A stretch of DNA of 63,996 bases, filler included, from Candidatus Woesearchaeota archaeon (GCA_023266675.1; 4 parts of 4 records of this genome joined end to end with filler, not necessarily neighbours in it); one strand, 5' to 3'; shown: positions 1-63,996, numbered from the whole stretch's first letter. Notes: generated from the sequence alone by a model not told the origin. Numbers and translations: made by a program.

Positions 1-2079
1 TCTTTGCATATCTGCAAGTTCGGATTCCTTTGCTTTGATTTCTTCGTCGACTTCCTTTTCAAGGAATGCGCCTGTGCTTGAGGAACGTTTTCTAAATCCT
101 CCCTGCATAGCGCCAGATACTTCTGTTAAGTCGCCGTCCATTGTTACCATCTTGCATGATCCTATTCCTATTTTTCTTGCGCGCTCAATGTCGTCAACAA
201 TTAACGCGCCGCCAAACACGTGTGAAAACACATTCTTGAATTTTGGGTCGTAAGTTGTGAGTTCCTGGGCAAGGCCTTTTACGCCAGTAGAATTCTTTAT
301 TGTATGTATATTTTCATGTATGGTTGCAGGTTTTATTTTGTTTAAAGGCAAAAATGATGCTGTTCCAAGCTGTTTTTCCTTTAAGTGTTTTATGCACATT
401 GCAGCAACTTTATCGTCTTCAACAACTATGGAGAATATTCTGTTTCCTGCTGCAACTTCAAGCGCTTGCGAGTATTCAGAATTAGCTTTTCCAAGTTCAG
501 ATACTGTTCCATAAACGCCATGAAATATGTCTTTTTGTGAGAGTATTGATTTGATTGCTTCGTTTCCCTGTATTCGTTCAAGAAGTGCGTCTGCCTTTGC
601 TCTTAGTCGTGATGACTCTTCTTCTGCGCGAAGAGCCTTTTGCCTTGCATTTTGAAGTTGTGCGGAAAATGAGGAGTCTTCATTTAATCGTGTATTTAGT
701 TCAACTGTTGATTTCTTGAATTCGATTCTCATCTGGGTGAGCTTTTCTATATCTTTCTTATTTTCATTCTTGACAATCATGACTTTTTCCATCTTTTCGT
801 CAATGCTTTTTTCTTTTAGTTCAAGTTTGTCTTTTTCTCGCAGAAGGTTCTGTTCTTCAATTCTTAGTTTTTGGATTTCTTCCTGGTTGATGTCTGCTTT
901 TTTGTCAAGTTCATCTATTTCTTTTTCTTTTTCTGCTGCACCTGCAATGTTATGTTTCTTTTTGAAATCCTCAATTCTCACTTCAATTGATTCCTGTTCT
1001 TTCTTATTTGCCTCTTTTCTCTTTTCAAGTTCGGTTTTTTGTTTTGAGAGCCTGTCAAGCTTTTCGTCGTGTTCTTTTTTTCCGTATTCAAGCTGCGTGA
1101 TTCGCTGGATTATTCTCTCAATTTCTGCTGTAAGACTTTGCACTCTAGTTTTGTTTTGCGCTTCCTCAACCTTGATGTTTTCAATGTCTTTTTGGATTCG
1201 TATCTGCTCTTTGTCGCCTTTCTCTTCAACTTCCCTGTTTATCTTGTTCTGTTCTTCTCGTCTTGAAGCTATATCCTGTTTTAGCTTGTTTATTTCTGCC
1301 TGTATGAGTGAGACTTCTTTTCGTGCAGCGTTTGACTGAACATCAAGCTGATTGATTTCCTTATTTCTTTTTTCTACGTTTACGCTTAGAAGTGTTGCCT
1401 TGTTTGACTTTATTTTGTCATCTAAGTCCTTGAATTTTGATGCCTGGTCCCTTTCTTTTTTAAGTTCTTTTAGATACCCGCCACGTTCAGTCATTATTAT
1501 CTCTGACTCTTTTAGCCGAAGGTTGACCTGTTCTATCTGTGCAAGAGCTTTTGTTCTTTTTTCCTCGTAAACTGAAATTCCGCCGACTTCCTCGATTATT
1601 CCCCGCCTTTCAATTGGACTCATCTCGACAAATCGTATGATATCCCCCTGGAGAATTATGTTGTATCCATCCGGATTTATTTTTGCAATTGACAAAAGGT
1701 CAAGTATCTGCTGGCGTGTTATTGTTTTGTCGTTTAACTTATATATTGACTGACCATTTGGCCTTACTATTCGTGATATTTTTACTTCATTTGTGTCTAC
1801 AGGAAAAACTTTTTTTAGATTATCAAACCAGATTGAAACTTCTCCTTCTTTAGATGGATTTTTTGATTTACCTCCATTATAGATTAAGTTTGATGTTTTT
1901 TCTGCACGAAGCCCCTTTGCGCCAGATTTTCCAAGAACAAAGCATATTGCATCCATGACATTTGATTTTCCAGAGCCGTTTGGACCAAGAACACAGTTGA
2001 ATGTATCTCCAAATACAAGCTCAGTTCGTTTGGCAAAAGATTTGAATCCGTGAAGGACCATCTTATTGATTTTTGTCAT
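1..2079 (-). CDS. smc: Chromosome segregation protein SMC (N-terminal part, runs off window start)
   Basis: Not in the ORF track; manual minus-strand translation from ATG 2079 gives MTKINKMVLHGFKSFAKRTEL...LGPNGSGKSNVMDAI (Walker A), then long coiled coil and hinge-like region; GGTGA upstream. Confidence 0.95.
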   Translation of the reverse strand, partial: MTKINKMVLHGFKSFAKRTELVFGDTFNCVLGPNGSGKSNVMDAICFVLGKSGAKGLRAEKTSNLIYNGGKSKNPSKEGEVSIWFDNLKKVFPVDTNEVKISRIVRPNGQSIYKLNDKTITRQQILDLLSIAKINPDGYNIILQGDIIRFVEMSPIERRGIIEEVGGISVYEEKRTKALAQIEQVNLRLKESEIIMTERGGYLKELKKERDQASKFKDLDDKIKSNKATLLSVNVEKRNKEINQLDVQSNAARKEVSLIQAEINKLKQDIASRREEQNKINREVEEKGDKEQIRIQKDIENIKVEEAQNKTRVQSLTAEIERIIQRITQLEYGKKEHDEKLDRLSKQKTELEKRKEANKKEQESIEVRIEDFKKKHNIAGAAEKEKEIDELDKKADINQEEIQKLRIEEQNLLREKDKLELKEKSIDEKMEKVMIVKNENKKDIEKLTQMRIEFKKSTVELNTRLNEDSSFSAQLQNARQKALRAEEESSRLRAKADALLERIQGNEAIKSILSQKDIFHGVYGTVSELGKANSEYSQALEVAAGNRIFSIVVEDDKVAAMCIKHLKEKQLGTASFLPLNKIKPATIHENIHTIKNSTGVKGLAQELTTYDPKFKNVFSHVFGGALIVDDIERARKIGIGSCKMVTMDGDLTEVSGAMQGGFRKRSSSTGAFLEKEVDEEIKAKESELADMQR

Positions 2080-2239
2080 CTATTACATTCACCTACTCCC
2101 ACAGACTATTTTGAAAAGCTAGAGATTTATAAGGTTTGCGGAAAAAGTGAGGATTAAACTTGTTAATTGCTAAAATTAGTGATTATATTATTAGTATCGA
2201 TTCTAGGTAAACTTTGTTTATTGTAAGTATTGTAAAAAA

Positions 2240-3106
2240 TTATTGGCATAAATTGCTCATTGCATTACATGTTAGACCATTGCAGCAACCACCGTTAGGC
2301 GAAGAAGCCAAACAATTCTGACCACTCTGGACGCATGAAGGTGCAGGAGTAGAACATAAATTAGTAGAAGTGTCACATGTTAGCCCTGAACAGCAACCAC
2401 CATTAGGAGAAGAAGCCAAACAATTCTGACCAGATTGAACACAAGAAGGTGCTGGTGTCGAACACAAATAAGAGGACATATCACAAACTAAACCAGAACA
2501 GCATCCACCATTAGGAGAACTAGCAACACAATTCTGACCACTAGAAACACATTGTGTTTGTGGTGTTGAACAAAGATAAGTCGAATTATCACAAGTCAAT
2601 CCAGAACAGCATCCACCATTAGGAGAAGAAGCCAAACAATTCTGACCAGATTGAACACAGGAAGGTGCTGGTGTCGAACACAAATAAGAGGACATGTCAC
2701 AAACTAAACCTGAACAACAACCACTATTAGGAGAACTAGCAACACAATTCTGACCAGACGGAACACATTGTGTTTGTGGTGTTTAACAAAGATAAGTCGA
2801 ATTATCACAAGTCAATCCAGAACAGCAACCACCATTAGGCGAAGAAGCCAAACAATTCTGACCAGATTGAACACAAGAAGGTGCTGGTGTTGAAATAGTA
2901 CAAATTCCGTTTGTACAAGTTTGAGTTATTGGACACGGATTTGCATCTGAACAGGCAGTACAAAGAAAAGCAGTACAGTTTCCATTATCACAGATAAACC
3001 CGTTTGAGCATTCTGCTGATGTCAGACATGTTGATGATTGACCGGAACAACCGTATAAGAATAAAGCCATAAACAAGAGCCCAATGAATAAATTGGTTCG
3101 TTTCAT
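2240..3106 (-). pseudogene. Secreted/lipid-anchored Cys-rich repeat protein interrupted by one in-frame TAA (2783-2785)
   Basis: ORFs 2783..3106 and 2240..2695 are in the same frame; TAA corresponds to TCA (Ser) in the sister repeat at 2567-2569; N-terminal signal MKRTNLFIGLLFMALFLYGC (lipobox-like). Confidence 0.75.
2246..2893 (-). repeat. Six tandem 108-bp (36-aa) Cys-rich coding repeats, order A-B-A-B-A-A
   Basis: Units STPAPSCVQSGQNCLASSPNGGCCSGLTCDNSTYLC (A) and STPQTQCVxSGQNCVASSPNxGCCSGLVCDMSSYLC (B) read directly. Confidence 0.95.
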
Positions 3107-3258
3107 GGAATAGATTTGATTAATAGCTATATAATATTACCTATTATCAATTAGGTTAGTGCATTGTTAAGGTTCATATGATGTTATAAGAAGAGATTAT
3201 TGATAATATGAAAACAAATAATATCAATTTAAATATGAAGAGTTGATAATAAAGTATT

Positions 3259-3750
3259 ATGGGTCTTCACAAAAATCAAGCATTGCATAAATTGTTTAGA
3301 TTTAGCATCGCGTTAAAAGCTATTAATGGTGTTATTGAGGTAATAATTGGAGCATTTCTTCTGTTTATAAGTTCACAGAAAGTTGTAAGCTTTGTGCAGA
3401 CTGCAGCAAGACAGGAGCTTATTGAAAATCCGCATGATTTTATAAGCGCTTATTTTTTTAACCTTTCACAGAATTTTTCACTTAGCACTCAGCATTTTGT
3501 TGCAATATATCTTCTTGTTAATGGCATTATAAAAATAGTACTGATAGCAGGATTATGGAGAGGAAAAACATGGGCGTACCCCACTGCAGGCATAGCATTG
3601 TCTTTGCTTGTAGGGTATTCAATTTTTAGGGTATTACTTCATTTTTCATTTATTTTGCTGATAATGATTATAGTAGATATGGTTATATTGATGCTTCTGC
3701 ATTTTGAATATGAAAGAACCACAAACAGCAAGTCTAAGAATCATAAATGA
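3259..3750 (+). CDS. Membrane protein, DUF2127-like
   Basis: Four TM segments; SIALKAINGVIE, ELIENPHDF, GLWRGKTWAYP patterns. Confidence 0.75.
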   Translation: MGLHKNQALHKLFRFSIALKAINGVIEVIIGAFLLFISSQKVVSFVQTAARQELIENPHDFISAYFFNLSQNFSLSTQHFVAIYLLVNGIIKIVLIAGLWRGKTWAYPTAGIALSLLVGYSIFRVLLHFSFILLIMIIVDMVILMLLHFEYERTTNSKSKNHK

Positions 3751-3798
3751 AGTTTTGATTAAATACTTTTTTAAATAAATAGTTACTTCCTAGTAGAG

Positions 3799-4728
3799 AT
3801 GAATAAGAGTTATGAAGAATTATTTAGGAGATTGAAAAATGAAAGAGAGAACAATATTAGGCAAAATAAGATTATTGAAGGAAGAGATTATACTGTAAAT
3901 GTTAGCGGTAATTTCAAAAAAAGCATTGCACACGTTGCGCCTATTGAGAAATTTGAATATGGTGTTTTTGACAATGTCAGGATTTATCTTCTACATTCAA
4001 AAATTAGTTTTCAGCCTGGAGATATTGTGACAGCAAAGATAGTATTTACTGAATATAAGCACGCATTTGGTGATGTTGTTGAAAATAAAGGATGTTTTTT
4101 GGATGAATACATAGATTCTGGAGAACGCTTTAATGTTAATCTTACAAGCAGAAGTCGAGTTAATGTTAGAGATGCTATAAGTGACCCGTATTATTTTAAT
4201 GGCGGACTTTTTGGTTCATTTGCAATTATTAGAAATGTAAAGTTTAAACCGGTTAAACGAACACTCGATGGAGTATCATACCATCAATCTAGGGTAAAAG
4301 TTGTTTCAAAAGGTCTAGATAAGAATCAAAGATATGTAGTAATAACAGAACCTCAGATTCAGCAGTTAGATGATCTTAAAAAAGAGATTTTTGTTGGTAT
4401 AATTGAGGAAAATCCAACATATAAACCAAGTCCGCGCCTTGTTTATCCAAATCTTGATGATATACAGCCAAATTATTTTGGGCTACAGAGAAATTTTGGG
4501 ATATATGCCTATTTTAATGGAGATACGAAAGCTATAATTAAAAGAAATGGTGTTATGGATATCAGCAATAGTTCAGTTATTGATGGAATTGAAAAACTCG
4601 TAAATATGTCTACAGATGATGATAATAAGATAGTCATTACAGGCAGAAGTACGTATGAAAAAGTCAATCAGGGAATTGTTGAACTTGGATACAGTCCTGA
4701 AGAATTATTGAGAGTAAAGAAAAGATAA
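3799..4728 (+). CDS. Hypothetical protein with TRAM-like beta-barrel region
   Basis: GRDYTVNV...PGDIVTAKIV...HAFGDVV resembles TRAM consensus; 309-aa ORF. Confidence 0.45.
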   Translation: MNKSYEELFRRLKNERENNIRQNKIIEGRDYTVNVSGNFKKSIAHVAPIEKFEYGVFDNVRIYLLHSKISFQPGDIVTAKIVFTEYKHAFGDVVENKGCFLDEYIDSGERFNVNLTSRSRVNVRDAISDPYYFNGGLFGSFAIIRNVKFKPVKRTLDGVSYHQSRVKVVSKGLDKNQRYVVITEPQIQQLDDLKKEIFVGIIEENPTYKPSPRLVYPNLDDIQPNYFGLQRNFGIYAYFNGDTKAIIKRNGVMDISNSSVIDGIEKLVNMSTDDDNKIVITGRSTYEKVNQGIVELGYSPEELLRVKKR

Positions 4729-4739
4729 TTTAAAAAGTA

Positions 4740-5036
4740 TTATTCAATATTTAGAGCCCGCATAATCTTGTCAAGCTTCTGGTTTATTTCGTCAAATTCA
4801 AATGACTCATCTTCTTCATCTCGTCTTGATGAAGGTTTTTCATTCTTTCGAAAGCATGCACTGCAGTAAACAGGTTTGTCACCTGTAGGTCTGAATGGTA
4901 CTTCGCATTCGTCGCCGCATTTGTCACAGATTACAGTATGCATTCTTTTTTCAAAGCTGCCGGAGCTTCTTTTAAAGCTTGGCCTGTCATTACGGTCTTC
5001 TCTTCCAAATTGCTTAGCGCCTGTCATTCTTCTCAT
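4740..5036 (-). CDS. CxxC-x17-CxxC domain protein
   Basis: CDKCGDECEVPFRPTGDKPVYCSACF motif. Confidence 0.9.
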   Translation of the reverse strand: MRRMTGAKQFGREDRNDRPSFKRSSGSFEKRMHTVICDKCGDECEVPFRPTGDKPVYCSACFRKNEKPSSRRDEEDESFEFDEINQKLDKIMRALNIE

Positions 5037-5153
5037 AAATTCAAGAAAATAATGAGGTTATATAAATCTATGCAAAATAAAATGAGAGTAACTAATAAAA
5101 AGGAAAGTTAACAATAAAAAATTATTTAAATAAGTTTTAAGATAATTACAAAT

Positions 5154-6350
5154 ATGCTTTTTGAATTTATTATTGCACTGCTTCTAGGGATACTGATTGG
5201 GACAATTTCAGGACTTACACCTGGCGTTCACATTAATCTTGTGAGTGTTATTCTTGTTTCAATGTCACCTGCGCTTTTATTGTATACATCCCCAATAGTT
5301 TTGGCTGTATTTATTATTTCTATGAGCATAACGCACACGTTTCTTGATGCTGTTCCGTCTATTTATCTTGGAGCGCCTGATGACGCGCAGGCAATGGGAG
5401 CGCTGCCAGGTCATCGACTACTTTTAAAAGGAAAGGGATATGCCGCAGTGTATCTAACTGTTTTTGGAAGCCTTGGCGGACTAATCCTTGCAATTCTTTT
5501 TATACCAATATTGTTTAAGGCTTTCCTTGTTCTTTATCCAATTATTAGAGAGTATATCGGTTATTTTCTATTATTGATTGTAATTGTCATGATTTTTAAA
5601 GATAAATTCACATTTTGGGCTTTGTTTTTATTTTTGCTTTCAGGCTCACTTGGATTAATAGTGTTTTCTATGCCAAACTTAAAAGAACCGCTGTTTCCAA
5701 TGCTCTCTGGCATATTTGGTGTTTCAACGCTTTTATTATCGCTTCTTGAAAAAGTCAAGATTCCAAAACAGGAAATAAAAAAGCCGAAAATTCAAAAAGA
5801 GCTTGCGCTAAAAGCTGTCAGCTCTTCAACTTTTGCAGGGACATTGATTTCATTTCTGCCTGGTCTAGGCCCTGCACAGGGCGCCGTCGTGGCTCAGGGG
5901 ATTACACGCAATCTTGGCGACGAAGGTTTCTTAATTCTTGTCGGTGGGATAAACACTGTTGGCATGATGATTTCACTTGTAACACTTTACGTTTTGGAAA
6001 AAGCAAGAAATGGAAGCGTGATTGCGATATCAAAACTTATGGAGATAAACTTAGCTCAGTTTTTTGTTTTGGTGTTTGCATCATTGATTGTCGGTGTTTT
6101 ATGCTTTTACCTGTCGCTTTTTATTGCAAAAAGGTTTTCTTCCTTAATTACAAAAGTTAATTATCAGGCGATAATTGTTATAATAATATTATTTGTTTCT
6201 TCGCTTACTTTGTTTTTATCAGGGTGGATTGGTCTATTTATTTTGATTATATCAACGTCAATTGGACTGATAGCGCCTCTTAAAGGAGTTCAGCGTAGCC
6301 ATGCAATGGGATGCTTGATACTGCCTGTTATACTTTATTTTTTGATTTGA
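5154..6350 (+). CDS. Tripartite tricarboxylate transporter TctA family (DUF112) membrane protein
   Basis: GLTPGVHIN, PSIYLGAPD, LPGHRLLLKGKG motifs; many TM helices. Confidence 0.85.
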   Translation: MLFEFIIALLLGILIGTISGLTPGVHINLVSVILVSMSPALLLYTSPIVLAVFIISMSITHTFLDAVPSIYLGAPDDAQAMGALPGHRLLLKGKGYAAVYLTVFGSLGGLILAILFIPILFKAFLVLYPIIREYIGYFLLLIVIVMIFKDKFTFWALFLFLLSGSLGLIVFSMPNLKEPLFPMLSGIFGVSTLLLSLLEKVKIPKQEIKKPKIQKELALKAVSSSTFAGTLISFLPGLGPAQGAVVAQGITRNLGDEGFLILVGGINTVGMMISLVTLYVLEKARNGSVIAISKLMEINLAQFFVLVFASLIVGVLCFYLSLFIAKRFSSLITKVNYQAIIVIIILFVSSLTLFLSGWIGLFILIISTSIGLIAPLKGVQRSHAMGCLILPVILYFLI

Positions 6351-6422
6351 TTCTTAGATGCCGTGCCAAAACAGGTTTATCAATCGAAACGTTTAAAAAC
6401 AGGCAATAATTTCTTAAGGTTT

Positions 6423-6680
6423 ATGAACGCAACAATAGTAAATTTTAGAATGGGAAGACACCACCAATACGATAACCAGATGATTGTAAAGCTTGATTCA
6501 ACAGAATCACGTGAAAAAGCAGAGAAAATGATTGGCAAAACAGTTGTATGGACGTCCCCTGCAGGAAAAGAAATCGCTGGCAAAGTACGTTCAGCACACG
6601 GCAATAAAGGCGCTCTACGAGTCTTGTTTGAGACAGGAATGCCAGGACAGGCAGTCGGCGCAAAAGTAAGCTTAAAATAA
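6423..6680 (+). CDS. rpl35ae: 50S ribosomal protein L35Ae
   Basis: IGKTVVWTSPAGK..GKVRSAHGNKGALRVLFETGMPGQA; ATG at 6423 preferred over upstream GTG. Confidence 0.93.
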   Translation: MNATIVNFRMGRHHQYDNQMIVKLDSTESREKAEKMIGKTVVWTSPAGKEIAGKVRSAHGNKGALRVLFETGMPGQAVGAKVSLK

Positions 6681-6734
6681 TTTTTCTTCAAATTTTTAGC
6701 AATATTCTTATATAAGATTATTATTTAAAGAAGT

Positions 6735-7289
6735 ATGAAGATACTGCTCTACGGATTTAAATCTTATAATCATTGGAAGAAAAATATTACTGAATCTGTT
6801 GTTGAGAAAGTTTCTGATAACAAAGATATTGTGAAAGTGGTTTTTCCTTTAAGGCTAAATAAAAGAATTTTCTTAAAAAAAATTAAAGAAACAATGCCAG
6901 ACTTGATTATTGGTCTAGGTCAGCATGAAAATGGTGACAAGTTTCGGATTGAACGTAAAGCAATAAATGTCAAGCGGAAGAATTTAAAGTCAGAGCCAAC
7001 ATACCTTTCAAAGACAAAACCGCACCATTATTTTTTAAGCATGATTCTTGACGAAGATTCAGATTCTTGGCATTCTTACAACGCTGGCGACAACGTTTCA
7101 AATTACTCTATGTATATAATATCCCATTTCTGCAAAAACATAAAATTCGCTTTTATCAACATTCCTAAAAACACGGATTTGAATAAAACTGCGACGTTTG
7201 TTGAAAGAAAAATAAAAGAATCCGAGAAAAAGTTCATGCCAAAAGGTGAGCAGTCAAGCCTTAAGAGTTTTGTAAAAAGCAAGAAATGA
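6735..7289 (+). CDS. Pyroglutamyl peptidase I (C15)-like protein with degenerate catalytic residues
   Basis: KILLYGF, PDLIIGLGQ, IERKAIN, SYNAGDNVSN, FAFINIP align with the C15 family. Confidence 0.75.
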   Translation: MKILLYGFKSYNHWKKNITESVVEKVSDNKDIVKVVFPLRLNKRIFLKKIKETMPDLIIGLGQHENGDKFRIERKAINVKRKNLKSEPTYLSKTKPHHYFLSMILDEDSDSWHSYNAGDNVSNYSMYIISHFCKNIKFAFINIPKNTDLNKTATFVERKIKESEKKFMPKGEQSSLKSFVKSKK

Positions 7290-7483
7290 ATATAATTTTA
7301 AAAAAATTAATTAAGACTTTTTCTGTCAGGCGAAAGAAGTTTTGCAATGTATTCGTCTTCACTGCTTAGTTTTCTTAAACCTAAAAGACCGGTTAAGATG
7401 TATACTCATTGATTATAGAGTGAATACCTTGTTCCAGATTAACATGTCATAAATTTTTTTGAAGCTATTATCCCTTTTCTGTT

Positions 7484-8986
7484 TTAGATTTGTTTAATAG
7501 GATTATTAGATTTAATTTTTACAACTAAATTTTTGATATCATTTATTATTTTTGTTCTTAGACTATTTATCTCCTGAGCAACATATTTTTGCGTTAACGC
7601 ATCAGGATGATTACAATGAACCATTTTTATCTCAATAAGTTGTCTTAGATTTTTTACATCTTGTTCAATATTCTCAACATCCAGCAGAAGATATGTTAAA
7701 ATAGGAGTTAATGGTGAATCTTTGGAAATTTCCTCAATTTCTTTCTTGATTCTTAAACTAACTAAATCTAATTGATGAGTTAATCCTTTTAACTTTTTAA
7801 TGTAATCTGAAGACAATTCTTTTGAGTTCCAAATCCAATATAATTGTATATTCAAAGTTTTAGTGACTAATATTGTATAAGCTTCATTTAATTCTTCTTC
7901 AATCTTTATTTTTTTTATATCCCATGTTTTAAGGGTTTTATAATTTGTTATAGTACTTACTGCCATAAAGAATGGAGTACCTCCAATCTTTGACCCTACT
8001 GCTGCAGCAACTGAAGGATGCACACCTGGAAACAAAGAGAGTGCCGCTATAGGAACAGCCTCAAAAGCGTAGGTAGCAATGACTGCAGGAATATTTCGTC
8101 CAATAATTTTTAAAGTGTCCTTAATCAAGGTTATGTGCTCATTATATACTTTAGTTGGATCTCTAAATATTTTTTTCATATTAAACACATACCAAGTTGG
8201 GATAAAGGTTACTATTGCAAAGACATAGTTTCCAATAGCGTTACCAATTACGGCGCCAATTATTCTGTCATCAGAAAGCGAATAAACAAACCATGCACCA
8301 ACAACGCTTCCAAAAGTACCTATAACTTCCCCCATTGCTAATGCAACGTTATATTTTATAATCATATCATTAGTGTTATATGCATTTATTATTTCTTTTT
8401 TTGAAGGAAGTTGAAGAAGATTTTTCAATTTTTTACCTATGCCTTCAGGAGGCATCAATTGGTGAAATAATGGCAAAAGAGTCGAATTTGTATCTTTTTC
8501 CAGTTGAAGATAAATATGATTAATTTTATTTTGTAAATCGCTTAACTCTTCAACTCCTTTGTTAAGATTATAATTCCGATTTAATTTAATCTCATTAAGT
8601 ATAATAATCTGTTTATCAAAAATACTGATAAGTTCATTAATATATGATTCTTTAGCATGGATAAAATTTGCGAATGAATTGATTATATGTTTTAGTTCAT
8701 CATTATCTGCTTTAGAAATATTAAAGGCCATTAACTCTTTATAATTTTTAGAGTGTCTTTTTATTGAAGCAAAAAGTGGTTTTTCAAGACCATCAATAAG
8801 TCCATATAAGTCTAAAATATCTTTTTGGACATTTTTGTACTTCTCTTGTTTCAAATCTTTCTTTAATCTAGCTAGTCTCGTATTTACTTCCTTCTGAGAT
8901 TCATGTTTTATTTTTGCGGCATTAACAACCCCTTTATGAATTAATTCCATGTATTTCAATAATTTTGCAAGTTCATCGTTTACCAT
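7484..8986 (-). CDS. Hypothetical coiled-coil protein with central Gly/Ala-rich hydrophobic (TM) region
   Basis: 500-aa ORF; helical N- and C-termini, hydrophobic block approx aa 210-345. Confidence 0.7.
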   Translation of the reverse strand: MVNDELAKLLKYMELIHKGVVNAAKIKHESQKEVNTRLARLKKDLKQEKYKNVQKDILDLYGLIDGLEKPLFASIKRHSKNYKELMAFNISKADNDELKHIINSFANFIHAKESYINELISIFDKQIIILNEIKLNRNYNLNKGVEELSDLQNKINHIYLQLEKDTNSTLLPLFHQLMPPEGIGKKLKNLLQLPSKKEIINAYNTNDMIIKYNVALAMGEVIGTFGSVVGAWFVYSLSDDRIIGAVIGNAIGNYVFAIVTFIPTWYVFNMKKIFRDPTKVYNEHITLIKDTLKIIGRNIPAVIATYAFEAVPIAALSLFPGVHPSVAAAVGSKIGGTPFFMAVSTITNYKTLKTWDIKKIKIEEELNEAYTILVTKTLNIQLYWIWNSKELSSDYIKKLKGLTHQLDLVSLRIKKEIEEISKDSPLTPILTYLLLDVENIEQDVKNLRQLIEIKMVHCNHPDALTQKYVAQEINSLRTKIINDIKNLVVKIKSNNPIKQI

Positions 8987-9078
8987 TTTATTATTATGAA
9001 TTGACTAGAGAAGTTTAATAATGTTTTGATTATAGTTACAATGTCCGAATAGGTATAGATTATTAAGTTTTAAGATTT

Positions 9079-10503
9079 TCAATATACAGAGACCAAATCA
9101 ACGTGCTTATTAGGTTTTATCTCAAGCGAATTATCGAAAATGTTTATTATTTCATTAACATGTCCCCTAGCTTTAGCTAAAGCGCGTTTTTTAAGTTCAT
9201 CTTCACCAGGATAATACCATTCTGTTAGCATTAGCTTTGTTGCGCTTTTTAGTATCTTTAAATCAATATCTGTTTCTCCGTGCATCATTTTTAACATATG
9301 TTTTAGTAATATTTTTTCCTCAAGTGCGGTTCCATCTTCTCCAAAAGTCATTGAAGGCTGATAATATATTGAGCCTTTTGGGGTTTTAAACCCTATCCTG
9401 TGCCAGAAAAATGTCGCGTCAGATATTTTCTCAAGTTTTGTTTCACCTTGTGGCGGCATATTTGCTTCAAGCACAATAAAATGGAGATTAGGTGAAAGTT
9501 TTTTCATCTCTTCTTCAATGGTATCATAAAGCGCTTTTCCAAAATAATTTGATTTACCTTCATTATTTTTTCGCATATTCTCTTCAACGCCATTAAGGCC
9601 TATTGCGCCAAAAGTTGCACTATACCCTGGAATTCTAAATATGTTTCCATAGATTCCACCAAAACATTTTCCTTCCTTGAATATACCCAAGAAGATTACA
9701 GGGAATTCTGCGTCTCCTCTAAAAGTCTCATCTACTTCATCCCTCATCCCTTCAAGTGGGTCAACTTCTGCTGGGTCAAAGATTTTAAAAGTATAAGCTT
9801 TAAAGACATGTTTTATGAATATGCTACTTGGGTGCTTTATCTCAATTATCTCTGCTCCGTTTATTTCTTTTAATACTTTTATTTCAGTTCCTATCTTATT
9901 TATTGCGTATCTGGAATAATGAAGTATTGTAAAAATATCCTTCTTCAAGACCCCTTCTTTTGTCAGTTCCGTTGATAATAGCGCATAAAAAGCTCCGTGT
10001 TCAACTATATCCCTGTATGTGTTCCAATCAGTATTTTTTTTGAGATATTCATTTTCCTGTTTTAATACCTGTAAAAGTACATCCAAGGATTCATTAATTC
10101 GCTTGATTATACCTTTAAGGATATTAATATCAACCTGCTGAGTTTTCATGCCACTTGAAGCTAAATTTTTTTCAAATGCTTTTTTGGATATTTTAAAAAA
10201 ATAAGAGTTTATGATTTCAGAATCCTCATTTATATCAAGAACTAATTTTTGCAAGTTAGTGATTATACTTCTATTTAGTTTAGGTATTTCCTTAAGTTTT
10301 TCTTTTGAGATTTTTTCAGGGGATATGCTCCAATTTGTTTGAAACTCTTTAATTAATCTAAGTTTTAAGTCATAGTCTTGTATTAATCTGGAGTAAGATT
10401 CATCTTTTATTTTGGAATGTGAATCCAGCAAGATTAAACGATTTCTTTCAGAAAGAGTTTTAGAATCTTTTTTTCCTTTTAGAAAACTGAATACGTTAAC
10501 CAT
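9079..10503 (-). CDS. Hypothetical protein: N-terminal helical domain plus C-terminal GNAT-like acetyltransferase
   Basis: C-terminal GVEENMRK...FGKALYD...FIVLEAN...FFWHRIGF follows GNAT motif A/B pattern. Confidence 0.6.
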   Translation of the reverse strand: MVNVFSFLKGKKDSKTLSERNRLILLDSHSKIKDESYSRLIQDYDLKLRLIKEFQTNWSISPEKISKEKLKEIPKLNRSIITNLQKLVLDINEDSEIINSYFFKISKKAFEKNLASSGMKTQQVDINILKGIIKRINESLDVLLQVLKQENEYLKKNTDWNTYRDIVEHGAFYALLSTELTKEGVLKKDIFTILHYSRYAINKIGTEIKVLKEINGAEIIEIKHPSSIFIKHVFKAYTFKIFDPAEVDPLEGMRDEVDETFRGDAEFPVIFLGIFKEGKCFGGIYGNIFRIPGYSATFGAIGLNGVEENMRKNNEGKSNYFGKALYDTIEEEMKKLSPNLHFIVLEANMPPQGETKLEKISDATFFWHRIGFKTPKGSIYYQPSMTFGEDGTALEEKILLKHMLKMMHGETDIDLKILKSATKLMLTEWYYPGEDELKKRALAKARGHVNEIINIFDNSLEIKPNKHVDLVSVY

Positions 10504-10556
10504 ACTTAATATCTCTAAAGTTCTCCTTTATAAATATTCCTAAAGTGATGATTTAC

Positions 10557-11075
10557 TCAGCCCATCATTCGCTTTATCCTTAAGGATAGGAATAGCATTG
10601 TGAGTGGCGCTGCAATGACAAGAATAAGTGATGGGGTCAGCTGAGTTGTCTTTTCTGTCATAAGTACTGCGGTGAAATTTATAAAGAAATCCAGTTCGCT
10701 GTTTCCAAGTATTATTACAAAAAGCCTTGGAAGAATTTTTGTGAATCCAAGTACTATAAGCATTAGGGCGTAAGCAACTAAAAATGCTGCCATCTTTGTT
10801 GTTGGCTCTGAGAAGTTTATGTGTGAAAAATCAAATCCTTTGGAGCTTTCATCAAGCCCGACAAGCATAAATGCGACCATTATGCTTGAAAGTCCTGAAC
10901 TGACAATGTCTATCTCGTAAACATCTGAATCTTGTGATTTTGTATGAATGAACTCGTAAAAATACAGCACAAAGTATGAGATAAGCATAAATCCGCAAAG
11001 AATAAAGTTCTCCTTGACAAATGTGATTATCAGGCTTATTGCTGCAGCAATTTCTGGTCCGCTTACAAGTGCCAT
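10557..11075 (-). CDS. Hypothetical multi-pass membrane protein
   Basis: Hydrophobic 172-aa ORF overlapping upstream gene. Confidence 0.65.
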   Translation of the reverse strand: MALVSGPEIAAAISLIITFVKENFILCGFMLISYFVLYFYEFIHTKSQDSDVYEIDIVSSGLSSIMVAFMLVGLDESSKGFDFSHINFSEPTTKMAAFLVAYALMLIVLGFTKILPRLFVIILGNSELDFFINFTAVLMTEKTTQLTPSLILVIAAPLTMLFLSLRIKRMMG

Positions 11076-11431
11076 TTTTTAACTCCGTCAAAAATGACAT
11101 GCTCTGCAATAAAAATCAGCAATGAAAAGGAGATGACATAAAAAATTCCTGACACGCCTATGCCCCTAATAAAAAATAAGGAAAATAATAAGCTGATGGA
11201 TAGATTAAGCAGAAGGTAGCTTTTTTGCGGAATAAAAATTTTAACGCCGTTTGAAGGTTTTATGATATAATAAACAGACGTAAGAAAAATTAATATTCCA
11301 ATTGAGAATATAAAAAAAACAGGAAATATTGATTTATTGTTTAGTGAATAGGATTCTATAAAAAAGATGGAGATTATGATTGCATAAAGATTTGCAGTAA
11401 ATGTGCTTATGTGGTATTTTGTAATATTCAT
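11063..11431 (-). CDS. Hypothetical membrane protein
   Basis: About four hydrophobic segments; GGTGGTG upstream. Confidence 0.6.
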   Translation of the reverse strand: MNITKYHISTFTANLYAIIISIFFIESYSLNNKSIFPVFFIFSIGILIFLTSVYYIIKPSNGVKIFIPQKSYLLLNLSISLLFSLFFIRGIGVSGIFYVISFSLLIFIAEHVIFDGVKKWHL

Positions 11432-11484
11432 TATACACCACCAAAATTAATATGGTAAAAAATAAGAAAAGAAGAGATAACTCA

Positions 11485-11742
11485 TCACCTAAATATCATC
11501 TTATGTCTGTAGATGTATCCTTTGTAGATCATGTAAAGTCCGCCAAACGTGCATCCAACGGCTACAATCCAGTACAGTATCTGGTCTGGCACATACTGAA
11601 GGAAGATGTAATTCATTTTTAAAAGTTTAAGTATCAGGACTACTCCAAATACTAAAAAAAGAATTGCTGACAAAAGATGTATTCCGTTGCCGCTTCCTGG
11701 CTGCTTTTGCTGCATATTTCCTGGATAGGGTTGGTTTGCCAT
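11485..11742 (-). CDS. Small two-TM membrane protein
   Basis: Two hydrophobic helices; AAGGT upstream. Confidence 0.65.
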   Translation of the reverse strand: MANQPYPGNMQQKQPGSGNGIHLLSAILFLVFGVVLILKLLKMNYIFLQYVPDQILYWIVAVGCTFGGLYMIYKGYIYRHKMIFR

Positions 11743-11753
11743 TTTTATACCTT

Positions 11754-12140
11754 TTAAAACATAACGAATGATGCTATTACAAGGAAGAATCCTTCAATTG
11801 CGAATAATATATTATATACTAAAGGTGTGATAAATGAAAGGTTAAGTCCTATCACTTTGAAAACTGAAAGTATTTGTAACACACCTACTGCAATTACTAA
11901 AAGCGCAACAACTATGCTTACAAGTCTCCAATGGTCGTCTTCCATGAATGCTTCAATAAGGAGGTATACACCACCTACTGCTAGAAGATAAGGAAACACA
12001 GAGATTAACCAGTTTGCATGAAGAAATGTTCCCCATGTGATAACTTTAAACGTGTTTAGCAGAGGAATGACTCCAAGTGCCATCAATAAAAGTCCTATTA
12101 AAAGCGCTGACCAGTTTTTTGGATCGTCAAAATCAAACAT
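11754..12140 (-). CDS. Four-TM membrane protein
   Basis: Four hydrophobic helices with internal duplication-like pattern; GAGGTGA upstream. Confidence 0.75.
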   Translation of the reverse strand: MFDFDDPKNWSALLIGLLLMALGVIPLLNTFKVITWGTFLHANWLISVFPYLLAVGGVYLLIEAFMEDDHWRLVSIVVALLVIAVGVLQILSVFKVIGLNLSFITPLVYNILFAIEGFFLVIASFVMF

Positions 12141-12213
12141 TTGCTTTCACCTCGAAAGTATATAACTTATTTCTGATATTCCTAGTATATAAATGTTGCG
12201 TGGATTGATTATC

Positions 12214-12915
12214 TCAATGTGAAAAATGGAGTTGAATTGATGGTATCTGGCTTGATATCTTTCTGTCTTTCTTGTCAAGCATTATTAATTGCCCTGCAAT
12301 CTTTTTTACTGCCTCGTCATCCATCCTCATTTTTTTGCATCTCTCAATTATTGCAGTCCTTCTCTTTTCCTTGTCAGCGCGTATTTGTTCAAGCGTGATA
12401 TCCAGAGTGATTTTTTGATTTGAGAATGTTTTTATATTTTCAAGAAGATGATTAATTGCAATAATTGACTGCTGATTTGTGATAGTATGACTGTTTTGCA
12501 CTATCTGGATATATACGTCTCTAAGTCCAAGTGATATCTGATGGGTTTGCTTTAGAAGGTCTATCTGATTTGCGGTGTCGTGATAGATGTCAGAATTCAT
12601 TGCACCAACTTCTCTTAAAAGTTTCTCTTCATCAATTATCGCCCTCATCTCTTCTGCTATTATTGATGAATTCCCCGGGTCATGTACTCTTTCCCGCTCG
12701 ACATTGCTTTTCTTTTGCTCAATATTATTGTAAAGCGACGTAATGATTTTTGTGCCTTCAATTATTTTTTTGGATTCTTCTTCAAGCGTTCTTAAATCGT
12801 TTCCTTCTCGTGAAATTGTTTCTGATATGTATCCTGCAATTATTCTTATGTCATTTGCAAGATTTTTGAGATTACGTTCAAATGATTTTCCAAAGATTTT
12901 GTCAATTAGCCACAT
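12214..12915 (-). CDS. Hypothetical coiled-coil protein with N-terminal amphipathic helix
   Basis: MWLIDKIFGKSF start; heptad-rich. Confidence 0.7.
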   Translation of the reverse strand: MWLIDKIFGKSFERNLKNLANDIRIIAGYISETISREGNDLRTLEEESKKIIEGTKIITSLYNNIEQKKSNVERERVHDPGNSSIIAEEMRAIIDEEKLLREVGAMNSDIYHDTANQIDLLKQTHQISLGLRDVYIQIVQNSHTITNQQSIIAINHLLENIKTFSNQKITLDITLEQIRADKEKRRTAIIERCKKMRMDDEAVKKIAGQLIMLDKKDRKISSQIPSIQLHFSH

Positions 12916-12917
12916 CT

Positions 12918-13562
12918 TTAGTCCCTCTTTGTATCGTTGTATATCTTTTTAAGATCATTTTGTCCTGCTTCCGCTCTTTTTTTCAGTTCTTCAAGCAGTT
13001 TTCTCATTATAATATCATTATGAGCTTCTTGATTTATTCCATTTCCAAGCGTATTCTCTGTATTAATTATCTTGTTCTCAAGCGCCATTCCTTCGTTAGC
13101 TTCCTGTTTTATGTGCTTTTCATCTCGTATTGCTTTGTTTGGATTGTATCCTCCTTTCATGAAGTTTGCAAATTTTAAAATCCAGGTGATTAGATATATT
13201 ATTACTATTGCTGCTGCAAAGAATAAGAACAAATTTGCTATCTTTTCTGACGGAATTTTCCAGTATATTGCAAGCGTTGACATTAGCGCAAGAGGTATCG
13301 CTATACCTTTTGAGCTCTCTGCAAATATGCTTATCTTTTTTATTATTGCCTCGTAAAGCTTGAAGAAGATGAATATTATTGCAATCAATGAAAGCCCTTG
13401 GCGCACCCACGTGTTTTCAAGCACGTTGATTAAAAGTTTAAACGAATTGCCAAATATTGTTGCCGGCTGCCCGGAGAATAATGACGACGCAAAAACGCTG
13501 TCTGTCAAGAATATTCCTGATACTAGGAAGGTGATTAGTTTTAGCCGCCTAATCTTTCTCAC
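12918..13562 (-). CDS. Hypothetical membrane protein with C-terminal coiled coil
   Basis: Signal-like N-terminus, three TM segments, helical tail. Confidence 0.7.
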   Translation of the reverse strand: MRKIRRLKLITFLVSGIFLTDSVFASSLFSGQPATIFGNSFKLLINVLENTWVRQGLSLIAIIFIFFKLYEAIIKKISIFAESSKGIAIPLALMSTLAIYWKIPSEKIANLFLFFAAAIVIIYLITWILKFANFMKGGYNPNKAIRDEKHIKQEANEGMALENKIINTENTLGNGINQEAHNDIIMRKLLEELKKRAEAGQNDLKKIYNDTKRD

Positions 13563-13728
13563 CTTCCTCTTCAGGAACTATCGCTATCGTCCATTTGCCA
13601 AGAGCTACGTCAAACTCCCAGACAACTTTGTGAGGCTTGTCTTCGTCAAGGCCAAGTAAAGCTACGTGCGGAATTGTTGTTGCAAATGATTTTTTGCTCC
13701 GCTTCCAAAGCTTTGTCGGGAACTTCAC
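13549..13728 (-). CDS. Small (59 aa) AbrB/MazE/SpoVT-like putative DNA-binding protein
   Basis: Not in ORF track; GTG start with GGTG upstream; MKFPTKLWKRSKKSFATTIPHVALLGLDEDKPHKVVWEFD...; overlaps start of next gene. Confidence 0.6.
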   Translation of the reverse strand: MKFPTKLWKRSKKSFATTIPHVALLGLDEDKPHKVVWEFDVALGKWTIAIVPEEEGEKD

Positions 13729-13881
13729 GAATTTACACCATGTAATATCTTATAGCATACTATAAATAACATAATATGTAATACCTATATAAATACTTAT
13801 TGGTTTTGGGCTTTGTAGAAAAAGAAGGATTCAATGATAAAATGGTAAAATATTTAAACAAGTGTAATAATATTATATCAA

Positions 13882-14406
13882 ATGTTAAAAAATTATAACA
13901 AATATAAAGTTTTGAAAGTTTTTCTTGATGCACCTACCGAGAGCCATAGACTCAGAGAGATAAGCAGGGCATCTGGAGTTTTTCCAAAATCTGTAATGAA
14001 TTACTTAAAAGAGTTTGAAACAGATGAGATAATTAAACGTTTTGAAAAAAATAAAATCCCATTGTATACTGCGTTAAGAGATAATGAGAGATTTAAGCTT
14101 TATAAGAAATTAAGTATAATTTATGAATTGAATGTTTCTGGATTTATTGAAGAACTATGGAATAAAGTCTCACCAGATGCTATAATATTATATGGAAGTT
14201 ATGCTAAAGGAGAATCTGTTGAAGATTCAGATATTGACATATTTGTTATAGGAAAAGAAAAGGAAATAAACATAGAGATTTATGAAAAGACGCTTGGTAA
14301 AAAGATTCATTTGATGTATGAAGCTTTTCCAAAAAATATTTCAAATGAGCTTAAGAATAATTTAGCTAATGGAATTGTGATGAAAGGATATTTTAAGGTG
14401 TTTTAA
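13882..14406 (+). CDS. wHTH-fused minimal nucleotidyltransferase (MNT)
   Basis: LREISRASG HTH; LYGSYAKGE...SDIDIFV pol-beta motif. Confidence 0.9.
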   Translation: MLKNYNKYKVLKVFLDAPTESHRLREISRASGVFPKSVMNYLKEFETDEIIKRFEKNKIPLYTALRDNERFKLYKKLSIIYELNVSGFIEELWNKVSPDAIILYGSYAKGESVEDSDIDIFVIGKEKEINIEIYEKTLGKKIHLMYEAFPKNISNELKNNLANGIVMKGYFKVF

Positions 14407-14807
14407 TGATAATAAATGTGAGTGTTGACAAAGAAAAAGTCAAGTCAATGATATCTATGACTGAGACTCGGGAGAGATTCATAAAAAAAGCAGAATACAA
14501 ACAGTTTCCTACAATCATCGCAGAAAATTATTATGAGATAATAAAAGAGATTGGAACTGCAATATTATTGCTTGATGGGAAAAAAGCGATTGGAGATTAT
14601 GCGCATAAAGAGATTATAGAGCAATTAAAGACAAATGATTATATTGATGAACTAGAGTCAAGAGTAATAGATGATTTGCGAATAAAGCGGAACAAAAGCC
14701 AATATGAAGGAAAACAATTTGAACTAGTATATATTGAAAACAATGAGAAAAGACTGCTTTTAATAATACAAAAACTAAAAAAGATTATAGATAAAAAAGT
14801 TAAATAA
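14406..14807 (+). CDS. HEPN-like protein paired with MNT
   Basis: 1-nt TAATG overlap with MNT; helical; LRIKRNKSQYEG (Rx4Y-type HEPN motif). Confidence 0.75.
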   Translation: MIINVSVDKEKVKSMISMTETRERFIKKAEYKQFPTIIAENYYEIIKEIGTAILLLDGKKAIGDYAHKEIIEQLKTNDYIDELESRVIDDLRIKRNKSQYEGKQFELVYIENNEKRLLLIIQKLKKIIDKKVK

Positions 14808-14831
14808 AAAGGATAATAAAAAATAAAACAG

Positions 14832-15809
14832 TTAAATTCCTCTTGCCTGAAGTTCAAGAGTTTTGCTGTATTGGTAATTAACTTCTGAAGTCTTTTGTAT
14901 TTCATCTTCAAGGAGTTTCATGTAAGCGATAATTTTGTCGCCGACAGCCTTTGGAAGCTTCATTTGTCCTTCAAGATTTCCTATTACTTCTCGGTTCATG
15001 ATTATTTTTATTCCGTTCTCAACGCCAAGCGTCAGGTGGATAAGATCCCTTACTTCATCCATTATGAGTTTCATTTCCTTTTCTACAAGTTTATGTATTT
15101 CTGCAAGGTCCTTGTTTAATATTTGTTTTGCCTGCTGATTTTTGGATGCATTGCCTCTGACTGTTTTTGCAATGTCTTTTCCTACAACATTTAAGTCCTT
15201 TGCCATGCTCTTGTCCAAATCAAGTATCCTGTTGTAAAAAAACCCCATTTCCTGTTTTAGTGTCATGTCAAACTTGAAGAGAAACGACCTTAGCTGCGTT
15301 CTTTCCCTTGCAACCATTATTTCCTGCCGCTCTATCTCATCAAGCGCTTTTGTTATCATGTGTGAGCAGAAAGTGAATTCTTCCTCAATTATTTTTTTTA
15401 TTTCCTGAGCCTGTGAAGGCGTAAGCCCTTTTTCTCTTACAGCTCTATCAATATTTCCTGTGAATTCTCTTTTTCTTTTTCGTAAGTCACTGACTGTATC
15501 TCGTATATGTATTAATACGCCATACTGCGCATTTTCATTGACTTTTATGATTTTTAGAACTTCACTTTCAAATTGGTGTGCGCCTTTATCAAGCTGCGGT
15601 GTGTCACCTTTTTCTATTGCTGCTCTTGTGAACTTGTAGAAGAATCCCGGCAATTTATTTGGGTCTGAGATTGCAACCTCTTCATCCATGAACCTTGTTG
15701 CAAACCTTCGTGTTGCCCTTACCTGGCTTAAAGGATTTAGACGATTAAAAAAATTTCTTGCACCTGACCTAATTGGTGCTGTAAGTTGTTCCATAAAACT
15801 GCTTGCCAT
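14832..15809 (-). CDS. Hypothetical coiled-coil protein
   Basis: 325-aa heptad-rich ORF; GGAGTGA upstream. Confidence 0.75.
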   Translation of the reverse strand: MASSFMEQLTAPIRSGARNFFNRLNPLSQVRATRRFATRFMDEEVAISDPNKLPGFFYKFTRAAIEKGDTPQLDKGAHQFESEVLKIIKVNENAQYGVLIHIRDTVSDLRKRKREFTGNIDRAVREKGLTPSQAQEIKKIIEEEFTFCSHMITKALDEIERQEIMVARERTQLRSFLFKFDMTLKQEMGFFYNRILDLDKSMAKDLNVVGKDIAKTVRGNASKNQQAKQILNKDLAEIHKLVEKEMKLIMDEVRDLIHLTLGVENGIKIIMNREVIGNLEGQMKLPKAVGDKIIAYMKLLEDEIQKTSEVNYQYSKTLELQARGI

Positions 15810-15843
15810 ATTATATCACTCCGTTGTTTTTGTTTTTTTAAAG

Positions 15844-16468
15844 TTATTTTTCTATTTCAGCAATTATTTCTTCTAATTGCTTTTGTATTTTCTCTGCGTT
15901 CTCATTTAGCAGTGCTTTAGTATTATGAGTGTCTACTTCGCTTATTATTCTATTGCAATCGTTATACAACAATCCCATTTTTGTGTTGAGATTGTTTTCA
16001 ATTGAACTGATTTTTACAAGTTCAAGAAGTACAATTCGTATATTAATGAGTATTCTTTTTGTTTCTTCCTGTGCCCATACCAGATTTTTGGTCTTGCTTG
16101 TTATGTCTTTTTTAAATTTTTTGGCGTCATCAATTAGTTTTGTTATGTCTTTTTTGAATGCGTCTTCAAATTCAGGGGTTTTTGCAATTATTCTTTTATT
16201 TTTCTTGTTTATTTCAAGAGGTATGACTATGTCTTCGCGTGAGGTTAAGACAAGTGTTTTTGGGGAGCCGTTCTCATTTGCATTTGAACCCCATAATTTT
16301 AATTCCGAATTAAGTCCGTTTGTGTATTTATATGAATATCCTCCGAGTGTAGGCATAAGTCCTTTCTTGTATGCAACGATAAAATATCCTTTTGTGAATC
16401 GAGGATACATTTTTATTTCAAATTTTCCGTTTCGTTCTGTTTTGCCAATTTTTATGCCTGCGGGGTAC
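15844..16468 (-). CDS. Hypothetical protein, 5'-truncated at contig end; beta-rich segment followed by coiled coil
   Basis: Frame is open to the N-run; GKTERNGKFEIK..YFIVAYKKG then heptad repeats. Confidence 0.6.
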
Positions 16469-16568
16469 NNNNNNNNNNNNNNNNNNNNNNNNNNNNNNNN
16501 NNNNNNNNNNNNTTAATTAATTAANNNNNNNNNNNNNNNNNNNNNNNNNNNNNNNNNNNNNNNNNNNN
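16469..16568. other. Artificial contig linker
   Basis: N-run flanking TTAATTAATTAA (stops in all frames). Confidence 0.98.
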
Positions 16569-16628
16569 AAAATAACAAAAAAAAATTAATAAGGTTTATA
16601 TAGATTATAATCTTCTTTTTGACTTATA

Positions 16629-17783
16629 ATGAATTACTCAAAAGAATTGACAATAAACGCTGTTGAAAACAAAAGTATAGCAGTTATAGGAGCAGGGTTT
16701 TTTGGTATCATGACGGCGTTAAAGCTTGCAGAAAGAGGATTTAATGTAGTTATTTTTGAAAAAAATAATGAGATTATTCGTGGAGCAAGCTATATAAATC
16801 AGAACAGGGTGCATTTTGGATATCATTATCCTCGAAGTGATGATACAGCAAAATCAAGCTTCATGTATCAAAAGGCATTCTGTAAACTGTTTAAGGAAAG
16901 TGTCGTTACTAATTTTGAACATTATTATTGCATAGCAAGAGAAAACAGCCTTACAACAGGCCAGCAATACAGGGATTTTTGTAATAGACTTAATCTGCCG
17001 TATACAGAAGAGTTTCCTAAAAAAATAACTATGTCACATGACAAGGTTGAGATGTGCATTAAGGTTCCTGAGCACATATACGATGCCAATGTATTAAGGG
17101 GACTACTGAAAAATTTATTAAAAGATGAGGACAGGATAAATCTTTTTCTATTAACTGAAGTTATTGGTATAAATAATAAGTCAAGTGGATTTGAGATAGA
17201 GATAAAAAAGAACAATAAAACTGAAAAATTGAATTTTGATGCAATTATTAATGCTACGTATAACAATATTAATAGGGTAATAGCCATGGCGGGGTTTGAA
17301 ACTAAAAATTACCAATATGAACTTTGTGAAGTTCCTATTGTGCATGTACCATGGAAGGATAGGTTAGGATGCGGAATAATGGATGGTCCATTTTTTGGAA
17401 TATTGCCATTCGGTTTTTCGGATGAATACATGCTTTATGATGTAGAGATATCTGTTCTTGAAAGATCAGTTAGCAAATTGCCAGAGTTCAAGCACGATAT
17501 AGATTATTACAATGAAAAAGAAAGAAGAGAAAAAAGATTTCAGAAATATATTGAAAAGTCAAAAGAATACATAAAAGAAATGGATAAGTGCCAATATCTT
17601 TACTCGGCATACATAGTGAGAGTTGTTCTTCCAAATAGGGATAAAGATGATGCGAGACCAACAGAAATATTATACCATAAAGATGCTTTCTGGTCAATAT
17701 TTTCTGGAAAATTAAGCGCTGCCATACCTGCATCTGAAAAAATTACTGAAGAAGTGGATGATTATTTCAGAAAAAGAGGATAA
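16629..17783 (+). CDS. FAD-dependent oxidoreductase (DAO-like)
   Basis: IAVIGAGFFG, GASYINQNRVHFGYHYPRS, SGK motifs. Confidence 0.85.
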   Translation: MNYSKELTINAVENKSIAVIGAGFFGIMTALKLAERGFNVVIFEKNNEIIRGASYINQNRVHFGYHYPRSDDTAKSSFMYQKAFCKLFKESVVTNFEHYYCIARENSLTTGQQYRDFCNRLNLPYTEEFPKKITMSHDKVEMCIKVPEHIYDANVLRGLLKNLLKDEDRINLFLLTEVIGINNKSSGFEIEIKKNNKTEKLNFDAIINATYNNINRVIAMAGFETKNYQYELCEVPIVHVPWKDRLGCGIMDGPFFGILPFGFSDEYMLYDVEISVLERSVSKLPEFKHDIDYYNEKERREKRFQKYIEKSKEYIKEMDKCQYLYSAYIVRVVLPNRDKDDARPTEILYHKDAFWSIFSGKLSAAIPASEKITEEVDDYFRKRG

Positions 17784-17851
17784 ATATAAAAATCTGGTAA
17801 CCAGTTCTATAAAAAATTAGGGAATAATAGAATTGCAGAGGGTTATTAATA

Positions 17852-18832
17852 ATGAAAAGAAAAATTATTGAAATTACAATAATTGGTTCTGGGCATTACG
17901 CTATTGACCTAATTTCAAAGGAGTACACAAGAAATAACAACTGTGTAATAAAGGCAGTAATTGCAAATTCATACGATAAAAATAAGGTTGAGAATTCTCC
18001 GCTTAAAAATGTTCCATTTTTTAAAGATTTGACCGAGTGGAAAACAAAATTCGGCAAAGCAGACAGTAATGACTTATTCGATTTATGTGTACACGAAAAT
18101 TCAGTTTTAGACATAGTCAAAGAACTTGTAAAGACAGGTGCAAAAAATATCATACTACCAAAACCACTTCCGCTTGCTAAAAAAAGTATTGACCAATTAT
18201 TAACAATACAAAAGGAAAAAAATACTAATATGTTTGTAGCATCACAATGGCATTATTGCGATATTCTGGATAAAACACGCTTAATACTTAATAAACTAAA
18301 AAAAGACAATAAACTAAAAAAAGTTACTGTTGACTTCAGCCAGACATTTTCAGAAGAACATTTGAGGAAATATTCTGTTGTAACAGCCCTTCTTCCTCAT
18401 ATGATTCAGGTACTAAGCAAAATAGGGCTTGACGAATTTAAAATAACAAGAAACATTGAAGTGAATAATTCTTCAAGTACAAATTTAGAGATTAAATATA
18501 AGATTGATAAGCCTTATCCTTTTGAAATAAAATTGATGACTGATTTGAAATCAAAAGAAAAAAGAAGAAATCTTTATGCATATGATGAAAATGGAAATAT
18601 ACTGCTAAGCCTTACATTTTCAGGGAACAATATGCACAAATACCCGATATTATATTATAATAAGAGATATTTTGAAGCAAGAGAACATGATTTGACTAAG
18701 ATGGTAAAAGAGGAAATTAAATCACTGATAGACAACAATAAAAATAAGAAAGTGAATAAAATAATGAATTTGGAAGATTATTTAGATATACAAAAAATGT
18801 TAATAACAATAAATGGCAAAATTCAGAAATAA
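17852..18832 (+). CDS. Gfo/Idh/MocA-like oxidoreductase
   Basis: IIGSGHYA Rossmann start; IILPKP in place of the EKP motif. Confidence 0.6.
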   Translation: MKRKIIEITIIGSGHYAIDLISKEYTRNNNCVIKAVIANSYDKNKVENSPLKNVPFFKDLTEWKTKFGKADSNDLFDLCVHENSVLDIVKELVKTGAKNIILPKPLPLAKKSIDQLLTIQKEKNTNMFVASQWHYCDILDKTRLILNKLKKDNKLKKVTVDFSQTFSEEHLRKYSVVTALLPHMIQVLSKIGLDEFKITRNIEVNNSSSTNLEIKYKIDKPYPFEIKLMTDLKSKEKRRNLYAYDENGNILLSLTFSGNNMHKYPILYYNKRYFEAREHDLTKMVKEEIKSLIDNNKNKKVNKIMNLEDYLDIQKMLITINGKIQK

Positions 18833-18864
18833 TTGAGGAGAATAAAATTGTAAATTAGCAAAGT

Positions 18865-20028
18865 TTAATTCACAAGTTTTATGTAAAATTTCCTGTACCT
18901 TTCGGCAATTTTATCAGAGGAGAAAAATTTCGCCCTTTCAATTGCATTGGTTCTTATGCTTTTTCTTAGGTCAGGGTTGTCAACAAGCTTTTGGAGAAGA
19001 TTTTTCAAATCATTTACATTTGTTCCTTCATACAAAAATCCGTCTTTTCCGCTTGTTATCACTTCATCATTTCCGCATCCATCTGTTGCCACCATCACAC
19101 ATCCTGCAGACATTGCTTCCATAGTGATAGTTGCCATGCTTTCCTGTATGCTTGGATTAACACAGATATCCATCTTTGAGAAATAGGATGGTATTTCTTT
19201 ATGATTTATCATTCCTAAAAATTTAATTTTATCAACACATTTCAATTTCTTGGATAAGTTTACTAAATTATCCATTTCCGGTCCATCGCCAAGTATCCAG
19301 AGTTCAGAATTGATATTTTTAATCTTTGAAAATGCCATAATTAAATCCTGAACACGTTTTTCATGAACAAGCCGTCTTGCAGTTCCTATGATTATTTTGT
19401 CTGATTCTTTTCGTTTAAGTGAAAACATTTTTAAGTCTGTTGAGTTTGGAATTACATCAATACGGTTCACATCTAACCCGTATATATTTGCCCTAACCTT
19501 CATGTAATTGCTAGGGGTTACAACGCAATCGCTTTTTGTATTAACATAATTTAGGAATTTTCTTGTTAACATATTATTAGAAAGATGAAATTCTGCTCCC
19601 CACGCAGTTGTTAATATCGGTTTTTTTATTTTAGATTTTAGAAGACAGGCAAAAAACCCCGAAGGCAAAAACCAATGAGCATGGATTACATCGTAATTTT
19701 TTGATATTCTTATAAGATATTTCATTGTATTAATTGAATATCCAAGTAGCTCCAGTTTAGGTATTATTCCTGCTTTTACTGATGGAATAAGCCCTCTTTT
19801 TTTGTGAAGCGCCGGCGAAAGAAATTTTGTATATGGATATTCATATATAATTGCTCCATCTTTCTTATATTCCTTATATTCTTTTGAGGTAGAAAATATC
19901 ATTACCCCTACCTCAACGTCTTTTTTGACAAGACCCTTTACGATATTTTGTATGAATGGGCCAAGATTTGATCCCTTAATAGGGTAGGATGAAGTGAGCA
20001 TTAAAACTCTTAATTTTGCTTTTTTCAA
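18865..20028 (-). CDS. Glycosyltransferase family 4
   Basis: DVIHAHW, PSIQESMATITMEAMSAG (Ex7E) motifs. Confidence 0.92.
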   Translation of the reverse strand: MKKAKLRVLMLTSSYPIKGSNLGPFIQNIVKGLVKKDVEVGVMIFSTSKEYKEYKKDGAIIYEYPYTKFLSPALHKKRGLIPSVKAGIIPKLELLGYSINTMKYLIRISKNYDVIHAHWFLPSGFFACLLKSKIKKPILTTAWGAEFHLSNNMLTRKFLNYVNTKSDCVVTPSNYMKVRANIYGLDVNRIDVIPNSTDLKMFSLKRKESDKIIIGTARRLVHEKRVQDLIMAFSKIKNINSELWILGDGPEMDNLVNLSKKLKCVDKIKFLGMINHKEIPSYFSKMDICVNPSIQESMATITMEAMSAGCVMVATDGCGNDEVITSGKDGFLYEGTNVNDLKNLLQKLVDNPDLRKSIRTNAIERAKFFSSDKIAERYRKFYIKLVN

Positions 20029-20110
20029 ATTATCACCGTATAAGTTATATGATATTATAAAGAGAATAAAAAGCAGAGATATTTATAAAGATAATGAAAA
20101 TTATCGTTTG

Positions 20111-20644
20111 ATGAAGGAAGAATTGATAAAAAATAAGATAAGACTGATAAAAGATTTTCCAAAAGAAGGTGTCATATATAAGGACATTACACTACTTCTA
20201 AAGGATCCAATAACTTTCAGGATGATAATGAACAAGTTTTATGAAAGATACAAGAATATTGATATTGATATGATAGTAGGAATTGATTCGCGAGGTTTTA
20301 TAATCGGAGGCGCCCTGGCCAATATGATGGGTAAAGGATTTGTACCAGCAAGAAAAAAAGGAAAACTCCCTCATGAAAAAATTAGTGTTCATTATAATTA
20401 TGAATATAGTGATGCAACACTTGAAATTCATAAAGATGGAATTAATGCAGGGGAAAAAATACTTATTATTGATGATCAGTTGGCAACTGGCGGCACATGC
20501 CTTGCTGCAATAAATCTTGTGAAAAAACTTGGAGGAGATATTGTTGAATGCGCATTTATTATCAATGTAGAAAGTCTTGGAGGCAAGAAAAGAATAAATA
20601 AAGAAGGACATGATGTATATTCAATAGTAAATCTTGATAAATAA
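20111..20644 (+). CDS. apt: Adenine phosphoribosyltransferase (copy 1)
   Basis: DFPKEGVIYKDIT, GIDSRGF, RKKGKLP, IIDDQLATGGT. Confidence 0.9.
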   Translation: MKEELIKNKIRLIKDFPKEGVIYKDITLLLKDPITFRMIMNKFYERYKNIDIDMIVGIDSRGFIIGGALANMMGKGFVPARKKGKLPHEKISVHYNYEYSDATLEIHKDGINAGEKILIIDDQLATGGTCLAAINLVKKLGGDIVECAFIINVESLGGKKRINKEGHDVYSIVNLDK

Positions 20645-20699
20645 AGTTTAATGATACAATAAAAATAGTTTATAATGGTATTAAAAAATGAAATTTATG

Positions 20700-21632
20700 T
20701 TAATGATTTCTAAAATACTCAATTGTTTTATTTAATCCTTCTTCAAGTTTTATCTTTGGCTCCCATCCCAATTCTGTTTTTGCTAGAGTTATATCAGGTT
20801 TTCTTTGTTTTGGATCATCCTGAGGAAGCGGCTTGTATATTATCTTTGATTTTGTTTTTGTAAGTTTTATCACTTTTTCCGCTAATTCTTTTACTGTAAA
20901 TTCATCTGGATTTCCTAGGTTTACAGGACCGATAAAATTATCTTTTTCCATCATTTTTATTATTCCATCAACTAAATCAAGCACATAGCAAAAACTTCTT
21001 GTCTGAGAACCATCACCATAGATAGTTAAGTCTTTACCTTCAAGAGCCTGAACTATAAAATTTGAAACAACACGTCCATCATCTTTGGCCATATTCTCCC
21101 CGTATGTATTGAATATTCTTATAATTTTTATGTCGACTTTGTGTTGGCGATGATAATCAAAACAAAGCGTTTCAGCTACACGTTTTCCCTCATCATAACA
21201 CGCTCTTGGACCAATACAGCTGACACTTCCCCTGTAAGTTTCTTTTTGAGGATGTTCAATAGGATCCCCATACACCTCTGAAGTTGATGCCTGAAGAAAT
21301 CTTGCTTTATGCTTTTTTGCAATTCCAAGCATATTTATAACGCCAACAGTATTTGCTTTTATTGTTCTTATGGCATTATATTGATAATGCACTGGTGACG
21401 CCGGACATGCAAGGTTATATATTTCGTCAATATGCTTGTCTACTGGAAAAGATTTGATAATATCATGCTCAAGAAATTCAAAGTTCTTGTTTTTTAACAA
21501 TCCCAATATGTTGTTTTTTGAACCTGTAAATAAATTGTCAACGCAAATTACATAGTTGTCTTTTTCGAGAAGTTTTTTGCAAAGATGCGATCCTATAAAT
21601 CCTGCGCCTCCAGTTACAAGTATTGTCTTCAT
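20700..21632 (-). CDS. UDP-glucuronate decarboxylase (UDP-xylose synthase) family SDR
   Basis: [34 protein letters not shown]. Confidence 0.92.
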
Positions 21633-21634
21633 TT

Positions 21635-22936
21635 TTATTTTCGTCCAACGCTTAAATATTTGAATCCTTTGTCCCTTATTGTTTTTGGATGATATATGTT
21701 TCGACCATCAAATATATTTTTCTGTTTCATCAGTTTTTTTAATTTTTCAAAATCTGGGCTTCTGAATTCATCCCATTCTGTTAATATTACTAAACAGTCA
21801 CAGTCCTTGACTGGGTCATACATATTGTCTGAATATTTCAGGCTTGGATAAATTTTTTTGACATTTTCAATTGCTTCAGGATCAAATGAGGAGATTATCG
21901 CTTTTTCTTTTATTAATTGCCCTATTAAAACCATTGATGGTGCTTCCCGTATATCATCTGTCTTTGGCTTGAATGCAAGTCCCCATAAAGCTATCTTTTT
22001 GCCGCTTAATTCTCCAACTAATGAATGGATTTTGTCTATCATTGATTCTTTTTGATGTTGATTTACATTTTCAACCGCATCTATTAATTCTGAATTGAGA
22101 TTATATTCTTTTAATGTTGATGCGAGGGACTGAACGTCTTTTGGAAAGCAGCTTCCACCATAGCCTACACCTGCCTGCAGGAATCTTGGACCAATTCTGT
22201 CATCAAGACCTATTCCTTTTGCAACTTCTTTTATGTCTGCTCCAACTTTTTCGCATAAAGGCGCCAACTGATTCATAAAAGATATTCTGCATGCAAGCAT
22301 TGCGTTTGATGCATATTTTATTATTTCAGCGCTTTTAATGTCAGTGAATATTATCGGTTTATGAGTTCTTGCAAGGCTGCTGTAAAGCTCATTCATAACT
22401 TTTTTTGCATTTTCTGAATTTACTCCAACAACAATTCTGTCAGGAACCATAAAATCCTGTATTGCGCTTCCCTCTTTTAGGAACTCAGGATTTGAAACAA
22501 CGTCAAATTCATAATCTTTTGTCATGCTTTTTTTTATTTCATTTCGAACTTTTTCAGCTGTACCTACCGGAACTGTTGATTTGTCGACAATTATTTTATA
22601 TCTGTTGATGTTTTTTCCAATTGTTTTTGCAACAGAAAGAACATATGATAAGTCTGTTGAGCCGTCATCTTTTGGAGGCGTTCCAACAGCTATGAATATC
22701 AAATCAGAATCCTGAATTGGTTTTTTTGAATCTGTTGTAAAAAACAGTCTTTTTTCGTCAACATTTCTTTTTATCATCTCAGAAAGTCCAGGTTCATATA
22801 TGGGGATAATTCCTTTATTTAAGTTAGAAACTCTTTTCTCATCTATATCAACAAGAACGACATCGTTACCAAGTTCTGAAAAACATGTACCTGTAACTAG
22901 GCCGACATATCCTGCGCCAAAAATTGTTATTTTCAT
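21635..22936 (-). CDS. ugd: UDP-glucose 6-dehydrogenase
   Basis: [26 protein letters not shown]. Confidence 0.95.
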
Positions 22937-22982
22937 ATTTTACCACTCCTTATATCATTAAAAAAATAATTAATTTAAAAAG

Positions 22983-23339
22983 TTATTTATTTATCCTTCC
23001 ATAATCATCTTCAAATCTTTCTATGTCATCTTCCTCAAGATATTCTCCTGACTGAACCTCAATTAATATTAATGGAATTTTTCCAGGATTTTCAAGCCTG
23101 TGCATAGTATTTTTTGGGATATAAGTTGACTCATTTACATGAACTATCATTTCCTGTGTTCCATTTATAACTTTTGCAGTTCCTGAAACCACAACCCAAT
23201 GCTCTGACCTATGCATATGTTTTTGAAGCGATAATTTACTTCCTGGATTAACCACTACTCTTTTTATTTTGTATTGAGGCCCTTCTTCAAGTATTGTATA
23301 CGCACCCCATGGCCGCTGTGATGTTTTTTCGCTTGTCAT
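22983..23339 (-). CDS. Mannose-6-phosphate isomerase type II cupin domain protein
   Basis: RPWG, LSLQKHMHRSEHW, IEVQSGEYLEEDDI. Confidence 0.9.
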   Translation of the reverse strand: MTSEKTSQRPWGAYTILEEGPQYKIKRVVVNPGSKLSLQKHMHRSEHWVVVSGTAKVINGTQEMIVHVNESTYIPKNTMHRLENPGKIPLILIEVQSGEYLEEDDIERFEDDYGRINK

Positions 23340-24178
23340 TTTGATAACCCCTTCCATTGTCTTATTGCTTTTTCATATCTTTCTGGTGTTCCTGTATCAA
23401 ACCATTGTCCTCCAAAAACGTACCCCAATAACTCTCCGTTATTTGCGTACTTTGGAAAAACATCCTTTTCATACATGGAAAATCCTTCAGGAATCTGTTC
23501 TAAAACACTTGGTTCCCAGATTGAAAGTCCTGAATTTATCAAGTTGCTTGGTGCATCTTCTTTTTTTGGTTTTTCTACAAATCTTATTATTTTGTTTCCT
23601 TTCATTGCAGCAACGCCGTAAAATGACGGATTTTCAACTGTTGTTAATGCAACAGTTATTTTTGCTTTGTTTTCCTTGTGAAAGTTGTACATGTCTTCAA
23701 TGTCAATATCTTTTAGTTCATCCCCATTGGTTACCACAAATGGTCCGTTTTCCAGATGTTTTTTTGCAAGTTTTATTGCACCTGCTGAGCCAAGAGGTTT
23801 TTCTTCAATAACATAGACTATTTCAACACCCCACTTTGAGCCGTCTTTAAAATATTCTTTTATCTTGTCTGCTTTGTATCCAAGAGAAAATACAAACTTT
23901 TTTATGCCGTATTTTTTGAAAAGCTCAAATAAATGCTCAGGAACGGTTTTACCCTGAACTGGCAAAAGAGCTTTTGGCATCTCGTATGTTATTGGACGAA
24001 ATCTCGTTCCTTCCCCGCCAAGCAAGAAAACTGCTATTTTTGGCCTGTTATGACCAAGTGTTCTTGAAACTAAAAGTTCTATGGCGTGACTTCTGTTCTT
24101 TATCTTTGTGCCGTCAACCATATAATCAATGTCTTTTATTATATTCTCGTCAAGAGTTATTGATATTTTTTCCTTCAT
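23336..24178 (-). CDS. Sugar-phosphate nucleotidyltransferase with N-terminal ribbon-helix-helix domain
   Basis: KEKISITLD...NRSHAIELL (RHH) then LLGGEGTRFRPITYEMPK, WFDTGT. Confidence 0.88.
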   Translation of the reverse strand: MKEKISITLDENIIKDIDYMVDGTKIKNRSHAIELLVSRTLGHNRPKIAVFLLGGEGTRFRPITYEMPKALLPVQGKTVPEHLFELFKKYGIKKFVFSLGYKADKIKEYFKDGSKWGVEIVYVIEEKPLGSAGAIKLAKKHLENGPFVVTNGDELKDIDIEDMYNFHKENKAKITVALTTVENPSFYGVAAMKGNKIIRFVEKPKKEDAPSNLINSGLSIWEPSVLEQIPEGFSMYEKDVFPKYANNGELLGYVFGGQWFDTGTPERYEKAIRQWKGLSK

Positions 24179-24272
24179 AAAATCACCTGATTTTCTAAGC
24201 ACAAAATTTCATTTTGTTGCTTCATAAAAACACCTGTTTTTCTGAACACAAAACTTTGTTTTGTTGCTTCAT
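24179..24272 (-). repeat. Two tandem 47-bp palindrome-containing repeats, each a 16-codon micro-ORF
   Basis: ATGAAGCAACAAAA[C/T]nAA[G/A]TTTTGTG..AGAAAA.CAGGTG.TTTT, twice, ATGs at 24272 and 24225. Confidence 0.9.
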
Positions 24273-24373
24273 AACATCCACCTAAATATAAAGTAGGATA
24301 AAGTAGTATAAATACTTTACGTTGTTTTGAGGCTATTGAAAACACTTATAAATATGCTAAAAATCATATATGT

Positions 24374-25132
24374 ATGGTTAAAATAGGAATTATCGGCGGC
24401 TCAGGTCTTGACGACCCTAAAATATTAATGGACTCAAAAGATGTTTTTGCAGACACTCCATACGGCAAGCCTTCATCTCCTTTAAAAATTGGAAAAATCG
24501 GAAAATCCGACGTTGTTATTATAGCAAGGCACGGACGAGATCATTCGATTACGCCAACTGGTGTTAATTACAAAGCAAATATTCATGCATTAAAAGAAAG
24601 AGGATGCACTCACATCATTGCAACAACCGCGTGCGGCAGCCTTCGTGAAGAAATTAAGCGAGGGGATTTCGTTGTTCTTGACCAATTTATTGATTTCACA
24701 AGACTTAGAAAACTTAGTTTTTATGATGAATTTCCTGGAGGCGCAAAGAATGCAAAACACACGCCAATGCCTGATCCTTTTGATGATAATTTAAGAAAAA
24801 CAATTATTAAATCATGCAAAACACTAAAAATTCCCCATCATGAAAAAGGAACTGTGATAACAATTGAAGGGAACAGATTTTCAACAAGAGCAGAATCACA
24901 CATGTTTCGGTCATGGGGTGCTGACGTAATCAACATGAGCATTGCGACAGAATGCATACTTGCAAACGAAGCAGGAATTCCTTATGCTGCTGTTGCTATG
25001 TCAACTGATTATGATAGTTGGATGAAAAATGAAACCTCCGTAACATGGGAAGAAATTCTTGACACATTCCATAAAAATGTTGGAAAAATGATAAAGCTTT
25101 TGACATACACTATCCCGAAGGTTAAACCATGA
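24374..25132 (+). CDS. mtnP: S-methyl-5'-thioadenosine phosphorylase
   Basis: IGIIGGSG, TPYGKPS, ARHG, RFSTRAES, MSTDYD. Confidence 0.93.
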   Translation: MVKIGIIGGSGLDDPKILMDSKDVFADTPYGKPSSPLKIGKIGKSDVVIIARHGRDHSITPTGVNYKANIHALKERGCTHIIATTACGSLREEIKRGDFVVLDQFIDFTRLRKLSFYDEFPGGAKNAKHTPMPDPFDDNLRKTIIKSCKTLKIPHHEKGTVITIEGNRFSTRAESHMFRSWGADVINMSIATECILANEAGIPYAAVAMSTDYDSWMKNETSVTWEEILDTFHKNVGKMIKLLTYTIPKVKP

Positions 25133-25662
25133 GTGAAGTAATAAAACAAAAAATACGGACTATTCCAAACTTTCCAAAGAAAGGAATAATGTTTAGGGAT
25201 ATCACTTCGCTTTTGCAAGACCCTGTTGGACTAAAAATTTGTATTGACGATTTTTACAAAAAATATAAGAATATGACAATTGATGTTGTTGTCGGAATTG
25301 ATTCTAGAGGGTTTATCCTTGGCGGAGCATTGGCATATCTTCTTGGAAAAGGATTTGTACCGGTTCGAAAAAAAGGAAAATTACCAGGAAAAACAATAAG
25401 CGAAAGCTATGATTTGGAATATGGCTCTGCAACGCTTGAAATTCACACTGACTCAATAAAAAAAGGCGAAAGAGTTTTGATTATTGACGACCTTTTGGCA
25501 ACTGGTGGCACCGCATTATGCACAGCAAGTCTTGTAAGAAAGATTGGTGGAAATATTGTTGAACTTGCATTCATAGTTGACTTACCTGAACTTAAAGGCG
25601 GCGAAAAGCTAAAAGAAGCAGGCTACAAATATTACGCGCAGACAGAGTTTGAAGGAGAATGA
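25129..25662 (+). CDS. apt: Adenine phosphoribosyltransferase (copy 2)
   Basis: NFPKKGIMFRDIT, IDDLLATGGT. Confidence 0.95.
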   Translation: MSEVIKQKIRTIPNFPKKGIMFRDITSLLQDPVGLKICIDDFYKKYKNMTIDVVVGIDSRGFILGGALAYLLGKGFVPVRKKGKLPGKTISESYDLEYGSATLEIHTDSIKKGERVLIIDDLLATGGTALCTASLVRKIGGNIVELAFIVDLPELKGGEKLKEAGYKYYAQTEFEGE

Positions 25663-25916
25663 TTAGTTCACTTGAGTTAACAGGTTATCTGGCAGGAATC
25701 ATAATGGTTGTTGCTTTAATGCCGCAGATAATAAAATCCTGGAAAACAAAGTCAACTAAGGATATTTCTATTGGGTGGAATTCTATTTATATTTTTGGTC
25801 TTATATTATGGATTGTTTATGGAATTGGTATTAAGAGTTATCCTCTGACTTTTACAGTCATTGTAGAAACAATTTTAGCGATTAGTTTATTAATATTAAA
25901 ATTTAGGTATGGATAA
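25659..25916 (+). CDS. SemiSWEET / PQ-loop transporter
   Basis: Three TMs; PQIIKSWKTKSTKDIS. Confidence 0.9.
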   Translation: MISSLELTGYLAGIIMVVALMPQIIKSWKTKSTKDISIGWNSIYIFGLILWIVYGIGIKSYPLTFTVIVETILAISLLILKFRYG

Positions 25917-25931
25917 TTGAGAGAGTATAAC

Positions 25932-26577
25932 ATGAAAAAAGCAATAATAACAGGTGCTTCAAACGGACTTGGAAAGGAGATTGGGCTTTTATTTTTGAAA
26001 AACAAGATTAAAGTTGTTAATCTATCAAGAACAAAATCTGATTTTAAGGATATAAAAATTGACTTAAGCAGCGATAAAGATATATCAAATACTGTTAATG
26101 TGATAAAAAAGCAACATGCTGATTTTGATATTTTAGTATTAAACGCAGGAATAATGCCGCTTGCAAAGACAGGAGAAATAAGTTTTGACATTGACAAAAC
26201 ATTTCAAATAAATATTTCTTCAATGATTAAATTAGTAAATAAATTATTTGATTTAATAAAGAAAAATCACAGTGATATTGTAATTATCGGTTCAACTGCA
26301 TCACTGAAGGGCTACGAAGAGCATTCAGTATATTGTGCAACAAAGCATGCTGTTGAAGGGTTTATCAAGTCCTTGCAGCTAGAATTTAAGAATGATGATG
26401 TCAGAGTCATTGGATTTCATCCAGGAGGATTCAAATCTTAGAGGGAAAGGGGTTGTTAAAGATGGTTATATGGATCCTAAGGAATTAGCAAGGTTAATCT
26501 TAACACTTATAGAGTTGCCAAGGAATATGGAAGTTTCAGAGATAGTAGTCAACAGAAACAAAGTCAAGTTAGGTTAA
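25932..26577 (+). pseudogene. Short-chain dehydrogenase/reductase, frameshifted near 26435
   Basis: TGASNGLG, NAG, YCATK; stops at PGGFKS while the expected C-terminus (MDPKELARLI...EIVV) continues in another frame. Confidence 0.75.
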
Positions 26578-26602
26578 GATTTTACCGTCGTACACCGTTA
26601 GA

Positions 26603-26610
26603 TTTATAAA
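26603..26610 (+). promoter_or_regulatory. Archaeal TATA box for 5S rRNA
   Basis: TTTATAAA about 23 nt upstream of the 5S 5' end. Confidence 0.6.
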
Positions 26611-26631
26611 TGGCGCCGGATTTCTATTGTT

Positions 26632-26749
26632 TAGGACGACCATAGTGGCGTGGTTCCACCGGTTCCCATATCGAACACCGAAGTTAAATGCGCTTACGTT
26701 ACACTGGTGTACTGTACTTTTGTACGGGAAACTTGTAAAGTCGTCTTAC
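26632..26749 (+). rRNA. rrf: 5S rRNA
   Basis: Terminal stem AGGACGAC/GTCGTCTT; GACCATAG, CCCATATCGAACACCGAAGTTAA, GTACT..GGGAA; followed by a T-rich tract. Confidence 0.92.
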
Positions 26750-26790
26750 TTTATTTTTCTAAAAAATTAATTAAATTGTGTTTTAATAAA

Positions 26791-27399
26791 TTAATCAAGG
26801 TCTATAGAACATGACTTCAATTCTTTTTTCAGCTGATTGATGTCTTTGAATAGTATTGTGTGTATTCCCATGATTTTTGCATGAATAAGATTTTTCTCCT
26901 TGTCATCAATGAAGATACAGCGTTCAGGTTTTGCGTTTATCATCTTTAAAACATGCCGGAATATTTTTTCTTCGTCATGATATTTTACCATGTGAAGAGA
27001 ATTTGAGAAGAATGAGTAATCAAAAAGATTCTGAAGTTTTTTATCATTTAATATTGTTTTTAGAAGCGCATCATAGTTGTCAGAGAGAAGAACAACTTTG
27101 TAGTTTCCTTTCAGCTTTTTTATCAGCTTTAGCACATCATTGTTTATCTTGTACCATGATATTTCTTTAACAAATTCTTTATATGAGATATCAGTGTTTA
27201 TGCATACAGATTTCCAGAATTTTCTGGTTGTGATGTTTCCAAGCAGGTATTCTTTCTCCTCTGATTTTAGCATTTTAAGAAATTTCTCTTTGCCGACTCC
27301 TGATTTTTTGCCAAAAACATCTGCAACTCGCGGAAACAGTGCGGAGGTTGTAACAACTCCTGCAAAATCAAAGATTAGGGTTTTATGCGGTTTTGGCAT
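26791..27399 (-). CDS. HAD-superfamily hydrolase
   Basis: IFDFAGV, LLSDN, IFIDDK motifs. Confidence 0.85.
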   Translation of the reverse strand: MPKPHKTLIFDFAGVVTTSALFPRVADVFGKKSGVGKEKFLKMLKSEEKEYLLGNITTRKFWKSVCINTDISYKEFVKEISWYKINNDVLKLIKKLKGNYKVVLLSDNYDALLKTILNDKKLQNLFDYSFFSNSLHMVKYHDEEKIFRHVLKMINAKPERCIFIDDKEKNLIHAKIMGIHTILFKDINQLKKELKSCSIDLD

Positions 27400-27475
27400 A
27401 TTAGCTAAAGATAGTGAGTTAAATATAAATTTATATTAAAATAGAAGTTTTGATTAAGAAAGTAAGAAAAATATT

Positions 27476-29299
27476 TTATTTGTTTTTTTCAGGATTATTT
27501 ATCTTCTGGTAAATCTCTTCTCTAAGCTTTTTAAAGTCAACATCGTTCTTGTTTCTTAGTGAGATATTTTGGTGCTCAAGAAGTAGAAGCGATTCTTTTA
27601 CCCGCAAATTATAGTCTTCAAAATATTTTAGTTTCTGGGAAAACTCATCATGAATTTGTTTTTTTAAGAGTGTTAATTCAGTATTTGCTTTATTGCCTTC
27701 TTTGCTTTTTATTGAATTGTAAATCTCATCTTTTAGTTTCTGTATTTTTTCGTCGTTGTTTTTTGAGATTTTATCCCTGTTATATTCAAGAAGTTCAACT
27801 AGTACTTTTAGGTGCTTGTTTTCATCTTCAAGCTTGTCGACTTTTCGTGAGATAATATCAATAGAATCTGTTTTTGCAAAATCTGCTGTTTTTGCGTTTA
27901 TACTAATAGCACTTAAGTCTGGTTTTTTAGACTTATCAATTTCTTCTTTAAGTTTTTTTAATGTGTGAATATTTTGATTTGTTAAAATCTCTGTTTGTCG
28001 TTCAAACCTGAATATAATGGCTTCATAATTTTTTATTTTTACGTCAAACTGCTCTTTAACTGTTTTCTTAAATTCATCAAATTCCTTTTTTGAAGGATTT
28101 TTCTGGTTTAACATAAGATTATTTTTTAGGTTATTAATGTCATTTTGAATGCTTTTGAATTCTTTGAGTGTTTCGTCATATTCTTCCTTGTCTTTTTTTG
28201 ATATCTTTAGAACAAGGTCAAGTCCGTTGCTTAACTCAGATAATTCTTCTTTTGATGGCGTCTTTGACAATTTTTGTTTTATGTTATCAAAATCATCTGA
28301 TAGCTTATCAAGCTTTAATCTTAACTCTTCAAGTTTTTCATTTAATTTTGATGAGTATTCATTCCTTTTCTTGATATCAGAAAGTTCAAGATTTATTTTA
28401 TCTGAGTACTGATTAAATAAGACATTAATGCCATCATTTAGCTTTGATATTTCTTCATTTATTGGCATTGCTTTATTTTGAGGATTAGTTTCAGAATCAT
28501 TTAAAATTTTATCAATTTTGAGTGTTAAATTATTTAATTTTTCTTTTATATCGCTAATTTCAGAAACTTCTTTGTTGGTTTCTTTCATTTCAGAGAGTTT
28601 AATGTTTATTCTTTCAATATTCTGATTTGATATTAAGACTATATTTTCTACCATATCATAATATTTTTTTAACTCATCTTTTATTTTATTTTTTTCTTCT
28701 TTCTGCTCTGGAATTCTGTTTTTAGTTTCTCTTTCCTCAAGAAGCTCTTTTAGAAGATTTGAATATCTCTCTTTTGTTTTGGCGTATAGCAAAAGCTGGT
28801 ATGCTTCATAGTCAAAAAAAACGTCTCTTAGCCAGTTTATGAAATCATTGTTTTGTATGTGCCTGTTAAATGATTCATCGCTGATTGAGTAAATGTTTTT
28901 ATATAAATCACTTAAAGACTTGAAATATCTTCCATCATCAAGATAAAAATATTTTTCTTTGGATACTTCGATTGATTCATTTCTGATGTTTTCTGGAAGC
29001 ACCAAGTTCATATCATCTTCTTTTCTAGTTTCTGCATCTTGAATACTTTGCTTTGTGAATGGGATGTCTTGAGAAGGATTGTAAGGTATTTCTTTTGGAG
29101 GATTTAACAGAAGGTCAAGTTCAAATGATAATTTTGGATCAAGTTCAAACAAAGGTTCAGTGTCAACTTTATTATTGTGATTGATTATATTTTGAATATG
29201 TGTATCTTCTTTTTTAGAAACTTCATCGCTTAGTTTGGGAGGAGTTATTACAGGTTCAGTTTTAGCCTTCCTCTTGAAAAAACTAAGCAAACTCCACAT
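27476..29299 (-). CDS. Large coiled-coil protein with small DUF5752-like domain
   Basis: FYLDDGRYFKSLSDL...FNRH..NDFINWLRDVF followed by about 400 aa of heptads. Confidence 0.7.
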   Translation of the reverse strand: MWSLLSFFKRKAKTEPVITPPKLSDEVSKKEDTHIQNIINHNNKVDTEPLFELDPKLSFELDLLLNPPKEIPYNPSQDIPFTKQSIQDAETRKEDDMNLVLPENIRNESIEVSKEKYFYLDDGRYFKSLSDLYKNIYSISDESFNRHIQNNDFINWLRDVFFDYEAYQLLLYAKTKERYSNLLKELLEERETKNRIPEQKEEKNKIKDELKKYYDMVENIVLISNQNIERINIKLSEMKETNKEVSEISDIKEKLNNLTLKIDKILNDSETNPQNKAMPINEEISKLNDGINVLFNQYSDKINLELSDIKKRNEYSSKLNEKLEELRLKLDKLSDDFDNIKQKLSKTPSKEELSELSNGLDLVLKISKKDKEEYDETLKEFKSIQNDINNLKNNLMLNQKNPSKKEFDEFKKTVKEQFDVKIKNYEAIIFRFERQTEILTNQNIHTLKKLKEEIDKSKKPDLSAISINAKTADFAKTDSIDIISRKVDKLEDENKHLKVLVELLEYNRDKISKNNDEKIQKLKDEIYNSIKSKEGNKANTELTLLKKQIHDEFSQKLKYFEDYNLRVKESLLLLEHQNISLRNKNDVDFKKLREEIYQKINNPEKNK

Positions 29300-29460
29300 A
29301 ATACACCCCTTTTTGACGTATGATTAAGTTAATGATATTTAAACATTTCTTTAAATATATATTTTAATATTAGTAGAGTGATAGTTAGGATATAAACTTA
29401 GATTACTACTTTAAAGTGATTTTTTTAATAAAATTTATAAATAAAATACCAAATCCTTGA

Positions 29461-30408
29461 ATGATGGATTATAGCAATGGCGCCAAGGAAAGAATAAAAC
29501 TTCTTGAGATAATAGTCAAAGAAAGATCATCCAGAGACAGTAAAGCTGTTAAAAAGCTTCTTTCAAAAAAAGAACAGAAACTCTATCACGCTGCACTGCC
29601 TTATTATGAGCTTGCTAACGCCAATGGACATGTCTGGGATAAAAGGCACATTGATTTTTCAACATCATTAACTGTAAAGGAATATGACTCAGAGTTTCGC
29701 GACATAATAGTGCCTGCAGTTATATTTCATGATTCAGGACGATATAAAACTCTTGACTCTAGAGACAATATGAAGTGGGACAGCTTTGCAAACAGAGTGT
29801 GGCATATGTATGAAGGCATGAGGATTGTTGAGATGCATATGCGAGGAAAAGATTATAGAAACGACTCCATTGATACAGTAAAGAGTATTGTCGGGCTTCA
29901 TGACTGGAATTATTTGGTGAAATTTGATTCTGACAAGGAAATTTCTGCGCTAAATAATCCTTCAATAATGTTTGGGGATGAAACACTCACACTTGAAGAA
30001 ACGTATAATGCAATTGAAAGGCTGTCAAGAACTGGGCTTCTTGAAGATGATGTTTTCAAGGTCTTCAATGATGTTGACAGAATAAATGTTCCTGCATCAG
30101 TAAGCTATTACAAAGATTACTACAAAAAACATCACGCTAAGTTTGGCAATGTAAGAGATTTTGCATTAATGCGAATGGTTGAATTTGATTTGGTAACTGT
30201 GTTTCTTGAAAGTATTGAGAATTGCGCAAGCAGGAAAGTCCTGTATACACCGCATGCAAAAAAGATTGTAGGCGAAATATTGGATGAAAGAATGAAAGAA
30301 GCAGATATTAAAGTATTATCTGTGAGTTCTCATTTTGATAAAGATGAATTCAGAAGCAGTATGGAAGGGATAATTGATAAGGAAAATATGTATGTTAGGT
30401 TAAGCTAG
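29461..30408 (+). CDS. HD-domain metal-dependent phosphohydrolase-like protein
   Basis: H...FHDSGR...H...LHD...DVDR pattern. Confidence 0.7.
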   Translation: MMDYSNGAKERIKLLEIIVKERSSRDSKAVKKLLSKKEQKLYHAALPYYELANANGHVWDKRHIDFSTSLTVKEYDSEFRDIIVPAVIFHDSGRYKTLDSRDNMKWDSFANRVWHMYEGMRIVEMHMRGKDYRNDSIDTVKSIVGLHDWNYLVKFDSDKEISALNNPSIMFGDETLTLEETYNAIERLSRTGLLEDDVFKVFNDVDRINVPASVSYYKDYYKKHHAKFGNVRDFALMRMVEFDLVTVFLESIENCASRKVLYTPHAKKIVGEILDERMKEADIKVLSVSSHFDKDEFRSSMEGIIDKENMYVRLS

Positions 30409-30846
30409 AATTTTATCAAGAATCTTCATCGCAACTTCTTTTTTGGCTGGGTACGCAGCAATTGAGATTCTTATATGAAAACAATTGCCATCATCTGTTA
30501 ATACAAACTTATTTTCTAATAGATATTCTTTATCAAGTCTTATGAAAAAATCTGCCGTATCATCAAGTCTGGATTCCTTTTGCTCAACTAATATTTTTCT
30601 TTGTCTGTCATCAAGCTTTGACATCAAGTATTCAAAAAAAGCCTGTGTGTAGCGCTGTTTTTGAAGAGTCACTTCAAGAATTGTTATTTTCCTGTCAAGA
30701 ATAATATCTGCTTTCTGAGATTTTAGTTCAATCTTTTCTTTTTCAAAATCAAAAGGAACAAGCGAAACTAATGCCTGTTTTATCTTTTCCTCATCATCCT
30801 CAGGCTTGCAAAAAACAGTTAATTTTATTGAATGGAAATATTTCAT
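30400..30846 (-). CDS. Archaeal RNA-binding protein (DUF54-like)
   Basis: EDDEEKIKQAL, FFIRLDK, AAYPAKKE. Confidence 0.8.
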   Translation of the reverse strand: MKYFHSIKLTVFCKPEDDEEKIKQALVSLVPFDFEKEKIELKSQKADIILDRKITILEVTLQKQRYTQAFFEYLMSKLDDRQRKILVEQKESRLDDTADFFIRLDKEYLLENKFVLTDDGNCFHIRISIAAYPAKKEVAMKILDKILA

Positions 30847-30947
30847 GATTATTGTTTAATTCTTATAGATTAAATACTTTATTGTTTTATTGAATGGCAT
30901 AGTAGCATCAGATTCATTTAAATATAACATCTTTTTATGATTAAATA

Positions 30948-31898
30948 ATGAAGCATAATTTTAAGATTACGTTTATTCTCATAAGCATATTTCTTCTTTC
31001 TCAGATTTTTGGCCTTTATGCACTAAACAAAGATATGACTGTGAATAAGAATATGACCACAGGGAAGATTGAAAGCGTAAGCTATAATGACCCAATAATT
31101 GGCGAGCGTCCAGAAATGAACAGCACTGAGGCGTTTTGGTATATGATTAGCGCGATAGTTATAGGAACATTGATACTTCTTATTATTATAAGATTCAAAA
31201 AGGTAAAGCTATGGAAAGCCTGGTTTTTTCTTGCAGTATTAATGACTGTTAGCACAGCGCTTGGAATATTTCTTCCTGGAATCATAGCGTTTGGGATTGC
31301 TCTTACACTTGTCATATTTAAAATCCTTAAACCAAATTTTTATGTACAGAATATCTCAGAAATATTGATGTATACAGGAATTGCCTATCTTTTTGTTCCT
31401 CTGTTTAAATTAAAAAACGGCGTTATTATGGGAGTGCTTTTACTTGTTATAATAGCTATATATGATGCATATGCCGTTTGGCATTCAAAACACATGGTTA
31501 AGATGGCTAATTTCCAGACAGAGGCAAAGCTTTTTGCCGGTCTCACAGTTCCTTATAAGCCAAAAGAAAATAATAAAGTTGATATAAAAGTTACAATACC
31601 TAGCGGCTCAGATTTTAAGAGTGTTGAAAAAAGCGAGAAGATTGCTATACTTGGCGGCGGAGACATTAGTTTTCCACTGATATTTTCTGGAATTGTGATG
31701 CAGTCACTTATAATGGAGTTTGGCGTTGACAAGACTCTTGCTTTCTTTGAAACCCAGATAATAACAGTTTTTGCTGCGCTAGCGCTATTGCTTCTTTTCA
31801 TATACGGAAAAAAGGACAGGTTTTATCCTGCCATGCCTTTCATATCAGCTGGGTGCCTAATAGGTTACGGCATAATTATGCTAATACAACTAATTTAG
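30948..31898 (+). CDS. Presenilin/SPP-family intramembrane aspartyl protease
   Basis: YD (IYDAYAVW), LGGGD and PAMP motifs; multi-TM. Confidence 0.92.
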   Translation: MKHNFKITFILISIFLLSQIFGLYALNKDMTVNKNMTTGKIESVSYNDPIIGERPEMNSTEAFWYMISAIVIGTLILLIIIRFKKVKLWKAWFFLAVLMTVSTALGIFLPGIIAFGIALTLVIFKILKPNFYVQNISEILMYTGIAYLFVPLFKLKNGVIMGVLLLVIIAIYDAYAVWHSKHMVKMANFQTEAKLFAGLTVPYKPKENNKVDIKVTIPSGSDFKSVEKSEKIAILGGGDISFPLIFSGIVMQSLIMEFGVDKTLAFFETQIITVFAALALLLLFIYGKKDRFYPAMPFISAGCLIGYGIIMLIQLI

Positions 31899-32162
31899 TT
31901 ACGTCTCTGCCATTCTTCTTATGCCTAAATCCGTAAAAATGTTATTTCTAATTTTTGTATTGTAAAGATTCCTCATTGCTCTCTTAAAAAGAATAAACTC
32001 TGGATGAGTCAATGGTTTACGAAATTTTGGCTTGCTGCTATAAAATGTCGGGTTGTATATTTTTTTCATATAGCGCTTTACTTCCTTTAGCTCCATGTAC
32101 CTCTGTGCTACACTCACTCTGGATGTTTTCTTGTCGTTTACATAATCTTTTAAGCTTATCAT
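31899..32162 (-). CDS. Small basic hypothetical protein
   Basis: 87-aa ORF with GGGGCGG and TATA-like element upstream. Confidence 0.5.
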   Translation of the reverse strand: MISLKDYVNDKKTSRVSVAQRYMELKEVKRYMKKIYNPTFYSSKPKFRKPLTHPEFILFKRAMRNLYNTKIRNNIFTDLGIRRMAET

Positions 32163-32223
32163 ATAAACCGCCCCCGTGATAAGAAGTTATATGTTTTCTA
32201 TGCTTATAAAGAATGAGGTTTAA

Positions 32224-32730
32224 TTACAGTTTTATTGATCGTTCAGCAAGATATGTAGCAAATAATAAGTTGTTTATATCATAAAATTGCTGTGCTTTAG
32301 GAAAGATGTTTTTTCCAAGGTCTGATACATGATGAATGTGACTTCTTGTTGTTATAAAATCAAGCAGGTATGGAAGCTTAGCCATGTTTTTATTATATGC
32401 TGCAAGGTCAAATCTATCATTTATTTCTCTTTCAACACCTGTTAATTCATTTTCAAGTCCTGTTGTTTCTATAAAAGAGGATGGAGAATATAATACAGAA
32501 TTTATATCAGTTCCTCCAAGTCTGTGTTTTTCATAAGTTCGATGGTTTCCTTCAATAATCGCATATCTTCCGTTATCTATTGGAAAAACCCATATCGGCG
32601 AGGCTTTTGGGGTCTTTCTTAACGAGTTTAATTTATCCATGCAGAGTCCAACCTGTAAAGGCTGCAAAAGGTCTATATCTATAGAAACTTCTGATTTGGA
32701 TTCAAGTCTTTCCCTAATATTATTAGTCAT
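32224..32730 (-). CDS. ParB/Srx-like N-terminal domain protein
   Basis: LQPLQ...PIWV...YAIIEGNHR motif. Confidence 0.65.
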   Translation of the reverse strand: MTNNIRERLESKSEVSIDIDLLQPLQVGLCMDKLNSLRKTPKASPIWVFPIDNGRYAIIEGNHRTYEKHRLGGTDINSVLYSPSSFIETTGLENELTGVEREINDRFDLAAYNKNMAKLPYLLDFITTRSHIHHVSDLGKNIFPKAQQFYDINNLLFATYLAERSIKL

Positions 32731-32798
32731 AAAGTAGATGTAGCAGTATTCCTATATAAATCTTTTGGTTTTTTACTACTTATTAGTAACTATACTGT

Positions 32799-32990
32799 TT
32801 ATTCAAGAAAATTTATAGGTTTTGTACCTTTTCCAAACATTTTTTTTAAAATTGTAAACCTGTAATGATTTAAAAGTGATTTTATGTACTGAGGTGTCTT
32901 TCCTTCTATCTCTCTTTTTACTTCATCATATTTATGCCGTGATTGAGGTGAATCAGGACTTATTTCATTATGCCAATATTGACGCCTATC
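32799..32990 (-). CDS. 3' fragment of hypothetical CDS at contig end
   Basis: Open frame from the N-run ending ...KMFGKGTKPINFLE*. Confidence 0.4.
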   Translation of the reverse strand, partial: DRRQYWHNEISPDSPQSRHKYDEVKREIEGKTPQYIKSLLNHYRFTILKKMFGKGTKPINFLE

Positions 32991-33090
32991 NNNNNNNNNN
33001 NNNNNNNNNNNNNNNNNNNNNNNNNNNNNNNNNNTTAATTAATTAANNNNNNNNNNNNNNNNNNNNNNNNNNNNNNNNNNNNNNNNNNNN
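32991..33090. other. Artificial contig linker
   Basis: N-run with TTAATTAATTAA. Confidence 0.98.
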
Positions 33091-34319
33091 TATGCGCACC
33101 ATACAACGCAGACTTTGACGGAGACGAAATGAACCTCCACATCCCGCAGACTGAGGAAGGAAGAGCTGAAGCAGAAACATTAATGGCAGTACACACGCAA
33201 TTGATTTCGCCAAGATACGGACTTTCAATAATCGGCTGTAACATGGACGCAATAAGCGGAAACTACATGCTAACAAAATACCTTGACAACGTTTTACGTG
33301 AAGAAGCAATCCAAATGCTGATAAGCATCGGCGTACAGGATATAAAAAGGCTTCCAAACAAGGAAAGAGTTTCAGGCAAAGATATCTTCTCACTAGTGCT
33401 TCCAGATGATTTCAACTTTAACGGAAAAGCAAGAGACGGCTCAGCTGTTATAATTGAAAATGGAAAGCTAAAAGAAGGAGTCATGGACAAGGCAAACCTT
33501 GGCGAAGGACACGGACTCATGCTACGAAACATTCACAAAAAGTACGGCTCAGAAAAAGCAATGGATGTTCTTGGAAAAATATTCAGACTAGGAATAAAAG
33601 CTTTACAGACAACCGGTCTAACAGCTGCAATATCAGACACTGATTTAACTGAAGATGGAAAAAACAGAGTCAACAAAATACTAACAGACGCGCAAATTGA
33701 AGTTAGTAAGCTAGTTGAAGGATTCTACAAAAACGAGCTTGAAGCATTCCCTGGACGAACAATTGAAGAGACACTCGAACTAAAAATACTTGAAGCTTTG
33801 AACAAAGCAAGAAACGACGCAGGAAAAGTAACTCAGGAAACAGTTAACAGACTTGGACACACAGCAATTTTGATTGATTCAGGTGCAAAAGGGACAGTAA
33901 TCTCAATGGCTCAGATGGCCTCAGTAGTAGGACAGCAGGCTTTACGTGGAAAACGAATGGACCAAGGATATGACGAGAGAACACTGTCATGTTTTGAACG
34001 AAAAGACCTCTCTCCAAAAGCAAAAGGATTTGTTGAAAACTCATTCAAGAAGGGCCTTAAACCATACGAATTCTTCTTCATGAGTATGACAGGACGAGAC
34101 TCACTGATGGATACTGCGCTACGTACTCCAAAATCCGGATACTTATACAGAAGGCTTGCAAACGCAATGCAGGATATAAGAGTTGAATACGACAGCACAG
34201 TACGTGACGCAACAGGAAGAATCGTGCAGTTCAAATACGGCGGAGACGGCATTGATGTATCAAAATCAGAAGGCGGCTCAATCAACATCAAAAAAATCAT
34301 TGAGACAATCAACGAATAG
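33091..34319 (+). CDS. rpoA1: DNA-directed RNA polymerase subunit A' (Rpo1N), 5'-truncated
   Basis: Catalytic [12 protein letters not shown] at contig start; [16 protein letters not shown]. Confidence 0.97.
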
Positions 34320-34330
34320 GTGAACAAAAA

Positions 34331-35461
34331 ATGGACCCAATACTAAAAGAATATGAAGACGTTCTTCCAAAAAAGATTCTTGAAGAAATAGATACGCTTT
34401 TGCCAAAAGGCGCATCAGCTACAAAGATAAAAAAAATAGCAGACAGAGTTGTTGAAGAATACAAAAACTCTTCAGTTGAAGCCGGCGAAGCAGTCGGACT
34501 TGTATCTGCAGAGTCGCTAGGTGAACCAGGAACACAGATGACACTAAACACATTCCACTTTGCGGGAGTCGCAGAGATGAACGTTACAATGGGTCTTCCA
34601 AGAATAATTGAAATACTTGACGGACGAAAAAATATTGCAACGCCAATGATGGAAATCTACCTAAAAGATCCTTACAGCAAAGGAAAGGACATCAGAAAGA
34701 TTGCTGAAAACATTAAAGAAACAATGCTTAAGGAATTCATCACCGAAGTTGACATTGATATTGCAAACATCTCAATGGAAGTAAAGCTTGACAGAAAAAA
34801 GATGGATGACAAAGGAGTCAAAGACACAAGAATCCTAAAGGCTCTTGAGCGAATAACAAAGAACTGCACAATCAAAGTTGAAAATGGAGTAATCTACCTG
34901 AAACTTAAAGGAAAAGATGTGAGTATAAACGAGCTTTACAGATTAAAAGAAAAAATAAAGGGAGTTTACATAACAGGCATAAAAAATATTAAACAAGTAT
35001 TGCCTGTTAAGCGAGACGATGAATTTGTAATAATAACTGCAGGAACAAATTTAAGAGAAGTTCTTGAGTTAGAATTTGTTGATGTCGCACGAACCCGCTC
35101 AAATGATACATATGATGTTTACGAAGTTCTTGGAGTTGAAGCTGCAAGGCAGACAATAATTTATGAAATTTGCAAAGTCATAGACACGCAGGGGCTCAAC
35201 ATTGATTTAAGGCACATAATGCTTGTCGCTGATGTCATATGCAATTCAGGCGCAGTCAAAGGCATAACAAGGTATGGAATAGTAAATGAAAAACCTAGCG
35301 TCCTTGCGCGGGCATCATTTGAAACTCCAATAAAGCACATAATCGAAGCAAGCCTAAGAGGAGAATTTGACGAGTTAAACTCAGTCATTGAAAACGTAAT
35401 GCTAAATCAGCCTGTCCCTATCGGAACAGGAATACTGAAGCTAAAGGCAAGAAACAACTAA
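34331..35461 (+). CDS. rpoA2: DNA-directed RNA polymerase subunit A'' (Rpo1C)
   Basis: [30 protein letters not shown]. Confidence 0.97.
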
Positions 35462-35477
35462 ATACGAGGTCAAGAAT

Positions 35478-35759
35478 ATGGCAAAATCAAAAATAATAGA
35501 CGTTAACGAAGAAATAAAAAAACTTGTTGCAACACCAAAGGCAATAGTTGGAACACAAAAAACACTCAAAGGTTTAAGAGCTGGCAAAGTGGCAAAAGTG
35601 TTCTTAGCAAAAAATGTTAAGGAAACAACTAGAAGCGACGTAGAAAAATATTCAGGAATCGCAGGCGTTGAAATAGTAAGACTTGAACTAGGAAACGACG
35701 AACTAGGCACAATATGCAAAAAGCCGTTCTCAATCTCAGTTCTTGGAGAATCAAAATAA
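35478..35759 (+). CDS. rpl30e: 50S ribosomal protein L30e
   Basis: L7Ae/L30e motifs (ELGTICKKPF); canonical operon position. Confidence 0.92.
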   Translation: MAKSKIIDVNEEIKKLVATPKAIVGTQKTLKGLRAGKVAKVFLAKNVKETTRSDVEKYSGIAGVEIVRLELGNDELGTICKKPFSISVLGESK

Positions 35760-35764
35760 ATCAA

Positions 35765-36190
35765 ATGGAAAGTAAGATAATATATACAGGCGAAACGCTA
35801 AAATTAATGTCGCTGTTTGAGTCGCTAACTAGAACAAGGCTCAAAGACTGCTTCACAGACAACAATGATATGATGACGTTTGTTGTCATGAATGGCGAGA
35901 TAGGAAAAGCAATTGGCAAGAATGCGTCAAACGTTAAGAAACTTGAGAGCATGCTTAACCGCAAGATTAAAATAGTAGAATTTAATTCCGAGAGAGTAGG
36001 CTTTATAAGAAATCTTGTCAACCCAATAAGGCCAAGAAACATCACAGAAAACGAAGGCATAATCACGATTGAAAGCAGCGATTCAAAATCAAGAGGACTG
36101 TTGATTGGACGAAATGCTTCAAATTTAAGAAACTTTGAGACAATCGCAAAGAAATACTATCCAGAGATAAAAGAAATAAAGGTAGTATAA
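35765..36190 (+). CDS. nusA: Archaeal NusA (KH domains)
   Basis: GKAIGKN, LIGRNA KH loops; operon position. Confidence 0.93.
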   Translation: MESKIIYTGETLKLMSLFESLTRTRLKDCFTDNNDMMTFVVMNGEIGKAIGKNASNVKKLESMLNRKIKIVEFNSERVGFIRNLVNPIRPRNITENEGIITIESSDSKSRGLLIGRNASNLRNFETIAKKYYPEIKEIKVV

Positions 36191-36221
36191 GAAATCATAT
36201 TAACATAAAGGTGAATAATAA

Positions 36222-36659
36222 ATGGGAAAAAAAACAAACGGAATTAACACTGCTGCAAAACTTAAGAAAAGAAGAGCAGTAAGCAAATGGATGGATTACA
36301 AATACGCAAGAAGAATGTTAAATTCAAAAGAGAAATCAGACCCTCTTGAAGGAACATCACAGGCAACAGGAATAGTGCTTGAAAAAATCCAGCTTGAAGC
36401 AAAACAGCCAAACTCAGCAATGAGAAAATGTGTCAGGGTGCAATTAATCAAGAACGGACGACAGGTTACAGCATTTCTACCAGGCGACGGCGCAACAAAA
36501 CTAGTCGACGAACATGACGAAGTAATGATTGAATCAATCGGCGGAAAGATGGGACGAGCAAAAGGAGACATCCCGGGAGTTAGATGGCAGGTAATAAAAG
36601 TAAACGACCAGTCACTACGAGCATTACGATCAGGAAAACTAGAAAAAGCTAGAAAATAA
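36222..36659 (+). CDS. rps12: 30S ribosomal protein S12 (uS12)
   Basis: [24 protein letters not shown]. Confidence 0.98.
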
Positions 36660-36675
36660 ACACGAGGAAATAATC

Positions 36676-37275
36676 ATGGTTGAAATAAAAGCATTTAACA
36701 GATGGGGCACAGAAGGAATAAAAGTTGACGACGTAGGATTACAAAGATACATAACATTAACGCCAACATTCGTGCCAAAAACAGGAGCAAGATACGCAGG
36801 CAAAAGATTCCATAAATCAAAAGTGTTTATAGTTGAAAGACTAATAAACAAAGTTATGGTTCCAGGCCACAAAGCAAAAAAGCACGTTATATCAAGCGGA
36901 CTAAACACAGGAAAAGCCCAGACAGCTTACAGGATTGTTGAGAAAGCATTTGACATAATCGAGCAGAAAACCAAAAAGAACCCAATCGCAGTATTTGTAA
37001 AAGCAATTGAGAACGCTGCACCACGTGAAGAAATAATCACAATCGAGTACGGTGGAGCAAGGTACCCAAAAGCAGTCGAATGCGCACCGCAAAGAAGAGT
37101 GGACATTGTCTTAAAACTTATGGCTCAAGGTGTATACCAGAAGTCATACGGAACAAGCAAAATAGCATACGAAGCATGGGCTGACGAAATCTTAAACGCT
37201 TACTACTTATCCGCAAACAGCGCAGCAGTGCAAAAGAAGCTCGAGCTTGAAAGACAAGCAGACTCTTCAAGATAA
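36676..37275 (+). CDS. rps7: 30S ribosomal protein S7 (uS7)
   Basis: IVERLINK, NAAPREE, ELERQADSSR. Confidence 0.98.
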   Translation: MVEIKAFNRWGTEGIKVDDVGLQRYITLTPTFVPKTGARYAGKRFHKSKVFIVERLINKVMVPGHKAKKHVISSGLNTGKAQTAYRIVEKAFDIIEQKTKKNPIAVFVKAIENAAPREEIITIEYGGARYPKAVECAPQRRVDIVLKLMAQGVYQKSYGTSKIAYEAWADEILNAYYLSANSAAVQKKLELERQADSSR

Positions 37276-37402
37276 AATTATATTTTTGTTTTTTTAAATA
37301 TATATTTTTTGAATTTAAAATTAACAAAGGATATGCTTTCTTAAAAAAATGAAATAGTTATTTAGTATGGAATAGATTTAGTAAGATTATTTAAAAGAAT
37401 GC

Positions 37403-38440
37403 TTATCCTAAACATAATTGAACTTCTTGTTTTTTTACTAAATTTGTATGGCATGTTTCTTCCCTTATTGATTTTAGGTCTTGCATTATTTTTATTGCCA
37501 AAGCTTCTGCCATCTTAACAGGAACAGCATTACCAATCATTTTATATCCGTCTGCAATCTGGTCATAATAAAATATAAAATTATCTGGAAATGTTTGTAT
37601 TCTTGCACATTCCCTAACTGATAACCTTCTGTATAAATGCTCTTTTCCTTTAACAAATTCTCGCTTATCTGGCTCGAGGAAGTTCATTTTTGGAGCTTTT
37701 GGATGACACGGTGCATGCCTTCCCCCTGCCTGTATTGTAAAAGATGGTTCATCCCACCCCCTAACCCTATTCCTTGACATGTATATGGTTGAAAATCCGC
37801 CATTCATATATTCATGGTTTTGAATTTTAAGCTTGCCATTAGTCTTGTTATTATGACTTGCAGCAATTGGCTCCGGTAAATCCTTAATTGCATCTTTTAA
37901 TGTTGGCTTAAATTTTTGTGGTTCTGGAAACTCAAATTTCTTTCCCATATTATTATGGTATCCGACAATTATAATCCTCTTCCTTTCTTGAGGCACACCA
38001 TAATCTTTGGCATCTAAAAGTTTAAATGTTACATTATACCCTATCTTTTTAAAAGAATTGATAATATTCATAAATTCAGGTAAATGTTTTGGTGAAAGAA
38101 TACCTGAAACATTTTCTGCAAGAAAAAACATTGGCTGCTTTTGCTTAATTAACCTTACATAATCATAAAAAACTTTTCCTCTTGGATCATTTATTCCTTT
38201 CATAGCACCTGCAAGACTCCAACTCTGACAAGGTGGTCCTCCAACAAATCCCACAACATCGGGGATATCGTGTGGCTCTAGTTTGGTAATTGATTTTTTA
38301 TTAACTGTTATACCATGATTTTTTTCAAATGTTTCCCAGCATCCATTCCAATTATCATTAGCAAATGCTACATCAAACCCTGCATCAGCAAAACCTAAAT
38401 CCAAGCCTCCAGCTCCTGAAAAAAATGATGCTATTTTCAT
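37403..38440 (-). CDS. C5-cytosine DNA methyltransferase (HaeIII/NgoPII-like)
   Basis: FSGAGG, GPPCQ, ENV, QERKR, YMSRNR TRD, GNAV. Confidence 0.95.
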   Translation of the reverse strand: MKIASFFSGAGGLDLGFADAGFDVAFANDNWNGCWETFEKNHGITVNKKSITKLEPHDIPDVVGFVGGPPCQSWSLAGAMKGINDPRGKVFYDYVRLIKQKQPMFFLAENVSGILSPKHLPEFMNIINSFKKIGYNVTFKLLDAKDYGVPQERKRIIIVGYHNNMGKKFEFPEPQKFKPTLKDAIKDLPEPIAASHNNKTNGKLKIQNHEYMNGGFSTIYMSRNRVRGWDEPSFTIQAGGRHAPCHPKAPKMNFLEPDKREFVKGKEHLYRRLSVRECARIQTFPDNFIFYYDQIADGYKMIGNAVPVKMAEALAIKIMQDLKSIREETCHTNLVKKQEVQLCLG

Positions 38441-39294
38441 TTTATCACAAAAGTTATTAACTTTGCCTCCAGAAGTTTAGCAGGATTATTAGGGTCTTTT
38501 ATTTTTACATCCTTAACAGAAGTAAATTTATTTGATTCTATCTCTTTTATGTCCTCTTTCGGATAAGAGAGATATTTCTCTTTTGTTAATATTGCAAAAA
38601 GATGAAATTTATTATTTTCAAGCTTGCATGAATCTTTAAAAACTTTAAGAGGGTTTTCAATGGTCCACATCCCTCTAATCCTTAATTTAGTTATTCCGAG
38701 TGGATCAACTCGCTTAACTTTGCCTAACTCTTTAGTGTCTCCCTTTTCTAAGCCGAGTGAATCAAGTGCAGAATCAATCTCTTTTTTTATTGGTTGATAA
38801 ACCTTTTCATAAACTGAATGGTCTGCTGCATAACATGTGCCATGAACAAAAAAGATATAATTTACAACTCCCTTTTTTGCATTTCCTATTACATAAAATA
38901 ATTCTTTTTCTATCCAATTCCCATTATCACATTTTTTACAGTCAGCTGTTATTCTAATATCCTTAGCAAGTAACTTATCTTTTGGTGATGAACTATTTAA
39001 TGATAAGTCACTTTTCAAGCTTTCAATTTTTTTAATTTCAAAAGCATCACTATTTTTTATAATAATGTCTGGCGGATGGTTCTGGTTTCCAAGCCATGAA
39101 AAAACTTTTAAGTATTCCTCTTCTTTTTTATTTTGTGGAAGTCTAAATGATGATGCAATAGCATCTTTTATGTAAAACTCTAATTGTTCTCCAGTCGCAT
39201 TAATCCTAATTAAATAAGTAGAAGCATAGCTTTTCAGATCATTATTTTTATATGAAGCGATATTCAATATTGCCCTTAAAATGTTATTACCCAT
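38437..39294 (-). CDS. Type II restriction endonuclease, NgoPII-like
   Basis: GNQNHPPD..EIKK (PD-D/ExK), LNSS, VDPLGITKLRIRGMW; ATGA overlap with MTase. Confidence 0.85.
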   Translation of the reverse strand: MGNNILRAILNIASYKNNDLKSYASTYLIRINATGEQLEFYIKDAIASSFRLPQNKKEEEYLKVFSWLGNQNHPPDIIIKNSDAFEIKKIESLKSDLSLNSSSPKDKLLAKDIRITADCKKCDNGNWIEKELFYVIGNAKKGVVNYIFFVHGTCYAADHSVYEKVYQPIKKEIDSALDSLGLEKGDTKELGKVKRVDPLGITKLRIRGMWTIENPLKVFKDSCKLENNKFHLFAILTKEKYLSYPKEDIKEIESNKFTSVKDVKIKDPNNPAKLLEAKLITFVIK

Positions 39295-39452
39295 ATCTCC
39301 CACGTTACATAGTATATATTATAGATGTTTATAATGTTTCTCTTTTTAAACTTCGCGGTCACATATGTCCAATTGTCCAGTGCTAAAGATTAATAATTTT
39401 TCTCCTCCAACTCGCAACAACCTTTATAAATTTCTATTCAATTCCTTCACTC

Positions 39453-40022
39453 ATGAATGACCCTAAAGTTGCTTTGTTTGATATGGACGGAACGCTGTGT
39501 GATTATGTGGGCTCGTTAAAGAGAGATCTTGAGAAACTTAGAGCGCCAGACGAAGCCATAGTAGACCCGTTTAAAGTTAATGGTCCGCAGTACCAACATA
39601 TATGGAATCGGATGGACCTTATTAAGGCTGATGAAAAATGGTGGGCAAACCTGCCAAAGCTTCAGTTGGGATATGATGTTCTAAAAATGACAAATAAGCT
39701 TGGATATTATAATGAAGTATTAACTCAGGGGCCAAAGAAAAATCCTGCAGCACTCGCAGGAAAACTTACATGGCTCATTAACAACATTGAGGAAGATATT
39801 GACTATACAATGACACGAAACAAGGGAAGGCATTACGGACGTGTACTTGTGGATGATTTTCCTGATTACGCGCTTACGTGGCTTACGCACCGAAAAAACG
39901 GCCTAGTAATAATGCCATCCAATGAATACAACGCAGGATTTAAGCATCCGCAGGTTATACTCTACAACGGAAGAAATAAAGAGGAAGTAAGAGATGGACT
40001 AGTTGACGCATTGAATAGATAA
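39453..40022 (+). CDS. HAD-family 5'(3')-deoxyribonucleotidase-like protein
   Basis: LFDMDGTLCDY, GK..W, VLVDD. Confidence 0.75.
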   Translation: MNDPKVALFDMDGTLCDYVGSLKRDLEKLRAPDEAIVDPFKVNGPQYQHIWNRMDLIKADEKWWANLPKLQLGYDVLKMTNKLGYYNEVLTQGPKKNPAALAGKLTWLINNIEEDIDYTMTRNKGRHYGRVLVDDFPDYALTWLTHRKNGLVIMPSNEYNAGFKHPQVILYNGRNKEEVRDGLVDALNR

Positions 40023-40053
40023 GTTTTAAATATAATCCAAACAGAGTGTGATT

Positions 40054-40203
40054 ATGAAAGATTTAAAATATGCAAATATTGCAGTATTCGTAATATTTTT
40101 TGGAATAGCATTAATAGAAGCATTGAAAAATCAGAATTGGTTTGAAGCATTGCTTTTTCTAGCTTTAGGCATACTTTCTCTTTGGGCTGATTTTAAGAAA
40201 TAA
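40054..40203 (+). CDS. Small two-TM protein (49 aa)
   Basis: MKDLKYANIAVFVIFFGIALIEALKNQNWFEALLFLALGILSLWADFKK; TATA-like element upstream. Confidence 0.6.
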   Translation: MKDLKYANIAVFVIFFGIALIEALKNQNWFEALLFLALGILSLWADFKK

Positions 40204-40320
40204 TTGATTATGTTTTTTCTTAACATTATCTTTGACTTTTCCCTTGAGCAATTAAAAATTAAATTCTGCTAAATTATCAAATCCAAAAGATTAATATATT
40301 TATTTTAAAAAAGGAGATGC

Positions 40321-40719
40321 ATGATAAAAGTTGGATTAGAGTTATCTTACAAAACAGATAGAGCCGATGATGAACAAAGATTAATAGCAGAAATTGACGT
40401 CAATGGAAACGGGTCGTTTATTGGCGGTGGATATTATCCAAATTTAGGCACCAAACATTTATTGAGAGGATATGTTAGAAAGGATGACAACCTTGAAAGA
40501 TTATTATTCCTACTTTTCCCTGAAAGCACAAATTTGGCAGATACTCTTTTTAGTTTTGAGAGAGAAGGAAAAGATTCAATAGAAGGAGAGTATTCTGGGA
40601 GATGGAATATTATTCCTTTCAAAGTAAGGTTTGACAATGCCAACGGATTATTTTTAGCCTCAAAAAATTTTTATAGCGGACTTGGAGACGCTGCAAAAGT
40701 CAGAGTTTATCGTCAATAA
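40321..40719 (+). CDS. Hypothetical beta-rich protein
   Basis: AGGAG upstream; 132-aa ORF. Confidence 0.55.
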   Translation: MIKVGLELSYKTDRADDEQRLIAEIDVNGNGSFIGGGYYPNLGTKHLLRGYVRKDDNLERLLFLLFPESTNLADTLFSFEREGKDSIEGEYSGRWNIIPFKVRFDNANGLFLASKNFYSGLGDAAKVRVYRQ

Positions 40720-40771
40720 AAAATCTAAAATAGAAAGCTTTTTAAGAAGTTTATAATCTCAAAAAAACAGG

Positions 40772-41899
40772 ATGGGAAAAGTTGCTAAATTAATTGTTTT
40801 TATACCAAAAGAAACGTTGGAAAATGAAACCAGGGTTTCAGCAACACCAGATACTATCAAAGCATTAATCCAGTGTGGTGTAGATGTTGTCGTTGAAAAA
40901 GGAGCAGGAAACAGCTCATCAATTTCTGACGATGATTTTAAAAAAAGCGGCGCAGAAATAAATGAGAAATTCTTCCATGACGCAGACATCATAATCTCTG
41001 TAAACCCTTTGACAAACCCACAAATAAACACAATTAAAGAAAGCTGCGTATGTGTCTCATTTTTGGATATTTTTTCGACACACGAGATAATAAGCGCGGC
41101 AGCTGAGAAGAGGATAACTTATTTCTCAATGAACCTTATTCCACGGATTTCGCGCGCGCAAAAAATGGACGCTCTCTCTTCACAGACAAACATTGCAGGA
41201 TATAAGGCAGTAATAATGGCTGCAAATGAATTGCCAAAAATATTCCCGTTGATGATGACAGCAGCTGGAACTTTGCACCCTGCAAAAGTTGTCGTGCTTG
41301 GCGTTGGAGTCGCCGGACTTCAGGCAATAGCCACAGCAAAAAGGCTTGGCGCAGTTGTTGAAGCGTCAGACGTGCGGCCATCAGTAAAAGAGCAGGTTTT
41401 AAGCCTTGGCGCAAAGTTCATTGAAGTTCCTTTTGACAAGGATTCAGAAAGCAAGGATGGATACGCAAATGGAGCGTCAGAAAAATTTTTGAAAAAACAG
41501 GCTGAGGAAGTAAGTAAAAGGATAGCTGCTGCAGATATTGTGATATGTACCGCTCTTGTTCCTGGCAAAAAAGCGCCAGTATTAATCAGTAAAGAAATGG
41601 TAAAGTCAATGAAAAGCGGCTCAGTCATCGTTGACATGGCAGCAGTTCAGGGCGGTAACTGTGAACTAACCGAAACTGATAAAATTTCAACTCATCACGG
41701 CGTGAAGATAATTGGCGTGACAAATATTGCAGCAACAGTGCCTGTGCATTCTACGCAGATGTACTCAAAGAATATTTTAGAGTTTTTACAATGCATAATT
41801 AGCGCAGGAAAATTAAATATTGATTTGAAGGACGAGATAATATCAGCGGCAATTGTCACACACGATGGAAAAATAAAAAATGAGAAGGCGCTAAAATGA
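40772..41899 (+). CDS. pntA: NAD(P) transhydrogenase alpha subunit, domain I (PntAA)
   Basis: IPKE..ETRVSATP, PRISRAQKMDALSSQ, GVGVAGLQA, GGNCE. Confidence 0.95.
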   Translation: MGKVAKLIVFIPKETLENETRVSATPDTIKALIQCGVDVVVEKGAGNSSSISDDDFKKSGAEINEKFFHDADIIISVNPLTNPQINTIKESCVCVSFLDIFSTHEIISAAAEKRITYFSMNLIPRISRAQKMDALSSQTNIAGYKAVIMAANELPKIFPLMMTAAGTLHPAKVVVLGVGVAGLQAIATAKRLGAVVEASDVRPSVKEQVLSLGAKFIEVPFDKDSESKDGYANGASEKFLKKQAEEVSKRIAAADIVICTALVPGKKAPVLISKEMVKSMKSGSVIVDMAAVQGGNCELTETDKISTHHGVKIIGVTNIAATVPVHSTQMYSKNILEFLQCIISAGKLNIDLKDEIISAAIVTHDGKIKNEKALK

Positions 41900-42198
41900 T
41901 TGAATCAACATCAGCGGATATCATAACAAACATCATGATATTTGCGCTCGCATCGCTTTTAGGGTTAGAGCTAATCAAACACGTCTCAAGACTTCTTCAC
42001 ACGCCGTTAATGTCGCTAACTAACGCCATCTCATCAGTAGCAATAGTCGCTGCACTAATTGTGATGTCTTACGCTAACACAACTCTAACAATAACGCTAG
42101 CAGCTGTAGCAATCGCTTGCGCGGCAACTAACGCAATTGGTGGATTCATGATAACTGAAAGAATACTAAAGATGTTTAGAAAGGACGGCAAAAAATGA
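41896..42198 (+). CDS. pntAB: NAD(P) transhydrogenase alpha subunit, membrane part (PntAB)
   Basis: LHTPLMSLTNAISS, NAIGGFMITERILKMF. Confidence 0.95.
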   Translation: MIESTSADIITNIMIFALASLLGLELIKHVSRLLHTPLMSLTNAISSVAIVAALIVMSYANTTLTITLAAVAIACAATNAIGGFMITERILKMFRKDGKK

Positions 42199-43580
42199 TA
42201 GCTGAATCACTAATCCAGATTATTTATATTATCTCTGCAATACTTTTTACGCTCTCAATAAAATGGATGAGCGAGGTAAAAACTTCAAGAAGAGGAAACT
42301 TCTCTGCAGCAATAGGCATGATTCTTGCAGTCATCGCAACAATTCTTGCTGTTGGCACAAATCATTATGAGTTGACAATTGTCGCAGTTGTGATTGGTGG
42401 AATATTTGGCGCTGCTATGGCAATGAAGATGCCAATGACTGCAATACCTCAGCGAACAGCGATATCACACGCATTTGGAGCGCTTGCAGCAGCACTCGTT
42501 GGCGCAGCAGAGTTCTTTTACAACACTCCAAGCATCGACACGTTCACAATGAGCATACTTTCAATTGAAGTCATACTGGGATTCTTAACTTTCACAGGAA
42601 GCATCGTGGCTTTCTTAAAACTTCAGGAATTAATTTCAGGACGACCAATAATTTATCCTGCGCGAAAAACCATAAGCTTCCTTGTTTTTGGAGGAGCATT
42701 ATTAAGCGCAATATTATTAATAATAAATCCCGGAAACCAAACATTGTTTTTGATAATGGGAGCGCTTTCATTGGTATTTGGAGTGATTCTTGTGATAGCA
42801 ATTGGCGGCGCAGACATGCCAACAGTGATTGCAATACTAAACTCATTTGCAGGACTCTCAGCAGCAGGCCTTGGATTTGTATTAAACAACAAACTCTTGA
42901 TTGTTGCCGGCGCAATTGATGGTTCTTCAGGACTCATACTTGCAATACTCATGTGCAAAGCAATGAACCGCTCGTTTACAAATGTGCTATTTGGCGGATT
43001 TGGAAATATACAAAAATCAAAGGCAGGAAAAAACGCCGTTGAAAGAAATATAAAATCAATGGTAGCTGAAGAAGCAGCGCCTCTCTTGTCTTATGCTAAA
43101 TCAGTTATAATAATTCCTGGGTACGGCATGGCAGTAGCGCAGGCTCAGCACGCGTCAAAGGATTTAATGGACTCACTTGAAGAAAAAGGCGTCAAGGTAA
43201 ACTTTGCAATACATCCCGTTGCTGGACGAATGCCAGGACATATGAACGTGCTTTTGGCAGAAGCTGATGTTCCTTATGAAAAGCTTAAAGAAATGGATGA
43301 AATAAACAGCGACTTTAAGCACACTGACGTTGTAATAGTTGTTGGTGCAAATGATATTGTCAATCCGGCTGCAACGCACAACAGAGCTAGCCCGATATAC
43401 GGCATGCCGATACTCAAAGCGTATGAAGCAAAAATGATTATAATGATAAAAAGAAGCCCCGGTGGACTTGGATTCTCAGGCATTGACAACGAGCTTTTCT
43501 GGCATAAAAATACCACAATGGTTTATGGCGACGCAAAAGAAGTCATAAACAAGTTAGTGCAGAATATTAAGGAAAATTAG
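42195..43580 (+). CDS. pntB: NAD(P) transhydrogenase beta subunit
   Basis: IGGADMP, PGYGMAVAQAQ, HPVAGRMPGHMNVLLAEA. Confidence 0.97.
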   Translation: MIAESLIQIIYIISAILFTLSIKWMSEVKTSRRGNFSAAIGMILAVIATILAVGTNHYELTIVAVVIGGIFGAAMAMKMPMTAIPQRTAISHAFGALAAALVGAAEFFYNTPSIDTFTMSILSIEVILGFLTFTGSIVAFLKLQELISGRPIIYPARKTISFLVFGGALLSAILLIINPGNQTLFLIMGALSLVFGVILVIAIGGADMPTVIAILNSFAGLSAAGLGFVLNNKLLIVAGAIDGSSGLILAILMCKAMNRSFTNVLFGGFGNIQKSKAGKNAVERNIKSMVAEEAAPLLSYAKSVIIIPGYGMAVAQAQHASKDLMDSLEEKGVKVNFAIHPVAGRMPGHMNVLLAEADVPYEKLKEMDEINSDFKHTDVVIVVGANDIVNPAATHNRASPIYGMPILKAYEAKMIIMIKRSPGGLGFSGIDNELFWHKNTTMVYGDAKEVINKLVQNIKEN

Positions 43581-43665
43581 ATGCAAATGATTTTTTTATA
43601 GTATAAGTGAGTGTCTAACTTAATTTTTCAAAAAGTTTATTAACCAATAACTCCAAAAAGAGGTT

Positions 43666-44115
43666 ATGGAATCAAAAAAGAGGGAAAACAACCTAGTTCC
43701 AGTTCTTGTGGCAATAGTTGCCCTAATATCATTATCTATCTGGTATCATTACCTTGGAGACTACGCAATAAAAAGGGTTGATGCTGTTCTTGGCGTTGAA
43801 AACTCACTTAAAATTGATGATATAGTTATAGAGAAGGGATTTAAGGATATAGGTGGAATTAAGATGCCTGAGATAAAAATTAGCTATACAACGTCAAAAC
43901 CATCTGAATCATATATTCAAGTTGATGATATTCAGTCGCACCTGACAATATCCAAAACATTCTCAAAAACAATAACGCTTAGCAGGGATTTCTTTGGAAA
44001 AACTGTTGAAGTGAAAATCTATGCAAGGGATGCTGAAGGAAAAGAGGCTGTTATGTACAGAAATATATCAATTCCAACAAATATTGACCCTGTTATAACC
44101 ATATTAAACAGCTAA
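43666..44115 (+). CDS. Membrane-anchored hypothetical protein, beta-sandwich-like
   Basis: N-terminal TM followed by beta-strand-rich region. Confidence 0.6.
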   Translation: MESKKRENNLVPVLVAIVALISLSIWYHYLGDYAIKRVDAVLGVENSLKIDDIVIEKGFKDIGGIKMPEIKISYTTSKPSESYIQVDDIQSHLTISKTFSKTITLSRDFFGKTVEVKIYARDAEGKEAVMYRNISIPTNIDPVITILNS

Positions 44116-44146
44116 AATTTAAATAGAACACGATTTTCTCAATTTT

Positions 44147-44806
44147 ATGAAGCTGTTACACATAGAAGCAAGAAGCGACAAGGTTATTGTACTTCCGAAA
44201 GTTTTCATAGATTCACTACCTAAAACAGTGGCTCTTTTCACAACCGTTCAGTTCCTTGATAATGTTGCGTCAATAATTAAAAGTATAGAGGATACTGGAC
44301 GAAGAGTGGTAAAGATTAAGCCAAGACACTGCGTTTATGAGTGCCAGATACTTGGATGCTCAATTGAAAAGTTTAATCAGGAGTTTGATTCATTTTTGTA
44401 TGTAGGAGACGGATATTTCCACCCAAAAGCGCTGCTACTAAAAAACGACAAGTCAGTGTTTATATATAATCCGTTCTCAGAAAAGCATTTTGAATTTGAC
44501 CGCTCAGAAATGGATGCCCTTGCACGAAAAGAAAAAGGCGCCATACTAAAGTTTCATTCGTCAAAAGAGATAGGTGTTTTATTGACGATTAAACCAGGAC
44601 AGTTTTTGATAAAAGAGGCCAATGCTTTGAAGGCGAAGTTTCCTGAGAAGAATTTTTATTTCCTTGTTTCAAATATAATAGACTTTAACTCGCTTGAAGA
44701 CTTTCCGTTTGTAGAGGTTTTTGTAAACACTGCATGCCCAAGAATAGCGTTTGACGACAGCATAAAGCTTCCAAAGCCGGTTGTTTTTGTAGAAGATTTA
44801 CTGTAG
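44147..44806 (+). CDS. dph2: Diphthamide biosynthesis protein Dph2 (short form)
   Basis: TTVQF, QILGC, YVGDGYFH, KPGQ, NTACPRIAFDD. Confidence 0.88.
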   Translation: MKLLHIEARSDKVIVLPKVFIDSLPKTVALFTTVQFLDNVASIIKSIEDTGRRVVKIKPRHCVYECQILGCSIEKFNQEFDSFLYVGDGYFHPKALLLKNDKSVFIYNPFSEKHFEFDRSEMDALARKEKGAILKFHSSKEIGVLLTIKPGQFLIKEANALKAKFPEKNFYFLVSNIIDFNSLEDFPFVEVFVNTACPRIAFDDSIKLPKPVVFVEDLL

Positions 44807-44839
44807 AATAATATTAAGTTCTAACAAATTAGAGAATTA

Positions 44840-45304
44840 TTATAAATGATAATCAAGTCCTTTTCTTTGGCGTAAATGCTCAAATAAGTGGCAGTCTATC
44901 TCGCTATATCCGAAAAGTCCTTTGTCAAGTCCAACATGGTATCTGTCTCGCCTATGCCTTTCGTTTTTTAATATTTCAGGAGTAATAGGTTCAAGATCTA
45001 GAAAAGGAGTTTGTTTTTCGTCTATTCTAAATGGACCATGGTTATCTGTTTCAAGATGAAGATATACATTACCTCCCATAAAATCACGTGAGAGTGTTGG
45101 ATGGTTGCCGAGGTATCCGCAGGACACTAGTTTTCCTTTTTTTGTTGATAAAGCGATAAATCCGTAATATTCTCCTTCAGGATTTTTTAATTCTCCTGTC
45201 TGAAGTCTTGAATCTTCAAGACGGGTTGTGGATTTATGTCTCATTAAATCAAGTTTTACACCCATCTCGTCAGAGAGTTTTTGAACAACTTCGTTGATAT
45301 CCAT
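44840..45304 (-). CDS. Hypothetical protein
   Basis: 154-aa ORF with TATA-like element upstream. Confidence 0.55.
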   Translation of the reverse strand: MDINEVVQKLSDEMGVKLDLMRHKSTTRLEDSRLQTGELKNPEGEYYGFIALSTKKGKLVSCGYLGNHPTLSRDFMGGNVYLHLETDNHGPFRIDEKQTPFLDLEPITPEILKNERHRRDRYHVGLDKGLFGYSEIDCHLFEHLRQRKGLDYHL

Positions 45305-45481
45305 AGAGATTAAGTGTAATCTTTTGAGTATATAAATCTTTCGGTATTTGACACCATTTAGTAGTAATAAAGAGATAGCTTTATCAAGATGGTGCTATAA
45401 AAACAACAAAGCTCATCGGATTTACTATAATATAAAACTTTCGAAAAAAACAGATAAGAGAACATTAAGAAAAGATCATAG

Positions 45482-47605
45482 TTATTTTTTATCCTCAAGC
45501 GTTGCATTTTTTACAATCAGTTTTGCAGTGTTTTCATTTTCTTCAATGATTTCACTCTCGTTTATAATCAATTTTTTAGAAAAAATCGGGCAGTCAATAA
45601 CCAGACTCTCAAATTCTCCACCCTCTCCAGCCACATTAAGTTTGTATTTTTTATTGAGCAAAACCAATTTTTCAATTTCTTTTTCAGTGATAATTTTTCC
45701 AAGCCATGATTTATCAAGTCCGTACGCTGCAACTGATGAGAGGATAAATTCAAACTTTTCTTTGAGCAGCTCTCGCATCTCAGTTTCCTGGTCTTTGTGC
45801 CAAAGTGGCGAAAAGACAGGAAGCGCAAGTTCATCGCAAATCTTTTCAATTCTTTCACGCTGATAATTTGAAAACAATGCACCTGTGACAACCCCTTCAA
45901 TATGATATTTTTCCTTGGCTTTTTGAATTGCTTTTTTTAAATCAAGAAGTTCTGTTTCTTTCTTTCCGCTAGTTTTCTGCTCAACAAGTGGATAACCCAT
46001 AGATTTTGCCTGCAAGGATGCCAAGTCAATGTTTGGCGTGTGAAACATAAAAGAATCCTTGTTCTCGCTTTTGATTGTTATTAAACATGATATCTCATAA
46101 TTCCTTTTTTTCATGATGTACGTTGCATATGTTGAATCTTTTCCTGATGAGAAAAGAACACCGAGTTTTTTGTTTGGACGATTTAAAAACGTGTTAAGAT
46201 AATCGGATTTGAAATTGAAATTTTTTCGGCGCGAAAGCTTGTCAATTGCCTTGTCAAATCCTGAGCCGTACTGCGCTGCTTTTTTTGGACGCCACGCAAA
46301 ATGTTTTGGAATATCAAATATCTCTTCTGCAACCTCACGAAGTATTGCTTTTTTCTCGTGAGTAATTTTGTATTTTCCTGGAATCTTTAGCGAGTATGCT
46401 GCCAGTTCCAAATCGAGGTATGGAAGGCGAAGCTCAATGTTGTTTGCCATTGTTATGACGTCGTCCCTGTAAAGGTCACGCTCATGAAGCTGCAGTAGGC
46501 CATGAAGGCACTCCTTGTTTAATTCATGGCTTTTCTCGTGCCGCTTATATCCTGCAAACAGTTCCTCGCTTCCAAGACCTGAGAATATTACTTTTACTCC
46601 ATCCTCTTTTGCACGCTCGCACGCTATAAAAAAAGGGAGTGATACGCCTGCCTTTACAACGTTTGAATCCTCAATTAATGGAATTATTTTTTTTAAGTAT
46701 GAATCAACTTCGTCAAGCGAGACAGTTTTTACCTTTAGCTTAAACCCGATTTCCCGCGAGGCTTTTCTTGCCCAGATAAGGTCGTCAGATTTTTTCACTC
46801 CTTTTTCCTTAAGCGCCGCCGTGTAGCATGTAAAATTGACGCCAAGAGATTTCAGTGTCTTTGCAATTACAACTGAGTCTATTCCTCCTGAAAACAGCAC
46901 CCCAACTTTTCTGTCAGGTACTCTTTTGGCAACAGAGTTTATGATTAATCCTGAAAGCTCTTTTTTAATCTCCTCTTTCTCTTTTTTTGTTTCAGGAGTT
47001 ATTTCAAAAAAGTCTCTTCGTGATTCAATTATTTTTCCTGTCTTTAGATTGTATTCAAGAACAGTCCTTGGATTCAGTTCTTCAATATTTATGAACCCCT
47101 GTTTTAGAAGCGCCTTTTTCTCTGACGCAAACGCAAATGAGTCTTTGGTTTTAACAGTCCACAATGGTTTTTCGCCAATTAAGTCTCGTGCTAAGATTAC
47201 TTTTTCCTTTGTTTGGTATGCGAGTGCATAAGGTCCGTCAAATTCTTTAATTGCAGCTATACTGAGTTTATCAAAGAGTTTTAAAACAAGTTCTGCATCG
47301 TTTTTTGCTTTAATATTGTGTTTTTTGCAAAGTTCTTCCCAATTGTATATCTCGCAGTTTATCACAAGAACACCGTTTTGTTTTAACGGCTGCTTTATGT
47401 TTTTTACAATAGCGTGAAGGCAGTGTCCTAACACATTTTTTGAACTGTTTCCTTTTGGAAGTTTTGACAATTCAACATCACTGATAACCTGTTTTCCATC
47501 ATAAAATCCGTATCCGTCGCGTCCTCTTTCCTGCATTGTTTTTAAACCGTCAAGGACTATACTATAAGCATTGAGGTGGTTAAAGACACCTATTATTCCG
47601 CACAT
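45482..47605 (-). CDS. Fusion: asparagine synthetase B-like (Ntn amidotransferase + ATP pyrophosphatase) and diphthine-ammonia ligase Dph6
   Basis: MCGIIG N-terminal Cys, ARD..GEKPL, FSGGIDS, SGLGSEELFAGY; C-terminal FSSGKDS, SFMFH, PLW, GEGGEFES. Confidence 0.9.
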   Translation of the reverse strand: MCGIIGVFNHLNAYSIVLDGLKTMQERGRDGYGFYDGKQVISDVELSKLPKGNSSKNVLGHCLHAIVKNIKQPLKQNGVLVINCEIYNWEELCKKHNIKAKNDAELVLKLFDKLSIAAIKEFDGPYALAYQTKEKVILARDLIGEKPLWTVKTKDSFAFASEKKALLKQGFINIEELNPRTVLEYNLKTGKIIESRRDFFEITPETKKEKEEIKKELSGLIINSVAKRVPDRKVGVLFSGGIDSVVIAKTLKSLGVNFTCYTAALKEKGVKKSDDLIWARKASREIGFKLKVKTVSLDEVDSYLKKIIPLIEDSNVVKAGVSLPFFIACERAKEDGVKVIFSGLGSEELFAGYKRHEKSHELNKECLHGLLQLHERDLYRDDVITMANNIELRLPYLDLELAAYSLKIPGKYKITHEKKAILREVAEEIFDIPKHFAWRPKKAAQYGSGFDKAIDKLSRRKNFNFKSDYLNTFLNRPNKKLGVLFSSGKDSTYATYIMKKRNYEISCLITIKSENKDSFMFHTPNIDLASLQAKSMGYPLVEQKTSGKKETELLDLKKAIQKAKEKYHIEGVVTGALFSNYQRERIEKICDELALPVFSPLWHKDQETEMRELLKEKFEFILSSVAAYGLDKSWLGKIITEKEIEKLVLLNKKYKLNVAGEGGEFESLVIDCPIFSKKLIINESEIIEENENTAKLIVKNATLEDKK

Positions 47606-47657
47606 AACTTAGAGGTTAGCAGTATAATTTTTAAATATATCCTTATTCTTTGCGACT

Positions 47658-48884
47658 ATGAAACTAAAAAGACCGGAGATAATCGCACCAGTTGGGGACT
47701 TTGTAATGCTTCGCGCAGCAATTGACGCCAAATGCGATGCTGTATACTTTGGTACTGAAGAGCTGAACATGCGTGTTCGTGCAGGAAGTTTCAAGATTTC
47801 TGAATTAAAAAAAGTTGTGAAGCTATGCCATGAAAACAATGTGAAAGCGTATCTGACGCTAAACACAATAGTTTATGACAATGAAACAAAAAACGTGAAA
47901 AAGATAATAGCCGCTTCAAAAAAAGCCGGAATTGACGCAATAATATGCTGGGACATGTCGGTTGTAAATGAAGCGCTAAGACAAAAAATGAATGTGAATC
48001 TTTCAACGCAGGCGTCTGTCTCAAACTTTGAAGCTGTAAAATATTACGCTAACCTTGGAATTAAAAAAATAGTTCTTGCTCGCGAATGCACACTAACACA
48101 GATAAGAGAAATAATAAAAAAGATTAAAAAAGAAAAACTTGACGTTAAAATCGAGACATTTGTGCATGGCGCAATGTGCGTCTCAGTATCAGGAAGATGC
48201 TTTATCTCGCAGTTTATGCACTGCAAAAGCGCGAATCGAGGCGAATGCCTTCAGCCTTGCAGGCATGAATATGATATCATTGACCGCGAGACCGGCGAAA
48301 TGCTTACTGTTGACAATCATTATGTGATGTCTCCAAAAGATTTATGCGCGATAAGATTTGTTGACAAGCTGATTGAAGCAGGTATTGACAGCTTCAAAAT
48401 TGAAGGGCGTGTAAAGCCGCCTGAATACGTCAAAACTGTCGTTTCAGCTTACAGGGAAGCAGTTGACGCATATTTTGAAAAAAGATTTACAAAGGAGTTT
48501 GCAGAGGCGCTTGAAGAAAGACTAAAAACAGTCTTTAACAGGGGTTTTTCAGACGGATTTTTTATGGGAGAGCCGATTAATGAGTTCACGGATTCTTACG
48601 GCGGAAAAGCAACTGTAAAAAAAGATTTTCTTGGAGTCATAAAAAATTATTACTCAAAAATAAACGTTGCAGAGCTAAAAATTGAATCAAACAGCTTAAA
48701 AGTCGGCGACAAGATTATGATTCAAGGACCAACAACCGGGGTTGTTGAAGAGATTATTAACTCAATTCAAATTAACCATCGAGATGTGGACAAAGTGATT
48801 AAAGGCAAATCTGCCGCTGTGAAGCTAGCAAACAAAGTAAGATTGAATGACAAGGTTTTTTTGATTAAGGAAAGAAAGCAATAA
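47658..48884 (+). CDS. Peptidase U32 family protein (TrhP/RlhA-like Fe-S hydroxylation protein)
   Basis: FVHGAMCVSVSGRC...NRGECLQPCR, SPKDLC, FKIEGR. Confidence 0.92.
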   Translation: MKLKRPEIIAPVGDFVMLRAAIDAKCDAVYFGTEELNMRVRAGSFKISELKKVVKLCHENNVKAYLTLNTIVYDNETKNVKKIIAASKKAGIDAIICWDMSVVNEALRQKMNVNLSTQASVSNFEAVKYYANLGIKKIVLARECTLTQIREIIKKIKKEKLDVKIETFVHGAMCVSVSGRCFISQFMHCKSANRGECLQPCRHEYDIIDRETGEMLTVDNHYVMSPKDLCAIRFVDKLIEAGIDSFKIEGRVKPPEYVKTVVSAYREAVDAYFEKRFTKEFAEALEERLKTVFNRGFSDGFFMGEPINEFTDSYGGKATVKKDFLGVIKNYYSKINVAELKIESNSLKVGDKIMIQGPTTGVVEEIINSIQINHRDVDKVIKGKSAAVKLANKVRLNDKVFLIKERKQ

Positions 48885-48909
48885 AAGGAATAGATTAGTT
48901 CTAATTATT

Positions 48910-49380
48910 ATGAATTATGGGATTAACCTGGATTTAGACAGGATAGTTAGAGACTTACATAAATTTTCACATTTATATGAATCTAAAACTGAAGGAGGAT
49001 TAATTTTAATAAATTCACCTGTTGAAGATATGATAAAAAATGAGTATTATAAATCAGGAATTATAATTAGTGAGGAGAATAAATATTTAAAACAAATATT
49101 AGATTCACGAAAGTATGACTCTTTTGATCAGAAAGGATATATTTTTGTTCCTCCAAATGTAAGAATTGAAAGATTGGCTCAAAAGGATATTGGTTATGGA
49201 ATTTTAGGAACAGCAAATCTTTCGGCTGGAGTAATACAAATTCTTGAAACACTTTATGGAAAAGACTTTGAGGAAGTGTTGACTCATGAAACAATTCACC
49301 TTGAGAACTGGGACAAAAGCGAATCGTGGGTAAGATATGAGACTAAAAACAGATGCGATTTTCCAACGAGATTTCATTGA
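48910..49380 (+). CDS. Small zincin-like metalloprotease candidate
   Basis: HETIH (HExxH) with downstream E (SESWVR). Confidence 0.6.
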   Translation: MNYGINLDLDRIVRDLHKFSHLYESKTEGGLILINSPVEDMIKNEYYKSGIIISEENKYLKQILDSRKYDSFDQKGYIFVPPNVRIERLAQKDIGYGILGTANLSAGVIQILETLYGKDFEEVLTHETIHLENWDKSESWVRYETKNRCDFPTRFH

Positions 49381-49438
49381 TAATTGATGTTTGAACTAAA
49401 GAAAGCATATTTAGTTATGATTTGTCACGATATAAATC

Positions 49439-49538
49439 NNNNNNNNNNNNNNNNNNNNNNNNNNNNNNNNNNNNNNNNNNNNTTAATTAATTAANNNNNN
49501 NNNNNNNNNNNNNNNNNNNNNNNNNNNNNNNNNNNNNN
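49439..49538. other. Artificial contig linker
   Basis: N-run with TTAATTAATTAA. Confidence 0.98.
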
Positions 49539-49564
49539 CCACATTAGTTATGTTGTGATTTAAA

Positions 49565-50311
49565 ATGAAATTTGATTTAACCAAAATAAAGCTCAGCAAT
49601 AATGATATAAAAAGAAGATTAACATTACCGGATGAGATGTCTTGTGAACTGGCAGAGTTTATCGGAATTTTAACTGGAGACGGATATATCAATTATTATC
49701 CTTCTAACGAGTTGTATGTGATTGAAATTTCAGGAAATAAAATTTCTGATAAAGATTATTTAGAAAATTATGTCTCAATTCTTATTAAAAAACTGTTTAA
49801 CATTTCCCCAAAGATATATTATGCAAAAGAACAAAATACTATGTACTTGAGAATTCTGTCAAAAGGTCTTTTCAATTATCTAACATTACTCGGATTCAGT
49901 AATGGAAGAAAAGGGCAGATTGGAATTTCTCAAGTTATAAAAAATAATAAAAATTTTACAAGAGAATTTGTCAAAGGATTAGCTGACACAGATTTTTCTC
50001 TAAAGTTAATGAACAAACCATCTAAGAAATCAAAATATTATCCTATAATTGCACTAAGAGTAAAAAGCAAAAAATTAGTTTTTGAAGTAGGCAGTTTCTT
50101 AAAAGAAGAAGGATTTAATGTAAATATAATTGAGGATGAAATTTTGGTAGATAAAAGAGGATATAATAATACTATTTCTTCATCAATTATCCTGTCTGGA
50201 AGAAAAAACCTTGCAAAATGGATGTTCGAGATAAGTTTTAGAAACAAAAGTTATTTTGACAAATATAAAAAATATAATGAGAGTATAAAAAATGAGGGCG
50301 GAGGAATTTGA
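49565..50311 (+). CDS. Free-standing two-motif LAGLIDADG endonuclease-like protein
   Basis: LAEFIGILTGDG and FVKGLADTDFS helices; no Hint/intein motifs. Confidence 0.88.
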   Translation: MKFDLTKIKLSNNDIKRRLTLPDEMSCELAEFIGILTGDGYINYYPSNELYVIEISGNKISDKDYLENYVSILIKKLFNISPKIYYAKEQNTMYLRILSKGLFNYLTLLGFSNGRKGQIGISQVIKNNKNFTREFVKGLADTDFSLKLMNKPSKKSKYYPIIALRVKSKKLVFEVGSFLKEEGFNVNIIEDEILVDKRGYNNTISSSIILSGRKNLAKWMFEISFRNKSYFDKYKKYNESIKNEGGGI

Positions 50312-50399
50312 ATCCTCGACATTCCGCACTAAAAAGCTTGTAACCTTTCTAGCTGCACGGTCTTCAGCCGTGTACTCTCCCAGGCTGAGTTACGCCCCC
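50293..50399 (-). tRNA. tRNA-Phe(GAA) with 33-nt intron at position 44/45 (50322-50354)
   Basis: Acceptor GGGGGCG/CGCCCTC, D-arm ACTC/GAGT, anticodon arm CACGG-CTGAAGA-CCGTG, T-arm GAGGA-TTCAAAT-TCCTC. Confidence 0.92.
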
Positions 50400-50437
50400 A
50401 TTTATTCTTAAGAATTATGTCCTATTTAAAAACTTTA

Positions 50438-50848
50438 TTATATAATATCATCGTCATCAGCGTCAAATACAACTTCATCTTCAACAGAGTAGAGGTCTTC
50501 ATTGTCATCCTGTTTTGTTTCCTTCTTGTTTTGTGATATTGCTTCCTGCAAAGTCTCTTCACGCTCTACTACTTCTATTTTTCCGAATTTTCCTGCTGAG
50601 ACCTGCATTTCTCCTTTGTACTCATCAGCCCAGCCGTTTGTTATTCTTATCCGTTCACCTGATTTTATTTTTTCTGTTTCCTCGTTCCAAAGCGTTAGTT
50701 TGCATTCGCCAGTTTCATCCTTAATTGTTGCTTTCCCGACTTTTCCTTTTTTCCCGTCTTTGTCAAACTCCCTTGGTGTGTCAACATTCACAACTGTTGC
50801 TATGATTTCAACGTTTCCGGTTTTTGGCTTAAGTTCGTTTATTTTCAT
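50438..50848 (-). CDS. Single-stranded DNA-binding protein (single OB fold, acidic tail)
   Basis: MKINELKP, IKDETG..LTLWN, acidic C-terminus. Confidence 0.88.
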   Translation of the reverse strand: MKINELKPKTGNVEIIATVVNVDTPREFDKDGKKGKVGKATIKDETGECKLTLWNEETEKIKSGERIRITNGWADEYKGEMQVSAGKFGKIEVVEREETLQEAISQNKKETKQDDNEDLYSVEDEVVFDADDDDII

Positions 50849-52401
50849 GTTAATTCCTCAAATTTTACTTCTTGGTTAATTAGTTTTCTTATCGTGTCTT
50901 TTAGGTGAGTTATCTTTATTCTTACCTGTTTTGTTGAATCACGGTCTCTGATTGTGACGTCGTGTTTTTCCTTTGAATCATAATCAATTGTTACGCAGTA
51001 CGGGGTTCCGATTTCATCCTGCCTTGCGTATCTTCTTCCTATGGCGCCTGACGTGTCAAAGAATGAAACAAACTCTTTTTGCAGGTCTTTGTGGATTTTA
51101 TGCGCTAGTTCAAAGAGTCCGTCTTTTTTCATTAATGGAAGCACGGCTACTTTGTTTGGCGCAAGTTTTGGATGAAGTTTTAAAACAACCCAGTCCCTTT
51201 CTTTGTTTTCAGGTTCATGCGTGTAAGCGTCGTATAAGAATGTGAGCAGTGCGCGTCCTATGCCTTGTGAAGGTTCAATTACGTGTCCTAAAACTTTTTC
51301 TTTTGTTTCTTCATCAAACACTTTTAGGTCTTTTTTTGAAAATTCTTCGTGGCGTGTTAAATCAAATGTTCCTCTGTCTGCCATGCCATGTATTTCCTGC
51401 CAGCCAAACGGAAACTTATATTCAATATCAAAGCATGCTGTTGAGTAATGCGCAAGCTCTTCGCTTAGGTGCTCTCTTAATCGTATGTTGTTTGGATTAA
51501 TTCCTAAATCAAGGAACCATTTATAGACCTGTGAAAGCCAGTACGCATGCCATCTGTTTTTGATTATTTTTTCGTCGTATAATCTTTGGAACGTGTATAC
51601 TTTATGCTGGTTGTTGTTTTTCTGTGAGTGTGAAGTGTGAATGTTTACTTCCATCTCTTTTATTTCTTCAAAATAAGGGCAGTCATCAATTTTTTTTGGG
51701 TGAATGAAAAATTCTATCTCCGCCTGTTCAAACTCCCTTACCCTGAACAAAAAGTTTCTTGGGGATATCTCGTTTCTAAACGCTTTTCCTATCTGTGCTA
51801 TTCCAAAAGGAAGCTTTACACGCCCAGTGTCGTATATCAGTTTGTAGTTTGTGAAAATAAGTTGCGCAGTTTCAGGCCTAAGATATGATATTGATGATTT
51901 GTCCTGGACTGGTCCAACGCTTGTTGAAAGCATGAGGTTGAATGTGTCTGCTTTGTCAAGCTCTCCTTCGCAAGTCTGGCATTTGATATTGTTCTCTTCA
52001 ATTTTCTTGTTAATTTCTTCCTTGGAGAGTCCGTCAGCCTGAATTTTAAGAACTTCATTGATTAAGTGGTCTCCTCTTACTCTTGCATGGCACTTTTTGC
52101 ACTCTACAAGTATGTCTCCAAAGTTGTCAACGTGGCCTGATGCTTTCCAGACCATTGGGTGCGATAATATTGCGCCGTCAATTCCAACAACGTCATCCCT
52201 TTCCTGAACAAAAGTTTTCCAGTACGAATTTTTTATGTTGTTGTTAAGTTCAACGCCAAGCGGTCCGTAATCGTAGAATCCTGCAAACGAGCCGTAAATC
52301 TCTGAGTTTTGAAACACAAAACCTTTTCTTTTGCAAAAGCCTGCCATCTCCTCAGTTGACTGCCTGATTAGCTTTTCCTTTACTTCTTTATCTTTATCCA
52401 C
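50845..52401 (-). CDS. glyS: Glycine--tRNA ligase (archaeal/eukaryal alpha2 type)
   Basis: YDYGPLG, YLRPETAQ, FRNEISPR, GRRYARQDEIGTP. Confidence 0.97.
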   Translation of the reverse strand: MDKDKEVKEKLIRQSTEEMAGFCKRKGFVFQNSEIYGSFAGFYDYGPLGVELNNNIKNSYWKTFVQERDDVVGIDGAILSHPMVWKASGHVDNFGDILVECKKCHARVRGDHLINEVLKIQADGLSKEEINKKIEENNIKCQTCEGELDKADTFNLMLSTSVGPVQDKSSISYLRPETAQLIFTNYKLIYDTGRVKLPFGIAQIGKAFRNEISPRNFLFRVREFEQAEIEFFIHPKKIDDCPYFEEIKEMEVNIHTSHSQKNNNQHKVYTFQRLYDEKIIKNRWHAYWLSQVYKWFLDLGINPNNIRLREHLSEELAHYSTACFDIEYKFPFGWQEIHGMADRGTFDLTRHEEFSKKDLKVFDEETKEKVLGHVIEPSQGIGRALLTFLYDAYTHEPENKERDWVVLKLHPKLAPNKVAVLPLMKKDGLFELAHKIHKDLQKEFVSFFDTSGAIGRRYARQDEIGTPYCVTIDYDSKEKHDVTIRDRDSTKQVRIKITHLKDTIRKLINQEVKFEELT

Positions 52402-52474
52402 TCTAAAACACCTTGTTTCTATCTATAGACTCAGACACGCGTGTTATATTTAAAGTTTGCGGGGATTTGAGAAC

Positions 52475-52657
52475 TCACTTATTGATTAACTCTCTACGAA
52501 ATGATTCAACGTCTGAGAGCTTAATTTCTGGGAAAGTAACATTATTATATTCACAATCGCGACAATTTTCCATAGAAAATCCTGATTTACTCACTTTGTT
52601 GTATACATCTATACTTCCGCATTTTGGACAAATCGAAACATATTCATCTTTCTTCAT
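52475..52657 (-). CDS. Small zinc-ribbon protein
   Basis: CPKCGS...CRDC. Confidence 0.65.
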   Translation of the reverse strand: MKKDEYVSICPKCGSIDVYNKVSKSGFSMENCRDCEYNNVTFPEIKLSDVESFRRELINK

Positions 52658-52740
52658 TTATTCAACTCTTATGATTAATTTCGTATTATTCTGGTATCTT
52701 TCTTACATCGTCTGAATTAAGGTTATAAAAGCTAATGCAG

Positions 52741-53442
52741 TCATTTTTTATCTTGCTTAATCCAAACCTGAATTTTCTGAAACGGAATATGGAATACAGG
52801 ATTACTTCCCAATATCATAATTTCTTTACCTGTAAATTTGGCAGATAAAATTGGAAATGATTCTATGAAACCCCTAATTCCTACTCCAAATCCAACTAGC
52901 CATGCTAAAAAGAAGATAGGTAGTCCAAAAGTTGATTCCATATTATCTGTAACTCCTATAATCATTCCTATTGCCCATGCACAGATAAATAAAGTGGAAC
53001 CCAATGGTCTATTATAAAAAACATTATAAGTATCATTACCTTTATTTTGTATTGCCTTATTAAAAAACAATCCTTTAGTAATTTGTCCTCTAATTTTTGG
53101 CAATGTGTTATTATGATCCGTGCTTATCCATAATTCGTAGGGTTGTGAAATACTTAACCATTTTCCTCTTTGTATTGTTTTTCCATTAATACTTGCAAGG
53201 ATAATTTTTCTTGAATCCCAGAACAATAATAAATTTATAAAAAACCATAGACTTAATGAAATTACATACCCTGGAGAGTATGCTTTGAACATTCCTCCTT
53301 CAAGAGTTACATAACGAAAAAAGAAGATAGCAAAAACAATGAACAGTGCAAAATATATGATGAGTGTAATGAGGTTTCTGCGGTAAATAATATGCTTTTT
53401 TCTATCTCTTTGATTCTCCTGCACATTGTAAAAAAAATTCAT
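52741..53442 (-). CDS. Membrane protein with internally duplicated two-TM module
   Basis: Two halves each: I/V.Y.R - two TMs - DS/ES.PIL.A...GK.I...P...L/V-WI. Confidence 0.65.
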   Translation of the reverse strand: MNFFYNVQENQRDRKKHIIYRRNLITLIIYFALFIVFAIFFFRYVTLEGGMFKAYSPGYVISLSLWFFINLLLFWDSRKIILASINGKTIQRGKWLSISQPYELWISTDHNNTLPKIRGQITKGLFFNKAIQNKGNDTYNVFYNRPLGSTLFICAWAIGMIIGVTDNMESTFGLPIFFLAWLVGFGVGIRGFIESFPILSAKFTGKEIMILGSNPVFHIPFQKIQVWIKQDKK

Positions 53443-53984
53443 AAATCATCATTCTCATGTTTGTTCATTTCTCTTTTAGTTCTCCACTTCTTTCGAAAAA
53501 TTTTAGACCACCTATATCCAGGGTGTAGTCTTCTTAATAAGATAAATGCAATAATCCCAAATGGTAACATAACTAGAAAATCTAGAATTGAATGTGATAA
53601 AGCTGCTCTTAAAAAAGGATACAATATTGACATAATATAAACCCACGCAAATCCTTTTCGTGAGTAAATAGCAATCATTAAAACAAGTAAAGGAATCAAC
53701 CATTTTTGAGGTAAAAGAATCAGCGGCCATATCTTAGGATTTGTCACAACAAAATAAACTATTAACGCTATAACCTCTAAAATAAATAATATAATGGCAT
53801 ATCCAAAAAAGATATTGTTTAATAAACGACTCTCAATAAAATTCTTATGTTCAGGATATTGCTCTAATTGTTTTTCCCACAACCCTTCTCTATATTTATC
53901 TTTAAGATATTTCTCAATTTTTGATTTAGATACACCTTTAGATAATTCTGTTTCAATATAATCCTTACATTCTTTCATAGTCAT
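53439..53984 (-). CDS. Hypothetical membrane protein
   Basis: Helical N-terminus, about four TMs. Confidence 0.65.
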   Translation of the reverse strand: MTMKECKDYIETELSKGVSKSKIEKYLKDKYREGLWEKQLEQYPEHKNFIESRLLNNIFFGYAIILFILEVIALIVYFVVTNPKIWPLILLPQKWLIPLLVLMIAIYSRKGFAWVYIMSILYPFLRAALSHSILDFLVMLPFGIIAFILLRRLHPGYRWSKIFRKKWRTKREMNKHENDDL

Positions 53985-54002
53985 TTTTCAATCACTCTAT
54001 TT

Positions 54003-54929
54003 TTAATCTAAATAAGAGGGAATAATAATAACCCACAACACTACTCCAATTAATATCGCTACTGTCTCTCCATCTGTCAAGTCAAAGAATCTTCTTTTTG
54101 GAAGTATCGCCTGAGTTTTGTCCCAGAAATCATTCAATGTATCCTGTATTATAATCATGGGGATTATACTTACAAAAGTTAATCCTATAAGAATTGCTAA
54201 TCCTAAGAATCCATTAAACTCTTTTGACAAACGAGGCATTGTTGCTAATATTATAAACCAAAAAGTTATCCATCCGGGTGACCACTCAACTTTTATTAAC
54301 TTCTCTTTAACATAAAACTTTATTCTTTCAAACTGGTGATAAAACATGAAAAAATTTACAATTGGAATAAAAAAACAGATATAATTCCATGCACTAATAT
54401 CCTCACGAGTATTTTCCTCTAAATCTTTCCAATTTTTAAATAACCAAACAAGTTTATAAGTCCCTAAAGAAATAACTGTTAAAAACACCAATTTGTTATC
54501 AGTAAGATGATTTGAATACTCCTTTTCTCCTGAAAAATTTGATTTAACTAAAAGGTTGATAGAAAACATTAAAGGCACAAATGGGAATATGAATGCAATT
54601 AAATTTACTATGTCAGAGCTAACTCCAAAAAAAGGAATATATAACATAAACGGTATAATAAAACTGCATAATCCAAAAACGGATAAAATGATTGATGCAT
54701 AACTACTTTTGTTTCTTATAGTTTTTATAATCATAAAAATTCCAACAATAAAAAAAGTGAGTAAACAGATAGCAACAATAACATCAGAAATCATAATAAC
54801 TATCTGAGATGTATTTGCAATAAGTTTGTAGACTATATCGGATAAGATAATTAAAGAAAATATAATTAGAGAGAATATTATATACCATTTAGGAACTTCT
54901 TCTCGTCTAATTTTAATTTTTTTTGTCAT
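54003..54929 (-). CDS. Multi-pass membrane protein, DUF4234-like C-terminal region
   Basis: SLGTYKLVWLFKNW...IPIVN...QDTLNDFW. Confidence 0.65.
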   Translation of the reverse strand: MTKKIKIRREEVPKWYIIFSLIIFSLIILSDIVYKLIANTSQIVIMISDVIVAICLLTFFIVGIFMIIKTIRNKSSYASIILSVFGLCSFIIPFMLYIPFFGVSSDIVNLIAFIFPFVPLMFSINLLVKSNFSGEKEYSNHLTDNKLVFLTVISLGTYKLVWLFKNWKDLEENTREDISAWNYICFFIPIVNFFMFYHQFERIKFYVKEKLIKVEWSPGWITFWFIILATMPRLSKEFNGFLGLAILIGLTFVSIIPMIIIQDTLNDFWDKTQAILPKRRFFDLTDGETVAILIGVVLWVIIIPSYLD

Positions 54930-54964
54930 TTTTTAAAAAATAAATAATTAATAAAAAATAAAAT

Positions 54965-55849
54965 CTAAGTTTCTTTCAGCGTTATGCCGTCTCTGTCAGG
55001 TCCTTTTCCTGAGAAGAGGTCGCCTATCAATAGGTTTGGCGTGACTCCTTTGTTGGTTATGATTATTTTGGAGTTGTCTTTCATGGTTGTTTCCATCATC
55101 TCAAGCGCTTTAAGCTTTTGGGCGTTACCAACAAAGTATTTTTTTGCGGCTTCATTCACTTTCTTTATTGCCTCGGCTTTTGCGCTTGCTTCAATAGTTA
55201 CTGCTTTCGCGTTTCCTTCTGCAATCTTGATTGCCCTTCTTCTTTCTCCGTCAGCCATTGTTTCGTTTGCTGTGGCAAAGTCTATAGCAGCCTGCTTCTC
55301 GTTTTCCGCTTTTACAACTTTGTTCATTGTTTCCTGAACATCCTGCGGAGGGTTAATCTCTTTAAGCTCGGTTCTTACAACTTCAATTCCCCATGACTTT
55401 GTTTCTTTTATGAGAGTTACCATAAGATTTCGATTTATCGAATCTCTTTTGCTGTTTGCGTCATTCAAGCTCATTGTCCCAATTATATTTCTTAAAGTTG
55501 TTCTTGCAAGCTGTACAATCTGCTCTTCATAGTCAAACACATTATACTGGGATGCTTTAACATTGTTTTCATCAGATTTTACTTTAAAATATACTTGTGC
55601 GTCAACTGTTGCGTTAAGCTTGTCCTTTGTGATTATCTCCTGGGGGTCAGCGTCAACCATCATCTCAGTTATGTTTACTTTGACCATGTTATAAAATGGG
55701 AATGCAAGCCAGTGAAAACCTGGCCCTGCAAATGAATTGTATTTTCCAAGAAGTTCTATAAGTCCTTTCTCTGTTGGCCTAACTATTCTTACTCCGATTG
55801 CAAAGTAAATCACTGCAGCACCGATTGCTATTATCATCCATATTTCCAT
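54965..55849 (-). CDS. SPFH/band 7 (stomatin-like) protein
   Basis: N-terminal TM, PGFHW, QEIITKD, RTTLRNIIG, WGIEV, AE-rich coil. Confidence 0.93.
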   Translation of the reverse strand: MEIWMIIAIGAAVIYFAIGVRIVRPTEKGLIELLGKYNSFAGPGFHWLAFPFYNMVKVNITEMMVDADPQEIITKDKLNATVDAQVYFKVKSDENNVKASQYNVFDYEEQIVQLARTTLRNIIGTMSLNDANSKRDSINRNLMVTLIKETKSWGIEVVRTELKEINPPQDVQETMNKVVKAENEKQAAIDFATANETMADGERRRAIKIAEGNAKAVTIEASAKAEAIKKVNEAAKKYFVGNAQKLKALEMMETTMKDNSKIIITNKGVTPNLLIGDLFSGKGPDRDGITLKET

Positions 55850-55853
55850 ATTC

Positions 55854-56333
55854 TCATTCCCCCTCAATTTTAAAGTTTGTTATCTGGTTTAGGTTTAGCA
55901 TTATTTTTTCAAATGAATACACTTCTTTTCCAAAGTGTTTTTGCAAATCAAGTTCATACCAGATTTGTCCGGATGTCAAAGCTCTTTTAATATCATTGTA
56001 CAAAGTCTCAGCCTGTAATTTACTTAACTCATTAAACTCTATCAAGTTTCCATCCTGCTGACTTATCTTTATAGAATACCCAATATTTTCAATAGGGCTC
56101 TCTTCTTCAGTTTCTGCGTCATCCTCTACTTTCTCTTTTTCTTCGCAAAGATGCTTGCTTTTCTCAAAATGCTTTGGGCATAAAAAATCTCCGCATATCT
56201 TGCAGGATTTTAAATTGCTGTTTTTTGATTCGTAACAAGAAATACACTCTTCATAATCACAATTAGCGTTTGAACATGGCTTAGTACTGCCAAAAAAACC
56301 AATATTGGATCTGCACTTTCCGCACTTACCCAT
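55854..56333 (-). CDS. Zinc-finger protein
   Basis: Multiple CxxC pairs and CPKH..HLC in N-terminal 65 aa. Confidence 0.65.
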   Translation of the reverse strand: MGKCGKCRSNIGFFGSTKPCSNANCDYEECISCYESKNSNLKSCKICGDFLCPKHFEKSKHLCEEKEKVEDDAETEEESPIENIGYSIKISQQDGNLIEFNELSKLQAETLYNDIKRALTSGQIWYELDLQKHFGKEVYSFEKIMLNLNQITNFKIEGE

Positions 56334-56509
56334 AGTTTCCCCCTCTTGATAATTATAATAGCGACTTTATCAATTAAACAATTTTTTATAAAGAATGATT
56401 ATTCTACTTATAAAGATTCTCACTTTTTAGTGTGTTAAGGTATAAACCGCTTAAATCTCTATCTAACCAACCTATTTATTTTATATATCAATTCTTATTT
56501 TTTGTTCTT

Positions 56510-57157
56510 ATGAAGTCTTACAGCACAATAATTTTTGACCTTGATGGAGTTATCATAGACCAAAGCATCGGGATAACCGAGTCAGTCAAATACGCGCTTT
56601 TAAAGTTTGGAATAGAAGAAAAGAACAATGACACGCTTCTTAGTTTTATTGGACCAAATCTTAAAAGCTCGTTTATGAGGGTGTATGGGTTTGATGAAAA
56701 AAAGGCAATGGAAGCTGTTGGATATTACCGTGAGACTTACAAGTTAAAAGGAATCTATGAATTCAAAGTTTATGAAGGAATAGCATCCATGCTTTCTACT
56801 TTAAGCAAGGAAGGAAAAAAGCTTTTTGTTGCAACAACAAAACCAAAAGCATTTGCAGAAACAGTATTAAAGCATGCAAACATTGATTCATACTTCAATT
56901 TTATCCACGGTGACACAATGAGTTATGATGTGACAAAGGCAAAAATGATAAAAATGATATTAGATACGTTGGAAAATAACGACTTTTCAAATGTTGTAAT
57001 GGTTGGAGACAGAGATTCAGATATATATGCAGCTAAAGAAAACAAAATTGACAGCATAGGCGTGACTTACGGATTTGGAACAGTTGATGAATTAAGACGC
57101 GCGAATGCAACAATGATTGTGAATTCAGTTTCTGAGTTAAAAGAAAGATTGAGATAA
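56510..57157 (+). CDS. HAD-family phosphatase (Gph/5'-nucleotidase-like)
   Basis: IFDLDGV, VATTK, MVGDRDSD. Confidence 0.88.
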   Translation: MKSYSTIIFDLDGVIIDQSIGITESVKYALLKFGIEEKNNDTLLSFIGPNLKSSFMRVYGFDEKKAMEAVGYYRETYKLKGIYEFKVYEGIASMLSTLSKEGKKLFVATTKPKAFAETVLKHANIDSYFNFIHGDTMSYDVTKAKMIKMILDTLENNDFSNVVMVGDRDSDIYAAKENKIDSIGVTYGFGTVDELRRANATMIVNSVSELKERLR

Positions 57158-57189
57158 TTATAAAAAAATATAAATCAAAAAATTAATGT

Positions 57190-57369
57190 TTATTTCTTTT
57201 TTACAAGAAAATAGTATACTGCTGCTGTTATGATGCTAAAAATCACTGCAGCAACAACCCATATTAATTTTGTTGTATTGTCCATTCGCTTCTGTTTTGT
57301 CATTATATCATATATTACCCAGACTGCACAGACTAGCGCAATTATTCCAAAAAATCCAAATCCAAACAT
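57190..57369 (-). CDS. Small PLDc N-terminal domain-like membrane protein (59 aa)
   Basis: Not in ORF track; MFGFGFFGIIALVCAVWVIYDI...KLIWVVAAVIFSIITAAVYYFLVKKK; GGAGGGG upstream. Confidence 0.75.
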   Translation of the reverse strand: MFGFGFFGIIALVCAVWVIYDIMTKQKRMDNTTKLIWVVAAVIFSIITAAVYYFLVKKK

Positions 57370-57405
57370 AGTTTCCCCTCCAATTCTCCTTAATCTTTTT
57401 GGTAA

Positions 57406-58635
57406 TTATTTCCCTTTCAGCCACTCTACCTCGTCGCTAGAGAATTCAAAATCTTTTATAATATTTTGCGACGCTTCCTTGTTTTTCTTGAATATGATTT
57501 GCATGTATGGGATTGTGTTTTTTATTGTATCCTTTACGCTTGAGTGCGTTTTTTTTGCAACTTTAATTGCAATGGCTTTTCTTTTTTCATTTTTCATGTT
57601 CATCTGCCATATCTTTAATATTCTTGTTGTTGGCTTATAAGTTGTAAACCCGGGATACTTTTCATCTTTTGAAAGCGCAACGCCAGCGCTAAGCAAATCG
57701 TTTATGTAAACAAGAAATCTCCAGTGCTGCCGTCTTTTTATCCTTGCGCGGTAAACATCTGCAAGAGAGATGCACTCAAATCCGCGTGCCAGGTCAAGTG
57801 GTTTCTTGTATTCCTGCGCAAGGTTTTCTTCAACCCATAAAAATACTTCATCATTGTCTTCATCAATATTCTCATAAGCAGACAAAGCCACTTCAGGTTT
57901 TGTTGTCTTAAAGACTTTCATCAGCGCAGTTATCATTGTCTCTGTTTTTTTCCTGTCAGAAAGGTTGTCCAAATCCTTCATCAAAAGCTTTTTTGAATCC
58001 TGAGTCAGTGTCTGAAGGTCTGTTATTGCGCTTCGCAGGTCGCCGCCTGCGCGCCTTGCAACAGCTGTTAGCGCCATATCATCACATTCTACATTTTCTT
58101 TTTTTGCGATTCTTTGAAGAACTGATAGTACTGACGGATACGCAAGTCCGTGAAACTCTATCATCAATGATTTTTTTCGCAGTTCAGAGAATTTTTTATC
58201 ATAAGGATTATTAGCAGTCATTATAAGCGGATAACGTGTTGTGTCTATCAGTCTTGATAGTGCAATTATTCCACCTTTGTCTTCGCTTCCTGCAACGCCG
58301 TCAACTTCATCAACAAGAATAAGTTTTTCTTTGAAGAACAATGACTGCTGCTGCATTATTGCGCCAAGCCTTTGATTGATAGCCTCGCCGTTTCGTGTAT
58401 CTGACGCATTTATTTCATGAATTTCTAAATCAGATTCCTTAGCTATCGCATGAACTGACGAAGTTTTTCCGCAGCCAGGTTCGCCGTATACAAGCGCAGC
58501 TTTGAATTTTTGTTTTTTATAATTCTTAACAAAATCTTTCAACTGTTCAAGCGACTTAACCTGCCCGTAAATCTCATCAGTAGTCTTTGGCTGATACTTC
58601 TTCACCCACGGAGTGTTGCTTGTTTTATCCTGCAT
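57406..58635 (-). CDS. rfcL: Replication factor C large subunit
   Basis: PWVKKYQP, GEPGCGKT, EINASD, LVDEVD, GDLRSAI. Confidence 0.95.
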   Translation of the reverse strand: MQDKTSNTPWVKKYQPKTTDEIYGQVKSLEQLKDFVKNYKKQKFKAALVYGEPGCGKTSSVHAIAKESDLEIHEINASDTRNGEAINQRLGAIMQQQSLFFKEKLILVDEVDGVAGSEDKGGIIALSRLIDTTRYPLIMTANNPYDKKFSELRKKSLMIEFHGLAYPSVLSVLQRIAKKENVECDDMALTAVARRAGGDLRSAITDLQTLTQDSKKLLMKDLDNLSDRKKTETMITALMKVFKTTKPEVALSAYENIDEDNDEVFLWVEENLAQEYKKPLDLARGFECISLADVYRARIKRRQHWRFLVYINDLLSAGVALSKDEKYPGFTTYKPTTRILKIWQMNMKNEKRKAIAIKVAKKTHSSVKDTIKNTIPYMQIIFKKNKEASQNIIKDFEFSSDEVEWLKGK

Positions 58636-58942
58636 AACCTGTTAGATACAAGAATTATTTATAAGTGTTTTCAATATTTTTTCGTTATCTATAAATATAA
58701 GCTTCGCTTTACTATTTTTATGAGAGCTGATTATATTCACTGTCAATGATTTTCTTCTAAATAGTCTTAACACCAATTTTTTCAAAAAAATATTATTAAA
58801 CTTTCATGGGTAGCGCCATTCATAAAACTAATTTCTAAAATTGAATCATAAATAAATTTAAAAAATTATTTTTTACATTTTTAAAAATAAAAACAATGAT
58901 AGCGAGAGCTATACTAAAAAAATTAGTGGAGGAAGGATTACT

Positions 58943-59854
58943 ATGAGATTTAAACCAACAACTGACAATATAATAAATGATTATGGGATGAGTAATTTGG
59001 TGTTGATACCTAAAAATTCTGCGCTTCAGGGAGGAATATCATCAATACTAAATCTAAAGAATGATGCCATAAAAATTGAGTCTTTCAGGGGAGAGGACAT
59101 ACCCTCAATTCTTGAAGACTTGTACTTTAAGAAAAAAGTGAAAGCTGTAGGAATCACAGGTGATGATTTGTATGATGAATACAGAATCAAAAATCCAAAT
59201 TCACTAGTTGAATTACTGGAAACAATAGATTGGAATGATGCGAGTGCAATGTTTAGGCGTCCGGCTCTTTGCGTTATTGGAAGAATCGGTGAAGAAATAA
59301 CTCAGACGCCAAGCGTTGCAGTAAACAGAAAATATCTGGAGACATCAAAGACCGGTCTTGAAGAATTAGGAATTCTGCCAAAAATAAGTATATATAATGG
59401 CAACACTGAAGCGACTGTTGCAAGCGGAATAAATGACTTATGCGTTGACATAGTCTATTCAGGAAAAACATTAAATGAGTATGGGCTTGAAATAAAAGAA
59501 ATAATCCGATTCAGTGATTTTTCCGTGATAGGTGTTAATGAAAAAAGTCCGCTTGGGTTAAAACGTGATTACGACATGATTTTTGACAGGGTTAAAAGTC
59601 CAGTTGAAGGCTCTTACACATCAAAACTTTCGCTTGACCCAAACAAAGCAATGAAGAAACTAGGTGAAGAGTTCTCTGAGTTTGCAAGAGCATGCACACT
59701 TTACGGACTAACTGGGGATGTTGCCAAAGAAAGAAAAGATGTGGCGCTAGAGTTTCAGCAGCTTTTTTACACAATGTCAATAAATGCAGCAAGATGTGAT
59801 TTGGATTTTAGTGATATATCCCAATCCTTCTATTCTTCATTAAAGAGGGATTGA
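58943..59854 (+). CDS. HisG-like ATP phosphoribosyltransferase fused to HisE-like PR-ATP pyrophosphatase
   Basis: RGEDIP, GITGDD, GNTEA, DIVYSGKTL (HisG); GSYTSKL...KKLGEE..E (HisE). Confidence 0.8.
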   Translation: MRFKPTTDNIINDYGMSNLVLIPKNSALQGGISSILNLKNDAIKIESFRGEDIPSILEDLYFKKKVKAVGITGDDLYDEYRIKNPNSLVELLETIDWNDASAMFRRPALCVIGRIGEEITQTPSVAVNRKYLETSKTGLEELGILPKISIYNGNTEATVASGINDLCVDIVYSGKTLNEYGLEIKEIIRFSDFSVIGVNEKSPLGLKRDYDMIFDRVKSPVEGSYTSKLSLDPNKAMKKLGEEFSEFARACTLYGLTGDVAKERKDVALEFQQLFYTMSINAARCDLDFSDISQSFYSSLKRD

Positions 59855-59855
59855 A

Positions 59856-60248
59856 ATGAAAGAGCTTGAAAACACGCTTGAGTTTAGGCTAAGGTATGAC
59901 AAAGACGGACTTGTTCCAGTAGTGACTCAAGATTCAAAAACAAAAGAAGTCTTGATTCTCTCATTTGCAAACAAAGAAGCTGTAATGAATACTTTGGAAA
60001 CAGGGATTGCAACATATTTTAGCAGAAGCAGAAAGGAACTATGGGTTAAAGGCGCAACTTCAGGAGATTATCTGAAAATAGACAGCGTTAGAATCAACTG
60101 TGAACAAAACTCTCTGCTGTATTCTGTAACACCACAAGGCAAAGGAGCATGCCACACAAAAGATGAAGATGGAGTTACAAGAAGCAGCTGTTATTATCGG
60201 GAAATCGTAGGAGATGCAGTGAAAGGATATAAATTAAAAATTATTTAA
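59856..60248 (+). CDS. hisI: Phosphoribosyl-AMP cyclohydrolase
   Basis: GLVPVVTQD, YFSRSR..LWVKGATSG, ACHT..SCYYR. Confidence 0.9.
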   Translation: MKELENTLEFRLRYDKDGLVPVVTQDSKTKEVLILSFANKEAVMNTLETGIATYFSRSRKELWVKGATSGDYLKIDSVRINCEQNSLLYSVTPQGKGACHTKDEDGVTRSSCYYREIVGDAVKGYKLKII

Positions 60249-60335
60249 AAACTATTTTTGTTTTTTTTATCTTTTTTATCTTCTTTCAACTTTCCCGCAA
60301 GATTTAAATATACACCTTTTGTCTTGTTATTCACG

Positions 60336-62864
60336 ATGGAACTCCCTTTAAACTACTCCGAGCACGAAGCTGAAATAAAATGGCTGAAATACTGGGAAGA
60401 AAACAATGTTTACAAGTTCAATCCTGACACTAAAAAGGAGATTTACACAATAGATACACCACCTCCAACAGTGTCTGGAAAAATGCATATCGGGCACGCT
60501 TTTTCTTTCTCGCAGCAGGATTTTGTTGCCAGATACAAAAGAATGGCAGGATTTGAACTATTCTACCCATTTGGAACTGATGACAACGGGCTTGCAACTG
60601 AACGGCTTATCGAAAAATTAAAGAACGTAAAAAGCAAGAAGATGGACAGAGATGAATTTGTTAAACTCTGCCTAAAAACACTTGAAGAAATCAGGCCGGA
60701 CTTCATATTTGACTGGAAAAAACTCGGCATGTCATGCGATTTTGATATATTTTATTCAACAATAGATGCCCATTCCCAAAGAATCTCGCAAGAATCTTTC
60801 TTAAAATTGTACAACAGCGGAAGAATCTACAGAAAAAAATCCCCGATAATATTCTGCCCTCACTGCAAAACAGCAATAGCGCAGGTTGAGATGGAGGATG
60901 TTGAAAAACAGTCAACACTAAATTACATTAAAGCAAAAGCAGAGTCCGGAGAATACCTGATATACTCAACTACTAGACCGGAACTTCATCCTGCATGCGT
61001 CGGAATATCAATCGATGAAAACGGTGATTATGTCACAGCTAAAAGAGAGAACAATGAATTATGGATAATAAGCAAGGATGCATATAATACTATGAAAGAA
61101 GAATTTCCAATGGAGATAATCAATGAATACAAAGGAAAAGAGCTTCTTGGAAAGAAAGTTGAAATCGCATACTCTTTAAGAAACTTTGTTGAAATAAATC
61201 ATGATATCAGCGTAAAAACAGAATATGGAACAGGAATAGTATACTATTGCTCCTATGGTGGGCTTGATTGTGTTGAGTGGCTTTCACGGCATAAAACAAT
61301 AGAACCACTTCATATAATGGACGAATCAGGAGTTTACACAAAAGGAAAATACAAAGACTTGCCGTCTGACAAGGCGCGCGAAGAAGTTCTCAAAGATTTA
61401 GAAGCTGATGGTTATCTTATAAAAAAGCAGAAAATGAAGCATTTTGTCAACGTCCATGAAAGATGTCAGACAGACATTGAATATGTTGCAACAGAACAAT
61501 GGTTCATAAAATACCTTGAATTAAAGGAGCAATTTTTAGAGGCAGGAAATAAACTGAACTGGTACCCAAACCACATGAAAAACAGGTATGACAACTGGGT
61601 AAAAGGTCTTCAATGGGATTGGTGTATTTCGCGCCAAAGGCATTTTGGAGTTCCAATACCAGTATGGTATGATAAGCATGGAAATATTGTTGTGCCAAAA
61701 GCTGATGAACTTCCAATAGAGCCGTTAAAAAATGTGCCTAAAGGATATAGCATGAATGATTTAACTCCTGAAAAGGATGTTCTTGACACATGGGCGACAT
61801 CATCACTCACTCCAACGCTCGCAGCAGACCTTTTCAAAAACCATCCAGTTTACAAAAAATTATACCCAATGAACCTGCGACCGCAGGCTCACGATATAAT
61901 AACTTTCTGGCTTTTTAACACACTTGTAAAATCACAGCTTCATGACAAAATAAATCCTTGGAAAGATGTTATGATATCAGGTTGGGCGCTTGACCCACAC
62001 GGAAAAAAGATGAGTAAATCTAAAGGAAATGTTATTGAACCTCAGGAAGTAATTAAAAAATACAGCGCAGATGCGCTTCGATTCTGGGCTGCAGGGTCAA
62101 AACTAGGCGAAGACCTTCCATACCAGGAGAAGGATTTAGCAACAGGGAAAAAAATGGTTACAAAGCTTTGGAACGCGTCAAAACTTGCAATCACGAATCT
62201 TGAAGATTATAAAGGCCAAAAACCAAAACATCTTTTGCCAATTGATGCATGGATACTCTCCAAACTAAACAATTTAATTAAATCATCCACTGAAAGCTTT
62301 GAAAAGTATGAGTATTCAAAGACAAAACAGGAAGTCGAGAAATTTTTCTTCTCAACACTCTGTGACAATTACCTTGAGATAATCAAGGAGAGGCTTTACA
62401 ACCCTGATATCCACGGAGTTGACGCAAAAGTTTCTGCGCAGTACACGCTTCACACTTCTTTTTTTAGCGTATTAAAACTTATGGCTCCAATAATGCCTTT
62501 TATAACAGAGGAGATTTATCATCTCCATTTTATAAAAACTGAAGGATTAAAATCCATACATCATTCAGAGTGGCCAAAGTTCAATGCTGAACTTATAAAT
62601 GAGGAAGCGGAAAAAATCGGTGACATGGCAGTTGACATAATCTCAATTGTCAGAAAATTCAAGTCAACAAATAAAATCTCACTTAAAGAAGAAATATCAA
62701 CTCTAATACTTGCCGTAAATGAAGAAGATGAAAAACTCCTAAAGAAAGCAATTGCTGACATAAAAGGCGTAACACGCGCAAAAGAAATAATATTTGATGA
62801 CAAAGATGATGACTCTTTCACAAGATGCGAAAACTTTGACGTAAAAGTCGGTATAATAAAATGA
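60336..62864 (+). CDS. valS: Valine--tRNA ligase
   Basis: DTPPPTVSG.MHIGH, WCISRQR, KMSKSKGN. Confidence 0.97.
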   Translation: MELPLNYSEHEAEIKWLKYWEENNVYKFNPDTKKEIYTIDTPPPTVSGKMHIGHAFSFSQQDFVARYKRMAGFELFYPFGTDDNGLATERLIEKLKNVKSKKMDRDEFVKLCLKTLEEIRPDFIFDWKKLGMSCDFDIFYSTIDAHSQRISQESFLKLYNSGRIYRKKSPIIFCPHCKTAIAQVEMEDVEKQSTLNYIKAKAESGEYLIYSTTRPELHPACVGISIDENGDYVTAKRENNELWIISKDAYNTMKEEFPMEIINEYKGKELLGKKVEIAYSLRNFVEINHDISVKTEYGTGIVYYCSYGGLDCVEWLSRHKTIEPLHIMDESGVYTKGKYKDLPSDKAREEVLKDLEADGYLIKKQKMKHFVNVHERCQTDIEYVATEQWFIKYLELKEQFLEAGNKLNWYPNHMKNRYDNWVKGLQWDWCISRQRHFGVPIPVWYDKHGNIVVPKADELPIEPLKNVPKGYSMNDLTPEKDVLDTWATSSLTPTLAADLFKNHPVYKKLYPMNLRPQAHDIITFWLFNTLVKSQLHDKINPWKDVMISGWALDPHGKKMSKSKGNVIEPQEVIKKYSADALRFWAAGSKLGEDLPYQEKDLATGKKMVTKLWNASKLAITNLEDYKGQKPKHLLPIDAWILSKLNNLIKSSTESFEKYEYSKTKQEVEKFFFSTLCDNYLEIIKERLYNPDIHGVDAKVSAQYTLHTSFFSVLKLMAPIMPFITEEIYHLHFIKTEGLKSIHHSEWPKFNAELINEEAEKIGDMAVDIISIVRKFKSTNKISLKEEISTLILAVNEEDEKLLKKAIADIKGVTRAKEIIFDDKDDDSFTRCENFDVKVGIIK

Positions 62865-63052
62865 AGAAACTTCTTTTAAAAAACATAGAAAGCGAATCTG
62901 AGTATTTCGATATCCTTTTTATTGCAGGCATAATCATGATTGTTTCAGGAATATCATTGATGATTCTTTTCAACAACAAAACACATTCAATAACTTTCCT
63001 GATAGTTGGATTTATTCTTTCTTTAATAGCAAAATTAAAATCTAGAAGTTAG
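62861..63052 (+). CDS. Small two-TM protein
   Basis: ATGA-region overlap with valS end; two hydrophobic helices. Confidence 0.5.
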   Translation: MKKLLLKNIESESEYFDILFIAGIIMIVSGISLMILFNNKTHSITFLIVGFILSLIAKLKSRS

Positions 63053-63097
63053 TAAACATTTAATTTTTATAAATATATATTCTAATCTGTTATTGGA

Positions 63098-63898
63098 TTA
63101 TCTAACCATAACATATGACAATATTATTTTTGTTGCTATGCCATCTTTGATGTATGGTCTTTCCTCTGTAACAATATTTATGTTTGCGCTAATTTTGTAA
63201 TGACCATCTTTAATTCTTCTTAAATTATATTCTGGAGACGGAGGTATATTTCTTCCTTGCAATCTGTGCCTTATATTCTTTACTAAAGGGCTCTCATCAG
63301 TTAAATAAGTATCTTTACTATAAGGTACTTGTATTCTTTTTTTGTCTATTTCTAAATCTAGCTCTTGTCCAGGAATTAATCTTCCTGCAAAAGTTCCTAA
63401 AAAATATTCTAATGCTCTAAGATTCCTTAGTGATGGGTCAGTGTCATTATTTCTTGAGGTAGTTCCAAGCAAATATATGTATTTATCACCTTGTTTATTC
63501 TCAGGAATTTTTTTATCAATAAGCTTTAACAAATGATGCAAAGGTAAGAAATCTCTTCTTTCACCACTCATACGATTGTAATCTAAACGATGTAATGTTT
63601 CTTGTGATACTAACGATGAATACGTCTCAATTCCTGCTATCTCATTTGGACTAAACACTTCTGCGTCACAACAAGCGGCAAGATTTGTATATTGTAAGTA
63701 TAATGGTTCACGCCTTTTTGGGTCAGATGTAGAAGAAATTCTCTTTTCTAAATCATTTAATCTTCTTGTTTGATCTTTAAGGCGTAATTCTTGTGGAGAT
63801 TTTCTTACAACTCTCCCTTTTTCAATTTCTTTATTTAGCTTTGCAACAGAGGCGCCAGGTCTTTCTCCATCTTCAGGTTTTCTACCAAAATGTCCCAT
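63098..63898 (-). CDS. Hypothetical protein
   Basis: 266-aa ORF, AGGAG upstream; no recognisable motif. Confidence 0.6.
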   Translation of the reverse strand: MGHFGRKPEDGERPGASVAKLNKEIEKGRVVRKSPQELRLKDQTRRLNDLEKRISSTSDPKRREPLYLQYTNLAACCDAEVFSPNEIAGIETYSSLVSQETLHRLDYNRMSGERRDFLPLHHLLKLIDKKIPENKQGDKYIYLLGTTSRNNDTDPSLRNLRALEYFLGTFAGRLIPGQELDLEIDKKRIQVPYSKDTYLTDESPLVKNIRHRLQGRNIPPSPEYNLRRIKDGHYKISANINIVTEERPYIKDGIATKIILSYVMVR

Positions 63899-63996
63899 CT
63901 CCTTTAGAAAACAAATTTATTTATAAATGTTACTACTAATTAGTCTATAATTAAATCTTCTTCCACTTTGTGCCGTCTTTAGAATCTTCAAGAACT

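Follow-up and report, generated by a model that had tools for sequence, protein, structure and literature searches.

Spider inhibitor-cystine-knot (ICK) venom toxins are mostly basic or amphipathic. Tandem ICK toxins, also classed as SCREPs (for example DkTx and Hi1a), are presented in the available portion of one source (PMC6262176) as two-domain soluble venom components that act bivalently on one channel. The available portions of the SCREP and ScrepYard papers (PMC6262176, PMC9885460) describe tandem disulfide-rich repeats, many of them unrecognised prokaryotic ones, and those portions contain no description of the module family reported here. The KNOTTIN database paper, in the portion available, states that archaea as yet lack knottins and that bacterial knottins are without experimental structures (PMC5753296), and the available portion of the PredSTP paper gives no predicted member among archaeal PDB chains (PMC4491269). 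In the literature that we searched, which left most subscription journals outside its coverage, we found no report of archaeal knottins or of myxobacterial knottin arrays.

We analysed a window of 63,996 nucleotides (that is, the whole stretch of DNA, filler included) and followed up the minus-strand interval 2240-3106, which we read as a Woesearchaeota-like gene for a putative membrane-anchored, knottin-type surface array, truncated by a TAA codon in the assembly; we hold this reading to be probable. Translation gives a 288-codon frame that is split by one in-frame TAA and that specifies a signal-type N-terminus, two small cysteine modules, and then six 36-residue units at residues 72-287 (Table 1). 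Every unit consists of a 6-residue Ser/Thr/Pro linker, which is STPAPS in units 1, 3, 5, and 6 and of the TPQTQ type in units 2 and 4, followed by a 30-residue module with the spacing C-x6-C-x8-CC-x4-C-x6-C, which is exact in all six units. All 36 cysteines of the six units are in register, 22 of the 36 alignment columns are invariant, and protein identity among the units is 64-100%. At the DNA level, TRF detects a 108-nt period with 5.7 copies and a 216-nt super-repeat with 2.3 copies and 94% matches, and the order of the units is A-B-A-B-A-A'. When the entire window is scanned in all six frames, the same cysteine spacing turns up only once elsewhere, antisense to a transhydrogenase gene; that lone extra match is due to chance. 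The two small modules together contain nine cysteines, at positions 27/33/39/44/49 and 52/58/64/69, and they score below the cut-offs of two family models: Pfam DUF7107 (PF23416), with E=6.9e-5 and 23.5 bits, under the cut-off of 24.6, and NCBIfam TIGR04201 (Myxo_Cys_RPT), with E=7.5e-4 and 19.5 bits, under the cut-off of 25. Outside the frame, the TTATATA element is a possible archaeal promoter, from which the mRNA could be leaderless or near-leaderless, and the six-T run directly after the terminal TAA is a possible archaeal oligo-T terminator. A sequence-only reading of this DNA had described the LYGC signal, the two small cysteine modules, the six 36-residue repeats, their spacing, and their linkers, and translation bears out every one of these elements. 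The same reading had taken 2240-3106 to encode one protein; here the architecture stands and the continuous frame does not, because the in-frame TAA at codon 108 had been overlooked.

Table 1. Features of the gene and its immediate flanks, in window coordinates and in the direction of the gene, with the upstream element last.
Feature	Positions	Strand	Basis or detail
Signal-type N-terminus, residues 1-20: MKRT, 14-residue hydrophobic stretch, LYGC	3047..3106	-	translation
Two small Cys modules, residues 27-69	2900..3028	-	C-x5-C-x5-C-x4-C each, plus extra Cys49
Unit 1, type A, STPAPS linker, final part of the 107-aa ORF	2786..2893	-	spacing
In-frame TAA, codon 108, at first linker position of unit 2	2783..2785	-	translation
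Unit 2, type B, downstream of TAA codon 108	2678..2782	-	spacing
Unit 3, type A; protein 100% and DNA 96% identical to unit 1	2570..2677	-	alignment
Unit 4, type B	2462..2569	-	alignment
Unit 5, type A	2354..2461	-	alignment
Unit 6, type A', most diverged; DNA identity to others 58-76%	2246..2353	-	alignment
C-terminal Gln, terminal TAA (2240-2242), six-T run	2234..2245	-	read from sequence
TATA-like TTATATA, 22-28 nt upstream of ATG	3128..3134	-	read from sequence

The contig is archaeal. Genes in the window include those for L35Ae, SMC, split RNA polymerase A'/A'', NusA-KH, S12, S7, diphthamide synthesis, RFC, and a presenilin-type SPP. The RpoA'' protein of the window, which is itself present in the protein collection at 100%, has unnamed relatives at 82-84% identity; its nearest named relatives, at 70% and 64-65%, are from Candidatus Woesearchaeota archaeon, and further relatives bear the name Nanoarchaeota or Nanoarchaeia. 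The archaeal genes and the Woesearchaeota and Nanoarchaeota relatives of RpoA'' together lend reasonable support to a DPANN (Woesearchaeota-like) origin, which agrees with the probable DPANN source proposed from the sequence alone. The third-position GC content (GC3) of the gene is 0.21, vs. 0.20-0.34 in eight host genes, and, since this value lies within the host-gene range, we conclude that the gene is native and reject contamination or recent transfer from high-GC bacteria. The neighbouring genes, which include SMC and a DUF2127 membrane protein, give no functional hint, and no protease or export gene is found among the annotated neighbours.

The interval 2240-3106 is a real coding sequence, and its repeats are no low-complexity accident. 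Nei-Gojobori dN/dS stays under 1 in each of the 15 unit pairs and is 0.07-0.12 in the most diverged pairs (1-5, 3-5, 1-6, 3-6, and 5-6). Units 1 and 3 are separated by four synonymous and zero nonsynonymous changes, and double-units 1-2 and 3-4 differ in 12 codons, nine of them by synonymous, two by nonsynonymous, and one by nonsense change. The results show the footprint of purifying selection on the 180 codons that follow the TAA.

As assembled, the gene falls into two pieces. The first piece, 2783-3106, is a 107-residue ORF that comprises the signal, the small modules, and unit 1; the second, 2243-2782, comprises 180 open codons for units 2-6, with a sole in-frame ATG at 2695. The ORF list has entries at 2783..3106 (107 aa) and at 2240..2695 (151 aa, from the internal ATG). 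In the translation, the 180-codon piece has no signal peptide, and no start with a signal peptide lies downstream of the TAA. The position occupied by the TAA is Ser in all five other linkers. Stop-codon recoding is rejected, since more of the 67 ORFs counted in the window end in TAA (40) than in TGA (20) or TAG (7). The TAA lies inside a 66-nt stretch that is otherwise identical to the unit 3/4 junction, and the nearest copy-specific differences are 44 nt upstream and 23 nt downstream of it, so that short reads could in principle place the stop correctly. Beyond the TAA, the 180 codons run without a further stop or frameshift and keep all 30 of their cysteines. Because these codons are open and marked by selection, the interruption either arose very recently or is an error or a minority variant. 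Candidate causes are an inactivation of very recent date, a strain variant, and a base error. A recent pseudogene, with a genuine nonsense codon, the six-unit protein lost, and no more than a one-knot lipoprotein of 107 residues left, would fit a stop made by the main stop codon of the window, the lack of a downstream start codon with a signal peptide, and a position at which short reads can in principle be placed; gene loss is, moreover, common in reduced genomes. Yet the 180 downstream codons have acquired no second stop or frameshift and have lost no cysteine, the differences between the double-units are mostly synonymous, and the pattern fits an event of very recent date or else an error or minority variant in a 216-nt repeat of 94% identity. 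We consider a recent pseudogene possible, although doubtful. With the gene interrupted as assembled, the source organism may fail to produce the six-unit protein.

All six units contain, within approximately 30 residues, the six cysteines in a C-C-CC-C-C framework by which the knottin class is recognised. In Pfam scans, units 2-6 taken together match Toxin_7 (PF05980) in five stretches, at E=1.8e-9 and with 38.1 bits where the cut-off is 27, and Toxin_12 (PF07740) with 22.2 bits where it is 21, and match Toxin_35 under its cut-off. Single units (three of the six scanned) score 17.2-19.6 bits against the 27 required for Toxin_7 and 12.6-13.8 bits against the 21 required for Toxin_12, so that the Pfam pass of the five-unit piece is a sum over repeats. 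To compare modules with sequences in the PDB we used a profile, A2, made from an alignment of 17 prokaryotic modules. This profile has 57 distinct matches at E<=10, which by name are small disulfide-rich peptides of spiders, a remipede, an assassin bug, sponges, plants, and a horseshoe crab; the best are the remipede double-ICK Xt3a (2.4e-5), Aca toxin 1 (1.1e-4), and cyriotoxin-1a (1.1e-3). In the A2 alignments, the motif C-x2-G-x2-C ... CC-x-G-L-x-C is common to the profile and the best PDB matches. A phmmer search of the PDB with the 180-residue piece returned only tendamistat (E=0.39) and a mutase (E=2.1), which we took as noise.

Predicted structures point in the same direction as the profile. 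AF2 modelling of units 2-6 (180 aa, without an alignment) gave a mean pLDDT of 75.3, with three of five models poor at 46-48; modelling of one unit with alignment A2 gave a pLDDT of 81.2, with the five models at 78-81. In Foldseek searches of the PDB, the confident local matches of the five-unit model are spider ICK toxins: the predicted model matches 6gft with TMt 0.84, an rmsd of 0.9 A over 33 columns, and a probability of 0.97, matches 2mqf and 1nix with TMt 0.79 and 0.74, and overall aligns with spider ICKs at TMt 0.69-0.84, with superposition at 0.9-1.9 A over approximately 33 residues. Knottins are defined by disulfides I-IV, II-V, and III-VI, the third of which threads the ring made by the first two; for this putative topology in the window units, the superposition on solved ICKs is the sole evidence, and an indirect one. 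The single-unit model has eight matches at E<=10, all of them small disulfide-rich peptides and seven of which we take to be knottins, with Hs1a best at TMq 0.75 and conotoxin MoVIB at TMq 0.69; the search corresponds to the fold comparison that the sequence-only reading had proposed as a check, a one-repeat structure against knottins. Neither model has a Foldseek match at E<=0.001, all E-values being 0.28 or higher, because the domain is short (30 residues). An EGF-like domain is rejected: EGF-type matches of the five-unit model (Pfs25, uromodulin) have probabilities of 0.01-0.09 and TMt values of 0.09-0.17, and the Pfam scan contains no EGF family match. Hevein-type and Dickkopf-type matches of the same model have low TM or low probability. 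AF2 may merely reproduce ICK folds that it has learned from the cysteine pattern. Taking framework, sequence profile, and predicted fold together, we conclude that a knottin-like character of the units is well supported computationally, as the ICK-like repeat of the sequence-only reading had suggested and as the Pfam, A2/PDB, and AF2 and Foldseek results bear out.

The high cysteine content, 45 of 267 mature residues, could also be that of an intracellular metal-binding protein of metallothionein-like or zinc-ribbon-like type, or the interval could be a non-coding repeat in a chance open frame. Against these readings, the N-terminus is of signal type, the spacing is fixed and ICK-like with an adjacent CC and has neither CxxC nor His ligands, dN/dS is well below 1, and the AF2 models are confident and knottin-like. 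We give them next to no credence.

Relatives of the units are numerous, and the link to them is distant. None of 3077 candidates of near length (99-315 aa) matches the 180-residue piece at E<=1e-3. A profile of the six window units, searched against 1.84 billion representatives, has only three matches at E<=1e-3, of which one is plausible, P0001, a eukaryote-looking protein with four knots and Pro-rich linkers; the other two, P0002 and P0003, look spurious. With this window-only profile, no prokaryotic protein with tandem CC-S-G-L-x-C reaches library-wide significance. A scan of genomes identified four related loci, with tblastn E-values of 1e-5 to 2e-4 that are relative to the candidate stretches only. 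Three of the four are from Myxococcota (Myxococcaceae, Archangium, and Anaeromyxobacter terrae), where the ORFs have 3-11 tandem modules with the spacing C-x6-C-x5/7-CC-x3/4-C-x4-10-C. The fourth, L002, is from a record named 'MAG: archaeon isolate Dive96_bin10.467', the contig of which has a GC content of 0.338 and encodes Spt5, L11, L1, and L10/P0. Its protein (L002:9905-12709, 934 aa) has one module straight after the signal peptide, plus a PKD domain, and adjoins a 1151-residue protein that is rich in Cys and contains an F5/8 type C domain; blastp found no genes common to L002 and the window.

A profile made from a two-unit alignment, A3, extends the set to at least 303 proteins at E<=1e-3 among 8000 candidates scored. 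The matches that are named with an organism are all from Myxococcota, and all matches are annotated as hypothetical, except one MYXO-CTERM domain-containing protein. Most of the 120 matches listed, of the 303, have 7-21 modules each by pattern count, and a canonical lipobox occurs in 41 of the 104 among those listed that begin with Met; 77 of the 104 satisfy a looser pattern. The relatives are long exported proteins, often of lipoprotein type, that range from 200 to 2000 aa and up to 29 modules; in them the modules are combined with adhesion-type domains (PKD, PD40, or F5/8-C), or the proteins adjoin others that have such domains. The best match, P0004 (E=3.3e-34), has 17 modules and an N-terminus that by eye is pilin-like; P0054 has a Class_IIIsignal match at E=0.013, under the cut-off; and P0043 and P0096 have amino-acid compositions of low-GC type. 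These four proteins look archaeal, as judged from N-terminal features or composition alone. NCBIfam contains no model for the knot units or their relatives, and in the ESM Atlas the best score, 0.81, is to a Myxococcota cluster with Conotoxin_I2 in 13% of members, which we treat as a lead only. The repeat is not unique; its module has relatives in at least 303 proteins, mostly of Myxococcota.

The position of the window units within this family is defined by loop lengths. Across 1205 modules in 124 proteins, loop 1 has 6 residues in 1166 and loop 2 has 5 residues in 1026; a loop 2 of 8 residues occurs in 8 of the 1205, and the 6-8-0-4-6 spacing of the window occurs in none. The window units share with the family a 6-residue loop 1, as in the 1166, as well as CC-x-G-L/x-x-C, tandem arrangement, and an exported-type protein, and depart from it in a loop 2 of 8 residues rather than the typical length. 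The closest of the 1205 modules is the archaeal L002 module, with 59% identity and the best alignment score. By these alignments and loop counts, the window units are assigned as a divergent, internally homogenised variant, with an enlarged loop 2, of a large unnamed prokaryotic family.

The N-terminus suggests that the protein is exported and probably membrane-anchored. The lipobox motif is given, in the available portion of one source (PMC12462473), as [L/V/I] at -3, [A/S/T/V/I] at -2, [G/A/S] at -1, and C at +1, and the same source reports a predicted prevalence of lipoproteins in DPANN. LYGC, ending in Cys20, matches at -3, -1, and +1, with Tyr at -2 falling outside [A/S/T/V/I], so that the 'lipobox-like' signal of the sequence-only reading holds as a lipobox-like Cys after a signal-type N-terminus, off-motif at one position. 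Besides this Tyr, two observations count against a lipid anchor: if Cys20 is lipidated, 45 cysteines, an odd number, remain, and none of 68 other window ORFs checked has a lipobox-type N-terminus. The mature part consists predominantly of Ser, Cys, Gly, Thr, Asn, Pro, and Gln, has 0 Lys/Arg/His and 8 acidic residues (7 Asp, 1 Glu), includes three N-x-S/T sequons, and has no recognisable processing site in the protein or its linkers.

From these features we infer export, anchoring, knotting, and a binding or spacer role for the array. According to this proposal, the protein would be exported and probably anchored to the membrane via the lipobox-like Cys; outside the cell, each module would lock into a rigid, protease-resistant knot; and the array would form a beads-on-a-string stalk on short Ser/Thr/Pro linkers whose several uncharged polar surfaces, identical to one another, would bind multivalently to the surface of another cell or to a polymer. 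The array would not be cut into free toxins, and in the present assembly the single TAA after unit 1 would truncate the product to 107 residues.

The sequence-only reading had offered as an option a polyprotein toxin precursor, in which the linkers would be cut and six free knottins would act as toxins or antimicrobials on the membranes or channels of a host or competitor. The Pfam matches to spider-toxin families, the venom peptides among the PDB profile and fold matches, and the existence of tandem ICK toxins (DkTx, Hi1a, Xt3a) all speak for such a precursor. However, the STPAPS/STPQTQ linkers show neither a basic processing site nor any other that can be recognised, K/R/H are absent from the mature part, in which acidic residues number only 8, the N-terminus resembles a membrane anchor, no protease or export gene lies nearby, and the relatives show surface architectures (200-2000 aa, up to 29 modules, PKD/PD40/F5/8-C). 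The absence of Lys/Arg/His, the lack of processing sites, and the large surface-protein relatives speak for an anchored array with a binding or spacer role and against a toxin precursor, which we regard as very improbable.

A surface array could instead bind carbohydrate or inhibit proteases, as a lectin or chitin binder of tachystatin/SHL-I type or as an inhibitor of squash/SOTI type. Carbohydrate-binding-module linkers are Ser/Thr/Pro-rich, and those of the array resemble them; there are also weak profile and fold matches to tachystatin A, Selenocosmia lectin-I, and spinach trypsin inhibitor III. These matches (E 0.056-0.26 by profile, and a probability of 0.04 for SOTI-III by fold) are, however, outscored by the channel-toxin matches, each unit has at most one aromatic residue, and loop 1, VQSGQN, has no Lys/Arg for a trypsin-type P1 site. 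We judge a lectin or inhibitor array quite unlikely, and retain as the preferred reading the anchored array with a binding or spacer role.

As judged from sequence relationships, the window protein is a divergent case of a fold class that is already known, and belongs to a large prokaryotic family that is undescribed. A more far-reaching reading, that the units are true cystine knots and the first documented in Archaea, that they and the hundreds of unannotated Myxococcota and archaeal proteins with the CC-x-G-L-x-C module reveal a common ancestry of the arthropod and mollusc venom ICK and an old prokaryotic surface module, and that the tandem knots are a protease-proof DPANN host-attachment device, seems to us unlikely. 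If the fold were confirmed, the knottin scaffold would extend to all three domains of life, natural, uncharged, tandem prokaryotic knottins would be available in large numbers for evolutionary study and scaffold engineering, and a candidate DPANN surface structure for cell-cell contact would be in hand. The interrupted gene and a basis wholly in prediction lower the weight that the finding may bear.

The protein compares with known systems in the following respects. Spider ICK toxins (6gft cyriotoxin-1a, 2mt7 Hs1a) share with the window units the six-Cys C-C-CC-C-C framework and the motif noted above, and the predicted unit fold superposes on them, to within the distances given above; however, they are single secreted animal peptides that act on ion channels, whereas the window protein has six copies, an anchor-type N-terminus, and no K/R/H, and its single units score below the cut-offs of the Pfam toxin families. 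Tandem ICK toxins (DkTx, Hi1a, Xt3a) resemble the window protein in having several ICK domains per chain on short linkers; among PDB sequences the top match is Xt3a, in two stretches, and DkTx and Xt3a are among the top fold matches. They have two domains and are soluble, whereas the window protein has six domains and is probably cell-bound. DUF7107 and Myxo_Cys_RPT share the C-x5-C-x5-C-x4-C spacing with the N-terminal small modules, which score below the curated cut-offs and so are not assigned to either family. The Myxococcota tandem proteins (for example the Anaeromyxobacter terrae 306-aa ORF L004:9902-10822 and the Archangium ORF L003:7102-9012) are like the window protein in their 6-residue loop 1, CC-S-G-L/x-C, tandem arrangement, many lipoprotein-type N-termini, and weak Pfam toxin-family matches, and unlike it in a loop 2 of 5 residues, modules that are diverse within a protein, and a GC content of 0.70-0.74. 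The L002 protein of the archaeal MAG has the nearest module, a signal peptide, and a low-GC archaeal contig in common with the window; unlike the window protein, it is a large Cys-rich PKD protein tipped by a single module, in which loop 2 has 5 residues.

One block of the window comprises approximately 11 consecutive ORFs of 122-500 aa; a Pfam search of these ORFs gave almost no match, the sole domain being a nucleotidyltransferase, and several of the ORFs have hydrophobic N-terminal stretches. We suggest that the block may consist of orphan surface genes or mobile genes. A complete type II restriction-modification pair immediately follows the S12-S7 ribosomal genes, and three genes encode a pntAB-type NAD(P) transhydrogenase in this DPANN-type genome. 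A 707-aa ORF encodes an asparagine-synthase-type amidotransferase fused to a Diphthami_syn_2 domain. A HisG/PRA-PH fusion gene and a PRA-CH gene, which adjoin a class I tRNA synthetase gene, specify early steps of histidine biosynthesis; their presence would be surprising in a reduced symbiont if the remaining pathway were absent.

The window contains one lone 5S rRNA gene, and no tRNA genes were found across its 64 kb. Runs of 44 N occur as three pairs at the joins between parts, spaced by approximately 16.5 kb; these paired runs seem to be gaps or masked sequence and not a biological feature. At 33 kb, one pair interrupts the gene for RNA polymerase A' in its 5' part.

Features of the window and of loci encoding related modules
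Feature	Location	Annotation
ORF block	window 7484-16410	
Nucleotidyltransferase	window 13882-14406	Pfam
N-run pairs	window 16469-16568, 32991-33090, 49439-49538	
5S rRNA gene	window 26632-26749	71.4 bits
RNA polymerase A' ORF	window 33129-34319	begins at Rpb1 domain 3
C-5 cytosine methylase	within window 37403-39303	E=4.9e-95
NgoPII-family endonuclease	within window 37403-39303	E=1e-81
NAD(P) transhydrogenase	window 40772-43580	AlaDh_PNT, PNTB_4TM, PNTB (PNTB E=4.5e-172)
707-aa ORF	window 45482-47605	
HisG/PRA-PH fusion, PRA-CH	window 58943-60248	
Five ORFs ahead of giant-protein pair	L002 1713-6469	no Pfam matches
1151-aa protein	within L002 6457-12709	F5/8 type C domain
934-aa protein	within L002 6457-12709	PKD, N-terminal knottin-like module
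C-terminal-motif carrier	L001 3063-5582	
C-terminal-motif carrier	L003 7102-9012	

In the archaeal MAG locus L002, two giant Cys-rich exported proteins are encoded head to tail, and the gene cluster may be a surface-appendage operon. The profile built from the window units alone yielded a single plausible match, P0001, a 258-aa protein in which a signal peptide precedes a tandem array of four CCEGL-containing knottin modules separated by Pro-rich linkers, and which matches Toxin_35 with E=1.8e-9. P0001 looks eukaryotic.

In many Myxococcota relatives, the last knot is followed by a common C-terminal motif that conforms to C-x-C-x-V/L-I/L-x. The motif is present in proteins of the tandem-module loci L001 and L003 (the latter from Archangium) and in the two-unit-profile matches P0010, P0036, P0047, P0083 and P0110. 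The motif of the Myxococcota relatives may be a sorting signal; one two-unit-profile match is annotated as having a MYXO-CTERM domain.
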